64,000 nucleotides of DNA, from the NCBI GenBank assembly GCA_964187785.1, contig OZ076409.1, positions 38,566,001 to 38,630,000 of the forward strand, given 5' to 3'. The notes below the pieces were generated by a model that worked only from the letters and a program-made list of their open reading frames with translations, had not been told where the DNA came from and ran no database searches. Source of the stretch: Amphiscolops sp. MND2022 (Eukaryota). How positions within the stretch are numbered: the first letter of the stretch is position 1; each line of letters starts with the position of its first letter. Both the position numbers and the translations under genes were made by a program. Below are positions 1 to 64,000 of this stretch, piece by piece.

Positions 1-216
1 CTTCCAGTCGTTGACAGAATTAATCCAATGGTTCTCTATCTTATGCGGCAGTATATTCTGGAATCTACACCTCACGTTCATGAACTCTTGCAATCACAAA
101 GTGTACCTGGTTACTCCTTAACCAACGGTACCTGTCTGAACTGAATATTTTTCTCCAGTTTTTGCGTTTCAAGTATGTTCATTCCAAATCCTAGTGTTGT
201 TATTTGTTTCTTCTAG

Positions 217-466
217 ATAGATATCGGGACGATGGTAGTTGAGCAATGCAAAGTGGCCAAGGTAAAGCACCTGGTTCACCTAACCCACGTGACTGTGGAG
301 TTTTCCATCGGCATCCTAGCAAGAGATCACGATGCCAAGGAGTACATAGAGAGGGCGATCAGACAGAAGAACATCCCCGCCACCGGACTCATCCTGCCAG
401 TGCCATTCGAAGTGCTGCTCAAGAGACACAAACCACACAAGATACAGAACAACTTTTACCAACTAG
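217..466 (+). CDS. NMRAL1: NmrA-like family protein, internal exon (upstream exons not identified in the window)
   Basis: Acceptor ttctag ends at 216. Encodes IDIGTMVVEQCKVAKVKHLV...DAKEYIERAIRQKNIPAT...FYQL, typical of NmrA. The phase-1 GT donor at 467 joins in frame to the next exon. Confidence 0.75.
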
Positions 467-853
467 GTCAATACCTCTTTTGTCTCTTTTCTCAGTGAAA
501 AACAACAACTCACCATTGTTGGGCCTCAAGCAAGTCCTTCATCCCTAGCTTAGTGGTATGGTTAGTGACAAAAAAATTACGCATTTGGCGGAGAAAAGCA
601 AATTAAAAAGAGCAACGGTGAGCAGTCAGACCTTGGTAACCACAGCTTCAAGTCCACCATTGCTTTACCACCTGGCTGCAAATATGGTACCATAGCTTGC
701 GATGGGGAGATAGTATCCGAAAGGGCGCCGACTTAGAAAAGCAGAACTGCTTATTCGGCGTCCACCCCGCGGAAGTGGGGAAATTCACTTTCTTTTTCTT
801 CTTCTTTAAAAGTTGTAAAAAATAATTTTCACTGGCTAATAAATTTTTGCATT

Positions 854-3505
854 CCCATGTTGAGCTTTCCATGAGAATCTGTACAGATCTGTGAGCCTTT
901 TTTCCTTAAGGATCTGTAAAGATCGTGTCACTGCTACGGTAGGACAACTGCAGATCTGCAAGGATCTTTACAGATGTTCAGAGATTTTCTGTACAGATTT
1001 TTCAAGAAATTTTATTCGGGAGCTTCCGGGGAAGAATGTATCGCATTTTTGGGCTTTTTCGACAAGTATTTTTGCTGACCAAGGATCAGTCAGTTGAAAC
1101 TCTCCATCACACAACATTCTTGTGCAGGAAAGCTTGTCCCATACCGGTAACTTTGGTGTCAGGTTTAAATATTTCAATTATACCGTTATGATTTCAAATC
1201 AAGCTGTCTAATCAAGAGTATAAATTAGTTACAAAGGACAAAGATAGTTGCACATAACAGAAAACATCGGTCAGAAGCATCATAATTAGGCTCTTAGTTC
1301 AGATAAAAATTTAAACGTTGTTTCTTTGTTATCTGACCAGAGAGATGCAATTATGATGGCACATTTTTCTAAAAACTTAGGTTGCTGTTCCAGCAAAAGG
1401 TCACGCCACGAATTGGGAAAAGCGTTGCCTTTAAAAAAGTCAAAAAAGTACATTCGAACATAATGTGTTCAAATTCTTCCTCACTTTGTTCACAGAAGCT
1501 ACAATTGCTTACAGTGATGTTGGATTTTAAATGTCTTTGTTGGAGTTTATCTTTTATTCCACCATAGAGAAGTCGGTAAATGATGTTTTTTTGGTAGGGC
1601 TTCAGGTCTCTGCGTTTCCAAAAAGATCTCAATAAATTTTGCTTTTCATCGTATGTCAAAGAGAATCTGTTGCAAGTTTTTTCGCATCTATTTCTGTGCT
1701 CTATTTCGGTACAGTCTTCCATTATGAAAAAGAGATACGACACTTTGAAGGTGGTCGAGACGTCTCCTTCAAAGGTGCGGTTTTGAATTTCGTTTTTCAA
1801 TTTTTTGATAGCTATTTCTTTGATATTTATTTCCGACGTTTTGAAAAATTTACGTTCTGTTTTTATTACACCGGCATTGTATTTGAATTGAAGTTCAATT
1901 TCGTAAGCATGTAGTGGGTCAGTGTCATTAAAAAGTATGTTTCTCAAATCGCAGAGCTTTGCGGTGCAAACTTTTTTCTGTATGTTTGGTAGACCTATAC
2001 CGCCTGGGATTGATGGCAGATGAAGTACATTTTGTCTTATTTCGTGTCTTGGAGGGCCCCAGAAACAATTCGTAAAAGCTTTCTGCAACTTCTCGACCAT
2101 CTCTTTTGATACTATTTGATGTCTTAATTGGAAGTAAATTTTTGAGACTGCAAAAATTCTAGATTGATTGCGTTGGGTCTCCAGGACATCTTTCTGCTTT
2201 CAATTTCCTTAATTTTACTCTCTATCGAGTTGGCGTAATTCACATCGATTCTTTCGTTCAGATGTGTAATTCCCAGATTTTTCACCTGTTTCACCGGCGA
2301 TAGAGAATCAAAACCTACAATTGAGTTGTTCCTCATTACCATCGACTTGTCTACATTAACTTCCAGTTGAGTGGATTTGCAGAAACTCTCCAAAAGTTGG
2401 AACAAATGGGACAGTGATTTTAGGTCAGTAAAACATAAGACAGTTGAGAGATTCCAAAAAAAACCTTTTAGTGAAGCCGTTTGAAGTTGCTGAAGTTCAC
2501 AATGCCATTAATAAACTCAACCCCAACAGCGCCCCAGGGCCAAATCGTTTAAGTAGTATTCTTTACAAGCGGTTCTCCAAGCTTTTCGCGAAAACTATTT
2601 GCAACTTCCTAAACGAAATTTAAAAAGACGGACAACTTCCGGCGTCCTTCAAGATGGCAATTTTAAAACTCATCTCAAAAATTGAAAACCCCTTTCTGCC
2701 AGATCACTACAGACCAATAAGTCTATAAAACACTGATCAGAAAATAGTCTCTTTTGTTCTAACTGATAGAATGAAAAACATTTTCAATAGAATGATTAGC
2801 TCAAGTCAGTATGCCTACCTTCCGAAGCGTAGTATGAATTCGGCAATTAACGATGTACGCTTACGAGTTGAAAATCTCAAACAAAAATCACAGAGTCATA
2901 GATGCATTGTTTCAGCAAAACCTTCGATCGCATTGATCGCGAATATATCATCGGCTCTTGGGTGCTGTTGGGGTACCAGAAAGTTTTTGTTCTTTAATTA
3001 AACATGCATATGATGGCACAATATCACTCATTGGGATCAACAGATTTCTGAGCAAAAAGATAAAAATTACCAGAGGAGTCCGTCAAGGTGACCCATTTTC
3101 AGTGTTTCTCTTCATCTTTGGAGTGGAACCTCTTCGTCAAAATTTGGAAACGTTAAATGTGGTCAAAAAATTTTCATCAATGAAAAGCACTGCATATGCT
3201 GATGATGTCTTTGGTAACTTTGGTGTCAGAGAAATATTTGGTGTTGGTTTTTATTGACTTCTATTTGGCGTATGAAAATAGACATGTGGCCACCGTTTGG
3301 GTTGGTAAAGGTGTTGATAAAGTGCTGTTGTTGTAATATTTTGGGAACATGGTTTGATGGAGTAGTTTTGGTAATTGCTGGAAACTTGGAATACGTTATA
3401 GTGATATATTGGTCCTTTTCGTATGATTAATTTTCGAAAAATCCTGGAATATCTGGAAGGATCCGTACAGGTCTGTACAGATTCACAGGGAGTGTTCAAC
3501 ATGGG
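854..3505. mobile_element. Non-autonomous TIR DNA transposon (CCC...GGG termini), interrupted by a LINE
   Basis: cccatgttgagctttccatgagaatctgtacagatctgt (854-) is an imperfect inverted repeat of acaggtctgtacagattcacagggagtgttcaacatggg (-3505). Subterminal gatctgta repeats are present. TSD is unclear (possibly TT). Confidence 0.55.
1163..3212 (-). mobile_element. 5'-truncated, 5'-inverted L1/Tx1-type LINE
   Basis: 17-bp TSD GGTAACTTTGGTGTCAG at 1146-1162 and 3213-3229. The + strand 2450-3210 encodes RT motifs (APGP, YRPIS, GVRQGDP, AYADDV). The - strand 2450-1369 encodes the rest of ORF2, including the CxxC...HIMFEC zinc finger. Confidence 0.85.
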
Positions 3506-3908
3506 TTTTCATTCCATTGCGTTGTCTTCCTAAAGTTTGCAATCGAAAGAGACAATGAGAAATTTGTAGTGTACACTTTGGTTTACTTACAGCTTTTTGA
3601 GATCCGCACTATGAAACAGATTTATATTTTAGCTTTCACGTTCAAAAGTTGCTCGTTTTTATCTAGAAACTTGTGAGCAATTTCATTGCATTTTATGTAG
3701 CTTCCCTGAATGTTTATTTCAGGTTCCATTCATCACTTTAGGCTCTTTAATGATTCAAAACCATTTTGCGATAAATAATAGGACTTATACCGGAACCATA
3801 AATTTTATTGGAGATACGTAGATATTAGCCGACTCATTATGATAAAGAACGTTATCGTGAGAACTCCCAATTTCCACGATGCTTCCTGTCATATTTTACC
3901 TGTTGCAG

Positions 3909-4102
3909 AGATCCCTTTGGGGGAGATGCCATTCGATGGTATCAGTCTGGACAACGTGGGAGACATAGTGGGTGGCATTTTTAAAGACGGGGAGAAAGCG
4001 GTGGGCAAGGACTACGCAGTGACAGCGGGAAAACTGACAGTAGAGGACTGGGCAATGCAACTGAGTACCCATATGAAGCCCAAACACTTCAGGGACGCCA
4101 AA
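3909..4102 (+). CDS. NMRAL1: NmrA-like family protein, exon
   Basis: tgttgcag acceptor and gttagt donor. (E)IPLGEMPFDGISLDNVGDIVGGIFK...HFRDAK resembles the NMRAL1 LPMGDVPMDGMSV...HDAK region. Confidence 0.85.
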
Positions 4103-4521
4103 GTTAGTAACATTTTGCATCAATCATTACAATTGTTGTTATTTTGAATGAATTCTCAAGGTTTGCGATAAATATTAAGTTCGATGATGCTATTTTTCAG
4201 TAACACGATCTTGATTTTTGGTGAGACGATCTTGATCTTGTCATGATCTAGAAAAGCATACCATACCATACGTTACCAGATTCCCAAAAAAAGAGCGGAA
4301 ATGTAAGGCCATTTTAAAATTTCATCACCAATGAGAGGCGCTAGTAGTTTTGTTTCTTCTGATAAACGTAAGAAAAACTGCAAGAATAACAGGATGCTTT
4401 GAGACTCAATTCAAAAGCCCAGGGGCGCAGAGTTCAGGTCTCAAATTCTCTGCAAGAATCAAGAAAAATGTTTCAAGAAATTCATTTCCAAGTCTATTGA
4501 GTTTATATCTACCAATGATTA

Positions 4522-4596
4522 CCAGAAATTTGTCGTCGCAAATTTCGTCGTTAGAAATTTCGTCGCCAGAAATTTCGTCGTCAGAAATTTCGTCGT
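4522..4596. repeat. Intronic ~15-bp tandem repeat (agaaatttcgtcgnn)
   Basis: 4-5 copies visible. Confidence 0.8.
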
Positions 4597-4715
4597 ATAC
4601 TACCGCCTCCCCTACCAATTTATCTAATCAACATCAGTCTTCAGTCTGCGAGGACTTTCAAGATTGTATACTACGACTATTCAATTAAATGGATGAATTT
4701 TGAATGTTTTTACAG

Positions 4716-4901
4716 ATTACAGTGCGCGAACTTCGCCAGAGACAGTTTCCGGGATGTGAAGACATTGCCAACATGTACGAATTTATGGGGAGAATGGATT
4801 TGCGTCACAACGTAGACTTGAGTCGCAGATTGTGCCCCAACTTACTCACGTTCGAACAATGGATCCAGAACCACAAAGCAGACCTTGAGAATGTTTTATG
4901 A
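4716..4901 (+). CDS. NMRAL1: NmrA-like family protein, terminal exon
   Basis: ttttacag acceptor. ITVRELRQRQFPGCEDIANMYEF...TFEQWIQNHK* matches the NMRAL1 C-terminus (FPGAxDLANMF...W). AATAAA near 4992. Confidence 0.85.
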   Translation: MTVRELRQRQFPGCEDIANMYEFMGRMDLRHNVDLSRRLCPNLLTFEQWIQNHKADLENVL

Positions 4902-5114
4902 TCATAAATCCATGTCAATAACCTTCGCAACTTATTTTTAATTACAGAAAACAATCATTTAATTTTGTTGATGAAAAACGGTTAAAAGCTCAATAAATTT
5001 TCGGTTTTGATAAAAATTATTTTGAATCAAAGTATTTTCAGTATACAAAGCAGACAAGTAGGTAAAGATGTTGACAAAACTCAAAGGTTGACTAATACTA
5101 GCTCGGGTTGTTAT

Positions 5115-5365
5115 TACTGGAAAAACCACAGGAATAAGATCTAAAATTACCGAAAAACCACTGGAATAAAATCTAAAATTACCGAAAAACCAGTGAAATG
5201 AAATATAAAATCACTGATTAAAAGTACCGGAAAAAGATCTAAAATCAACGGATAAACCACTGGTATAAGCCTAAAATTACAGAAAAAACCACCGGAATAA
5301 GATCTAAAAAGTTACTGGAATAAGTCTAAAATTACCAAAAAAAACACTGGAACAAGATCTAAACT
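5115..5365. repeat. Degenerate ~30-35-bp minisatellite (ccactggaataagatctaaaattaccgaaaaa)
   Basis: About 7-8 imperfect copies downstream of the NmrA-like gene. Confidence 0.75.
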
Positions 5366-7443
5366 CTCTGGATAAGTGGAAAATGTTTCTCGGACACGAT
5401 CTGAAACTGCAAACAGGGTTTACAGATACTTCAGAACCGGTTTTAATTTTACCATTTTGTTTGACTTTGATGCGTTAAGGTTGCGAATATCGTCTCAAGG
5501 TATTTCGTGTACCAACATTCAGTTGCTAGAAATGTTGAACGAAATTTTCACTTTCGAAATTTTCGAATTTTCCACCGATGGTCCATCGGTGGACCACCGG
5601 TGGGAGATTCTCCACGCAAGCCTATTTTCCACGTTTTTGACCAAAGTCTTTCCACGATTTGTACCAAATTAGTTTAAAGCAATGAAAATGCTGGAATGAA
5701 AATCACTGTAGGCGACAAAAATTGCTGATTGACAAAAGTGCATCAAAACATACGGTGCACTCATGCTTGAACATCCTCAGAACGAAATTGGTTTTCTTCA
5801 GGACCCTACGAGCCATGACTTAATTCTAAAATCTGACACAAGGGTATTGTGTCACGCAATGGCTTTAGTGTTGGTTTGAATAGCATTTCGGCACATTTGA
5901 TTTGTTGGATTTGTTGGCACAAGCAGGATTTGATTTGTTGAAAGCTTTAACAAACCTAGAGAGTATGATTCCAAGGAGGGGAGTGTGGGAGAGTATCTGC
6001 CGACATTCGACCGTTCTTGTTTAGAGCTATATTGGTTGCGCCTAAAAATTATGATAGAGGTCTTCGCACTATTGCCATTAGCAACAACCCCTTTCCCCGC
6101 CGTTTGTCTGGATACAATGTCTTTGAGTCGCCACGAGCAAAATACAGAAACCGACAGGTTGAGCAGCTATTAAAAGAAGCAAAAAACTACAGTTTTGCGC
6201 GTTTTCAGCAGTTTCAGTTCTCTAAATGAAAAATATCAACTGGAAGAACACGCCATGTCGAAGATCGATACTGAAAACGTTTTCAATTCTGTAGATAGAT
6301 AATTCATACTGAAAACGTTTTGAAACTGCAACGAAAAGTTTATAAAATGACGCTGTCACAGTTTTGTTTTTGACTGTCATTTCCTTATCAAACCTTGTGA
6401 AGGGACCCACACAAGTTTTTCGACTATGTTATTAGTTATCAATCATTACTTGCTGAGTTAAAAACCGAGAATGTAAAAAAATGCTACTTTGCAGATGAAA
6501 TTTTGAGCGAGACTACAAAACAGCCTTGATAAACCTCGGAAAAAATGTTGAAGAAGAAATGGTCCTCGGGCTCAAACTTAGACCCAAAAGACCCAAGAAA
6601 GAAAAACAAACAAACTGGAAAAATGAAACGAAAGAGACGGCAATACTACTATTTGTACAATTTGCCTCATTAAGCGCTTTTTGAAAACTACGACAAATCT
6701 AAAAAGTTTTGGCGTTAAATTTTTATCTTCAAGAATTTTAGATTAGATTTAAGAAGTTTCGAGTACACAGTTTACTCGGCAGGCTGGGATTTGAAGTTCT
6801 GGGGTTTTGTCCGGGTGATTGCAACACTTTCTGCTTTTTTGCTTCATTTTATCATCCGACTTTTTTCAGCGGTTACCAAGGACAGGTTTGGCCTCAGTCG
6901 CTCAACGTCGTTCCCTGTAAAAAACTAGTCCCGACCGTTGATGACGTGCAGCTACGAATTTCAATCAGCCTTTTAAAGGCTCAATGGGCCGTTTTGCACT
7001 GTTTTTTTTGTGCAACAAGAGGGCTTGTCATTTCTTACATTAGGCTTAGCGTAACGTTTGTTAGGGTGACGTTGTCATGTCTCAACTTGCCTTCCATGCA
7101 GAAATCCTGATGGACGTACTGAACCGATGCTGAACGCTCAGATGGAGTTATCATGATTTCTGAGAATTAAGCTAAACTACCGGTACGGGATGTCACAACT
7201 GTAGACGCTTTCGTGCCTAGTAGCTTAATGCAAGGCTCCCTCTGCAGAATTGAAACCGAACGTCATCGATTGCCAACTGGATGACCGAAAAACGAAAAGT
7301 GTCTAGATTGCTTCAGCATTGTAACAATTTCCAGCCTGTGCCTGTCACGACCCGCTCCCGGTCGTTGTTTTCCTTGCTGTGCCGGCATACCAGGATTCAC
7401 GAGGGGACTTGGCCACGGATATAGCAAGTACTTTCAAAACTAT

Positions 7444-8302
7444 TGTAACGGCTGCTTGATCACTTCAATTGACCAAGCTTTACGCCGCCCTGAATTCGGT
7501 GCTCGGCACTGCGGATCGTTGCCGTCCACTGCTTGCTTCTTAGATTAAAAGGACTGTATCTTGACTTAGTAGGATTCAATGATCCCGAATTGCACTTCTT
7601 CCTTGTCTCTTAACACGTCCAACTCTCCACAAGTTGAGAGTAACTAACTTAGTCGCCCTAAGTCTTTGGCGAAAAGTCGAAAAGAGGTGAAGAAATGAAT
7701 TGAGAATATATGTGGTCCTAAGACCCAACTTGAATACAGCTTTCCAATCAATTTTTTGCCTAACTAGTTATGGTATTCATATCGTTTACAATTATTCGGT
7801 AAATATGAGGTAAAATATGAAGTATAAATAAATGACATTTAAAGCATAAAATGAAGTTATTGGCTAAGTAAACAAAGAATGTGGTTGTTTTGGCATGTTG
7901 GTTAGGTGGGCTAGAAAGTATGTTTACACAATATAAATATCAATAATTTCAACAGAGTTACATTCTAATGTGGTCATAAGGGTAAATAATAAAGTTTACA
8001 TTTTTGGTTCAATGACCTTGAACACTACACATGTGAGGGGTAAAGGGGGTTATAATGGGTGGATGACCTTGAAACTTAACCGATGTGTTAGTGTTAGGTG
8101 CTTGCGTATGTGTACCAAGTTTCATGTCTCTAGGGTTATTAGTAGTCGAGAAAATCCCGACTGGGGGGGGGTTCGCCGATTTTGTGATGATCGACTTTTC
8201 TTCAAATTTTCATCTAAGTTTTTTAAAGTTTAAGTTTTGTTTCTCAACCAGCATGTTCTGTTCTAAATCGAATTTTTTGCCTGCTGATGACTGGCGCCAA
8301 CA
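7444..8302 (-). repeat. 3' LTR of BEL/Pao element 1
   Basis: Direct repeat of 30171-31013, with a few percent divergence by eye. The purine-rich tract gggagaaaaacagggccggcaa is adjacent on the - strand. Confidence 0.95.
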
Positions 8303-8798
8303 TTGCCGGCCCTGTTTTTCTCCCGAAAAACACTTTCGTAGAACATGGGTGCCAGTTTCACTACTGGTCTTTTGAGTTTTCCATCTTTTGTCACCACTGT
8401 CGCAGATCTAACTCTGCCGTCCCTTCCTTCTTGCCCTTCAAATACTATCGCCATCTTGTAGTTAGACCGCTTCACATTTTCATCCACGACCCAAACCAAA
8501 TCGTTGACTTTCAGCTGTCTCACGTCATCTTTGTTTCACTTATTACGCACATTCCACTCCGGCATATATTCTTTAGTCCATCTAGCTCAAATCATATCTG
8601 AATAAGCTTGCGACACTCGAAAAACTCGTCGCAAATCTGTGTAACGTTGAGCGTCTGGTAGGAATGGTGTGGCTAAATTAGCTCTTCCCATTAAAAAGTG
8701 GTTCGGTGTCAAAGCTTCCAAGTCATCAGGATCGTCACTAACACTAGTCAGTGGTCTAGCGTTCAACGTCTGTTCTACTAAACACATAGTTGTTATAA
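8263..8798 (-). pseudogene. C-terminal part of BEL/Pao element 1 integrase
   Basis: ITTMCLVEQTLNARPLT...LTPNHFL...GRDGRVRSATV continues the frame interrupted at 23948. Confidence 0.9.
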
Positions 8799-9000
8799 AG
8801 TAGTAGTGGAAATCCCGATACTGGCCAACAAAACGCCAAAAATTAAAAGTCCTCAAAACCATTGATTTTGAGGACTTTTTAGAAGACAAATCATCAAAAA
8901 CAGTGTTTTGCCATGAAGCAAAATTCATTAACCTCTATAGTTTAATGTCAACGTTGCAACCAGCGTTCAATGTGTAATGATAAAATTTTGCTGTATAACC

Positions 9001-9099
9001 AACGTTAATGCACAACCAACGTTATTGTACAACCAACGTTAATGTACAACCAGCGTTAATGTACAGCCAACGTTAATGTACAACCAACGTTAATGTACC
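9001..9099 (+). repeat. 17-bp tandem repeat in the TIR (aacgttaatgtacaacc, ~5.8 copies), mirrored in the right TIR
   Basis: Units start at 9001, 9018, 9035, 9052, 9069 and 9086. Confidence 0.9.
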
Positions 9100-9136
9100 G
9101 GCGCATACGTTATTCTTATATAACTCCAACTAACAT

Positions 9137-9397
9137 TGATTCGTCTCCCATAGCTTAGTGGTTATAGCATTGACTAAAGTTAAGGCTTCGGCCGGAGTGT
9201 TTGGGGTTCACTTCTATCCAACGTCCCCCAGTCTTTGTTACAACTTACATGCTATGGGAGAATAATCACCAATGGCACAGTTCTTAAAAAGGATAATCCC
9301 TGCTGTGGAAACTCTTAGTGGAACGGACTCCCGATGGGCTTTGAGTTTACCATAGGTATGCCAATACCAATGGCATGCCTATGGGTTTTGTATTTTT
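9137..9397 (+). ncRNA. Candidate structured Pol III (VA-like or tRNA-derived) RNA inside the TIR, with a second copy on the - strand in the right TIR
   Basis: A box TAGCTTAGTGG (9151-9161), near B box GGTTCACTTC (9205-9214), ggcUUCGgcc tetraloop (9184-9193), long stems and terminal T-runs. Confidence 0.4.
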
Positions 9398-9472
9398 ACC
9401 ACATGGGAAATAATTTTAGCCACGCACAGCTTCACACAACATTAATACACAACAATGAAAAATAACTAATAA

Positions 9473-9892
9473 ATGGCACAGCTTCACAATTACCTCTCAT
9501 TCAAAGACTTTGTTGAAAAATATGGATTAAAAAACGAAGCAACTTCCAATGTAAAAATAAAAGAAATACTTAATGAATTAAATATTCCATGTGGAATATA
9601 CATGAGAGATGATAAGTTTAACACTACCAGTGGTATAGTTAACTTACATCCCTCAGTGGGAACATATTGGGTTATGTTTACAAATCAAAATTATTTTGAT
9701 TCATATGGATGCCCACCCCCAACTAATATACTTAATCATAATAAAAATGGTATTTATTCAGAATATCAAATTCAGACCAACGACAGTTATTGCGCGGCGT
9801 ATTGTTTATACACACTGTATCTCACAAATAAAATTGGGTTCAAAAATGCAGTACTAAATTTATACTACCAAACTTTCAAACTTAACAAATGA
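9473..9892 (+). CDS. Adenain-like cysteine protease (PRO), catalytic His apparently replaced by Tyr
   Basis: IVNL...GTYW, YFDSYG, QIQ...YCAAYCL motifs. Confidence 0.9.
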   Translation: MAQLHNYLSFKDFVEKYGLKNEATSNVKIKEILNELNIPCGIYMRDDKFNTTSGIVNLHPSVGTYWVMFTNQNYFDSYGCPPPTNILNHNKNGIYSEYQIQTNDSYCAAYCLYTLYLTNKIGFKNAVLNLYYQTFKLNK

Positions 9893-10125
9893 AGAAAATT
9901 AATAATTATTCAACTCAATATAAAATTATCTCGCGCAGCTTTGCGACAGCTAACGCACAAAATTTCACGCACAGCTCCACAGAACAGCTTCACAATCAAA
10001 ATCAAAATCATGGAAAAAATACAACAATTTTGCGGAAGCTATCGCATAAGAAAACATTATCAAAAGATAGACAAGAATTTATAAATAACATTTCCGCTAG
10101 GGGATTCAAACATTTTAATCTATAA
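9889..10125 (+). CDS. Small basic hypothetical Polinton protein
   Basis: 78-aa ORF exactly filling the gap between the protease and penton genes. Confidence 0.5.
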   Translation: MKKINNYSTQYKIISRSFATANAQNFTHSSTEQLHNQNQNHGKNTTILRKLSHKKTLSKDRQEFINNISARGFKHFNL

Positions 10126-10128
10126 TAA

Positions 10129-11189
10129 ATGGATCTATCCACCTTCGTAACTTATGATAAAAAAGAATCTCTTCTTTTAAGTATTGCAAAATCCAATCAA
10201 GAAATTGTAGAAAATACTCATTCTAAACCACAAGAAACTCTAGAACTTAAAATGAATAAACAAAAAGAATCTTTCTCATTTGATGTTCCTCTCATTTTAA
10301 ATGAAAAATGGATGATGGGAGTAACAAGTTTAGAAGTATACAATACAGTTTATAATATCACTAACAGCAATAACAAACTACAGATTATTCTAAATGATCG
10401 ACAACTCGATGCACTTGAGTTTGACACGGGAGTGGTGCCAAATATAAAGAAGTTGTATGAAACTTATGATTTAGAAAATAATAAACTTTACTATGAATTT
10501 ATAGAAAAAGCTAATATATATTTACCTACTAGTTATAAAAAAAGAAGAAACTTCCGAAAAAAGATTTTGACTATTTAAAGCAAATGAAGAGCAACATTCC
10601 TATAACTATTCCAAACTTTGAAATTGAGAATGAGTTTATTGATATAAATTTAGTTCCAGGTGTATACGAGTTGATTGAAATAAATAACACCATAAAACAA
10701 ATAATTACTGATTCAGGTTATGAATTAGATGATAAGTCAAAATTCAAAAAAGATCTTACAGTTTTTAGTATTGATTTCAACATAATACCCGACACAAAAT
10801 CGATGAAATCAGTTTTAACAACCTCAAACCCTATTCATTTTAACTCCAAACTTAACAAAGTCCTGGGTTTTACACAACGTGATTACCCATCCGGAACTCA
10901 CACTTCAGAAAAACCAGTCATGATAACAACCACCGACAAAGTTCATCTGAAGTGCGACTGTGTAGATGGTTCAATTGTTAATGGTATACGAGAACAAATT
11001 TTATTTTCTTTCAATTTAAGCGCACCTCCCGGATATAAAATTATAAAAGAACCCACAACTGTTTTGTACAAATCAATTAACAAAACACGACTGGACACCA
11101 TTCAATTTTTCTTTGAGGACTCTAATCATGATTCAGTTGATTTCAACGGGGAGACACTCACCTTCACAATTCAAATTATTAAAATATGA
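10129..11189 (+). pseudogene. Minor capsid protein (penton), frameshifted near 10540-10580
   Basis: N-terminal FSFDVPLILNEKWMMGVTSLEVYNTVYNIT and C-terminal LKCDCVDGSIVNG...PPGYKI...VDFNGETLTF are Polinton penton-like, split over ORFs 10129-10578 and 10584-11189. Confidence 0.8.
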
Positions 11190-11256
11190 TGTTGGGCGAT
11201 AGCTTTCGCGATAGCTTTCACGAAGCTCCACAAAAATGATAATTTTTTTTCAATAA

Positions 11257-11733
11257 ATGAGTTATAATAAATTTATAAATAATTCATATTGTGTTGGTGG
11301 AAAACACTATTCTCCCACCACAAATATTCATGGAGAAATTACAAACACTGGGATACAGATGGGCAGGCCCGTACACACATTACGTGGCAACTGCATGATA
11401 TGTAACAGAAATAAGAGTCTAATTGTATCTGAACGAACAATAGATGGGGAAGGATTGGGAGACTTTTTCAAACATTTAGGTTCTGCAGCCAAAAATGTTG
11501 GAAAGAAAATACTCAATAATCCAGGCCGCGCACTAGAAATAGCAGCAAATATTGGAACTGCAGCAGCAAGTAAAAATCCACGAATAATTGCCGCAACTGC
11601 CCCTGACGTTATTAAATTTGTTCATCAAGGGAAGGGGTTATACAAAGCTGAAGGTTTGTCGAGTAAAGGCAGCAAAGCAGGCAGCAAAGCAAGTAAAGGG
11701 GGTAAAGGCCTGTATCTGGGGAAAATCCACTAG
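11257..11733 (+). CDS. Putative core or membrane-lytic protein (Cys-containing N-terminus, GxG cleavage-like sites, amphipathic helix)
   Basis: YCV...CMIC, IDGEG-LGDFFKHLGSAAKNVGKKIL, two GKGL, basic tail. Confidence 0.6.
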   Translation: MSYNKFINNSYCVGGKHYSPTTNIHGEITNTGIQMGRPVHTLRGNCMICNRNKSLIVSERTIDGEGLGDFFKHLGSAAKNVGKKILNNPGRALEIAANIGTAAASKNPRIIAATAPDVIKFVHQGKGLYKAEGLSSKGSKAGSKASKGGKGLYLGKIH

Positions 11734-11759
11734 TTAGATTCATTAAATAAATTTAATAA

Positions 11760-12824
11760 ATGTATTCAATTCACACCCGAGATGACTTGGAAAAATTAAA
11801 AAAATTACAAGAAACAAAATCTTCAGTACGCAAAGAAAGATTAAAAGAGAAACTAGGGGAGCAAGACTTTCATTATGACCTTGAAGAAGTTTTTGAACCT
11901 GTCACTACAAAACAGGTGGAATCAAATGAAAAACAAATACAAGCCATTGACAAACAAACCCAAGGGGTTACACAAGCAAATGAAAATCAGACAAGAGCAA
12001 TAGAACACAATAATAATATTCTTCGCGTAGCCATGCAAAATTCTTTTAAAGAAGGAATAAAACAATATAATGAAATTACAAATCATAATAATCAGCTTCT
12101 TACAAGTCTTGTTAATTCCAACAAGGTTGATTCTAGTATTGTAAAAACAGTTTCTAATTTACTTAATGACAAAAACAAAAGTCAATTTAGTTTAGAACCA
12201 ATTACGCAGAGCTTCGCACAAGACAATCCTAATTTATTCACAATTAATACCCATAACCCACAACAAGTACTAATTAAAGGTTCAACAATGGTTTTCGAGA
12301 ATGGGAATTCATATGATCTTAGTAACCCAGATCTTCAATATTTTATAACTAATACACAATTTGACAAACAAATAAATAACTGGGACTCAATTTATAACTT
12401 CTTAAATAATATGAAATATGATCTAAATTATGGAGATAAAAAATCAATCAGATATCAATTTATTAAAGAATTATACTCTCGCTATCAATTGCAGGGCTAC
12501 ACGCAAGGCTTCGCACAGGGCTACACACAAGCACATGATTTGCAGGGCTTCGCACAGGGCCAATCACAGGGCTTCACAGGAAGTGGATTAAATGGCGAAA
12601 GCTATCGCGAAAGCTATCGCGAATATTCACAACAGTACATTTTCCTCCCATCTGACCCAGACGAATTAGTGGATCAATTGAAACTACTTTATTTTGAAAA
12701 AGTTGGAGGAAATGATAGTTTTTTGATTAATGAACAAATTATTGCAATTATAGACAAGTTATTGGAGTATGAATGCATATCACCTTCTCAACACCAAAAT
12801 ATACGAAGCAACTTGATCTCCTAA
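11760..12824 (+). CDS. Conserved Polinton hypothetical (core-like) protein
   Basis: 354 aa, coiled-coil N-terminus, GSGL, and the C-terminal FLPSDPDELVDQLKLL...GGN...IIAIIDKLLE motif recurrent in Polintons. Confidence 0.7.
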   Translation: MYSIHTRDDLEKLKKLQETKSSVRKERLKEKLGEQDFHYDLEEVFEPVTTKQVESNEKQIQAIDKQTQGVTQANENQTRAIEHNNNILRVAMQNSFKEGIKQYNEITNHNNQLLTSLVNSNKVDSSIVKTVSNLLNDKNKSQFSLEPITQSFAQDNPNLFTINTHNPQQVLIKGSTMVFENGNSYDLSNPDLQYFITNTQFDKQINNWDSIYNFLNNMKYDLNYGDKKSIRYQFIKELYSRYQLQGYTQGFAQGYTQAHDLQGFAQGQSQGFTGSGLNGESYRESYREYSQQYIFLPSDPDELVDQLKLLYFEKVGGNDSFLINEQIIAIIDKLLEYECISPSQHQNIRSNLIS

Positions 12825-12840
12825 TCTCCTCACGAAGTCC

Positions 12841-13950
12841 CTAATTACTTAAAGGATCAGTTTGTGGATTGAAGATCTTGTAATTTGGATTAGATTCATT
12901 ACAAATCCTGTACCTACTCCCATTTTTATCTTCCAATCTGTTTATTAAAAGGTAGTTGAATTTTTCGTTCCATGCTTCTCTGCACAAACTTTTGAATTCC
13001 TCATAAGACATATCAAAACCTGATATGTCCCTATGAATATGTTCTACATCTTTCAGTGTTTGTTGAAATAAAATTATTATATTCGAATTGTTCCTAACTG
13101 TCTTTTTTGGTGCATCAAAATAACTCTGACATAAATAATAAACATCACAAGATTTGTGTCTTCCCCTAGTAAAAAATGGATCAATCAATTTCTGGTTGGA
13201 GTTCAACATATCATCAAATACTACACAACACCCCCTATACTCTTCCAAATCCCCCACATTTTCTTCCACTTCTATTCCTTGAATATAAAGCTCCACATCC
13301 TCATATTGTTCTGGACTCCTTGTAATGATACGAATTTGTTTCTCTGGATCTTCCAAACGAATCAATCGTAATTTATTCAACAACAAATGAGTCTTACCAC
13401 AAAATGATGGGCCAACTATTAATGTTCTATTAGTTTCGTTCACACCACTATTAGCATTAGCTCCCGCGTTAGCTCCCGCATTATCATCATTAGCGATAGC
13501 TTTCGCGATAGCTTTCGCGTTAGCTTCCGCATTATTATCATTATTATTATCATCATTATTATTATTATGTGTGCGGTAGCTATTGCGGTAGCTATCGCGA
13601 AGCTGTGTGGGAAGCAAGTCACCCCCGGTATTAATATTTGTGCGAAGCTGTGCAGTTGTGTGCGAAGCTGCGAATGCTCCTGCGGCAGCTTTCGCGCGAT
13701 TATAATGCTGATGCAAGTGTTGCTTCTTGATGTGTGACCTTAAATGACTTTTATTTAATTCCTTATTACAAAATTCACACCTCACCTTTTTATTAAAACA
13801 CACTTTGCATGAATTGTACATTTTACCATTTTTGTATGAATAAAAAGTATTACAATTCTTCATAATATTACATTCCTTACATCTTTTTTTATTACTACAA
13901 TCATCACACAAACTTTTTTCACTACTTTTATTACAAATTAAGCAATTCAT
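12841..13950 (-). CDS. A32/FtsK-like packaging ATPase 1 with N-terminal zinc fingers
   Basis: Walker A GPSFCGKT, Walker B VVFDDM, RGRH, LCQSY. N-terminal CxxC pairs and C2H2 (CEFC...HIKKQH). Confidence 0.92.
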   Translation of the reverse strand: MNCLICNKSSEKSLCDDCSNKKRCKECNIMKNCNTFYSYKNGKMYNSCKVCFNKKVRCEFCNKELNKSHLRSHIKKQHLHQHYNRAKAAAGAFAASHTTAQLRTNINTGGDLLPTQLRDSYRNSYRTHNNNNDDNNNDNNAEANAKAIAKAIANDDNAGANAGANANSGVNETNRTLIVGPSFCGKTHLLLNKLRLIRLEDPEKQIRIITRSPEQYEDVELYIQGIEVEENVGDLEEYRGCCVVFDDMLNSNQKLIDPFFTRGRHKSCDVYYLCQSYFDAPKKTVRNNSNIIILFQQTLKDVEHIHRDISGFDMSYEEFKSLCREAWNEKFNYLLINRLEDKNGSRYRICNESNPNYKIFNPQTDPLSN

Positions 13951-13959
13951 TTATTTAGT

Positions 13960-14250
13960 AAAAAATCACTAAATTCATCTAAGAATCACTCAGTATCACT
14001 ATGTAATCACTATGTAATCACTATGTAGTCACTAAGCAAATTTCACTAAATCACTAAGGTTTCACTAAGTGTCTGTAAGGGTATTTATTTCTCTAAGATT
14101 AAAAATTATAGTGAAATTTAGTGAAAATAAAAGCTCTTAGTGAAACCTTAGTGATTCTTAGAGGAATTTAGAGAAATTTAGAGATCACTAAGAATCACTA
14201 AATAATCACTAAATAATCACTAATCACTAAATAATCACTAAATAATCACT
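13960..14250. repeat. Internal TCACTAA direct/inverted repeat array
   Basis: More than 15 (A)TCACTA units. Perfect 21-bp inverted repeat at 14049-14069 and 14136-14156. Confidence 0.9.
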
Positions 14251-15490
14251 AAACATTATTTAGCTTATTTTTAGTAAAGTTTTTTGCATGATCATAAATT
14301 AACTTCTTGAAGTCCTCTTTAACTGAATCACTAATTAGTGGTTTTTGCATACGCTCAACGTAGTTGTCTATTTTGGATTCATTTACTTTAATATTATTTT
14401 GTTTGCAATATGCTACATAATAATAAGCTATGTTGAGTGGTGTTATTTCAATTGTCTGGTCGGACATTTCCTCTAAGAAAATTTTGAGTTTGTTGTATTC
14501 ATCACCAGTGAAAAAGTAACTTTCATAAGCAACAAGTTGTTCTGGACCCCATTTACTTCGTTTGCTCGAATCATAAGTTAAGTTGTACTTGTTGTTTAAT
14601 ACCTTGTATTTCTGACTCCTTGTGTCAAATTCAATTATACCATATTCTAACAGATCGCGGTAGTATTTCCAATTAAACCCGTCTTTGATCGCGGAAGCTA
14701 ACGCATAAGTTTGTACAATCGACTCGAAGAAGTTATCTGGGTTATTAATTGTTAAGTATATTTTGAAGCAATTTTCCCTCACGATTGGAAGAACATCCTT
14801 TGCATAGTGAGCAAGGTATATCACTTGAATCCCCAAGTGTCTACCAAATCGGAAAAGGTCTTCTACTTTTGTTTTAGGACTTTTGTATGCACCTGCATCA
14901 TCCAGTACAACAATTTTATTAGTAAGTGATTCAATACTAACTTTCTCCAACTGCAGTAGTGGTACAAAATTTTGAGAGGGAAACTCACGTTCATCTCGCC
15001 CGAAAACTACGTAATTTCTTTGGCGTGAGCTATCGCGAAGCTCTGCAACTTGTGCCAAATAATGCTTTAAAGAACTTGTCTTCCCAGAGCCACTACTACC
15101 ATAAATTATGAAATGCGCGTTGCAATGAGAATTGTTATGTGAGTTGTTGTTTTGCGTAGCTTCGCGTGTATCCTGGGGGGCTTCGCGTTCCTGGTTTGTC
15201 AGATGAGAGTATTTGAACCCTGCAAATTGTAGTAGTTTTTTATAAATTGTTTTAAACTGTCTAGGACGAATATAATTCCAATATATTACAACAATAATAC
15301 CTATAAATATAATTAAACATACAATAAACATAGGATTTGTGATTACTTTATAAATTCGTGTTTTCTGATACCAATTGGCCGCGCCAGCTCCCGCGCCAGC
15401 TCCCGCGCCACCTCCCGCGCTAGCTTTCACGCCGGCTCCTTCACCTTGATAATTATTTCTATAGCTCTGCAAGCAATAATCATTATTCAG
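14249..15490 (-). CDS. A32/FtsK-like ATPase 2 with N-terminal transmembrane helix (start codon appears as CTG at 15490)
   Basis: Walker A GSSGSGKT, Walker B VVLDDA, FGRH. Hydrophobic MFIVCLIIFIGIIVVIYW segment. Confidence 0.85.
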   Translation of the reverse strand: MNNDYCLQSYRNNYQGEGAGVKASAGGGAGAGAGAGAANWYQKTRIYKVITNPMFIVCLIIFIGIIVVIYWNYIRPRQFKTIYKKLLQFAGFKYSHLTNQEREAPQDTREATQNNNSHNNSHCNAHFIIYGSSGSGKTSSLKHYLAQVAELRDSSRQRNYVVFGRDEREFPSQNFVPLLQLEKVSIESLTNKIVVLDDAGAYKSPKTKVEDLFRFGRHLGIQVIYLAHYAKDVLPIVRENCFKIYLTINNPDNFFESIVQTYALASAIKDGFNWKYYRDLLEYGIIEFDTRSQKYKVLNNKYNLTYDSSKRSKWGPEQLVAYESYFFTGDEYNKLKIFLEEMSDQTIEITPLNIAYYYVAYCKQNNIKVNESKIDNYVERMQKPLISDSVKEDFKKLIYDHAKNFTKNKLNNV

Positions 15491-15513
15491 TTATTTATAA
15501 AAAATTGTTATAA

Positions 15514-16386
15514 ATGAACATGAATCAAAAGGCGGAGCTTTGCAAAGAGCAGATTGCTAAAGAAATATTCTCTCCTGTAATCAAGAAGTCTCAAAGAATT
15601 CAAATACAAACTCACTATAAAGATGAATGTTGGAGTATCGATTTAATTGATCGCTCAAACTTAAGCAAATACAACAAAAACTACAAGTTTATTTTCACAA
15701 TAATTGACATTCATACCAAATATGCATGGGCGATTCCCCTCAAAGATAAATCAGGAAAAAGTACAACTACTGCTTTAAAAAGTCTCATTGAAAAAGAAAA
15801 GAGAAAACCACACAAAATTTGGAGTGATAGAGGTAAAGAATTTTACAACACAACATTTTTACACTATTTAAAAGAGCAAAACATTCAAATTTATTCAACC
15901 CATTCGGATTTGAAGGCTGTTTTTGTTGAACGTTTCAATAGAACACTTCTGGACTTAATCAAAGAACCAATGTATATTGAGGGTAAAGGTAACTGGTTGA
16001 ATCACCTTGATGCTGCTTTGGATAAGTATAATAATAGGGTGCATGGTACAACAAAAATGACACCTTTTGAAGCGAATAAAAAACCAATAGATCCACCTAC
16101 CTTTGTTAATAAACTGAAACAACCCAAATTCCAAGTGGGAGATTTTGTAAGAGTTCCTGACAAAAGGAACATTTATTCAAAAGGTTATACAACAAATTGG
16201 AATAGAGAACTTTTTAAAATACACAGCATCAACAAAACAAACCCAGTAACATACACTCTAAATGATGAAAATGGAGAAATTATTCAAGGAAAATACTATG
16301 AACAAGAACTTTTAGGAAGCATATTCGACTTTGACTCTAACAACAAAACGTTAGAAAGTATGAATATTTTCCACAAGTTTGAGTAA
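15514..16386 (+). CDS. Retroviral-like (rve) DDE integrase of the Polinton
   Basis: WSIDLID, WSDRGKEF, VERFNRT, KGYTTNW. Intact ORF with no C-terminal chromodomain visible. Confidence 0.95.
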   Translation: MNMNQKAELCKEQIAKEIFSPVIKKSQRIQIQTHYKDECWSIDLIDRSNLSKYNKNYKFIFTIIDIHTKYAWAIPLKDKSGKSTTTALKSLIEKEKRKPHKIWSDRGKEFYNTTFLHYLKEQNIQIYSTHSDLKAVFVERFNRTLLDLIKEPMYIEGKGNWLNHLDAALDKYNNRVHGTTKMTPFEANKKPIDPPTFVNKLKQPKFQVGDFVRVPDKRNIYSKGYTTNWNRELFKIHSINKTNPVTYTLNDENGEIIQGKYYEQELLGSIFDFDSNNKTLESMNIFHKFE

Positions 16387-16419
16387 TTTTCCACGTTTCA
16401 CAATAATTTTCTATTATAA

Positions 16420-17655
16420 ATGAACACAGATATGTTTTCTTTAAAAAATAAATACACTCTTGAAAAACCTTTTCATGAAATTGATTTCATAAAGTATAGT
16501 CCAAGTAGTTTGGCGACAATTAACAATACAAACTCGAATACTACAATTAGTTTCCCAAGAGAAGATGCATACATATGTTTACAAAATAGTTTCATAAGTC
16601 CAGAATTTGAAGTACTTAAAAACAACGACTCAAGATACACCAACGGTGATGAAATTGGATTGGTTAACTTTGGGCCAATCTCTCTATTTAGTGAAGCCAA
16701 ATTAACAACTTCTAGTGGGAAACACCTAGAAAAAGTTGACAATTTGCACTTGATTTCTTTAATGTATAAACTTCTAACAAGCACTAGTCAAACTTCCCAG
16801 TTATTGTATGGGTTTGAAGAAAGCGAGACTATCAGAAGACAAGAACTAACAAACAACAAAAATGAGAAAGGAACCTTTTTTGTGAGAATAAAACTAAAAG
16901 ACTTGTTTGGATTTGCTGATCAAGAAAAAATAACTTACGGTTTGGGCTACACTCTTACACTCAAACGGAACACTAACAATGACGCCATTTTAAGAAGTGT
17001 TGGAGTGGATGCTGCAAAAGTGGTTATTAAAGACATTGGTTGGTATATCCCACACTATGTTCCCAGTATCGAAAACCAACAACTTGTCATGGACCAAATT
17101 CTAAATAAAGATACAACCGAATTGAGTTACACGGAACGAATTATTTTTAGAAAAGATGTTAACACGAATTCGAATTGGACATTTGAATTAGGCAGCGCAG
17201 GCGAGTCCTGTCCAGCTTTTGTGATTGTTGGATTTCAAGCTAGAAATAAAATTGATTCTCAGGTTCATGATAATGCAGTGTTTGACCGGTTGCCAATTAG
17301 TAATGCTGTTTGTAAAATAGGATCAGAAAAATATCCCGATGATGGGATAGAATGTGATTACGACCGCGACAAATATGATCAAGCATATAGTGAAATTGAA
17401 AACTTTTATCACTTGAATAGTGAAACTAACTTACTCAACCCATTTATTGATTTGAACAAATTCAGAACAAATTATAATTTTTATGTATTTGACCTCAGCA
17501 AACAAAGGGATATCATTGCGAGTCAACCAATCCGTTTAGAATTTAAATTTAATGCTGCCATTGATGTAGCAGATTATATAGCTTATGCACTTGTATTAAC
17601 CCCAAAACTAATAAGTATTAGTAGTGATGGGCAAAGGCATTTTGACCTCATTTGA
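16420..17655 (+). CDS. Major capsid protein (double jelly roll)
   Basis: 411-aa beta-rich ORF with LFSEAKL...G..LE, CPAFVIVGFQ, KYP, YVFDLSKQ and IRLEFKF, characteristic of Polinton MCP. Confidence 0.88.
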   Translation: MNTDMFSLKNKYTLEKPFHEIDFIKYSPSSLATINNTNSNTTISFPREDAYICLQNSFISPEFEVLKNNDSRYTNGDEIGLVNFGPISLFSEAKLTTSSGKHLEKVDNLHLISLMYKLLTSTSQTSQLLYGFEESETIRRQELTNNKNEKGTFFVRIKLKDLFGFADQEKITYGLGYTLTLKRNTNNDAILRSVGVDAAKVVIKDIGWYIPHYVPSIENQQLVMDQILNKDTTELSYTERIIFRKDVNTNSNWTFELGSAGESCPAFVIVGFQARNKIDSQVHDNAVFDRLPISNAVCKIGSEKYPDDGIECDYDRDKYDQAYSEIENFYHLNSETNLLNPFIDLNKFRTNYNFYVFDLSKQRDIIASQPIRLEFKFNAAIDVADYIAYALVLTPKLISISSDGQRHFDLI

Positions 17656-17689
17656 TTTGATATGAGAGGAATGATGAATCATAGATTAA

Positions 17690-17790
17690 TAATTATAAAT
17701 GATGATAAATGATAATAAATGATAATGCTAATATTATAATAAATGATGATAATAAATGATGATAATAAATGATATTTCTAATTATAAAAG
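17690..17790. repeat. (aataaatgatgat)n low-complexity repeat between the convergent MCP and pPolB genes
   Basis: Visible tandem array containing several AATAAA. Confidence 0.75.
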
Positions 17791-17857
17791 ATGTGTGTGA
17801 AAGCTATCGCGAAAGCTATCGCGAAGCTGTGCGTCACGCCAGTTATCACGATAGTTA

Positions 17858-20800
17858 TCACAATAAATGGGCCCGATCACTTATCAGATTTAAAAGCTGT
17901 TGATGATTCAATTTTTCTTTCAGAGTCCAAATGTTATAGTATATTTCTTCATCTGGGAGGGGCTTTGCAGGGCACCCATCATCCGTTTCACTTGTGCTCT
18001 GTTCGGTGTAATACAAGCCAACTAATTTTATACAAAGTATACAAGGACAATCACCTTTTTGTGTGTGTTTATCCCATGATAAACTTTGTATTGGATTCAA
18101 GTACATACGCTTGTCATCAAAAGGATTCAAAGCTAGCTTATCTTGTTTCTGAACAGTTAAGTTGTGAGCATTACTTCTAATAGCATAATTAGTTGCAGTT
18201 GTTGTTTCAGAGTTAAATAATGAATTTATAAATTGTGAATAAATTGGTGTATGTTGTATTGCTTTTTGTTTTGACTTTTGCGTTAGCTTTTGCGTTAGCT
18301 TTTGCGTTGCTTTCTGAACTGTGTTTCCATAGCTAAAAGAATATGATTTAGATCTCAAAGCTACGAAGTTGTATAATTCAATAATTGGTGATGTTTCTAT
18401 TTTCATTTTACCTATAACTTTCTTGTTGATTGAGTTGTACAACTCATGACTTGGGTCGAGCTCGCTGAAATCAAAATCATCTTTGAAGTATTCCAAATCA
18501 TTTATAAGGTCTCCAGTTTTAATACTTAGAATGAATGAGTCTGTATCCATGTAATGCAGTTTAATTTTATTGTTATATTATGGTTGTAATTTGTGATAAT
18601 AAAACTCATACATTAACAATTTACTCAGTTCTAAAACACTAAACCCCAAGTATACTGGTTTATCAAAAAGTACTTTTTCCTTATCAAACTTGTAAACACT
18701 GAATTCGGAGTAATGATAAGTGATTCCTTTAAAGCTTAACTTCGATTGTCTTTTTATTATTTGATCAATGTTGGTGTGAGGGATAAACTCTAAATTAGTC
18801 CGGTCTCTAACATTTTCCATAGTCTTACCAAAGAAAGCGTTGTTCATTACTTTGTACAAATCCTTCTCAAAGTTTGTTTTTGCTTTGGTGCGTTTTTGTG
18901 TGTTATGATTAACGTATTTTTCTAACCAAAGTGATTGTTTGAACCGGTAGATTGTGTGAACCTTTATTACTTTCATCCCGATCTGGGTGTAAAACTTGAA
19001 CATCCTGTAGTGCATCATATAATTATATTTATTTGTTAGGTCACACATAAGTTTCTCGGTTGGTTTGTAGTTGGATTGTTTTACACTGTTCATGTATTCT
19101 GAGAAAAGATTTGTTCGGCTTTTGTTTGATGAGGACAAAGTGGAAAGTTTTCGGTTTTTTCTTTAATTTCTGCTGGATATTCTAAATCACATTCTATAAA
19201 GTATCCAAATTCATTGTCATCTGGTGTATTCAAAATGTCTTCTGTAATTTCATTCATCAGTGCAGAATCATATTGCATAGCTTCGTGACAGTTCTGCGCG
19301 AAGCTACGCATCTTTTTAAAGTCTCCAGTAGGAAGGTATTGACTCATTGCCCATCCATACAAGTTATTTGCATCAATGTACAGTAATTTAGTATTTTCAT
19401 TTGACTCAATGAATCTGGGACCCATAACACTTGAAATTCCTCCACGTATATTGTTTTCTAAAAGTAATAATAATTCTTTACATTTTATATAATCTAATTT
19501 AATTTTAGTAAGTTTTAAACCAGCTTTCCATGTATAACCAGGTAAAGAGTAACTGTACAAAGGATTGATGCCGTATTCAAGTGTAGACTTCTCAACAAAG
19601 TTTTCGAACACGTCAGTGAGTTGTAGTACATCCATTTTTAAGTACAATTCTGTTAGTTCTTGTGCTGTTGTAATGTTGTAAGTGTCAATCAATTGTTGGG
19701 TTCTTTTTATATCATCCTCACATGGGTGAGATTGTGTTAATGTTGACCAATAGTCCTCTTTTGTTAGATTTAGTGGTTCATGCAGGTTGTTAAGATTGAA
19801 TTTTTCGTATGGATAAGCTAGTTTTTTCTTAAATAAATCATCAGTTAGGCCCTCATTTTGCATATAAGGAAAATCATTCAATGATGTTATGAGTTTTTGT
19901 AGACTACTACTCAAAAATCTGTATGAATCTAAAAACCTTAAACAACCTACTTGCACACTTACATAATTTTCCATTGACTTTGGTATAATATTTATTGGTA
20001 ACTTTAGATTATAAGCTGATGTTAAGAGTTCTTCAAAAATTAAATGACAATCATAACCACTGAAATTATGGAAAAATATAGGAACAAACGAACTTGACTT
20101 TTTTTTACAATTTAAATTACATTTGTTGTGGGCCGCTCCTCGGTACTTGCCTGTAAGGTGATCATGATCTCGAACGTTATCCTCACCGTCTAACTTTCGT
20201 TCGCAAAGCCAACACACTTTGGATTGTTGAAATGATTGGTGTTCTTCAGGAGTTATTTCAAGAGGTAAATTTGTTCAAAATAGTTACTAGCAATGTTTTC
20301 TAGAGTCAACATTTCATTTACAAACCATGTTACACACGATTCACCAAAGTATGAGCTGTAATTATTACCAAATGGTGAAATCATATAAAATCCTACTGCA
20401 ATTGGAATTTGTTTAAATAATACTTTGGGGTCGTCTGTTGGTTGATTAATGCATTCGAAATCTGCATATACTCTCATTGGTATGGGAACTTTCATATGAT
20501 AATCTTCGAACTTTAAGTGATCCTTCCAACTGAATGAGATATTAGTTGGTTGTTGTTTTTGACAACGGTCAATGTGTTGACTGAGAATATCCTCAGAACT
20601 AAATGCAGTTAGGCATCTTCTACACACCCATTTCTTGTGCGAATCCTTATTTATTAGACAATGCAATTTTGTCATTAAGCAATAGTGATTTTGATATAAT
20701 AATAAATCTATTTGTGGTTGATCATAGTTTGTGTTGGTATGGATTGGTGTTAAAACTGTTTTTGTGAGTTCAAATACATTTACGTTTAAATTATTTAAGT

Positions 20801-21722
20801 TTTCGAACTTGGGAAAATCTTTAATTTTCATGGGGAATTCTAAACCATTTAAAATGAGTTTGTTCGTGTGCATTGAATAATTTGATGTTCTATTTTTATG
20901 ATCCTCAACGGGAAAAAGGTGTGCTAGGATGCACCACAAAAAGCAAAATTGATCATCATTTTTTATATTTATAATTGATTTATTATTCTTATATTTTTCT
21001 GGCAACTCAACCCATGAAGAAACTTGAATATCATTGACTTTATAAATTTCTAATATAACATTGACAATACCGTTTAACACAAAACCTGATCCTTCTAATT
21101 GTTCATCATCTAATTTCTGCATTAATATGTTGTGAATATTTGGGTTTGCGCCGAAGGCAATCTGCGTGTGATTGTAATTAAAATCTGATTTAACCCATTT
21201 GTGAAATACAATTTCTTCTCCACTAACTATTTTTGAAAACTTAGCTAAATAACTCAATTGGAACTTGTATCGGGGAAAGTAATTTTTATTTAGTAAATCA
21301 TTAATCTGTTCTTCAAGATGATTTGTTGGATTTACTCTCAGTTTAATGTATGTTTTTTCATTCACAATTATTTCTACGCCAGTTCCTACGCCAGTTCCTA
21401 CTCCATGTAGTGTATTACCAAATGCGTTTTTTGTAGCATTGTTTTGACTTCTTAACGTGTGAATTTCACTTTGGAAATGTCTTGAATTACTTATATATTT
21501 GCCACAATCTTCACACCAATTTTGTGTAGCTTCGCGTTGTTGTTTGGTTTTGTTTTTATGTTCATCTGAATTTAGATGATTAGACTTGTCAGACAATGGC
21601 ATAAATGTATTACATTTTTTACAATAATATTGATTTAATTTTTGTAAATGTTTTATTGATTTTAGATGATCAGACTTGTAAGCTTTTTTATAATCAGAAT
21701 TACAAATACTGCAGTTCTCCAT
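17858..21722 (-). pseudogene. Protein-primed DNA polymerase B with N-terminal zinc fingers and an endonuclease VII-like insert, disrupted by two frameshifts and one stop
   Basis: YADFE, HNFSGYD, DANNLYG, KxxxNAFFGK, YMDTDS, KSY, RDHDHLTGKYRGAAHNKCN. Breaks near 20270, near 19115 and TAA at 18578-18580. Confidence 0.95.
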
Positions 21723-21819
21723 TTATTTATAATAAAATTATGAATTTAATAGCAGCATATTTTTCAATTATTAGTGTTAAGTTTTATTTTATTTTTTGTG
21801 TTAATATTGAATAAATTAA

Positions 21820-22509
21820 TTATAAAAAATTGTGTGGTTTAAGTGGTAATGTTGGTGGTGTGTGTGAAGCTGTGTTAGCTGTCGCGTTAGCTGTCGTGTG
21901 TGAAGCTACTTGTGATTTTGTATGCGAAGCTGTGCGCGAAGCTGTGCGTGATTTTGTGTGAATTTCCTGTGAAGCTACCTGATAATTTTCAAATTGATTC
22001 ACAAATCGGCGATATTCTTTTTCATCTATATGATTATCTTTTAGGCTAGTAACATAAAGTTGTCTAAAGTTGTCAAGAGTCTTCTGAATAATAGTGTACT
22101 TAAGTTTATAATTTTGCTCCTTTTTCTTCAAATAACTGGAACAAATCTTAACAAGAATACCAGTTGTACAACCAACTCCTGCAGCGATTGGAACAACTAT
22201 AATACCCACACCAGTAATACTTAGTGAGATTGATGCTGAAGTGGTTCCAATCACTATAATGCCATCGAGGGAGTTAATTAGGTTATTTATTAGCTTGTAT
22301 TTGTTGTATTTCTGTTTGTATTTCTTTTCTTCCATTTCATAATATTTCATCATTAGACTAATGTTTTGAATAGAATTATTGAAGCTATTTACTTTTTGTA
22401 ATTCGTTTTGCAACGCGCTTTGCAATCGCTTATTTATCATTGATTCTACATCATATGGTGCGGGGGGAGAGGCCGTTGGGGTCAGGGAGGGATAGAGTTT
22501 TTGTTCCAT
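21820..22509 (-). CDS. Polinton membrane protein (coiled coil plus hydrophobic hairpin)
   Basis: GIIVIGTTSASISLSITGVGIIVVPIAAGVG hydrophobic segment, SLKDNHIDEKEY, N-terminal LYPSL. Confidence 0.75.
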   Translation of the reverse strand: MEQKLYPSLTPTASPPAPYDVESMINKRLQSALQNELQKVNSFNNSIQNISLMMKYYEMEEKKYKQKYNKYKLINNLINSLDGIIVIGTTSASISLSITGVGIIVVPIAAGVGCTTGILVKICSSYLKKKEQNYKLKYTIIQKTLDNFRQLYVTSLKDNHIDEKEYRRFVNQFENYQVASQEIHTKSRTASRTASHTKSQVASHTTANATANTASHTPPTLPLKPHNFL

Positions 22510-22512
22510 TTA

Positions 22513-23328
22513 TTAATCATATAAAATGAAATTTATTTCCGTTGGTGTTAATTTCATTCTGTGTTTCATATCAACAAGGTCTTTAAAATTGTCTTTTTTC
22601 AATGTCTCCAGAATTGATTGTCTGGTAGAATATTCTAAATCAGACAGATAATATTCACCATCTGAAGTAGGTATTGTTTTTCCATACTTTTCCTTTAAAT
22701 AGGATTCACTAAAAGTTAGATAATTTGCAAAAGCTTGATTTTTATTGGGAAAGGAATCGAACAAACCTTTGTCATAAAGCAGTTGAATTATGTTGTTAGT
22801 TATAGTAATTTTATTTTGATCTAGGCTATTAAGAATATTATTTATTTCATCTTCATTTAAAATCATTCCAGCTTGACCCACCTGACTCATAAACTTTAAA
22901 TTACGGACTGTTAACATTTCAAAACTATTGTTGTGTATTAAATTTAGTACCTCATTTACTAAAGCAGTTCTTTGTTCGGCGAAAGATTTTTTCATACTTT
23001 GTTCTAATTTATTTATGGTTTTTGAAAGGTCTGAAAACTGGGAATAAATATCATTCATTACCTTTGTGTTTAATAAAACATCTTGAATTTCCTGTGGGTC
23101 TAGTGTTTGATGCGCCTTCGCGATAGCTTTCGCGTCTAGCATTTTTTCTTCTACTTGATTTTCTATGTCATTTTCAAAATCGCGTTGCAAATCTTCTTTC
23201 AATTTGGAATGTGTTATTTGGGCTAGTTTTTCTTGACTTTTTATCATATCTTTTAGCTCCTGATATTCCCTCAGTTTTAGCTGTTCACTAGAATAACCAA
23301 ACTTATGAAGAGACGGAGTTTCATACAT
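22513..23328 (-). CDS. Hypothetical helical protein
   Basis: 271-aa intact ORF with the same ATAAATG start context as the other Polinton genes. Confidence 0.7.
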   Translation of the reverse strand: MYETPSLHKFGYSSEQLKLREYQELKDMIKSQEKLAQITHSKLKEDLQRDFENDIENQVEEKMLDAKAIAKAHQTLDPQEIQDVLLNTKVMNDIYSQFSDLSKTINKLEQSMKKSFAEQRTALVNEVLNLIHNNSFEMLTVRNLKFMSQVGQAGMILNEDEINNILNSLDQNKITITNNIIQLLYDKGLFDSFPNKNQAFANYLTFSESYLKEKYGKTIPTSDGEYYLSDLEYSTRQSILETLKKDNFKDLVDMKHRMKLTPTEINFILYD

Positions 23329-23348
23329 TTATTAAGATGAAAAAGTTG

Positions 23349-23947
23349 AAAAATACAAAACCCATAGGCATGCCATTGGTATTGGCATACCTATGGTAAA
23401 CTCAAAGCCCATCGGGAGTCCGTTCCACTAAGAGTTTCCACAGCAGGGATTATCCTTTTTAAGAACTGTGCCATTGGTGATTATTCTCCCATAGCATGTA
23501 AGTTGTAACAAAGACTGGGGGACGTTGGATAGAAGTGAACCCCAAACACTCCGGCCGAAGCCTTAACTTTAGTCAATGCTATAACCACTAAGCTATGGGA
23601 GACGAATCAATGTTAGTTGGAGTTATATAAGAATAACGTATGCGCCGGTACATTAACGTTGGTTGTACATTAACGTTGGCTGTACATTAACGCTGGTTGT
23701 ACATTAACGTTGGTTGTACATTAACGTTGGTTGTGCATTAACGTTGGTTATACAGCAAAATTTTATTATTACACATTGAACGCTGGTTGCAACGTTGACA
23801 TTAAACTATAGAGGTTAGTGAATTTTGCTTCATGGCAAAACACTGTTTTTGATGATTTGTCTTCTAAAAAGTCCTCAAAATCCATGGTTTTGAGGACTTT
23901 TAATTTTTGGCGTTTTGTTGGCCAGTATCGGGATTTCCACTACCACT
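23349..23947 (-). repeat. Right terminal inverted repeat of the Polinton (599 bp)
   Basis: Reverse complement of 8799-9397. Confidence 0.95.
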
Positions 23948-26900
23948 TTTTAAGGACGTCGTCGGTCAAGGATCGCTCAACCAATACAGCTATCATTGCT
24001 TTTTTTTAACTTCGGACTAATCGTTCCCAGATTCCTCCAAAATGAGGGGCTCCAGGGGGGTTGATTTTCCACTTCATGTCTTTTTGAGCTAAAGACTTCT
24101 CAATGGCTGACTGATCCCATGCATTTATACAATCTCTCATTTCTTTTGCTGCACCCACGAAGTTTGTCCCATTGTTGCTCAAAATTTTAGCAGGTTTACC
24201 TGTTCGGGCAATAAACCGTGTAATAGCAGTTAGGCAGGTCTCTGCTTCCAAGGAAGGAACAACTTCAATATGTACTGCTCTAGTCGTCAAACATGTGAAG
24301 AGACAACACCATCTCTTCATAGTCTTACGCTTAATTTTCACTTCAAAGGGACCAAAATAGTCAACTCCAGTGTTAGTAAAGGGGAATACTCGTTCCTGCA
24401 ATCTCTCTCGTGGTAAATCAGCCATAATTGGTTGAGACACTCCAGCTCGTTGCTTTCTACATTTAACACATTTCGCTTTGACGTTCCTCAAAGCGTTTCG
24501 TAATCCAATAATCCAGTATTCTTGCCTCAGAACACTTCTGACGTATTCTGTGCTTTCATGAAAATTCGCTCGATGAGCATCTTCAATCAACTTGATGACT
24601 ACATAGTGCTTTGCTGACTACAAGATCGGATGTTTGACCTCATAACTTGATCTTGAATGCTGCAGTCGGCCATGTAGTCGCAGCAATCCATATTCGTCCA
24701 GAAACGGCGATAACTTATTCAACTGCTCTGAAGCCGACAACGGCTGCCCTTTGTAGATCTTCTCGTAGGCATCATGAAAACTTTCCTTCTGACAACGCTT
24801 CAGAGCTGCCAGTTTTGCCGCATTGAGTTCTTCAACTGTCAGAATTCCTTCGGATTTATTTTCCTCCATCTATGGCAGTATGACAGCACTCGAATTATTT
24901 TCTTGAAAGAACTAAATCTTTCCCATTCGAATGGTGGTTCCATTACACCAGCTTCCATGACTGGTTCAGGGTCTTCTCGAATGCTAAATTGCAACCTTCC
25001 AGGCGCCTTAGGCCTGGCGTCTTCTGTCTCGGTGAGCCCGCTGGCCCTGTGAGCCAATCACTTTCCTTTAGGGCTTCAACTGTCATTCCTCGAATTCCAT
25101 TGTCAGCAGGATTCAGTTTTCCTTCAACATGCCGCCATTGATCGATAGTTGAACTTTCGAGAATTTCAGCAACGCGGTTTGCCACAAAGACCGGTTGTTT
25201 GTTGTTACTTGCGTGGAGCCATTGTAGGACCGTCGTTGAATCTGTCCAATGTGCAATTTGGTCTACTTCATTATCATGTTCTTCCAAAATATGCTCTCGC
25301 AGTCTTACTCCAAAAACTGCTGCCTGCATCTCCAACTTAGCCACTGTCATGTTTCGTATTGGAGCTACTCTACATTTGCCAATCACAAAGGCCACTTCGC
25401 CATTTTATTACTTTCTCAAATAGGCAACCATACACATTGCTTCCAACGAAGCGTCTGAGAAGATATGTAGATCTACTTTGTTCACACCTGACTCAAAATA
25501 TGTTCTTTTGAGGGCCATTTTGTTCTCATGTATCATATCTGATGCCCATTTCTTGAATTCATGTCGGTTTTCTTCAGTCAGTTTTTTATCCCACGACTGT
25601 CCGTTCTCCTTCCATATTGTTTTCAGTAGCAGTCGCATTCTTATGGTGAAATGAGACACTATTCCCAAAGGGTCGAATACAGCTGAAACATGGGATAACA
25701 CCGCTCTCTGCGTTATCTTCACCGGCATCTCCTTCTGCATGCCTCTGCAGACTTCCAGATTATCTGCGTCATCGTTCCATTGCAGTCCCAAGTTGGCTCC
25801 GCTTCAAAGGTTTTACTAGAGGACGGTGACTTGTCTGCTTCGTCAGTAGACATCATAGTCTGTTCGCAGTTGGTAATCCATTCTGTCAAGTGAAAGCCTC
25901 CCCTTGCCAACATCGCTCTCAATAATTTGTAGATTTCAATGGCCTGCTCCGCGCTGGGAACAGACTTGACAAAGTCATCCATATAGAAGTTTCGCGTTAT
26001 CAGTTTAGTAATTTGTGGGGACTCGTGTGCGTTATCTTTGGCAACTTGTTGCAGAGCAAAATTAGCGCAAGTTGGCGAGCTTTTGGCTCCGAAGATATGT
26101 CTTACATACTAATACACCTTAATGGGTTCATTTGGATTGTCTCTCCATAGAAATCTCAACACTTTACAATCTTTTGGTGGTACTTTCACTTGTAGGAACA
26201 TCGCCTCAATGTCAGCAGTGATGGCGATCTTTTGTTCTCTAAACCTGAAGATTATTCCAATCAGATTCTGTAGTAGGTCCGGCCCTGTCAAGAGGTTATC
26301 GTTCAAGGAAATTCCACGGAATTTGGAGGCTGCGTTGCACACTCGCCTCACTTTTCCCGGTTGGTTTGGATTTTCTACTGGGTGATGTGGAACATACCAC
26401 TGTCTTTCCAATTTTGTAGCTTCTCATTCTTCCTGCTTTTTCAACATCTACTTTGATAGAGTCTTGATAGAAAATCTTCAACTCCGGTTTGTTTTCAAGT
26501 CTATACTCCAACGATTTCATTTGGCTCAATGCCGACGAATAATTGTTCGGCAAGAAGGGGTCATTTCTTTTCCAGAGGAGTCCAACTTCGTATCTTTCAC
26601 CATCAAACTTCGTGGTTTGTTCTAGCATCTGCAACGCTTTCTCGTCGTCCTTGGACCTTCCAGATAAATCGCAGCGGGATGCGTTGGACTCAATGTCCCA
26701 CCAAGTTTTATTCTGTTCTGCCAGCACATCATCTTCAGAAGCTGTTACGCAAGATGCAGTCATCTGCATAGCCTTTTGCTGTGGAAGTGGTCCACAGAGA
26801 GTCCATCCAAGTTTCGTTTTCACTGCCCAAGACTCATCATTCGTGCAGTTTTTATATTCTACAGGCCGATGTATATGGTAGCAGTTTTGTCCCAATATCA

Positions 26901-29795
26901 TTTTTACATCTTTGAGTTTCAATGTTTCTTCGCTTAGGACCGACAAATGGGGATAGGCAAGTTTGAGCTCCTGATAGTTGTAGATCTTTGTTCCGGCGTC
27001 TATGTTTGGATGAGTGTAAACTGTCATGTGGTGTGTGTCGCTCATTGCCTCGCCACGAATTCCCACAGTGAATCGTTCACATTTCACATTATTTGTCCCA
27101 TGTAGTCCAGCCACACTCAGGTCAATTTCTTCCCCGTGAGCATTTAACTTGTTGGCTAATTCCTTGTCTATGAACGATAGACTTGCTCCAGAGTCACACA
27201 ACGCCAAGGTTGATTCTTGCGTTTTTCCAATTTGGATGATGACAGGTATAACGGGTAGAATTCCACTGCTCTTTAATGAGCAAAATGCAGAGTTCGCCTC
27301 CGCTTTCTGTTGTGGGTCTTCCGTTCCGCTTCCTTTCTGCCGCTCATTTGTCTCGCGGTGTAGCAGTCGATGGTGCCGCCTGTTACAACCTTTGACTCCA
27401 CACGCTTTGTATGTGCAGTCTTTCACTACATGTTTCCCAGCCAAACAACAAAAGCAGAGTTTCAGCTCTTTGACTTCCTCGTATCGCGCTTGACACGTCA
27501 TCTTCAGAAACTTCTCGCAATTCCACAAAGGATGTTTACCATCTCTCAAAAGACAATCTTGACCAGTCTTCTTGTCGGAATTGTCGTCAGCGAAAGTTGA
27601 GAAAGTAGAGTTCTTTGGTTTGTCTTTACTTGTCCATTTCGATTTGTCGGCATTGGGATTGCCTGTCATGAGAAAATCTTCCTGCACCGCTGCTACCTCT
27701 TGCAACCATAAGCTAAACGCTTCCAGCCCCACGTAGTAACTAGCATTTTGTCTCGCGTGCGCCAACCATTTCGTCTTCATGTTCATTGGCAATTTTCTGG
27801 TCGCACTACTCAGGACGCCTTCTGACTGCAAGTCGCCAACATTGTTCATCTGCGTCAGAACTTGTACACAACTTGAAACTATTCTCGAGTATTTGACCAA
27901 TGCTACGGAGTCGTACGCTTTCACTGGCGGAAAGGTGTATATTCGTCTCAATTGTGCGTTAACTACCACTTGTGATCTTCCAAAGTGCGCGACCAAGGTA
28001 TTCCAAGCAATATCATACATGTCTCCAGTGTAGCCTAGTCCAGCTATCACTTCTTTCGCTTTCCCAGTGACCAGCGTTTTGAGATGATTCATCTTCAAGC
28101 TGGCGTCGATGTTTGCAGCGTGCACGGTCGAGAGGAACAACCCTGACCACTCAGGCCATTCCAGTGGGTCGCCTGAGAATTCTGCCAGCTTCAGCTTTGG
28201 CAAACTGGCAGGTAGGCTCACTGCTTCATTTCTTGTTGTCGCGAATTGACTCTGTATGGGGCAGAGTATTTAGCTGAGGGTACCACTGGTGGTGGCAATG
28301 TGCCACCTCTCATTTGGGTACTTAACATTGGTTGGTTTGGAGGTTCGAAGTTCCCAAACTGCACATGCTGTTGAAATGTCTTATTCATTTGCATCTTCGC
28401 TGATGCAGCGTTCGGCGCGAATTGACTGGCCGACGTGCCATCCTTTACCATGGTCGGCTGCGCTGTCTTAGCAGCCAGGTGGGACATTTGCGTTGTGTGT
28501 GGCAAAGGGTCAGGTTGTGGTTTGATAGGTTCGCTGGCCAGTGCGATTCTGGATACTTCTTCTCCAAACTCCGTTGTTTTTTCGTCACAACCATTTTCAT
28601 CAAGCCAAGAAGGTACCTTTTCGAACGGATCGCTGTGGATGGGTATTGGCGAGATGCTTCGCAAACTTGTGCTTGCTCTGCTTCCCTCCGCCCGAGCGAT
28701 TTCCATTTCCTTCTCTGCGATTCGTGTAGCCCTCGCCTTCTCCTCTTGGAGTTTAGCTATTTCTAGTTCTTCTGTGAGTTTATCCATTTCCTCGTGTTTC
28801 TTTCGGATTTCTGCTTGACGTTTCTTTGCAGCTAGTTGTTCATCGATTTCGTCTTGTTTCTTCATTGCTTCCAGTTCTAGGAGCATCACTCGTTTTGTAG
28901 TAGTTGACTTTGAACTAACTGATGTTCTGTTGCCCCTCGAATGTGTCTTACTTGCACATTGATATCTTTCCCCGGGTAACGAATTCACCTCATTGACACA
29001 ACGATTCACAAACGAATTGAGTCCAACGGTACCTTGTGTCTCTTCTTCATTCGCGTTCTTCTGAGGAGAAGTGTCGCGGGACTTTAGTTGTTGCTCTTGC
29101 CAATTCACCCTGGCACCGGCCATTATTCCCTCCATACGATGCAACTCACTGTAGATTGAAGTATCTCCACTGTGTTTCAACAACTATTCCATCTCGGCCA
29201 CAATTTCATCTCTCCTTTTGAGGGTTTCTTCGTTTGCTTCTACCAATGCTTTGTAATCCTCTGAGTTGCAAAGAGTATCTCGATTTTTATTGATTTCATC
29301 TTCGTTTTTTTGAAGCATTTCATCACATTTCTCTTTGGATGTTTGAAGTTGTAGGAACTCCTTCAACTGTCCTTCATTCTTTAGGCTCCGCATCATTGTG
29401 AGCATCTGACCAATGGTTTTATGTCGTGTTTCCGAGGAATTTAATTCATCCCGATATCCGACGAATCGGTCGGCTTTATTATCCGCCCCATCTGACTGAT
29501 ACTTGGCTTTCAAGAGTGCTGTGTTCGCCGCTACGAGTCTCTTCCATCTGAACAGTAGGTCTTGTCGGTTCGGTAGAAGGTCTGCGAGTTTCTCCTTCGT
29601 CACGTCTGCTTTGCGCAGCTCAGCATGTATTTCATCCATTTTTGTATCAAAGTTTTGAATTGCTTTCATGTTGCTCTCCCATTGTGGCTTGTCCATAGAA
29701 TTCTTCAAATGATTGCCAATTTTTTTGTAATTAATTTTGTTTGGATCAGCTATCTTTGAAGTAGCCCAAAACCCCAGAGTACACTGACTATCCAA
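23948..29795 (-). pseudogene. BEL/Pao gag-pol, broken by stops and frameshifts
   Basis: LPKLKLAEFSGDPLEW gag domain, triple Cys/His knuckles, ALCDSGAS protease, YVPHHPV and YMDDF RT, FSDAS RNase H, GVDYFGP...APHFGGIWE integrase. Confidence 0.9.
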
Positions 29796-30151
29796 AGGAG
29801 TTCAAATGTTCCACTGCGAATACAATTACCAACAACCGATGAAGTAGCCCAAAACCCCAGTGTACACTATATACCCAAGAGCTCCAGTAATACCACTTCG
29901 AATACAATATCCCAGAGCCTGCAGAAGTAGCCCAAGCCCCAGAGTACACTAAACACAGAGGAGAGCCAAGATGTGACAACGTTGCAGCACACACAGTTTT
30001 GTATAGATCTCCAACAGTGGTCGTTCGCTGTACACGTTCACTTGTTCGCACAGTGCTGTTCTGGCTGTGTAGCAATCAGATGATCATCCAGCTGTCCGCC
30101 CAATTGATTATGTGCGTCCCAAAAGTGATGATGTCCGCCCAATCGATGATG

Positions 30152-30168
30152 TCCGGGTCGGCGGACCA
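30152..30168 (-). promoter_or_regulatory. Primer-binding site TGGTCCGCCGACCCGGA (probably tRNA-Tyr type)
   Basis: TGG lies 2 nt after the LTR and resembles the complement of a tRNA-Tyr 3' end. The tRNA identity is an inference. Confidence 0.7.
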
Positions 30169-30170
30169 AA

Positions 30171-31013
30171 TGTAACGGCTGCTTGATCACTTCAATTGAC
30201 CAAGCTTTACGCCGCCCTGAATTCGGTGCTCGGCACTGCGGATCGTTGCCGACCACTGCTTGCTTCTTAGATTAAAAGGACTGTATCTTGACTTAGTAGG
30301 ATCCAATGATCCCGAATTGCACTTCTTCCTTGTCTCTTAACACGTCCAACTCTCCACAAGTTGAGAGTAACTAAGTCTTTGGGCGAAAAGTCGAAAAGAG
30401 GTTAAGAAATGAATTGAGAAGATGTGTGGTCCTAAGACCCAACTTGAATACAGCTTTCCAATCAATTTTTTGCCAAACTAGTTTAGGTATACATATCGTT
30501 TACAATTATTCGGTAAATATGAGTGAAATATGAAGTATAAATTAATGACATTTAAAGCATAAAATGAAGTTATTGTCTAAGTAAACAAAGAATGTGGTGG
30601 TTTTGGCATGTTGGTTAGGTGGGCTAGAAAGTATGTTTACACAATGTAAATGTCAATAATTTCAACAGAGTTACATTCTAATGTGGTCATAAGGGTAAAT
30701 AAGAAAGTTTACATTTTTGCTTCAATGACCTTGAACACTACACATGTGAGGGGTTAATGGGGTTATATTGGGTGGATGACCTTGAAACTTAGCCGGTGTG
30801 TTCGTGTTAGGTGCTTGCGTATGTGTACCAAGTTTCATGTCTCTAGGGTTATTAGTAGTCGAGAAAATCCCGACTGGGGGGGGGGGTTCGCCGATTTTGT
30901 GATGATCGACTTTTCTTCAAATTTTCATCTAAGTTTTTTAAAGTTTAAGTTTTGTTTCTCAACCAGCATGTTCTAAATCGAGTTTCTTCGCCTGCTGATG
31001 ACTGGCGCCAACA
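30171..31013 (-). repeat. 5' LTR of BEL/Pao element 1
   Basis: Direct repeat of 7444-8302, followed on the - strand by the PBS. Confidence 0.95.
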
Positions 31014-32662
31014 ACTATGGTTCTAATTAATTAATCAAAATCTACTTACTGTACAGCTGAGCAATTTTATAAATAGTTTGCCGGTTACAAAACGTACATA
31101 AGCATTACGGAATACTTTTGGAAATACCTTGGATCAAACAACAACTTCCGGTTCAACATTTCACGGGTCATCATCTTTACTTCCAGTTTATCTTCCGAAA
31201 TTCATAAACTGATCTAATTAGCGAAACAGAGACAATCTGCACAACGGAAAATCAATTCTTCTTTCGGACCCTAAAGGGAACATCGAAGATAAAGTTTAAC
31301 TCCGTAATCTCAGCGGAATTCATATAATCTGAAATGAAAAACATACAGAATATTGTATTGGATTGTTTCGCAACTTTGAAGTAGTTGTCAAAATTCACTT
31401 GAATAACAGTTAGGTAAGCTAAGAGAATATTACAACATTATGACAGCGTCACTCAGCGGAGCTAGTACCTGGTGTTTCTATTTTTACGGACCGATAGCGT
31501 CGCTCCCTCAGTTGGATATTTGTGCTCACTCCAATAAAAGTGATTTTCTTATGACGTCATTAGCTAAGAGAATGAGAATGAACGCCTATGCGCTCCGTAT
31601 TCTCTCCGCAGGCCGCTGTTCAGCTAAATCCAATCTTTCTACGTACGGAGACGTTACGAAGCAAATAGTAAAATTGTAACTGCAAAAAGCTTAGATCTGT
31701 TGAACAAGATTTCTACAAGTAACGATACAATAAGTTAATTTTAGGAATTAGATTTAGCGTGTCAAAACTGTTCTTACTGTGAGGAAGAATTGATTGTGAA
31801 CTAAATCTGTGAGCTATTTCAAGTTCTTAACTGGAGTTACGTCAACCTTACGTAGCAAACAATTTTTGTCCAAGAACAAAACCATTTTATTACTAAACCA
31901 TGATTTCTCCACCTTTTGCACTATACTCTTGGCGAATATAGCAAAATTAGCCTTATTTACATTTATACTGGATGATACGATTGTTATGTGAAGTTTTGTA
32001 TTCACCATAAATTGTTTCAGTTACGGACGTGTTGTGTCCGACTTTGTATCGATGTTTCAGTTAGTTTTTGCACTAAGTATTCAATTTGCAAAAATGCAGC
32101 TGCAAGGACTTCCAAATTTTAGATACTGTAACCTCGAGTTCATGTTCATGGCGTTGGCAATATGTGACTTTAGCATCACTTGTTCCTTCCATCAGTGTTG
32201 AGTTATTTCCACTCTTGCAATTCTTTGCTCCGTTTCGACCGCGTTGTCATTTTTGCGAGATATACTTTTGACTTGAGATTCAAACATTTCAACTTGGAAT
32301 TTGACTAGTTGATCACGACAGCGTGCCTCCGTCAAAAAAATTGAGGGGACCTTTTTTGCCGCCATTTCAAAACTAAACCAGAAATGTGCTAGCATGAACA
32401 ATAATGATTTCAACAACTGTCAAAGAATGCTGACGCAACTAGGAATTTCGAAACCTGATTTTATGACGCGGGACTGAAATGATTTGGGAAATTAAGGAAA
32501 TTTAGTGAACAAACACGATTTTTGTGATACCCAGGAATTTTAGGCGAAGAATGAATATTGATAGCGAGGTATATTTAGCTAAAGATAACATTAAAACCTG
32601 GAACACTGTGGTTCTGAGCCAGAAAACGTTCTTCCAAATACAACATCAACCCCAATAATAAC

Positions 32663-34199
32663 AACAAGACGCGAACGTCTAAAGCCGGCGCTATATCTAA
32701 GGCTCAAAAATCGCAAAACATTTTTTGGAAAAAGTTTTGTAATTTTTGAAAAAAAAATATCTTTCAAAAAAAGACGAATAGTGCCAAAAAATGTAGACGG
32801 GGGATCCTTTGGGATTTATTACCATACATTCAGTTGCAAAATATGAAAAAACTTGAAGGGGGGAACCTTTTGATCATTAAAATTTTTTTCGATTTTTTAG
32901 GCACGTCCAGTTTTGTAGGTTTCCTTGAAAAAGTGAAAAAATGAAAGGAAGGACCTCTTGGACTAAGTCTCCCCTGGCCGGACTTAGCCTCAGGTGCTCA
33001 GGTGGTTTCAGGAGTTTCTAAAAAGTGGACCGATCAGTGTGAGGATTGTAGTATGAAGAAAACAAGACGAGAACGTCTAAAGTCGGCGCCATATCTAAGG
33101 CTCAAAAAGCGTAAAACACTTTTTTTGGAAAAAATTGAAAGTTCTGAAAAAATTTTTTCTTTCAAAAGAAGTCGCATAGTGCCGAAAAATGTAAAAGGGG
33201 GGACCCTTCTGGATTTATTAACAAACATTCCGTTGCAAAATATCAAAAAACTCAAAGGGGGGACCCTTTGGGGACATTGAAAAATTTTTGAAAAAAAAGT
33301 CGCACAGTGCCGAAAAAAATCCAAAGGGGGGACCCTTGAGGCACGTCCGGTTTTGTAGGTTACGTTAAAAAAGTAAAAAATGAAAGGGGGGACCCTTTGG
33401 AGACAAAAAAATTCGGAAAAAACGTCGCACAGTGCCGAAAAAAATCCAAAGGGGGGACCCTTTGGGCTCGTCCGGTTTTGTATGTTTCCTTGAAAAAGTA
33501 AAAAATGAAAGGGGGGACCCTTTGGAGTGAAGTTTGCCTTGGGCGGACTTGGCCTCAGGTGCTCTGCTCAGGATTGTAAAAAGTGGACCGATCAGTGTGA
33601 GGATTGTAGTCTGAAGAAAAAAAAGAAAAAAAAGGTCACTGCAATAGTCGGGCTTTTTTCCTTAAAAGGAAAACGCGCCGACTAAAAACAAGACGGGATC
33701 GTCCCAAGTCGGCGCCATATCTTAGGCTCAAAAATTTCCAAGGAACAACTATTAGAAATATTTGGAAAAAAATATTTTTTTCCATAAAAAAGTATTTGTT
33801 AAAAAAGTCGCAAAATGCCGAAAAACCTAGAAAGAGGTCATTTAGGTTCATTCAAAAATTTCTACAAACCGAAAACTTCAAAAATATGCAAGGGGGTACC
33901 CTTTGATAAATTTCGAAAATTTTCGAAAAAAGTCGCAGAAAGCCGAAAAAACCCAAAGGGGTGACCCTTTGGTCTCACCTGTACTTTTGGAAAAATTGGT
34001 ATTAAAAAATTTATGGTTTAGTGCGAGAATCGAGCCAACGTTCTCTGGCTTGGTCGAAGAAGAACAAATATGAAAGATGAACAAATTGTAAGAAAAATGG
34101 ACCACTCAGAGTGAGATTGTCAACTGAAAAAAAAACAAAAAAACTACTCACTGTAAGAGTCGTGCTTTTTTCCTTAAGGGAAAAAGCGCCGACTGAAAA
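32663..34199. mobile_element. Three abutting Helentron-associated (HINE/DINE-like) non-autonomous repeats
   Basis: Units start aacaagac...ag(t/c)cggcgc at 32663, 33061 and 33687. The last two end in a hairpin plus gcgccgact (subterminal inverted repeat). Internal aaaggggggaccctt tandem repeats. Confidence 0.55.
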
Positions 34200-34229
34200 G
34201 GACTTCATCTAAAACTATTCCGGTGAATA

Positions 34230-37200
34230 GACGTAGCACGGTGACAATGGTTCTCAATTATTCCACAGATCAACCCACCAAAAACCAAAACAACGTTCAC
34301 AAAACGAGCACTCTAAAGAACACCCTACAACCTCAAACATCTTGTTTGCTCCCCAACCACAAACATTCCAACCACCCAACATGCTTCCGATGCACTAACA
34401 AACAACATGTACATTTTGAGGACTTATTCATAAACAACATCAAACTCTATCCTCACCTCACAGAGATACAAAAAAGAAACTACTTTCTGTCACTCTTAAG
34501 AGCAAATGTATCCAAGCGTACTGCAACATTGAAGACGTCAAAAACGACAACTTAGAAGCAATAATTACTTTGTTTAATCGTCGATTCGGAGACTTTCAGC
34601 CCTCCGCCAAAGCACGATGTGAGTGGGACGCTCTGCATTTTGACCCTCAGAACAAAAGCTCCACGAAATCCTAGACACGTTGAAAATAACCGGGAAAGAA
34701 GTTTCTGGCTGAGAAGCCCAAATAGTTATCCACGCAAAAATGCCGGATCACGTTTAAAAGGTCCTCAACACAGGGCCTACCTTGAGGACAAACCTTAGAA
34801 TGACATCGTCTTGCACTTGGAAAGGGAAATGCGACTCAACGGACAAGGAGCGCCGGACGAAACCACAGTAGCACCACTCAACTTTGTTGACGTAGAACCT
34901 GCAGATCAAGAAAAAGAGACCAATCAACGGGGTTACTATTTCCAATGTGGCGGATATGGCCACTCCAAAGCTCAATGCTGTAAGCTAAGAAAACGTCGAT
35001 ACCAGGAATCTAAAGTGAAATCTGGAGAAACAAACTCCACAGATCCACCAAAAACTAAAATGTGACACTTGCGGAAAAATGAAATAAAACTGAAAACTAC
35101 TGGGACGGAGCAAACGCGGCAAACAACACCTGGAAAAAAAAGAAGAGAGAGTTCGCCATTCCGACCAAAAAAATATCCGAACATCCACTCCAAGCGCGGT
35201 CACTCAGCCAGAAAACTAAACTCTCCGCGCCTTCGTTTTGGGGAAAAGGTACACACGAGGGCGTACACAATGAATGATTCCCCATCACACTACGGAGAGG
35301 ACACCATTACAGAATGCAACGAGGAACCAACGCAAGACTGCTGGAACGTTGGCATGATCATACGCCATAATGCACGTCACCAGGACGAACCTAAACCACT
35401 CCCCACTTGGATAATAGACTCACTTGACAATTACGCTACCGTGAAACGTCCTTACCAGAAACCAAAACCGATAGAATTTACGTAAACGACACGGAATGTG
35501 TCGCTGTGACCCATGGGACGAACGAGACATTTATGACACAAACTTATTGTCCTTTAGAATGCACGTCCAAAACCCACCGAAAACAGACGATGACATTCGC
35601 AATTACTCGAACAACTATCACCAATCCTAGAGAAAATATCACCTACCCCAGTAGTGCCCGTAACAGTAACGTCCACACCAATAGATGCAGATGATATCAT
35701 TTGTATCGAAGACAAAACGATTTGGTCACGAAAATCAAAGAACCAAATGGTGGATACCCCTCCTAATCCACCACCTCTACAAACTGCACCTATGACGCAA
35801 ATCCTCACTAACAACGAGGACACAACGGACTGTCCAGCGCCCTCACCATAAGACCTCGATGTCATCAGAGATTTCATCCAACACGACAAAGACAACAATT
35901 ACAATCTGTTGAAGTCTGCGATAGCTCTACAGAAGAAGAAAAGAATGCTCTTCCTACACATAGAGTTCAACAAGGTCAAGATCGAAGCCCTAGTAGACTC
36001 AGGTGCGTACATCAACGCTATTAGCGAAAGGGATGCGGAAAAAATCTTGCATGAAGCAAATCAGTGCATCATCAAAAATGCGCCACCTCCCCCTTTCAAA
36101 ATCCAATCTGCTAACGCGGAATCAGAGCAACCTCTTACAACGTAGACAAGGCGATTCAAAATAGATGATTACACCTTTGAAGACACGTTCATCATAATGA
36201 CCCAAACATCGTTCCCCATATTAGGATTAGCGTTTCTACGGAATCACTCCGCAATGCTCGAAACTGCCCAAGGAACGATTGACTTTCCCAAGATACCGAT
36301 TACAATGGCACTAACAGATGAAATCCAAAAACGTAACCCAAAACCTAAAACAATCAAAACAGAGAGCAAGCGTACTATACCCGCACAATCCACCCGAGTC
36401 ATACACGCGTCAATATCTGTGAGCAATGACCACCCAATAACTGGGACAGTGCAGCCTCTGCCACAGTTCGACGAATGTGCAAAACTCATTGTAGCTCTGG
36501 AAATAACGACAGCAAGAGATAAGCGAGTAACCATCAAAATCGCCAATGCCACGGATTTCGCCTATACAATATCTCCAAACACAAAACTGGCCGAAATACA
36601 AATACTGAAACCCGAAGAAACAAAATCAATTAGTCCGATCGTTATAGCAGCACTGAACCCATTAACAGATCACGACGATGGAGTCTCGTACATCAACGCA
36701 TTAATGCAAGTGAAACGACCCGACGACAATGAAGACAAATTCTTGTTTCCAACTCCAGCAAACCCGGGCAATAAAGCAGAACACTACCCGATTTAGAAAC
36801 GATTCCTCAAAGAACTACGGGACCTAGCCGAACTACAAAAACTAGCCCCAAAGGAGATTGAAGTATCAAGAACGAAAATTTTTTGATGTTCATACGGACT
36901 GGTTCACTAATCACGGGAGAAGATCGGAAGAACCTAGAATCCACAATAGTCAAATTCAACGACATCTTTGCAAGACATAGGCTCCACATAGGAATAAACA
37001 CCCAATTCAAAGTCAGCCTAACCCCCAAAGATGACAAACCCGTCTACATACAAAACCTACCAGTCCCGATCAATCTCAAGGAAGATCTGAGAGTAGAATT
37101 AGCACTAATGCACAGTTACGGAATCATCACGACACTACCGTTCACCAAAAACGCAAGTCCCTGTCTTCGCACAACGGGAACCCATCAGCAAGCTGCGACT

Positions 37201-37775
37201 TCTGGTGGATTTACGCAAGATCAACGCACTCAACGCAGACGACTATATTAGCAACCACCATCCTATTGGCACCCTTTCAGATGCAGCACAACACCTAGCT
37301 GGCGGAAAACTGTTTTGCAAACTCAACTGCTCTCAAGCCTACCACTCTCTACAGATGGCATATCAAAGGTCAGTAGATCTACTTGCTTTTAACTTTGCTA
37401 GGAAAACGTTTGCATTCTGAAGACTTGCCCAAGGACTCAGTAGGGCTTGGTCTGCATTCTCGAGTTTCATGCGAGAAGACTTGGACACAGTCATCAAAGC
37501 TGACCAGTGCGCCAATATGTAAACGACATTGGGATTGCGGCAAACAACCTAACAATTGATCAAAAATTTCTGATCAGTCTTCAAATGCATCAGAAAAGCA
37601 GGATGGAAACTGGCCATTGAGAAGTGTCACTTCGGAGTAACCCAAGTTGAATTTCTTGGCCAAACCATCACCCCTGACGGAGTACCGCAGCAAGATCACA
37701 AAGTCAAAACAATCTTGGTCAACGTTCGTTTCCCGAAATCAAGGAAGCAAGTACAAAAATACATCGACTTTATTT
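34230..37775 (+). pseudogene. Degraded Ty3/Gypsy gag-protease-RT remnant
   Basis: Knuckle QCGGYGHSKAQC, ALVDSGA protease, DLRKINAL and SQAYH RT motifs. Many stops, and no LTR pair found. Confidence 0.85.
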
Positions 37776-39088
37776 GAGCATACGCCACATTGTATCAGAA
37801 TGATAAAGCAACTCCCCCAGACATCTTGTTTAAAGTACTACTTAGGACTGTATAGTTGGTAACAGCATTTTCAGGCACTTCTTTTTTTGTTTCCTTCGAG
37901 AAAACCACGTCTGGTTTTTATTTTTCTAGATACGCAACTACTGTAAGTTTGCAGTGATTGCTTTTGCTGCAAATACTGATCTGTAACAATGATATTCTTC
38001 TTCCAGAATCCATTGCGACATCCATTCAGATTTTCCACAGTAAGCACTCTAGCATCGTATACAACTTGCTTTTGTTTAATGTAAATCGGACAGTCAAGGG
38101 ATTCAGCGTCATGTGTCCTTTTACAGTTTATGGACTTACTTTCTGATTTCTTGTTTCTGAGTTTTCAATTTTTTGCTCTTCGCTACAGTGAATACAGGTT
38201 GTTTTTGTATTTCAGTTTTCAACATTTTGAAAAATGAAGCAACGAATGATTCTGGATAAATTTATATGTATGGTAGCAAAGGGAGTCAATGAAAATTCCC
38301 TCCAAGTTTGCATTAGCGTATTGTAACGAAGACTCGAATGTCAGCTCCGCTGTCTGTAGAATCTTACCATTGGCTTTTACTAAACGTTTAAAATAAATCC
38401 CAGGATGCTTAGTCTGAAGTATTTCCCTGACATGGACTTCTTTATTGTCAATCAGCACACCTTTTATTACAGCGCTTTTCTGCAACCGTCTAGAACTAGC
38501 TCCTCGAATGTTGGTTTCCGGTCCAAGCTAATCCAATTTTCAAATTGAGATGACCTCATCAGCCACTTGAGAAGTCGCAAACTCCAAGTGAATGTTCACT
38601 CGCACAGCATTGAAAGCTATACCTAATGTTTTCATCGGTAAGACTCTAGAAAAAGTTCTTTCTATTGTATACTGTCTCGATAGTTTTGATTGTTACTGAC
38701 AATGAAAATGGTGTTCAAGTCTCTCTTCTACTTTAGGGGTTCCCACTCTGTTTGAGTTGTAGAGGGTATATGCCTCGAAGCACTTTTTTTCTGCAAATAA
38801 ATTTCTGGGGGGATTTGAGAATTTTACAGTTTGAGTTACCAATGCGCTCCTGAATACTTCGCTAGTACTGTCAAGTCTTTCACTTCAATGCCTCCACATG
38901 TTCCATGCCACCACTCCAAACATCGGTTGCAGTTGTTTGAGTTGTTTTTCTTTTCAGCTACGTTATTTTTGCACTGCAGCTTTCATCGTCCGAAGTAGAT
39001 TGATTTTAACTGCGTGTGCCAGTCATTTTTTGATTCAATCAAGCCGTTCACACGCCCCGCCGCTCCAAACCTTTAAAGGCTCATGTAG

Positions 39089-42000
39089 TTACCCAGTTAA
39101 AGATTCCTGTTTTGCCTTTTTCTTTCTCGTTCCAGTGGAAGTAGATCGTTTCTTCGACTTTCGTGTTTTAGTGTAAAAACAATTTTGAATGACAATTCTC
39201 CGCAATTTTTTGCTGCGCTGTAAAACTTTGTGTAGGAAAGTTAGTCTGAGGCGGACGTTAGGATGAACTAGTGCAAGTTGCGCTCGTATCCAGGGGTTAT
39301 TCTTCTTCGTGTGAGATAGAAGGTGTTTGTCGGCCCGGATTATAAAGATATCTGTAGTTAGCAGTTGGTTGAAGAAAGCCGCAGTCTCGAGTCTTCTGCA
39401 GTAAAAGACTGCCCTTATTCGGTCTGGCCTTTATTCGGTTTGCTGATGCAATGCAGTAACTAGTTGTTGTGCAGTCCAGGGTTTATTGTTGTTGCTTGAA
39501 TGTGCAGATAAAGTGTTAATGTTCAACTCGTGCCAGATGATCAGTATTATGGGGATCTCTGAAGTTGTCGTGAAGGCATCTTGAGTTAAAAAATTTTGTG
39601 GCGGAATGTTAGATTCAACTGAAAGGATTTTTGGTGATATAGTTACAGGTATTTAATGAGTTTAGCAGGTATATCACATAATAAACTCATGCGGAGTTTG
39701 AGTTTATGAAGACATAATGGTCTTCAGCGACCTTCAACACCATTGCTCGATGAAGGCAGTTGTGGGTGTAATTACTGTCAGACGATGAAGGCACAGTCAA
39801 TAGAGGCCAGTAGTGGGCAGCCAGAGGACTGTCTTGAGGATAGAGACGGTTCTGCCTAGCCATCTGTCGTGCTAGGGCAGCAGGGGAGATTGAATGCTGA
39901 AGATGGTTGACGAACACTGTGCCTAGCCTGTCGTGCTAGGGCAGTGATTGAGAGGGCGGCGCTGCTAAAGATGAAGAGGGTTTGGTAAACATTAACAAAA
40001 GACACCATTCATTGAAGCACCATGAGCAGACGATAAATGATAAAGGTAAAAGACATGGAATAAACAGAGGTAATGGAAAAATGTTGTGAGGGTGGATGAC
40101 TAAGATTGGCAGACGAGTTGGTTTCGGAATTGCATTAAGGCATGCTTGGATAGTTTGTAGGTGAAGATGTCGGCCACGTTTTCAGCCCTTGGGGTGTATT
40201 CCAGTTGAAATTTCTTTGCTTCGATGAGGTCACGGGTGAAATGATTCTTGGGCTGCTTGTGAGAGACTGGATTGTTGGCCAGGGCGGTTGTTCCTTGGTT
40301 GTCACCGTAAACAAGAGTAGACTTCGTAACCATCTGCGAACAAGAGATGAAAGCCAGCAGCCCCTGTATGAATATAGCTTCGTGTGGCAAAAGCTAAAGC
40401 TAAATACTCGGCTTCACAAGAACTAAGTGCAACACAAGCTTGTTTCTTAGAAGCCCATGACACCACACTACTATCCCGATTCACCTAAAAAGCAAAAACA
40501 AGAAGTAGAAGAGTCAGAATATCCGAAGAGCTCGAATACTGCACCCCTGTTAAAGACTAAAGTGATTTTAGTAGACTCCTTTAGGTAGCAAAGTAAACGC
40601 TTAAGTGCCACCCAATGTTCCTTGCCTGGATTAAGGACAAACTGTGCTAAGGTATACACTGCAAAGCAAATATCAGGCCTACTAACAACCGAAAGATACA
40701 TCAAGTTACCAACTAGGCTGTCATAGGGTTTTTTTAATCTTGCCATTTTTGGTGTCTCGCTCAATCCATCCTCAGGACAATGTTTTTTGATTGCTTAGTG
40801 CCTGGTCCTGCGGTTGTTGATGTCCGCTTGCACTCATGTACCCTTCTGCTAAGATATCCAAGACATACGCTCTTTGACTAAGTTCTATGCATCCTGTCGG
40901 CTGACTCATGTTACAACCATGACCCCAAGTCTTAAGACCCCTGTCCTCAATGCTAATGTCCCGTTGAAGGTCGTTTTTGAAAGAAAGGCCAGTTTTTTTC
41001 ATTTGAAAAGTACTAGATTTCATCCACCCAAATATGTACAAACACGTTTCAGTTCCCCTTGCTTAGGCGGTAAAGGCAGTTTAGCATTAGTTCAAAACAA
41101 AGTTGTTGGCTGGCGGTTCCACTCCCAGCTAGCTTGTTTTAAGCCGTAAAGACATTTTCGAAACTTCCAATAGAGCATTTCGCCGTTTTCCCCCGTTTGA
41201 ATAAATCGCTCCGTTTGCTTTGTATTTAAGTAGACGGAACAAACATCATATTGGCAAACAAAAGCCCCATTTGTGCTTCTAAAGATTGAAAAAGTGTCAA
41301 TAATGTGAGATTTGCTGTGAGCAAATGTTTCACTATTGTCAGATCCAAAAACTTGCGAAAACTCGCGAGCTGCAAATCGAGCCTTGAGTTTTTAAATTGA
41401 ACATTCATCTTTTTTTTCTACTTTAAAAACCCACCGACCACCGATAGGCATTTTGCGTTCAAGTAACTCCGACAAAATCCATGCTTTGTTTTTCAAAAGC
41501 GCCAAAAACTCTTTTCCAAGTGGTTACCCTTGCCATTCCTCTTTTTCAGGAGAAGACTTTGACTCATTAAAAGTCAGGTTATCTGCAATGTCTTCAGACA
41601 GAAGAAAATCTTCTACAACATCAGTGTGAACGTAATTTTGGAGTCAGAGAGGTGGCTTAAGCGGACGGGGCCACTGCGAGAGCAGGGAAAACATTGATTT
41701 TCAGAAGAGGCAGTTTGTGAAACAGTGTTTTGCTCGAAACTTTTGGCACCGTTTTTGGCATCGTTTTGGTCGGAATTTTCAAAGTGTTTTTGGCTAGAAG
41801 ACACTGAGTAAGGTTCTTACATTTCGAAGTCCTTCTGACTGAAAGGCTCGAAAGATGGAGTCAAGTTTTCGTTAGATTCGTTCTCAGTAGAAGACATGTT
41901 TTTGTCACGAAATCTTTCACTTCGACCTTCGATTGAAACGTTTTCGTTTGAAGAACTCTCTTTGTGAAGAGGATTTTGCAAAAACTAGTGTTCATTGAAA

Positions 42001-44197
42001 GACGCCTTTCGAGAAGCTGAGGTTTTGCCTGTTTTTGGATCGAAGAGAGTGTTGGCTTTTGACATAGGCGCTCAACCAACCAAAAGTTTTCTTGTGACTT
42101 CTGGTGAGTGCTTATATTGGTGCGTTTCGATAAGTTTGTATGCCCCACATCACAAAAACATTAAATAGATCCGGTTTTTTGCCTAAAAAATCTTTCAAAA
42201 GGCGTTTTCCCTTTGACGAGCTTGATTTCAAACAGCGATTGGTAATATAAAAAGCAGTATCCGAAGCCATTACATAAAATCCGTTTTCAAGGTTTTAACT
42301 TTTGAGCGGGCACAGCGTCATCTCGAAAGTAGTGCGGCAACGACGTTCACAAGCACCATTTTGATGACGCAAATATGGAGCAGTGAGCTTTCTTTTTTCC
42401 CCTTTTTGATGCGAAAATCAGAGGAAGTTTTAGCAGTGTACTCTGTACCGTTGTCTATACGGAGTGTTTTTGGTGTCCCCAGTTGAGTGCAAACACTTCA
42501 AACTTTTCCAAACATTGGCTTTTGGACCTCATAAAACAGACCGTACCAAAACGACTAAAACTCTCAACAAAAAAATAGCAAAACATTGACCGCCCAGGAA
42601 AGTTGTGGGCATCGGCCCCAAAATATCAGACAAAACTTGCTCAAGTTTTTCAGACTTTCGAGGCTGCGGATTGTTGGATACAGAAAATTTGTGGAACTTG
42701 GAATTTTGACGAATACCACACACACACATGGTTTTTCGAAACTTGAACCTTTGAAAGTCATCCTCAGAACACAAGATGAAGGTCGCTCAACATCACCCAT
42801 GTTGTTATGACCAAGGCGTTGATGCCACAAAAAACTGTTCGTATTCCCCTCCGAAGTACTACAGAACTCAAGAAGTTTAGCTCTCAAAAGATAGAGCTTT
42901 TCACTTTTGATAATCGGAAACGTTGTTCCATTGGGAGCTACAATTTGTGGAATCTTTTCCGTTTGTGGAATCTTTCGTTTGCAAACTTGGCAGTCACTTT
43001 GTTTGTACACTTTCCAAAAATATTTTCACCTGAAAATTTTTTACCAAATGTTTTGCTTTTGGTTTGCCACCTTTGGAAAACAATGCGACATTTTCAGATG
43101 TACTGGATATCGAAGCCTCAGAACAATTTCTTGAGTTTTCGAAATTGTTCAACGCCTTTTTAACTTCTGCGAACGTCGCTTATCCTTCGAAAAGTCGTGC
43201 ACAGTTTTGAAATAGTCCGATTCTTGCGGTGAACCCTTTAATGCGATGAACGCTTACAAATTTGCTAACTTTCTTTCCGGCTAATTCTAACTGCGTACTA
43301 ACTAACTCTGCTCGCGTCAGGCAGTCAACCAGCTCTCGCTCGGCTCCAGTCGCAGAGTGAGGAACTTTCAAACAAGTTCATCAGGCGGGGGGCGTCTTCG
43401 TACTGTTGAAAAGGTTGCGCAGCATCTGTCACGCCTTCTGTCCGTCGCCCTTGCAGTCGTTGGTCAGCATCAGCACGCTCGGCGATCTAGACACTGCACG
43501 AGAGAGAGAGAGCCAGAGTTGGTACTACCATTTTACGCTTTTCACTGTCAGTTCAATTGTCCATCCCTAACAACTCACAAGGAAAGACCGAATCAGGCGC
43601 GAAGTAACTAAACAAAAATTTAGAACGGCAGAAAGATTGAAAATGTTTAGCTGTGGGCGTTAGGCCTGCGTATAAGTGCAAAAATTGGCCGGCAAAGAAA
43701 TTTCTCGAGCTCAGTTGTAGAAATGGCAAAGACGGAAAATGTGATTTTTCCAGAAAGCGAAAGTAAGATATGGTGAAGAAAAAAGTGGAAAAAAAATTTC
43801 TTGCAAACTCAATGAGTACTGGGTAACCCATAACCTAATATGGGGATCTCTGATGTCGAGTCGTCGTGAAGATATCGTGAGTTGAAAAATTTATCGACGG
43901 AATGATAGATTCAAATGAAATGATTTTTGTAGCATAGAGATAGGTTTTTAAGAAACTCAGCAGGTATATTAAATAATAAGATCAAGTGGAGTTTGAGTTA
44001 TTGATGACGTAATGGTCTTCAGTGACCTCTAACAATCAGGTTATGTTTATAATTCAAGTTTCCTCGAGATAAATTAAGATTTCCTGAGAAACTGAGTGCT
44101 GGTATGTGCGTAACAGAGTTTCGAATTGTTTTCTGAAACTGGAGGTAGTTGATTCAAGAGTCGCCTGAAGTGAGCTACCTCCAATAATGTAATTCAT
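39089..44197 (-). pseudogene. SGNH-like ORF split by Copia 1 (pieces 44197-44035 and 39544-39089)
   Basis: MNYIIGGSSL...KHNL/IIWHELNINTLSAHSSNN...RIRAVFYCRR...LVHP aligns with the ORF at 49465-50082. Confidence 0.75.
39545..44034 (-). mobile_element. Ty1/Copia LTR retrotransposon 1, heavily degraded
   Basis: ~195-bp diverged LTRs at 39545-39739 and 43836-44034, TSD ATCAG, PBS ggttatggg. LWHQRLGH, YGLKQA, RPDI and SSCEAEY motifs. Confidence 0.9.
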
Positions 44198-44387
44198 AGG
44201 AATTATACAACAAGGGTAGGGAGGAAACAAATTGGATCAAACTAACAGATTGATTTCGCCGAATGGTTCCCCCGTTTTAGAACCAGTTCCTAGAACACCA
44301 ATTTGTAAAATCGAGTCTGCAGAAGTCATCAATTCAAAAAGAAAAACCATAGGACCAAAAATGTAGGAATGATGCAAAGAATAAAAC

Positions 44388-44570
44388 GTGCCTCGGATAT
44401 GTCTCCATTTCCTCTAATTCTCCGCGGACCCTTGGAGTTGCTCATGTTCCCAACTTGCTTAGCGAGGTCGCGCAGGAGCAAAGACTTAGCGGGAACGGAG
44501 ATCGCGAAGCAATCGTAGTGGGAGCTTGTCTTTGCGCCGATGAGGCAGGGTTTGCAAGTTCAAAAGCAAT
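44388..44570 (-). repeat. Dispersed GC-rich repeat, with other copies at ~45080-45265 and 48668-48728/62306-62430
   Basis: Shared ctacgattgcttcgc(g)atctccgttccc...ggtctttgctcctgttcgacctcgcttagcaa core. Confidence 0.7.
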
Positions 44571-44925
44571 TACTAGCATGCAATTGCGATTAATTGCGAC
44601 TTTGAGGCATACAATTTCAAACAGCAATCATCGAAAACAATGAGAGCTATTAGCTATTAGTGCGACATTTTGTGCGAGGTTGCAGTTTTCCAGGGTTCTT
44701 CCTCAACAAAAGCAATTATGGCTATCACCTTGAATTACAACCAAATAATTTTCAAAAAATTAATGTCATTTATTAATTTTATTTATTTTCGAAGCATTTA
44801 TTCACACTGAGTGTACTTATGTTTTTCCTTTCTATTTTTTTTTAGTACGAGATATCTCACAAGCTGCTTTTTTTCCAGATTTATTGTCAAATTCCGATAT
44901 TTTGATAGGAACAATTGCAATTATG

Positions 44926-45469
44926 GGATGCCACGAAACAGGTCGATAAAATTCTGGTCGAAAAAGGTCGAAAGGAACTCAGGTCGAAATTGAAAACACT
45001 AGGATCGGATCGAGTAAATCAGTTCGAACCTCCACTTTTTTCGTGAAGCAATCGAATTTGCAGGCACTTCTCCTCATCTAATATGGGGTCATATACGGTG
45101 TATGCACGCTCGCCCTCACCGTCGCAAAGACCAGCCCCCACTACGATTGCTTCGCAATCTCCGTTCCCGCTAGGTCTTTGCTCCTGTTCGACCTCGCTTA
45201 GCAAAATGGGATTATAGGCGGCACCAAGGGGCCGCGGGGCACTAGAGGAAATGGGGGCATATCATGATTAAAATATTATTAATTAAGTTTCGTTTTGCGA
45301 GATTTTAGCTTTTTTCGATCGGATTCATCAAATTTTGTTTCGATTGGTTGCATACTTTTCCGTTTTATTGATCAAAATTTTTTGATTGGATGACTTCGAT
45401 CAGATTCCTTCAACCGCAATTTGTCGATCGTTTTCGACTGGTTTTTTTGCGACCTGTTTCAGGTCACCC
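44926..45469. mobile_element. Mutator-like MITE
   Basis: 9-bp TSD GCAATTATG (44917-44925, 45470-45478) and imperfect TIRs GGATG.../...CACCC with ggtcga repeats. Confidence 0.7.
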
Positions 45470-45999
45470 GCAATTATGAACATATAAAATTGTGCAGATG
45501 CGTGCATACACCGGATATGCCCCACATTTCAGTTTTAGTTCTTATTCCATTTAATGATCCAGTTCGTATAAAAAACTCTACAAACTGGACCTAATTCGTT
45601 CCACCTATTAGGTGCGAAAAGCCAACAGATGATCTACAGATCCTCCGAAAGCCTTGATCGATCCAACGTGAGCGATGTCAGCACGTCTAGAATGCCTCTT
45701 CTTGTGACGTCAGCAACTTCTAGAATGCCTCTCCCAGTAGCGTATATTAATTGAATCAATCAAACGTCTCTGAAACTATTCAACATCACTACAATTAGGC
45801 TGTAAACAACAAATACAAATGAAACAGCTCAATCTTTCGGACTCGTGGGAATTTTATTTTTTCGGACTTCTGAGTAGCAATCTTATCATAGAGGACCAGA
45901 AATAAAGACCCAAAGTTGAAAGAGTTCGTCAATGTCATACTTTTTGACAGGAAAAAGATAAAATTTGCCTCTGAAAATCGAATGGCAATAGGCCTTGCT

Positions 46000-48520
46000 T
46001 CACCTAACATTTCAAATTTCACTGAATGTTTTTCTGCTCATGTTTGCGAACTCAGAATTCAGGTTACAGTCTTTGGGAAGCAAACAACCATCGACGTTTG
46101 TTAATGTCTCTTTTAATAACCCCCTCCCTCAAACCAGTAACGACCTCACAAGTCCTGCTGAACCCCGAGCCAGCGACTTTTGGGCCACCCTCACCGACGA
46201 GACTCTCCAAACATTGACCGATCTTTACAACGAGGCCGCTCATTGAAAACCCCGCTTCTTCACAGTGAGCAAGAACAAAACGGGGCATAAGTTTGTAGAG
46301 ACTCTCTCCGTGATCTTCGACCAGGTCGTGATCGGCGGTCGAAACGCCAAAGTGGCTCTCACAGCAGCGATGTTGATGCCTCACCTAATCTTAGCCCGAA
46401 CGAAAACTGACACTGACACCTCCAACAACAAAACTATAACCAGGAGGCTCAACTCATGGCTGCAAGGTGACATCAAAAGTCTGTTCTCCGAGGCCAAGGC
46501 ACTTCAAACCCGTCTCCCAAATGTCGAGCCAAAACTCGAGATGAGTTCAGAGAATTTGATTTACACATGTCATCGGGAATGATATCGAATGCTCTTAGGT
46601 GCCTTGACGACCAACAAAAAGGTAATGTTTGTCAGTCACGTATCGCATCGACGGAAAAACGGTACTCCAAATACTCCGCGAAAAACACCCAAAACCAAAA
46701 GCAGCCCCGATGCCTACAAACTGACTGAAGCAAATGACAACACGCTACCCTTCCATTCATCTGTTTTTGACCGAATAACTCCTGCCGCAGTCCGTAAGGC
46801 CGCTCTGAGAACAAACGGCATTCATGGGCCGTCAGGGCTGGACACCGACGAGTGGCGCAGACTCCTTACCAATTTCGATCAATCGTCAGGCAACCTGTGC
46901 AGAACCATAGCTGAATTCGCAAGAAAACTTGCTACAGTGTCAGTTACTTCAGAACCCCTACAACGCCTGTCGCATGATTCCTTTGGACAAGCAGCCGGGA
47001 GTCCGACCCATTGGTGTCGGTGAAGAGCTGAGGCGAATCAAAACCCGCGTCATACTGAAATGTTAATCCAACGATGACCAATTACTCGGAGGCAATAGCC
47101 AGCTTTGCCTAAGACAGAAAGTAGGCATTGAACACGCGATTCACTCTCTCAGAGCAAAGTTTGAAGACACTGTCAACGAGGCGATCTTGCTAATCGATGC
47201 ATAAATGCATTCAACAGTCTTAATTGAGATCTCGCACTTCTCAATACTGCCGTAATATGCCCCTTCCTAGCAACAGCCCTGAAAAACTCGTACTCCAGCC
47301 CATCCACAAATCCTAATCCGAGTTCAAAGACAAGAAGACAGAAAACTTCACCAAGCTTGTCGAAAAACTCTCGCACGCAAAAATCTCCCCACAGAGGGTT
47401 TACCACGCCTACACCGGAGGAGTTCAGACTAAGCTCTCCTTCCTGTCGCGAACGACATCCGACTTCCAACCAGCCTTAGAAAAAACAGAAGGCATTGTGT
47501 CATCCAGCCTCATTACATCCATAACCGGACGAAAAGTAACAGACCAGCAAAGAATGCTTTTTTTCACTACCTCTGAAGCATAGCGGTCTGAATATCATCA
47601 TGCCAAAAGACTGCGAAATTGACTTATGTCAATCGCAAGAACTCAGCGAATGTCTGGAGGAAAATGATCATGTGAAAGCTGATAGACTCCAGAGCGAAGC
47701 CCTGACCAGACACCGAAAAAGAAGGAAAGACAACATAGAAAGGACGATGGAAGAATTACGTTAAACCCTGACGGACGACGAGAGGTACGTCATGGCCCTC
47801 GCATCCGAAAAACGAGCCTCAAATTGGCTTGCTGCACTCCCCCTCCAACGGTACGGCTTTAACCTCACGAAAGCAGAATTCAAGGATGGCCCGGCATTGA
47901 GGTATGGATGGCAGTCCAAAAACCGTCTTCCCGTCTGTCCATGTGGAGAGCCCTTCACAGTCGCCTATTCACTACACTATGCCAAGGGAGGGTATACCGA
48001 CATTCGTCACAATGAGATCCGGACACCTTTGCAAAGATCATGAAAAAAGTCTGCTGCGATGTCGAGCTCGAACCGAAGCTTCAGCTGTTACAAGGCCAGT
48101 CCTTCGACAAAAAAACAACGACTGATGACGAGGTCCGACTTGACATCGAAGCCAACGGACTGTGGTCAACGGAGACCAGATTCAGTAGGACAAATTTCGA
48201 TGTGAAAATTTTCAACCCGCTAGCAAAATCGTTTCCCAAAAGCATCCCAGACGCCTACAGCTACCACGGAACGCTTAAGAAAAGCAAATATGAACAACGC
48301 ATCTGTTATGTCGAAAACAGTTCTTCCAACCCGCTAGTCTTTACCTGCACCAGAGGCGCCGGTCCATCAGCATCCAAAGTGATGTCTCGCCTCGCAGCTA
48401 AGATAAGCGAAAAGAGCCTCGAAAGCTACGCAGACCATGAATTACATCAGAACTAAGGTCAGCTTCGCGTTGCTTCGAAGCCCCATTCTCTGCCTGCGCG
48501 GATGCCGGGCTCTACTCCTT
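46000..48520 (+). mobile_element. Degraded CRE-like non-LTR retrotransposon (RT plus restriction-like endonuclease), RT core deleted
   Basis: GPSGLD, RPIGVGE, WLAALPL...LRYGW, CPCG...RHNE, RLDI...FDV...NP and PLVF motifs. Confidence 0.8.
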
Positions 48521-48728
48521 TGGAGTGTACGCCTTTGATCTAATTGCTTGGGTCTAATGGAATTAGATCTAACTGTTAGGTCTAACTTTCAGATCTAAAG
48601 TTATCTAAAATACTTAGGTCTAAACCCTTCATGATCTAATATGTGTTCTGAAAGCGAAAATATAATGTGGGGCATATGCGATGTATGTATGCACGCTCGC
48701 CCTCACCGTCGCAAAGAGCAGCTCCGAC

Positions 48729-49298
48729 TGTTGGAAACGAAATTTTTGAAGCATGTCGCAGAGCAAAGAAACATCTTGAACGAAATTTTTAAACAAGAGT
48801 TTCAGTCAAAAGGAAGAAAGTTGGACCCGAAAATTCCAAAAAGCACTTTGGAGCTACTATATATAAAACATTCTGCTGATATTCGTTAAATGATATAATT
48901 TTACACTCTGTTTGATGCCCTATTTATTGAATAATACTTTTTGGTTCATTAAAACTGCTACGCGCTGCTGGGCAGCCAATCAAACTCTTAGCTGACTTCT
49001 TCATTGACAAGACTTTGATTTTACGTTGAATCTCTCAAAAGTTTCACCGCAGTTTTTTGTCAATATTTCCTTTGCTCAAGCCAAAGTGGCTTCTTGAACC
49101 AAAGAATTACAATAATTGGACAATTCTTTTTATAATAATTGTTTTATCTCACAAATTGTGAGTGGTCCGTCGACAAAAAAGATTCGTTAGCTCTAGAATA
49201 TCGATTTTTGAAGACATTGCTTGGTACATTACCGAGATTTGAAGGTTTGAAATTCAAACAAAAACTCTTTTTGAGCAATCCTAAAGAATCATTGTACA
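48729..49298 (+). repeat. 5' LTR of BEL/Pao 2
   Basis: TG...CA, direct repeat of 61734-62305. Confidence 0.93.
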
Positions 49299-49464
49299 TT
49301 TATTGGTCCTTAACGACCCGGACACTGAAGTTCCAGGACACGAAACTATCTACGCAATTTTTACTGAAAGACGAAGCCTATCAAATATTACAGATATTGC
49401 AAATTCGGCAAAATTTGAAAGTCCTTTCATCGAAATTATTAGTTGACGACATTTTAATATCAAA

Positions 49465-50082
49465 TTGATGGTGTATATCGTTGGTGCTAGTTCTTTGAAG
49501 CACGCCATCGAAAATCTTCCCCCTAGAGAAAAACGTGTTGTTGCAAAATTCGTCACCGCAGTCTCATCATTGAGTTTAAATCCCAATACTTCTCCCAAAA
49601 GGCCTCTTATCAACCTATCTCACCTATTGGAACGAGGGTATTTACGTCAAAAAACAAATTTAGTAATTTGGCACGACGTTATCATTAACAGCCTCACCAA
49701 ACATAAGTCTAATTCTTACACTGGTCTTAAAGGAGGTCAACTCGCGTCAATTTTGCTAACATACAAGGAACGAATAGCAGCTATTGTGTATTGCCAAAGG
49801 TTCGGAGCGCCCCAAATCTTCGAAGCTTTACGGTCAACCAATATTGTAGTCATCAGAGTTACAAAAAACTTGATTTCACGTCGCAGACAACGGGATAACT
49901 TACTCTTACATCAATATTTGCAGCTACATCAAGAAGGATCGCTGGAGATTCGTTCCTTACAGCTTGTTTTGAAGTACTCCACCAATTTGAAAGCCCTCTC
50001 GCAGAATACAAGGCGGCCGAGGAAACAACTTTCGCAGAAAAAACGGCGATTCTTTCTGAAAAAATCGTCTAAAACTGATTAG
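49465..50082 (+). CDS. Extra ORF upstream of gag: SGNH/GDSL-hydrolase-like protein with basic tail
   Basis: Intact 205-aa ORF between the PBS and gag. YIVGASSL (block I-like), VIWHDVIIN, LQLHQ (block V-like). The fold is an inference. Confidence 0.6.
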   Translation: MMVYIVGASSLKHAIENLPPREKRVVAKFVTAVSSLSLNPNTSPKRPLINLSHLLERGYLRQKTNLVIWHDVIINSLTKHKSNSYTGLKGGQLASILLTYKERIAAIVYCQRFGAPQIFEALRSTNIVVIRVTKNLISRRRQRDNLLLHQYLQLHQEGSLEIRSLQLVLKYSTNLKALSQNTRRPRKQLSQKKRRFFLKKSSKTD

Positions 50083-50296
50083 GTTAGACTTAATTCGCGT
50101 CTGGTTGTTAGAATTAGTGTAACCTACAGACGTGTTCTCGTCGTGGGTTTATCTGATTCTAAACTTAGGTCAGTGGATCTAGTGTAGCCTACTGTCGTGA
50201 TCTCGTCGTGGGCTTAACTGGAACTACTGCATAAGGACCTTTTTAGCTTATCAGTTGTTATCTTTCCGTAAAGAATAAAAAAATAGGCTTATTCCG

Positions 50297-53200
50297 ATGG
50301 ATGAGGAACCCGCTGCGGAAAAACTGGACCTGAAACAAACAATTAAGGTGCGAGGAGGCCACAAAGGAGCCTTTACGCGTCTAGAAAACCGTTTAGACAC
50401 GTTAGTAAATGCAGGTATTAATAATGAGAACCAGCTTTGTGAAGCTGAAGCTGTTCTTTCTAACATGAAAACGAAAGCAACAGATATTCATCGTTGGAAT
50501 TTGGAAATTCAACTAGAAACTGGAGATGATGCTAAGTTTAACGCCGAGGTAGATAATGCTTTTGAGTTTGACATACGCAGTGGCATTGCAATTGCTAGAT
50601 TAACCGCTTTAATCGAAAATTACAAAAAAAAGGTTAGAATTGAGTGATCCTACCACTTTGCGAAGAAGTTCTTCACCAAGGAGTGCCGGGGGTAAGCTCC
50701 GCTTGCCAAAGTTGAACTTGCCAACTTTCAGTGGATCGTACACTGAGTGGATGTAATTCTTTGATCTATTCAACGCGGCAGTGAACTCTAATACACAATT
50801 GAGTGACTCTGAAAAGCTCAATTATCTGCGCGCTTGCTTGAAAGGTGACGCTGCCAAATTGATTTGCTCGGTTTCAATAACTGATGCCAATTACGCTATT
50901 GCTCTGGGCTTACTGACCGATAGATACGCCAACAAACGTAGCATCGTACAAGCTCATCTCCAATCAATTTGGTCTCAACCCTCAATGAAAGTTGCATCTG
51001 CAAGCGGCCTCAGAAAACTGTTGGAAGTCACAAATGAGCATCTTAGATCCTTGAAAGAACTCGGGCAACCCACTGATCAATGGGATTCGCTCCTCGTGTT
51101 TTGGCTTTCAGAAAAAATGGATCCCGAGTCTCGCAAGCAATGGCAACTTGCGCATCCAGGGACCGAACTTCTGACCTGGGATCAATTTGCACAGTTTCTC
51201 AATACAAGAATTCGAGCACTAGAGTCGAGTGGATCAAAGCCAGTTTCCCAACAAGCGGGCAATCAGAATGTACGCGAGAGACAAGCGAAGGTTTACACTG
51301 CCTCTGTATCATGTATAGATGGATGCAATGAAGAACACAAGTTACACGAGTGTCAGAAATTCAAAACTCTTTCAATACCGGAACGCTTTAATGTTGTGAA
51401 AACCAAACGTGGATGCTATAATTGTCTTCAACTTTGCCACAATGTCAGTAAATGTTCCTCTAAGTTTACATGTAGAGAGTGCAGACAGAAACATCATACC
51501 TTGTTGCATCGCCCTTCTCAAGTGAAAACTACTTCCGTCGAGGTTCAAGAGACTTCGCAAGAAATTCATGCTACCTCCGTCGTAGAAACAGTTTCAAATG
51601 TCCAATGTGGAGCTGTCAGTCTGAAGAAAACTGTTCTTTTATCAACAGCATATGTCATGATCAAGGATGCCAATGGCACTCCACTGACTCTCCGAGCTAT
51701 GCTTGACTCTGGATCACAAGCTAGCTTTATTAGTGAAAGTAGAGCCAATGCTTTAAAAGTAAAAGTTCTTGGAGATTCAATCAGTATAACGCCGTTTGGA
51801 TCATCATCTTCACAAAAAACGAAAGGAGTTTTGTCAACTGTCCTAAATGATGCAGTTTATGTCGATCTTCACGTTGTTCCCAAGATTTCAAATCTTGTTC
51901 CCCCTCAAAAGGTGATGATTCCAACGCTGGAAAGCGTCAAAAATCTCAAGTTAGCTGATCCAAACTTCAATTCTCCAGGACGAATTGATATTTTGCTTGG
52001 AGCAGATGTTCTGGAAGATGTGATGAAAGAAGGAAAGTTCAAAGAGAAGGGGCTACACATCCGAAACTCAATTTTTGGGTGGATTGTCTCTGGGCCTGTT
52101 CAACAGAGTAATGAAAGCAACACAAACAACATGGTTCATGTTAACAAAGTCGACATCACCCAATTTTGGGAACTTGAAAACGTACCTGAAGAAAAACATT
52201 TGACTAAATCAGAACGGGAATGCGTTGAGCATTTCGATCGTACAACGAAGCGGAACAATGATGGAAGGTTCATCGTTGAGATGCCAATGAAATCTTGTGG
52301 ACCCACATTGGGATCAAGCAAAGCTATCGCAATGCGCCGACTTCTCAATCTCGAGAAGAAACTAAACAATGACTTATCTTTAAAGGAGCGATACTCTTCG
52401 TTCATCCAAGAATTCATTGATCTTGGACATTTAGAAAAGGTGCCGGACGATCAATTGGATAATCCAAGAAACTTCTACTTGCCGCATCATTGCGTGACAA
52501 AGGAAGACAGCTCCACCACAAAACTTCGCGTTGTCTTCGATGCTAGTGCGAAAACTACCACCGGCTACTCGCTCAATGATTGTTTGTTAGTTGGACCGAA
52601 ATGTCAAGACGATTTGTTTAACATTTTAATCAGGTTTCGCATGTTCAAAATTGCAATGTCAGCAGATGTGGCGAAAATGTACCGCCAAGTTGAACTCTCT
52701 CTTGAAGATCGTGATTTGCACAGAATTCTATGGCGCAAGAATCCGACAGAACCAATTTTGACGTATCGAATGACTCGAGTAACCTATGGTGTTGCAAGTT
52801 CTTCCTTTCATGCAATCAGATCACTTCTAGATTGTGCCAAGTTCCCGAACACACCCGAAATGGTGAAGAAAGCCATTGAACGCGACTTCTATGTCGATGA
52901 TATTCTCACTGGTGCAAAAAATTTGGAAGAGGCGAAATTATTACAGACAGGTCTCATTGAGACCCTGAAACAAGGACAATTTGATCTACGTAAATGGACA
53001 TGCAGTGATCCCCGACTAACCCAAACCTTACTCCTGAATATCGCGAGGCAAGCGAAAACTTTCAATTTCTGAATGAGAACCACACCATCAAGACACTTGG
53101 AATTGTCTGGAGTCCTATCAAGGACAAATTCACATTCACCGTTAAACACCTGAAGTTGGACTTAACCGAAAGGCTTACGAAAAGACAAATCCCGAGCGAT

Positions 53201-55510
53201 ATTGCCAAGGTTTTTGATCCCCTTGGTTGGCTTTCACCGGTCATCTTGCAATTGAAGCAGCTAATGCAGGAAGTCTGGAAGTGCAAAACTGATTGGGATG
53301 CCCTCCTTCCTTCTGACATTGCGAAGTTTTATTGCCAATGGAGGTCAAAGTTGATGATTCTGAATGAAATTGCGATTGATCGACTCGCTCTTTGCAACGA
53401 GCAATTTGATGAAGTCAATCTACACCTCTTTTGCGACGCCTCGGAAAAAGGTTATGCAGCCTGTGTTTATGTTGTTTCTTGTGACACACAAGGTAACATC
53501 AAATCCAGCCTACTGACTGGTAAATCAAAGGTTTCCCCGTTGAAAACTCACTCCATTCCTCGACTTGAACTGTGCGCTGCACTACTAGGGGTGAATCTTT
53601 TGGACGCCGTAGTTAAAAGTCTTTCAAAGCTGAAGATGAAATTTCAGTCAAAACACGCATGGACAGACTCAACAATTGTTTTAGCTTGGCTTTTGAAGGA
53701 GCCTAGTCAATGGTCCACTTTCGTGGCGAATAGGATTTCTAAAATTCAGGAACATGCGGATCTTACTTGGCGACATGTACCAAGTGAAGATAACGCAGCT
53801 GATGCTGCATCCAGAGGAATTGACCCTCATGCGCTGAAGGATCATTTGCTTTGGTGGTCTGGTCCTCAGTGGTTGGTCACCAACAAGTTTCCAGAACAGC
53901 GTCAGTTTTGCGAGACAAAAGAAGAATTGAAACGCGTAGATCACAAGGTAAAACAGATTGACCCTAATCAAATGGTACTAACCGTAACAGAGTCAAAGAA
54001 TGCGAAGATGAATTTTGATTTGGCGAAACAAAATTCCTTCAAAAAGTCACTGAGAATTGTTGCAACTGTTAAGCGAGCACTTTTCCGGTTCAAAGGAGAA
54101 GATAAAAAATTTCCAAGTTACATAACATCTGATGAAAGCACTGAATCGCTGTTCATCCTACTACGACAGGAACAAGGCTTGTTCTACAAGGATGAGGTAT
54201 CAACTTTGAAGACCAAGAGCCAAGTGGACAAAACCAGTAGGATTTTAAAGCTCTACCCTTTTCTTCATGAAAATGTTTTGTGCGTGGGTGGACGTCTCGT
54301 GCATGCGAATTTACCCGACGAGGCGAAGTACCAAAGAATTGTTCCTCCTTAGAGTCAACTTGCTCGATTAATCATCGCTAACGCCCATGAAAAAACCCTG
54401 CATGGTGGTACCAACCAAGTCCTGGCACAAATCAGAACAAACTTTTGGATCCCAGCCAGTCGTGGAAAAATCAGAAAATTTATTCTCAATTGTGTGAAGT
54501 GTAGTCGGTTTACAGCAAAAGCCAACATGCCCCTTATGGGTGACCTTCCCAAATCGCGCATAGACGTGCCAACAAAAGCCTTTCAAGATGTGGGAATAGA
54601 CTTTGGAGGTCCCTTCATTTGTAAGGGAATTCATACAAAATCAATAAAGGCATACCTCGCTCTTTTCGTCTGCTTCGCTAGTCGCGCAGTGCACCTCGAA
54701 GCAGTTCCTGATTTAACAACACAAGCTTGTATCGCTGCTCTACGCCGTTTTACTGCCAGGCGAGGATGCCCAGCTATGATTTACACTGACAATGGATCAA
54801 ATTTCGCAGGTACAAAAACTGAAATTGAATCGTTACAGAATATTTTGAAAAATGAGCACGCAGACTCCTTTCAAGCCGAAGCTGCCAATTTGAACATGAA
54901 ATGGAATCTTATACCGCCACGTGCTCCTCATTTCGGAGGGCTTTGGGAGGCCTCAATTAAAAGTGCCAAATACGATTTGAGGAGAGTTATGGGGAACAAT
55001 GTGCTCACTTTTGAGGAATTAACAACATTGTTTTGCCAAATCGAATGGGTCCTGAAGTCAAGACCTATAGGCGTCCTGTCAGACGATCCAAAGGATCCCA
55101 AGCATTTAACACCGGCACACCTTTGTTGTGGTGGAAACTTAGAAGCTTTCCCAATGAAAACATCTAGCGTACCAGATGATATCAAAAAATGTTCTCCATA
55201 AAAACGTTGGGTTTTTTTGCAAAATCTCATAGGTAGTTTTTGGAAGCGTTGGACAAAAGAATACGTTTCCTCATTGCAAGAACGTTTAAAATGGAAAAGT
55301 GAAAATAAAAATTTAAGAATCGGTGATCTTGTATATTTGACCGATGATAATGTTGCTCCGCTCCAGTGGCCTCTCGGTCGTATAACGTATGTACATAGCG
55401 GACCCGACAAATTCGTACGCGTTGTAAAAGTAAAAACTTCTAACGGTGTTTTTAACAGACCAGTAGACAAACTACGGAAGCTTCCCTTACTGAATGACAG
55501 TTTGGAGTAA
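50297..55510 (+). pseudogene. BEL/Pao 2 gag-pol with a few stops and frameshifts
   Basis: LPKLNLPTFSG, three Cys/His knuckles, LDSGSQ, YLPHH, YVDD, FCDAS, GIDFGGP, APHFGGLWE. Confidence 0.93.
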
Positions 55511-55622
55511 ATCTCAAACACGTTGGAGCATTGATACATTTTATGGAACTATTGCTGAGTGATCAACAGTTATTAAAGAATCTTCCTATTTGATTTACTG
55601 GGCGAAATCAAGGCGGCCGGTA

Positions 55623-55972
55623 TGTTGGAAACGAAATTTTTGAAGCATGTCGCAGAGTAAAGAAACATCTTGAACGAAATTTTTATACAAGAGTTTCAGT
55701 CAAAAGGAAGAAAGTTGGACCCGAAAATTCCAAAAAGCACTTTGGAGCTACTATATATAAAACATTCTGCTGATATTCGTTAAATGATATAATTTTACAC
55801 TCTGTTTGATGCCCTATTTATTGAATAATACTTTTTGGTTCATTAAAACTGCTACGCGCTGCTGGGCAGCCAATCAAATTCTTATGGTTGACTTCTTCAT
55901 TGACAAGACTTTGATTTTACGTTGAATCTCTCAAAAGTTTCATCGCAGTTTTTTGTCAATATTTCCTTTGCT
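55623..55972 (+). repeat. Truncated extra copy of the BEL/Pao 2 3' LTR
   Basis: Shares diagnostic variants with 61734-62083 and is cut by the Copia 2 LTR. Confidence 0.9.
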
Positions 55973-58900
55973 TTTCAAAACAGGTTGGGTAGGAATGAAG
56001 AACTGAATTGAGATTGATTAGTTATGATCAGACTTGGTTTATGTATTTACAATTGCAATTGATGGTAGAAATGGTTCAGCATCGGGTATATATAGCACCG
56101 CGACAGGTACCTGTCAGTAAACAAAAAGTGTGCGGTATCAAGAGTTGTCTGTTGTATCGCACAAACAGGTACATCAATGTGCGGCATCAAAAGTTGTGTG
56201 TGCGATGTCATCTGGCAGGTACTTGAACCTTAGGGGTCGTGGCTCATCATTTGATCGTTCCCGCCTTGCGAGGCGGATGGCAAACCTTGATACCCCCGCA
56301 TTGCCGACAGCCGAGCAAGGTGTTGTTGCGTCTTTGTCTTACCCAGTCCCTTCGTGAAAATGTCAGCGCAATTGTCACCACTTGCAATAAACTTCAGATC
56401 AATCGACTGATTCTTCACTGTCTCCCGCACATACGCCATCCGAGTTGCAAAGTGTTTCGTCTTTGCGCTGTTGTCATCTCTGGTTGCTAATGCTGGGCAC
56501 GATTGACTGTCGGTGAACAAAGTCGTCGCTATGGATTCTCCAAGAGTGTCCAGAATCCCCCGCAAATGCACCGCTTCCTTTACAGCTTCGCTCAAGGCAT
56601 GAATTTCTGCCTCAGTGGTTGAAGTCGCTACACATGTTTGTCGTCTAGCAGCCCACGATATTGCCACACTACCCACGTTGAAGCAAAAACCAGTGATGCT
56701 TCGTCTATCGTCCTTGCAGCTGGCATAGTCTGAATTCGTGTATCCATTTAGGCCTGTATCATCGCACTTCATGAAGGTGATGCCCACGTCAGCTGTACCT
56801 CTGAGGTAGCGTAACACGTGCTTCGCTGCTTGCCAGTGAGCAAATCCAGGGTTGCTAAGAAATCGAGAAAGTAGAAGGGCCGGGAATGCCAGGTCAGGTC
56901 GAGTGGACAGTGAGAGGTAAGCAATGCTACCCACCAGGCCTCTGTAGTCATGTCTCAACATTTGCTGTTGCTCATCTGATCCGTCTTCTGGCATCTGATC
57001 CTTCGTCAGATCCAGCTTGTCTGCGAGTGGTGTTGAAGCTGCCTTGCACTCGCCCATACACCGTGTTTGCGAAGTAGGTTGCTCACATACCCCTGATGCT
57101 TCATTGTCAGCGAACCGTCACCCCACTTGAAGGAAATTCCCAAGAACCACGTCAGAGGACCGCTTTCGCCAATGTTGAACCGCTCGCTCATCTTGTCATT
57201 GAACCACGTGGTAAATTGACTGTCGGTTGACCCGTAAAGAATATCATCCACCCAGATCACTATCCAGCACTTGTGACCATTCCTCGTCAGAGTCAGCAAG
57301 CAAGGGTCGTGAAGTGATGCCTTGAAGTTGAGCTCAAACAGATGGGAAGAGAGACACTCATACCAATTGCGCCCCGATTGTTTTAGTCCATAATGTGACC
57401 GCTTAAGCTTGCACACCATCTGTTTGCCCTTTTGGTACCCCTCTGGCTGCTCCATGTAGATGTCTTCTTGAATTGGTGCGTTCAGGTATGCTGTCTTTAT
57501 GTCCATCTGATTGAAATGCATACCCAGCTTCACCCCACATGCCAGGACAGTTCTGAGTGTAGACAGCTTCGCCGTTGGTGAGTAGGTGTCGTGAAAATCA
57601 ATGCCTGGCGTCTGAGTGAACCCCCGTGCCACGAATCGCGCCTTGTACTTCACCACGTTTCCTTCGTCATCTAGTTTATGAGCAAAATGCCACTTTCCGC
57701 TGATGATGCCTTGTCCTGATGGTGGCTTGACTAGCTCCCAGACACCATTTTCTTCCAAAGATTTGATTTCTCTGTCCATCGCTGCTTTCCAGTTGGGATC
57801 CGCCAGGGCGTCTGCTGTATTGCTTGGAGGGCCGCTTGAAATCAAAGCATCACAGTGAAGTGCCAGGTTCTCCAATTCTCTCCCTCTCACATAGTCGCCG
57901 AAGTGTTGAGGCGCCCTTCGAGTCCTTCCCGAACATCTGGTTGTCGTCTGCTGCACTGCTGTTGTACTGTCTGTAACATTGGGTGTCCCATCGTCTGGAT
58001 TAATGTTAGCTTCTGATTCGCCCTGGATTGCACGGGTTTTCGTAGATGTGGTCTCGTATTGTTCATCTGACCCCGATTTCAGATCACCAACATCTGATTG
58101 AGATGCATCATCGTCCTCGCTCTCCCCTTGGGTGACGGCAGAACCACGTTGGTAAGGAAACACATCGTCGTTGAAGTTGACGTTTCGTGATACCCAGACC
58201 TTTGGTGCCCTTGTCTCTGACCCGTTTGTTGAGGCTACTACATATGCCTTAGAATTTCCCGAGTACCTCAGTAGAATAGCTTCCCGTGCCTTGCTGTCCA
58301 GCTTCTTCCCGACTTCGTTGAGCACAAACGACTGGCACCCAAACACGTGAAGATGTGAACGGTCAGGCTTCCTTCCGTGAAACATCTCAAAAGGGGTCTT
58401 GCCATGCGCCGAGTGGATTGCTCGATTCTTCAGGTAGATGGCAGTTGAAAGAGCAAAAGGCCAAAACTGCTTTGGGACCCCTGCAGTTGCCATCATGCAT
58501 CGCGTCATGCCAGTCACAGTGCCCCATGCTCGCTCAATTTTGCCGTTTTCTTCGGGTGTGTAGGGGGCAGAGAATTCCTGTTTGATGCCATTGGATGTGC
58601 ACAAGTCACTGAACTGCTTTGACTTGAACTCGAGAGCCCCGTCTGAAACCCAGGTGCCAGGCCGGCCAACATCGATGATGAATCGTTGTAACTTTGCGGT
58701 GACCTCATCCTTTGACTTCATTGGGTATACTGCCCCGAAACGGCTGTAACTGTCGATGAAGCCCACTGCATAGCGAAAACCCTCGTGGGACTCCTGCTGA
58801 ATGGGTCCGAGCACGTCTGTGTGAACGATAGCCAGTTTCGTTTTCGCTCGATTGCCCCACGTCTTCGGAATGGATGCCCGCTTCGCCTTCTCGGTGCAGC

Positions 58901-60707
58901 AGATGTTGCAGTTCGTCTTCTTTTCAGAGCCAGAGATGTTCATGCCCACGACCTCTTGCTGCAACTTTGCCACATCGTGCCAGTTGTTGTGCCCCATCAC
59001 TCGATGCCAGTGCTTGATAGAGTGAGACATCATTGCCAGTGACCCCGTCTTCACAGGTTGAGCCATCACACTGAAAAGTTCGTCATTTGTCATCATTGGC
59101 ACAACAGTTCCATTGGGCATCTTGATGGTTGGGTCGTCATTGAACTGGATCATTGCCCCCTTGTCCGTCAATCGCTTGACCGACACCAGATTCCTCGCGT
59201 AGGATGGTACCCAGAAGGCATCCTTCAGTTCCAGTAGACAAGAACGGCCCGTATTGTCCTTCACAAAGCATCGCACTGTCCCACGTCCTCTGATCTCTGA
59301 ACGACTGCTGTTAGCGTTGCATACGTCTGCCAGAAAACCCTCGTCCAGATCAGAGAAGAGCTCTTTGTTCTTGATCATGAAGCCGTTGCACCCAGAGTCA
59401 ATGAGAAGCTCAATGCTCCCCTTGTCGTAGCAACCAGCCCTGAAAGCCCCGAAGCTGAAGAAGTCCGCTGATAAATGGTTGCTGGATTGACCCGAGCCAC
59501 ATCCTCCACTTGAGCTCTTTTGCTGTCCCTTCCTTCAAGTTGAAGCCAGATGCCCCTTCTTACCACAGTTGAAGCAAGTCCTCGTCTCCCGACTGTGGCA
59601 GTCCTAAGCTCGGTGCCCCATCTTTCCACACTTGAAGCACTTTGGAGGCTTCCTCCCGGCTGAGTGAAATGCTGTCATCGATGTCTCGCTTGAAACACAG
59701 AGACCTCTGGTTGCTGCGAAGTTGACCAAGTCCTGCTTCATCTCGTAGTACCCCTTTGCTGTGCCGAAGTTGAGGACTGCCACCACACTGTCGAAGTCAC
59801 TTGGAAGACCCTTGAGAATCATCGCTGTGAAGAGAGCATCTGAGACCACTTCCCCCGCTTCAGCCAGATCCAGTTTGAGCCCTTCTGCTTTGGTGAGGTA
59901 GTCAGTCACCTTCTCCCCTGATGTCATCTTGAGACCAGTGAGCTGTGTCATCAGTGATTGAACACGAGGCCGTTCAGTTGATTTGTGGAGCTTCGTCAAA
60001 GCTGTCCAGGCTGCAGTCCCATTCGGCTTGTGCCCTCTGATGAAGTTGATGCTTGCCTTGTCAAGGCACTGAACCAGCTCGCACCACACCATGTACTGTA
60101 GTTTGGCTCGATCTGCTTCTTCCCCCTCTCGCTTGACACGTTCATCATTCGTCTCCACATCTTTTTGAGGTGTTGTTTTGATTCTGTCCAGAAGGCAGTC
60201 AGAAAATCCCAGGGCATAGACTCTTGCTTCGAACTGCTCCAGAAAAGTGGGGAAGTCATCCTCTCGTCCACTAAACAGCAGCTTCTCTTGTCGAGAGTGT
60301 CGTGGTGCCGTCATCGTGATCTGCGCTGGTGAGGCTGTGATCAGCTAAGTAGATGGCGTCGTCTGGGAAGCTGCTGGGCCCATAACCTTTCAAAACAGGT
60401 TGGGTAGGAATGAAGAACTGAATTGAGATTGATTAGTTATGATCAGACTTGGTTTATGTATTTACAATTGCAATTGATGGTAGAAATGGTTCAGCATCGG
60501 GTATATATAGCACCGCGACAGGTACCTGTCAGTAAACAAAAAGTGTGCGGTATCAAGAGTTGTCTGTTGTATCGCACAAACAGGTACATCAATGTGCGGC
60601 ATCAAAAGTTGTGTGTGCGATGTCATCTGGCAGGTACTTGAACCTTAGGGGTCGTGGCTCATCATTTGATCGTTCCCGCCTTGCGAGGCGGATGGCAAAC
60701 CTTGATA
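55973..60707 (-). mobile_element. Ty1/Copia LTR retrotransposon 2, young and nearly intact
   Basis: Two 320-bp LTRs (55973-56292, 60388-60707), identical by eye. PBS ggttatgggcccag (60374-60387). G-run PPT. Confidence 0.95.
56230..60314 (-). pseudogene. Copia 2 gag-PR-IN-RT-RH, with frameshifts near 59610 and 57060
   Basis: CFKCGKMGH, LIDSGC, HRVMGH...CNIC, ENGKIER, YKARFVARG, WVDD, TEAE, ADIFTK. Confidence 0.93.
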
Positions 60708-61733
60708 TAAAAAGTGCCAAATACCATTTGAGGAGAGTTATGGGGAACAATGTGCTCACTTTTGAGGAATTAACAACATTGTTTTGCCAAATCGAATGGG
60801 TCCTGAACTCAAGACCTATAGGCGTCCTGTCAGACGATCCAAAGGATCCCAAGCATTTAACACCGGCACACCTTTGTTGTGGTGGAAACTTAGAAGCTTT
60901 CCCAATGAAAACATCTAGCGTACCAGATGATATCAAAAAATGTTCTCCATAAAAACGTTGGGTTTTTTTTGCAAAATCTCATAGGTAGTTTTTGGAAGCG
61001 TTGGACAAAAGAATACGTTTCCTCATTGCAAGAACGTTTAAAATGGAAAAGTGAAAACAAAAATTTAAGAATCGGTGATCTTGTATATTTGACCGATGAT
61101 AATGTTGCTCCGCTCCAGTGGCCTCTCGGTCGTATAACGTATGTACATAGCGGGGTGGCTGTAAATAGGTAGAATTTTTCTGGTCGAAAGGACTGAGGTC
61201 GAAACTTTTGATCGAATTACAGGTATCGAATGGAATGCGGTCGAATTTTATCGTATTTGTTGTATGACTCGGTCGCTTCGCTCCCTTCGCCAAGTAGCAA
61301 CATTGAGGCATGGCCATATGGCACGTCGCTCCGCTTCGCTTCGCTCCTGCATTCAGGGCACTAGGGGTATGTGAACATATCTGACTACGTTATAAAAATT
61401 TCGATCCGAGTTGTTTCGATCCCATTCAAAAATTTGGTATTGTCGACCTGAGGACTAACTCTGATTTTCAATCCCGTTCCTTCGACCTATTTCCGCCCAC
61501 CCTACATAGCGGACCCGACAAATTCGTACGCGTTGTAAAAGTAAAAACTTCTAACGGTGTTTTTAACAGACCAGTAGACAAACTACGGAAGCTTCCCTTA
61601 CTGAATGACAGTTTGGAGTAAATCTCAAACACGTTGGAGCATTGATACATTTTATGGAACTATTGCTGAGTGATCAACAGTTATTAAAGAATCTTCCTAT
61701 TTGATTTACTGGGCGAAATCAAGGCGGCCGGTA
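60708..61733 (+). pseudogene. Duplicated BEL/Pao 2 integrase C-terminus and 3' region
   Basis: Near-identical to 54957-55622 apart from the MITE insertion. Confidence 0.92.
61153..61502. mobile_element. Mutator-like MITE (350 bp)
   Basis: 9-bp TSD TACATAGCG (61144-61152, 61503-61511) and TIRs GGGTGG...CCACCC. The empty site is visible at ~55392-55400. Confidence 0.9.
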
Positions 61734-62305
61734 TGTTGGAGACGAAATTTTTGAAGCATGTCGCAGAGTAAAGAAACATCTTGAACGAAATTTTTATACA
61801 AGAGTTTCAGTCAAAAGGAAGAAAGTTGGACCCGAAAATTCCAAAAAGCACTTTGGAGCTACTATATATAAAACATTCTGCTGATATTCGTTAAATGATA
61901 TAATTTTACACTCTGTTTGATGCCCTATTTATTGAATAATACTTTTTGGTTCATTAAAACTGCTACGCGCTGCTGGGCAGCCAATCAAATTCTTATGGTT
62001 GACTTCTTCATTGACAAGACTTTGATTTTACGTTGAATCTCTCAAAAGTTTCACCGCAGTTTTTTGTCAATATTTCCTTTGCTCAAGCCAAAGTGGCTTC
62101 TTGAACCAGAGAATTACAATAATTGGACAATTCTTTTTATAATAATTGTTTTATCTCACAAATTGTGAGTGGTCCGTCGACAGAGAAGGTTCGTTAGCTC
62201 TAGAATATCGATTTTTGAAGACATTGCTTGGTACATTACCGAGATTTGAAGGTTTGAAATTCAAACAAAAACTCTTTTTGAGCAATCCTAAAGAATCATT
62301 GTACA
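61734..62305 (+). repeat. 3' LTR of BEL/Pao 2 (complete copy)
   Basis: TG...CA, preceded by aaggcggccggta and followed by the TSD. Confidence 0.93.
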
Positions 62306-64000
62306 CCGACTACGATCGCTTCGCGATCTCCGTTCCCCCTAGGTCTTTGCTCCTGTTCGACCTCGCTTAGCAAGATGGGAATATAAGGGGCCGCGGGGCA
62401 CTAGAGGAAATGGGAACATATATGAGGCACGTTTTATACTTTATATCACTTTTTAGTTTTAGATCCTAATTGACTTTTTTTTCTCAAATTAGATCAAATT
62501 AGAAGAGATTTTTAGACCTGATTATTTAGATCAATTTATTTAGATCTCAGTTTTGCCCCCTCTCTTAGATCTATTTCATTAGACCTGATTCCACGTAGCA
62601 GCGTAGTCACCCTATCGAAGAATCATCAATAGGCGCAATCGTGCAAGCGGGTAGGCTGTCCTAGATACATGACAATCCATTTTTGGTGCTTCATTTGAGA
62701 GCTCTTCGGTGCTTCATCTGACAATCCTTTTTTGGTGCTTCATTTTCTTATACCCCCGTGATCATCCAATAAGCATGCGTTTAGTTTTTTTTTATTCAAT
62801 AGTTTATTTTTTATTATCATCAATAATTGATAGCGTACTTTTAATAATTGTAATTGTTTTTTTTATAATGTGACGTCGTATGTGTATGTATTATCATACT
62901 GATTCTTAATGTACTTGTATTTCGTTTTTGGGATTGTTAATGTCTCTCAATCTAAGAACTCTTCAATTGACACTCGAATTATTGGCTCAAACATGTTTAA
63001 TGTACCTCGCCTCTTAAAAGTTATTAATGCGTCTTTTTGTGCAATGTCGGATACGTCTGCTCAACCTTTTGGAAACGAGATTTCACCCTCAACAACTTAC
63101 TGCTGAATGACTATGAGAACCCCCAAGTTTGGGCCGCCAACATGGCACCAGATCAATGACAACCGTTCGGGGAGAAGTCTCTTCAGCCTAGCTGTAAAGT
63201 CACTACAACAACAATCTATGTCATCTCTATGTGCCTAGTTTTATAGTTGATTTATATTTTCAGATTGATTTTGACAGTAGACGTCGACAATTTCATTTGA
63301 TTGTTAATTTCGATTTTGGGTTTTTCGGGTTTCACTCGAGGCTCCTCTCAACTACGAAACTGGAAAATCTCTTCGTTTAAATTTTTTTCGGTAGGTCTCA
63401 GATAACTATCTGATAATTTAATCTCTCATAAAGGTGATTCTGTATTCCGGGTGACTATTACCAGTGTGGTTCCTATTTTCCTCAGAAACTGATGTTTGCT
63501 GGGCCACACTACTTGTTTCACCTCTTCTAGCACTGAAAAGTTTTTCCGTTTTCTTGAGTTTTCCCCTCTAGAAAAATTACAATCAGTTAAACTATTTTCG
63601 GGCGAATTTTTTAATGACAATTGTCTGGAAAAACTACTTGACGTTGTAACTTCCGTGAGATGTGCCCCAGAAAGCTACTTCGCAATGCAATCAATTTACT
63701 GTGATGATCAGTCTATTTTTTATACCATTTTACGTTCACTGTCAGTTCAATTTTCTCATACGAGGTCTTCTCCCAGTAACAATCACAAAGCCTCAATAGT
63801 ATTGATAATATCTTACCTTTCAAATTTTTGGAAGACGAAGTTTTCGTTTTTATATAATGCAAAACACCGTTTTTGACGCTGCGATTATTTTGACCTCTTG
63901 AATGAACTTCCCTCGTCCGCATCCACCAGAACTCATAGTGGAAATAACTGCTCACCTTTCAGTTGGATTTTTAATCGAAACTTATCTTGATTGTCAATGG

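Follow-up and report, generated by a model that had tools for sequence, protein, structure and literature searches.

What does a folded stretch with a tRNA-like head do at the inner end of both terminal inverted repeats (TIRs) of a Polinton? Polintons have so far been described by their proteins, and their TIRs have been treated as replication and integration ends. In the first-pass annotation, the stretch was taken for a structured, VA-RNA-like transcript made by RNA polymerase III (Pol III) that the element encodes in two copies.

The element is 15.1 kb long and spans positions 8799-23947 of the window (the whole 64,000-nt stretch of DNA analysed), with no strand assigned. It was delimited by its inverted repeat and flanks, and it combines long TIRs, a short target duplication, an rve integrase, a double-jelly-roll capsid and an A32-type ATPase, as expected of a Polinton/Maverick; the three proteins are Pfam matches on its frames (rve, capsid, Pox_A32). 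An inverted-repeat search of the window placed the TIR arms at 8793-9397 and 23349-23953 (605 nt, 99% complementary), with six differences between left and right, every one upstream of 9030. The outermost six bases (8793-8798 and 23948-23953) agree at 5/6 and are likely a 6-bp target duplication. The frames for capsid, integrase and ATPase are open, whereas what is likely the DNA polymerase gene is split into four frames (17858-21722); we presume its identity from DNA polymerase B-like motifs, Pfam returning no match there. On the inside, the left TIR is adjoined by an ORF at 9473-9892 (+ strand), which we take from its motif to be an adenain-type protease and for which Pfam likewise gave no match, and the right TIR by a 271-aa ORF at 22513-23328 (− strand), found in the ORF list and examined with Pfam. 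The outer left TIR (8799-9116, + strand) varies among copies and includes a 17-bp minisatellite at 8992-9098; within it, a near-perfect 14-bp hairpin at 8845-8879 is followed by T5, and the outer TIR folds equally on both strands. The Polinton itself appears nested in a BEL/Pao-type LTR retroelement (8587-8928 and 24006-29795), with integrase and DUF1759 frames beyond its right end and one frame crossing its left end. Further along, a cluster of diverged 55-150-nt direct repeats at 32663-33962 is unrelated to it.

The unit of interest starts at TATATAA (9117-9123, + strand), a candidate upstream promoter element at a distance of 34 nt from the A box and 27 nt from the closing stem; conservation across lineages begins here, and several lineages have variants such as TATACAA. 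Closing the 5′ domain (9144-9261, + strand) is a stem of 11 bp, in which 9144-9154 pairs with 9251-9261 and which shows covariation from lineage to lineage. The A box (9151-9161, + strand) sits in a tRNA D-arm-like head and overlaps the 5′ arm of this stem, and the B-box-like element, GGTTCACTTC (9205-9214, + strand), identified by its motif and a 46-row alignment, follows 43 nt after the A-box end with one mismatch. Between them, at the place that the alignment rows assign to the variable arm of a class II tRNA, lies a 3-bp hairpin (9184-9193, + strand), the C(UUCG)G hairpin of the first-pass annotation. The 3′ domain of this version, type 1 (9276-9384, + strand), comprises three hairpins at about 9276-9307, 9309-9348 and 9350-9384; the pairing of 9309-9314 with 9343-9348 and the 13-bp hairpin at 9351-9383 with its single G-U, both noticed at first reading, are as described. 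A T4 at 9386 and a T5 at 9393-9397 (9386-9397, + strand) form the predicted Pol III terminator exactly where the TIR arm ends, at 9397. As had been claimed, the unit is embedded in both TIRs: an identical second copy occupies 23349-23629 (− strand) of the right TIR, points inward and has its A box at 23585-23595.

This stretch folds more stably than chance, with z of −5.21 on the + strand and −3.67 on the − strand and 0/200 shuffles as stable on either. Outer TIR DNA (8793-8990) also reaches about −3.6 on both strands, so that folding alone is not specific to the unit. From the A box to the first T4 the distance is 235 nt, and from the closing stem about 125 nt; the 242-nt body free of T4 has a P of 0.25, not significant taken alone. 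The Rfam check that had been suggested returned no match to the unit at gathering or E-value thresholds, nor did ARAGORN, and neither found a tRNA-gene cloverleaf with an anticodon arm and a T arm; folding and covariation favour a rod rather than a cloverleaf for the head. The same 11-nt A box recurs at 546, where a copy of a SINE-like repeat (506-803, 86% over 325 nt) accounts for it, the full form of that repeat having a tRNA-like head (L169).

Covariation across related TIRs, which the first reading had called for, was found. We aligned 46 representative rows after clustering at 97.5%, setting aside three truncated copies and one without the 3′ arm. Three closing-stem pairs have changed on both sides between lineages: 9149-9256 (C-G in 17 rows, A-U in 15, U-G in 9, unpaired in 5), 9150-9255 (A-U 28, G-U 13, G-C 5) and 9152-9253 (G-C 17, A-U 16, G-U 12, unpaired 1), two of the three through G-U intermediates (A-U, G-U, G-C). 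The stem has 44 cells with two-sided change, against 14.6 ± 3.1 in shuffled alignments (0/500 shuffles), while measures that count pairs or pair types do not rise above the shuffles (95/500 and 338/500). G-U cells outnumber A-C cells by 56 to 12, as expected if the + strand is the one that pairs; outside the stem this excess is weak (18 pairs with G-U, 14 with A-C), and one pair, 9173-9232, flips from A-U to U-A in three rows. The covariation of the stem rests mostly on two lineages, although some of its changes recur in three type-1 copies (L052, L105, L122), where they may be independent or recombinant. RNAalifold retains the inner seven pairs of the stem and proposes an interior different from our model, which leaves the interior fold of the 5′ domain unsettled.

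The alignment also trims two features of the original description. The 18-bp stem drawn between 9137-9154 and 9251-9268 with two mismatches exists in the window, but only 11 bp of it are conserved, the outer 5 bp being unpaired in 14-25 of the 46 rows; a suspected G-C repair of the 9143/9262 mismatch was not seen. The UUCG loop, present in the window, is likewise not fixed: counted with a C-G closing pair, it is UUCG in 20/46 rows and UUCA in 11. The B-box-like element reads C at a position occupied by A in host tRNA genes, a form shared by 36/46 rows, and the A of host B boxes occurs in just one copy among those listed; many rows were chosen through A-box or B-box anchors, so box invariance is partly built in. 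Four chimeric copies (L115, L116, L123, L154) have a mismatch in the closing stem, which indicates that recombination between TIR types occurs; such exchange can also inflate the apparent conservation of the unit.

The host genome (1.07 Gb) holds a very large family of these elements, as judged from 2,848 first-look candidates in a capsid search. A 24-nt pattern from the head has 486 exact matches, 243 per strand, against 0 for the reversed control, and among the 100 matches listed many form inward-facing pairs about 14-15 kb apart. We collected 109 distinct copies, a part of the at least 486 matches with overlapping duplicate loci left out; 105 of them lie at a Polinton terminus or are accompanied by a shared upstream TIR motif or the downstream terminal gene, and the other four look TIR-like by eye. 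Among 19 elements picked by their capsid gene alone, 11 have the unit, two lack it at both ends and one retains only the last hairpin and T run; the remaining five gave stretches without a match to the element's end and are uninformative. Three of three further capsid-picked elements have it. In a sister subfamily, B, whose capsid is 82-85% identical, ten elements (20 stretches) yielded no match to the unit, and the inverted repeats located in 6/10 pairs are shorter and different. The relatives without the unit still hold the same two genes next to their TIRs. Absence from both ends of two relatives and from the sister subfamily marks the unit as accessory and not required in cis.

Where the unit is present, TATATAA is the point at which lineages whose upstream TIR DNA is unrelated abruptly become alike. 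Of 14 copies picked by capsid, 13 are 94-99% identical to the window in the 5′ domain and 13 are 96-99% identical in the 3′ domain, as compared with 91-95% for the adjoining ORF (one copy having a 78-nt match only) and 80-93% for the outer TIR in the 13 that matched. At 7/7 ends of a distant lineage of a second type, described below, the 5′ domain is 85-92% identical and the adjoining gene 72-83%. The unit is therefore more conserved than its neighbouring genes, a difference to which recombination between TIR types could contribute. In 57 distinct copies (three of them mis-anchored), the type-1 3′ hairpins are well kept without two-sided changes, and the loop of the last one varies from 8 to 68 nt between 11-bp arms. 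Beyond this genome, a scan of viral and metagenome contigs with the head pattern gave 0 matches and a capsid-based search of viral contigs no related element; 11 metagenome contigs have capsids at 45-48% identity and, at 1.1-3.6 kb, are too short to be expected to include a TIR. Within the host genome, a 52%-identical capsid (P0121) used as query revealed no closer family. A near-palindromic short motif is repeatedly inserted in the TIRs and intergenic regions (L056-L070, L075, L082, L088 and window 12584-18306), and it lies at the edge of the deletion by which two elements have lost the unit.

In the second version, type 2, the 5′ domain is retained and the 3′ domain is exchanged for tandem hairpins, next to the same Polinton genes. 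A search with the type-2 3′ array alone found the 5′ domain upstream at 11/11 distinct loci among the 30 matches listed. One type-2 copy folds at z −5.79 on the + strand versus +0.28 on the − strand, and the energy gap between strands is 33 kcal/mol as RNA and 6 as DNA. Two G-U pairs are fixed in the inner 7-bp stem, and the loop is of the GNRA kind, usually GAAA or GUAA, in 28/42 distinct hairpin units. T4 runs are rare in the bodies, four being seen versus 33 expected in 13 copies (nine versus 38 with a fourteenth, L136, whose boundary overran the array); the tandem units are not independent, which weakens both the T4 and the GNRA counts. A T4-T7 run follows the last hairpin within 20 nt in 7/14 copies, and in the other 7/14 the next T run is at least 40 nt away. 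One array (L178, G000:C2:6654400-6658400) extends over 3.95 kb and counts 72 hairpins. A4 occurs 20 times in it and T4 not at all before a terminal T6; it is, in effect, a satellite born inside a Polinton TIR. Early T4 runs do occur, at +49 in both ends of one type-2 element, at +90 and +112 in those of another, and in several old type-1 copies, and in one old copy (L122) a type-2 hairpin unit follows the T5.

The head is likely of tRNA-related origin, from a tRNA or a SINE, as its sequence suggests. The boxes are spaced as in host class II tRNA genes (64 nt from the A-box T to the B-box end, versus 63 nt in host tRNA-Ser genes), and alignments of the head with tRNA-Ser and tRNA-Cys of the host and with a SINE head reach z 3.7-4.5. 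The best match among five tested, at z 5.6, is an orphan tRNA-like locus (L161, G000:C7:16053987-16054050) that has the same A box and spacing, a canonical B box and no linked Polinton. A single tRNA donor was rejected, Ser, Cys and the SINE head scoring alike. A C in place of A in the B box may weaken TFIIIC binding, for which the upstream TATA element could compensate; among the small number of host tRNA-Cys and tRNA-Ser flanks inspected, none had a TATA at the corresponding position. Long tandem tRNA-Cys(GCA) and tRNA-Ser(GCT)-like arrays with a spacing of about 200 bp lie on G000:C7 at ~38.64-38.71 Mb and on C9 at ~19.09-19.12 Mb.

Adenoviruses, which are related to Polintons, are linear double-stranded DNA viruses with protein-primed replication. 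What defines their VA RNAs, according to PMC7589676, is the presence of both boxes, A and B, together with a GGGU-ACCC pair and a terminal U4. Like VA RNAI/II as this source portrays them, the unit has internal A and B boxes, an A box in a terminal stem, a T-run end and a suspected tRNA origin. Its A box is canonical and its B box deviates once; the terminal stem with box A is the 11-bp covarying stem, which does not join the predicted 3′ end. Unlike in VA RNA, this stem closes the 5′ domain only and hairpins follow it, the unit is located in TIRs, and its predicted RNA has about 250 nt or more, as opposed to about 160 nt with four U right after the terminal stem. The GGGU-ACCC pair of the central domain is missing too, no ACCC occurring in 9137-9397. 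The label "VA-RNA-like" thus holds for the layout (A box in the terminal stem, B box inside, T run) and fails for the GGGU-ACCC pair, the predicted length and the extra 3′ hairpins; by the missing pair and the size, the unit is not a VA RNA, although by analogy its RNA may work like one.

Closer in another respect are the TMERs of murine gammaherpesvirus 68, presented in PMC4337559 and PMC4378190 as a tRNA-like head joined to stem-loops. The unit shares with them (PMC4337559) the tRNA-like head, a Pol III promoter and stem-loops downstream in a single predicted transcript, and, as stated there for TMERs, it is not essential for replication. It differs in that ARAGORN and Rfam find no cloverleaf in the head, where the long-range stem covers the acceptor position, and in that the type-2 hairpins are short and repeated, unlike pre-miRNAs. 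The Pol III pri-miRNAs of BLV and foamy viruses and the EBERs of EBV are further structured viral Pol III transcripts (PMC4378190), from different virus groups. Outside viruses, the TRIM element Cassandra keeps a 5S promoter in both LTRs, according to bioRxiv 10.1101/2023.07.14.548913; like the Polinton unit, it is a captured host Pol III promoter in both terminal repeats, with promoter-less relatives. However, Cassandra is a retroelement that needs an RNA intermediate, whereas the Polinton unit places its promoter, of tRNA type, in the TIRs of a DNA element and has a predicted terminator of its own inside the repeat. SINEs derived from tRNAs likewise join a tRNA-like head, with its A and B boxes, to an unrelated body, but no free copies of the unit occur among those sampled (105/109 at Polinton ends). 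The unit is, in sum, VA/TMER-like in design.

We predict that the unit is likely a transcribed Pol III RNA gene. The two-copy structured RNA gene envisaged at first gains support from the covariation of the closing stem, from conservation above that of neighbouring genes and from the strand-specific, RNA-like 3′ domain of a second lineage, usually ended by a T run. Two unrelated hairpin-rich 3′ domains, both usually bounded by a T run, stand behind one promoter domain, the pattern expected of a transcription unit selected at the RNA level; neither a docking site nor a replication origin nor a passively carried SINE relic needs two such domains. A DNA docking site for TFIIIC and Pol III, acting as a chromatin barrier with RNA as a by-product, would nonetheless fit the kept A and B boxes and the presence of the unit at both boundaries of the integrated element. 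Barriers formed by tRNA genes are established in yeasts and animals, and PMC4337559 allows for a cis effect of a Pol III promoter even in TMERs. We consider this reading unlikely, since a docking site needs neither the pairing of the A-box region with a stretch 100 nt off nor conserved 3′ hairpins, let alone a T4-poor array of G-U/GNRA hairpins. It is improbable, too, that Pol II uses TATATAA as its promoter, with the folded stretch as a shared 5′ leader, such as an IRES, of the two TIR-adjoining genes. Selection at the RNA level would be expected there as well, the TATA lies 27 nt before the closing stem and the TIRs point into ORFs that start 75 nt (left) and 20 nt (right) further in; but such a leader would contain ten upstream ATGs from 9144 up to the start of the protease, would need to accommodate an expansion of 3.9 kb and has no need of an A box, a B box or a final T run, and the relatives without the unit have the same two genes beside their TIRs.

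Less probable still is a role for the hairpins in DNA that is single-stranded while strand-displacement replication proceeds, or as repeated sites to which packaging or integration proteins bind. Single-stranded DNA is believed to become exposed at the TIRs as Polintons replicate, the outer TIR folds well too, and so does the minus strand of type 1 (z −3.67). Against this, two close relatives lack the unit at both ends and the ten elements sampled from subfamily B gave no match to it, although all are integrated with intact-looking termini; the two strands differ strongly when folded as RNA and little as DNA, and the promoter boxes would be left unexplained. Least probable in our estimate is a captured tRNA-derived SINE or tRNA gene relic, spread passively by homogenisation and recombination of TIRs. 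The head does align with tRNA-Ser, tRNA-Cys, the SINE head and the orphan locus, the unit is dispensable, and a recent block can spread by recombination. Yet 105/109 copies are at Polinton ends and the other four TIR-like by eye, likeness to the sampled SINE ends after the D arm, and the compensatory changes, together with conservation above the coding neighbours, point to selection; an origin from a tRNA or SINE is likely, passive carriage is not.

Returning to the Pol III RNA gene, we propose a mechanism in which TFIIIC and TFIIIB would bind the boxes and the TATA element, and host Pol III would start near 9138-9144 and stop at 9386-9397, giving a transcript of about 250 nt (300-600 nt for type 2). 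The old tRNA arms would be refolded into a rod. Two copies per genome, multiplied by hundreds of insertions, could provide a high RNA dose, and the repeated hairpins might then bind a host protein, for instance Dicer or a RIG-I-like sensor, and titrate it away. Granted an RNA gene, the chances of such a decoy or counter-defence role are, by analogy, about even, the main alternatives being small-RNA production or binding of the element's own proteins. The role is suggested by the analogy with VA RNA, EBERs and TMERs and the repeated equal hairpins of type 2, and also by dispensability in cis and by the host itself, which encodes both a RIG-I C-terminal domain and a Dicer domain. Taken as a whole, the account we lean towards is that the conserved, tRNA-headed unit is a folded non-coding RNA gene, made by host Pol III and acting in trans as a decoy for RNA-binding defence proteins. 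More tentatively, Polintons may in general encode their own Pol III counter-defence RNA, with a fixed tRNA-derived promoter and scaffold, a swappable and expandable 3′ hairpin array, and two copies per genome.

If true, virus-like transposons related to adenoviruses would have evolved, independently, their own counterpart of adenovirus VA RNA, and units with A and B boxes at Polinton ends may form a gene class that is widespread and has been overlooked. We found no report of a Pol III or VA-like RNA in Polinton ends in the open-access literature, judged by titles and abstract openings, with subscription journals and Repbase outside this scope; the candidate gene is likely a viral Pol III non-coding RNA type, in two versions, not so far reported for Polintons. 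If the TIRs do contain a conserved RNA gene, the gene set of Polintons would come to include a non-coding one; this would also bear on the tRNA-gene origin of VA-type RNAs and offer a testable route to very high copy number against host silencing. Type-1, type-2 and unit-less lineages coexist in one genome, so that they can be compared without engineering. Among the individual elements, we also noted two in which the TIR and unit are tandemly duplicated over 1.5-1.8 kb (L107, L108), and a young subfamily with near-identical capsid scores in which only the last hairpin and T run stand before the protease gene (L072:3250-3283).

Follow-up and report, generated by a model that had tools for sequence, protein, structure and literature searches.

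The window, that is, the whole stretch of 64,000 nucleotides that was analysed, carries a Polinton/Maverick element of 15,149 bp with 33% GC (8799..23947). It is bounded by a left terminal inverted repeat (8799..9397, + strand), which comprises an AGT-repeat end, a 17-nt tandem array, and a 14-bp stem at 8845-8879, and by a right terminal inverted repeat (23349..23947, - strand) that is 99% complementary to the left one. The left copy of the target-site duplication (8793..8798, + strand) agrees with 23948-23953 at 5/6 bases. The insertion interrupts a retrotransposon integrase gene, of the BEL/Pao type as indicated by DUF1759. Repeats of about 600 nt that are 99% alike and a duplication identical at 5/6 bases are what a Polinton/Maverick should show, and the Polinton gene set is present: protein-primed DNA polymerase (pPolB, broken in the window copy), rve integrase, protease, A32 ATPase, and double jelly-roll capsid. 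Judging by protein matches, the element belongs to hundreds of related copies, three of its proteins giving 938, 271, and 328 matches, with 69-100% identity among the best 120 of each.

Eleven conserved genes are recognized. The maturation protease gene (9473-9892, + strand; ATAA-ATG at 9469..9475) comes first after the left repeat and has nothing upstream of it. Three further genes follow on the + strand: a gene at 10129-11189 (ATAA-ATG at 10125..10131), read in two frames with a break near 10580, which we take from its position to be a probable minor capsid gene; a 158-aa gene (11257-11733; ATAA-ATG at 11253..11259), weakly similar (E 3e-5) to the DUF5679/PLA2 gene of the related element L001; and a conserved gene (11760-12824; ATAA-ATG at 11756..11762), whose family model matches a DUF8207 protein of a Cotesia bracovirus. 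Packaging ATPases 1 (13950-12841; ATAA-ATG at 13948..13954) and 2 (15490-14249; ATAA site at 15488..15494) lie on the - strand, the second with a non-ATG first codon in this copy. The start of ATPase 2 shares a 23-nt divergent spacer with that of the rve integrase (15514-16386, + strand; ATAA-ATG at 15510..15516), which precedes the major capsid protein gene (16420-17655, + strand; ATAA-ATG at 16416..16422; PF21738, E 3e-23). An AT-rich repeat region that includes the polymerase end (17695..17869, + strand) holds seven ATAAATG that open no long frame. Directly 3' of the polymerase stop, a hairpin made from the element's dispersed 12-nt repeat was found (17770..17880, - strand; z -3.5, equally stable in 0/200 shuffles). 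The remaining genes are on the - strand: the protein-primed DNA polymerase, in pieces in three frames (21722-17858; ATAA-ATG at 21720..21726), a conserved gene whose product has a hydrophobic stretch (22509-21820; ATAA-ATG at 22507..22513), and a lineage-specific 271-aa gene (23328-22513; ATAA-ATG at 23326..23332), the first after the right repeat, again with nothing upstream. A motif-less 78-codon ORF at 9889, with no credible Pfam match, was left out of the gene count.

The preliminary description had stated that the element encodes no recognisable RNA polymerase, and a family search bears this out: the 19 window ORFs gave no match to families of RNA polymerase, TBP, or TFIIB, and the RNA polymerase and capping enzyme that yeast virus-like elements (VLEs) carry themselves are likewise missing from them. 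On family searches, the element thus shows the virophage-like trait of being without its own transcription machinery; the 271-aa protein matches no family. Neither this protein nor the DUF8207 one had a usable match in Atlas or PDB searches; the model of the 271-aa protein (pLDDT 49) was too poor for a structure search. PF03175, the PolB class expected of alpha adintoviruses/group 2, was not matched by the polymerase pieces of the window or by the related L001, L069, and L082, and was matched at 8e-30 by the related L108 polymerase. A PLA2 gene, which belongs to the Mayetiola-class virion module of that group, was seen in L001 and L082; its window homolog at 11257 is weak and has no PLA2 match. 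The beta/group 1 class is disfavoured for the window element. Scans of viral contigs by single-protein and close-alignment comparison gave no match, and neither did a phage collection.

The starting point of the analysis was the claim that ten genes of the element begin with ATAA placed directly 5' of the ATG. Checking the sequence confirmed all ten sites, on the strands given. Each TAA stops the reading frame in which its ATG lies, so that the frame opens with this ATG. An eleventh site, at packaging ATPase 2 on the - strand, has the same TTATAAATAA context and had been overlooked; among the matches listed, its first-codon position is the start of 106/120 sister proteins. ATAA is therefore found before the start position in 11/11 conserved genes of the element. 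Among the matches listed for the capsid, sister proteins are called at the window position in 7/120 cases, at +4 in 44/120, and at +13 in 46/120; as most are called slightly downstream, the capsid start was placed from the window sequence itself. ATAA precedes 10/10 ATG starts, compared with 1/265 sense-strand ATGs inside these genes (Fisher p 2e-17), and local base composition, with correction for 256 tetramers, gives p about 2e-14, so a chance origin was rejected. Outside the element, the tetramer precedes 10/1589 ATGs of the window. The comparison with host start contexts, which had been put forward as a check, was made on the retroelement ORFs of the window, where ATAA precedes the start in 0/28 of the listed flank ORFs of at least 100 aa. 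Eleven more ATAAATG lie in the element away from gene starts, seven of them in the repeat region at 17695-17869. The likeness to the poxvirus late initiator also holds, TAAAT(G) lying over the start codon as an exact match at 10/10 ATG starts of the window element.

The signal extends to relatives with PF21738 capsids, in which T-A(2+)-(N)-ATG is present at 116/152 non-redundant starts from 11 gene families, compared with 48/819 internal in-frame ATGs. The strict TAAATG form occupies 16/152 starts and is found element-wide in three elements, which are not neighbours on the capsid tree (a quick version with long branches, which shows only this point). Most relatives have three to six A residues before the ATG, often after TATA, within an overall range of two to six; from their sequence, these A-runs after TATA would also be compatible with initiators of yeast plasmids, asfarviruses, or iridoviruses. 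The length of the A run goes with the element: differences between 16 elements account for 66% of the variance (permutation p 0.0002), and the concordance loses significance once the three strict elements are left out (p 0.07). When the 116 starts are aligned on the T, A peaks at -21..-15 and T at -14..-9. The same place is T-rich in the window genes, with 49 T and 5 G/C in 88 nt at -14..-7 and T at -10 in 7/11 genes. A T-rich/A-rich core 10-19 nt upstream, as described in the available text of PMC11980589, is thus found, the comparison being with the description rather than with a matrix. A minority of relatives have TCT at -17..-15.

Other Polinton families, whose comparison had likewise been proposed, provide a contrast. 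In a sister animal Polinton capsid class, the motif occurs at 10/70 starts (p 1e-18), a narrow control in that 27/34 loci, taken from an integrase scan, come from one record; ORFs outside that record (4/30) agree. Two motif scans aimed at this class yielded other things: one hybrid (L091), chance matches, PLVs, and contigs of giant viruses. Sister-class genes have AATAAA enriched near stops (31/70 versus 14.6+-2.9 in shuffled sequence), avoid the splice donor GTRAG on the sense strand only (44 versus 60.4), and have no 3' hairpins, and some elements carry their own TBP and TFIIB-like genes. In the related element L108, TATA stands 30-34 nt upstream of TCAG/CAGT initiators, and the leaders would measure about 4-18 nt; its layout shows what is probably Pol II use in a related element, and the Pol II design accordingly looks different from the window type.

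Gene ends also differ. The PF21738 relatives show neither AATAAA enrichment near stops (50/141 versus 45.4+-4.8 shuffled) nor avoidance of GTRAG (206 versus 187), and perfect stems of at least 9 bp follow 16/143 of their stops (versus 1.7+-1.2). Hairpins follow 11% of stops in these relatives compared with 9/22 in giant-virus contigs, perfect stems follow 0/11 in the window, and a paired test of the mean was not significant (p 0.46); a universal hairpin rule was rejected. T6 follows 15/98 tandem stops, and poly-T ending is no rule; TTTTTNT, depleted on both strands, is uninformative and was rejected as a test.

That the motif is a transcription initiator of some kind is highly probable. The best reading, to which we give a probability of roughly 55%, is that this initiator is fused to the start codon and that a helper provides the nucleocytovirus-type RNA polymerase which reads it; that the helper was pox-like in particular is doubtful. 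Every gene of the lineage would have a compact promoter, some 30 nt long and made up of an A-tract, a T-tract, a short spacer, and T-A(n)-ATG; ATAAATG would form its initiator half, and transcription would begin within the A run, which is joined to the start codon. The polymerase would come from a co-infecting large DNA virus, in the way that mavirus uses a giant-virus late promoter. In the strict TAAATG elements, of which the window element is one, slippage on three A residues would produce a 5' poly(A) leader and hence a translatable message. That expression depends on a helper virus is an inference; in its favour count the motif on 11/11 genes, the terminal and head-to-head ones included, its breadth and upstream spacing in the relatives, the contrast with the sister class and with L108, and PF21738 as the top HHpred match of the capsids of two entomopoxvirus-associated PLVs. 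Against this, chromosomal copies in the hundreds would be natural for a nuclear element that is autonomous, and ordinary RNA-seq picks up expression of coral polintoviruses, whose class is not stated, according to the available part of PMC11131425. Among the options first raised, an initiator common to the whole element, with very short leaders, is supported by its occurrence in non-homologous genes and across the clade, by the poxvirus-like spacing of the upstream tracts, and by its absence from the sister capsid class; the translation signal offered beside it is disfavoured for the window element.

High copy number and coral expression also speak for the strongest competitor, host RNA polymerase II acting on AT-rich minimal promoters with near-zero leaders of 2-8 nt, which we consider unlikely, if less so than the other rivals. 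Here, the A-tract would bind TBP, initiation would occur at the T-A step, and AATAAA at the initiator would be the poly(A) signal of the upstream gene. AATAAA is indeed read at 9/11 window start sites and in the last 12 nt of 36/152 relatives' starts, TATAAA occurs in 49/152, four AATAAA follow the capsid stop, and L108 with its short leaders offers a precedent. AATAAA is also near 6/11 window stops (3.1+-1.3 shuffled); nevertheless, a similar excess in PLVs (31/57 versus 20.5) and giant-virus genes (14/22 versus 10.2) means that it is not diagnostic. Five window genes, three convergent ends among them, have no AATAAA at -40..+90 of the stop, the relatives' convergent ends have it in 0/7 cases, and the 37 AATAAA within window coding strands are not depleted. 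The motif is moreover found where nothing lies upstream (9473, 23328, 15514, 15490), and a poly(A) signal as sole cause of ATAAATG was rejected. Pol II places TATA about 30 nt before the transcription start, and an upstream TATAWA stands at a compatible distance from the ATG in only 7/45 cases, the spacing being wrong in 38/45; the TATA-initiator layout is thus seen in 7/152 relatives' starts and 1/11 window genes (-33 or further). TCAKT occurs in only 4/152. A 2-nt leader would also be poorly scanned.

It is improbable that the signal serves translation only, be it as an A-rich Kozak context of the invertebrate kind or by coupling stop to start within polycistronic messages. The usual Kozak A at -3 in 129/152 relatives' starts and the in-frame TAA at every window start would suit such a role, but T occupies -3 in 11/11 window genes, the conserved design extends about 25-28 nt upstream, and the sister class has a purine at -3 in 60/70 starts without the motif. 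The upstream stop usually lies elsewhere (median gap 29 nt, with 11/113 gaps of at most 3 nt), which led to the rejection of coupling, and A-runs varying from two to six do not keep the stop in frame. Trans-splicing was rejected as well, as no YAG acceptor lies within 20 nt in 11/11 window genes. Slightly less probable still is an unrecognised initiation factor or polymerase of the element itself, such as the 271-aa or DUF8207 protein. The TBP and TFIIB-like genes of sister-class elements, the element-wide concordance of the motif, and the orphan status of the 271-aa protein point that way; on the other side, no such family was found in the 19 window ORFs or in 55 further proteins scanned, no transcription protein turned up for the DUF8207 model, and the 271-aa gene is missing from the relatives examined, which retain the motif.

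Reading by a helper polymerase would bear on how animal Polintons are expressed and on whether they form virions on their own or need a helper, a question that the promoter signature makes directly testable. The start-signal design hints that enzymes of a helper large virus, rather than of the host, may switch the element on. A virophage-like role for Polintons was proposed by Barreat and Katzourakis, on host-range grounds only in the available text (PMC8097293), and no Polinton virions had been observed according to the part available of bioRxiv 10.64898/2026.06.19.733378. An animal Polinton promoter with a TAAATG motif was not found in the literature searched, which covered papers outside subscription. 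A broader proposal, held tentatively and at somewhat less than even odds, is that this widespread animal Polinton lineage consists of integrated virophages with nucleocytovirus post-replicative promoters, tuned to their helpers (strict TAAATG pox-like, TATA-A(n)-ATG asfar- or irido-like), host Pol II serving the sister class and some insect-type elements. If so, the start context would point to large DNA viruses that are yet to be discovered in invertebrates, and to what triggers Polinton virions. The signature, which sets one lineage apart from a Pol II-like sister class, could be scored across public animal genomes.

Several known systems resemble parts of this design, each being described here from the available portion of its source. 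Yeast linear virus-like elements (pGKL) use a TAAAN initiator with an upstream ATNTGA (Sykora 2018, PMC6211774) and share with the window element this type of initiator, a protein-primed linear genome, and stem-loops near stop codons; unlike it, they code for their own RNA polymerase and capping enzyme. ASFV late promoters have a TA(+1)TA initiator, AT-rich late leaders with a median of 9 nt, and poly-T ends (PMC7163114), and the invertebrate iridovirus IIV-6 has an AAAAT motif, 3' hairpins, and no poly(A) signals (PMC5923455). Both fit the TATA-A(n)-ATG relatives, although neither has the strict TAAATG and the ASFV poly-T ending is not the rule here. Alpha adintoviruses/group 2 (mavpol2) have the same terminal repeats, 6-bp duplication, pPolB, rve, protease, A32 ATPase, and PF21738 capsid, and a PLA2 gene that is seen in the window element's relatives (PMC8502044; bioRxiv 10.64898/2026.06.19.733378); the window element differs by its two A32 ATPases and a polymerase that misses PF03175. 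The available text of these two sources describes no promoter for them. The entomopoxvirus-associated PLVs AHEV_PLV1 and CBEV_PLV1, of the mavpol2 capsid clade, occur in occlusion bodies (Barth 2024, PMC11296320). Their capsids have PF21738, the family of the window capsid, as top HHpred match (86 and 90%, supplement S2), but are divergent, and their integration genes are different; the part of the paper available contains no promoter analysis. Mavirus/EMALE and other virophages use the giant virus's late promoter (bioRxiv 10.1101/2025.10.09.676808, PMC5294985). Like the window element, mavirus/EMALE integrate, carry pPolB and rve integrase, have no RNA polymerase, and bear an AT-rich motif before their genes; the window element differs by its animal host, its Polinton capsid, and TAAATG instead of TCTA. 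Vaccinia intermediate and late promoters have a TAAA/TAAATG initiator (PMC11980589, PMC5294985). Vaccinia differs from an integrated 15-kb element that has no RNA polymerase and puts one motif on every gene, those for DNA polymerase and integrase among them, and from Polinton relatives with two to six A residues, but the TAAAT over the start codon, the T-rich stretch near -10, and the bipartite layout are alike, and the relatives' A-rich core 15-21 nt upstream matches the promoter description in PMC11980589.

Terminal repeats, each about 600 nt long, bound the Polinton (positions 8799-23947; 15,149 bp), and the target duplication flanking it matches at 5/6 bases. The element is inserted into the integrase gene of a retrotransposon, whose long direct repeats lie at 7444-8259 and 30171-30974; those of further nested retroelements are found at 48729-62299. 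Together with the range known for the family, this flanking sequence suggests an animal host. The conserved set of eleven genes comprises a protease, a probable minor capsid, a DUF5679-like gene, a DUF8207-family gene, two A32 ATPases, an integrase, the PF21738 capsid, pPolB and two genes without assignment, the polymerase and minor capsid genes being broken in this copy. The two A32-type ATPase genes stand in tandem (12841-15490) and differ in their N-termini, cysteine-rich in the first and with a hydrophobic stretch in the second. Their 300-nt spacer (13960-14260) consists of TTAGTGA-type repeats with their inverse and folds strongly (z -7.7). A near-palindromic spacer of 23 nt (15491-15513) is common to two divergent genes. 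A dispersed 12-nt repeat, arranged in tandem (11185-11222, 12584-12624, 13482-13539, 17786-17825 and 23120), occurs inside reading frames, giving AKAI-type runs, as well as after stops, with 10 core matches within the element and 1 outside.

The preliminary description reported ten genes of this element starting with a poxvirus-late-like ATAAATG, and all of these sites were confirmed (10/10). ATAA also precedes the start position of an eleventh gene, ATPase 2, and is found before only 1/265 internal ATGs of the element's genes (p 2e-17). Local base composition, considered as a cause, was rejected by calculation. Aligned on the T of the initiator, the window is T-rich at -14..-7.

Relatives were gathered by capsid alignment from two sources, the viral contig L001 and metagenome loci (80 out of at least 580); their capsids share only about 25% identity with that of the window. 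Starts were set by protein alignment, independently of the motif, and 200 usable rows shrank to 152 in 11 families once the rows for the integrase, a single internal duplicate and contexts that were nearly identical had been removed. T-A(2-7)-ATG is present at 98/152 starts, and 18 others have one extra base; among internal in-frame ATGs, 48/819 match. The initiator motif is real and lineage-wide. The strict form, TAA-ATG, extends across the whole element in the window Polinton, L091 (8/10 genes), L111/L112 (5 genes each) and 26 loci drawn from a few records (31/42 starts), and is found at the integrase of L109, the closest relative; on a quick capsid tree, the strict elements are non-adjacent. 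All genes of an element change their A-run length together, which suggests a reader acting in trans; the effect depends on the strict elements (p 0.0002 when they are included, 0.07 when they are left out). AT richness at starts is similar in seven PLV-like contigs, where the motif is looser.

Several relatives have features of their own. L091 combines the PF21738 capsid module with the other polymerase class, and L001 (1-16929) is an apparently complete element with matching ends and a 12-bp hairpin within both terminal repeats. Cargo genes include DUF2738 and a matrixin-like peptidase (L033 6926-7576, L034 1866-2660), with motif-type starts, and an F5/8 type C domain gene (L082 5444-6124).

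For comparison with other Polinton families, 34 loci of the other animal capsid class (the sister class) were taken from an integrase scan. Their non-redundant starts match the motif in 10/70 cases, a count that keeps at least 4/70 rows that are not element genes and draws 27/34 loci from one record, outside which 4/30 ORFs match; ATAA-ATG occurs at 0/70. Median A+T at -30..-1 is 60% in the sister class versus 87% in the relatives. L108, a locus with a related polymerase, a PLA2 gene and no capsid match within it, has instead a TATA 30-34 nt upstream of TCAG/CAGT. As both the sister class and L108 lack it, the motif is a property of one Polinton sub-lineage, not of all Polintons. Many sister-class Polintons in L128-L163 (e.g., L143 8021-9389) carry TBP and TFIIB-like genes, and some (L152, L153, L155) have two capsid-like genes; the record is labelled a bacterial MAG and is probably eukaryotic DNA.

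In its behaviour the sister class resembles genes transcribed by Pol II. AATAAA lies near stops in 31/70 cases (14.6 expected by shuffling), the sense strand is depleted of splice donors, gene ends show no hairpins, genes are tightly packed or overlapping, and some elements carry TBP and TFIIB-like genes. The relatives of the window show neither AATAAA enrichment near stops nor splice-donor depletion. Perfect stems follow 16/143 of their stops, versus 9/22 in giant-virus contigs and 0/23 in window retroelements; strong folds occur at 5/7 convergent and 7/121 tandem ends, some convergent ends having one hairpin in common.

The simplest account, to which a probability of roughly 0.55 is given, is that each gene has a promoter joined to its start codon, which a nucleocytovirus-type polymerase would read, the enzyme coming from a putative helper; dependence on helper-virus transcription was among the suggestions of the preliminary description. 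In the window, ordinary host initiation is argued against by the T at -3, the lack of a splice acceptor and the wrong TATA spacing. Weighing against the helper account are the A at -3 in most relatives, the AATAAA contained in 9/11 window initiators and also found after the capsid stop, the few hairpins in the window, the AATAAA excess in PLVs too, the hundreds of element copies, and the expression of coral polintoviruses reported in PMC11131425. Transcription by host Pol II with near-zero leaders is a less likely alternative. Kozak context, TATA spacing and scanning limits serve here as general background.

Aligned on T, the relatives show an A-tract (-21..-15), a T-tract (-14..-9) and a GC-containing spacer, and the median gap between genes, 29 nt, equals the length of this tract-to-initiator unit. 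In vaccinia promoters, as reviewed in PMC11980589, TAAAT(G) spans the start codon; late genes have T at the tenth base upstream, and in intermediate genes the AT-rich core lies 15-19 nt upstream. Slippage is documented at TAAAT and TAAAN in vaccinia and yeast elements (PMC6211774), ASFV late genes initiate at TA(+1)TA with short leaders (PMC7163114), and IIV-6 combines an AAAAT motif with 3' hairpins and lacks poly(A) signals (PMC5923455).

No description of an animal Polinton promoter was found in the accessible portions of the literature searched, which included these four sources, PMC11131425, PMC11296320, PMC8502044, PMC8363768, PMC5294985, PMC8097293, 10.64898/2026.06.19.733378, 10.64898/2026.10.13.758929, 10.1101/2024.03.23.586382 and 10.1101/2025.10.09.676808, and the motif is apparently new. 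In the same portions, PLVs associated with entomopoxviruses, whose capsids fall in the same broad family, are described without promoter analysis (PMC11296320), a virophage role is speculated for vertebrate Mavericks (PMC8097293), and helper-promoter sharing is established in protist virophages (10.1101/2025.10.09.676808, PMC5294985). If a helper polymerase does read it, the motif would constitute a previously undescribed form of helper-promoter mimicry.
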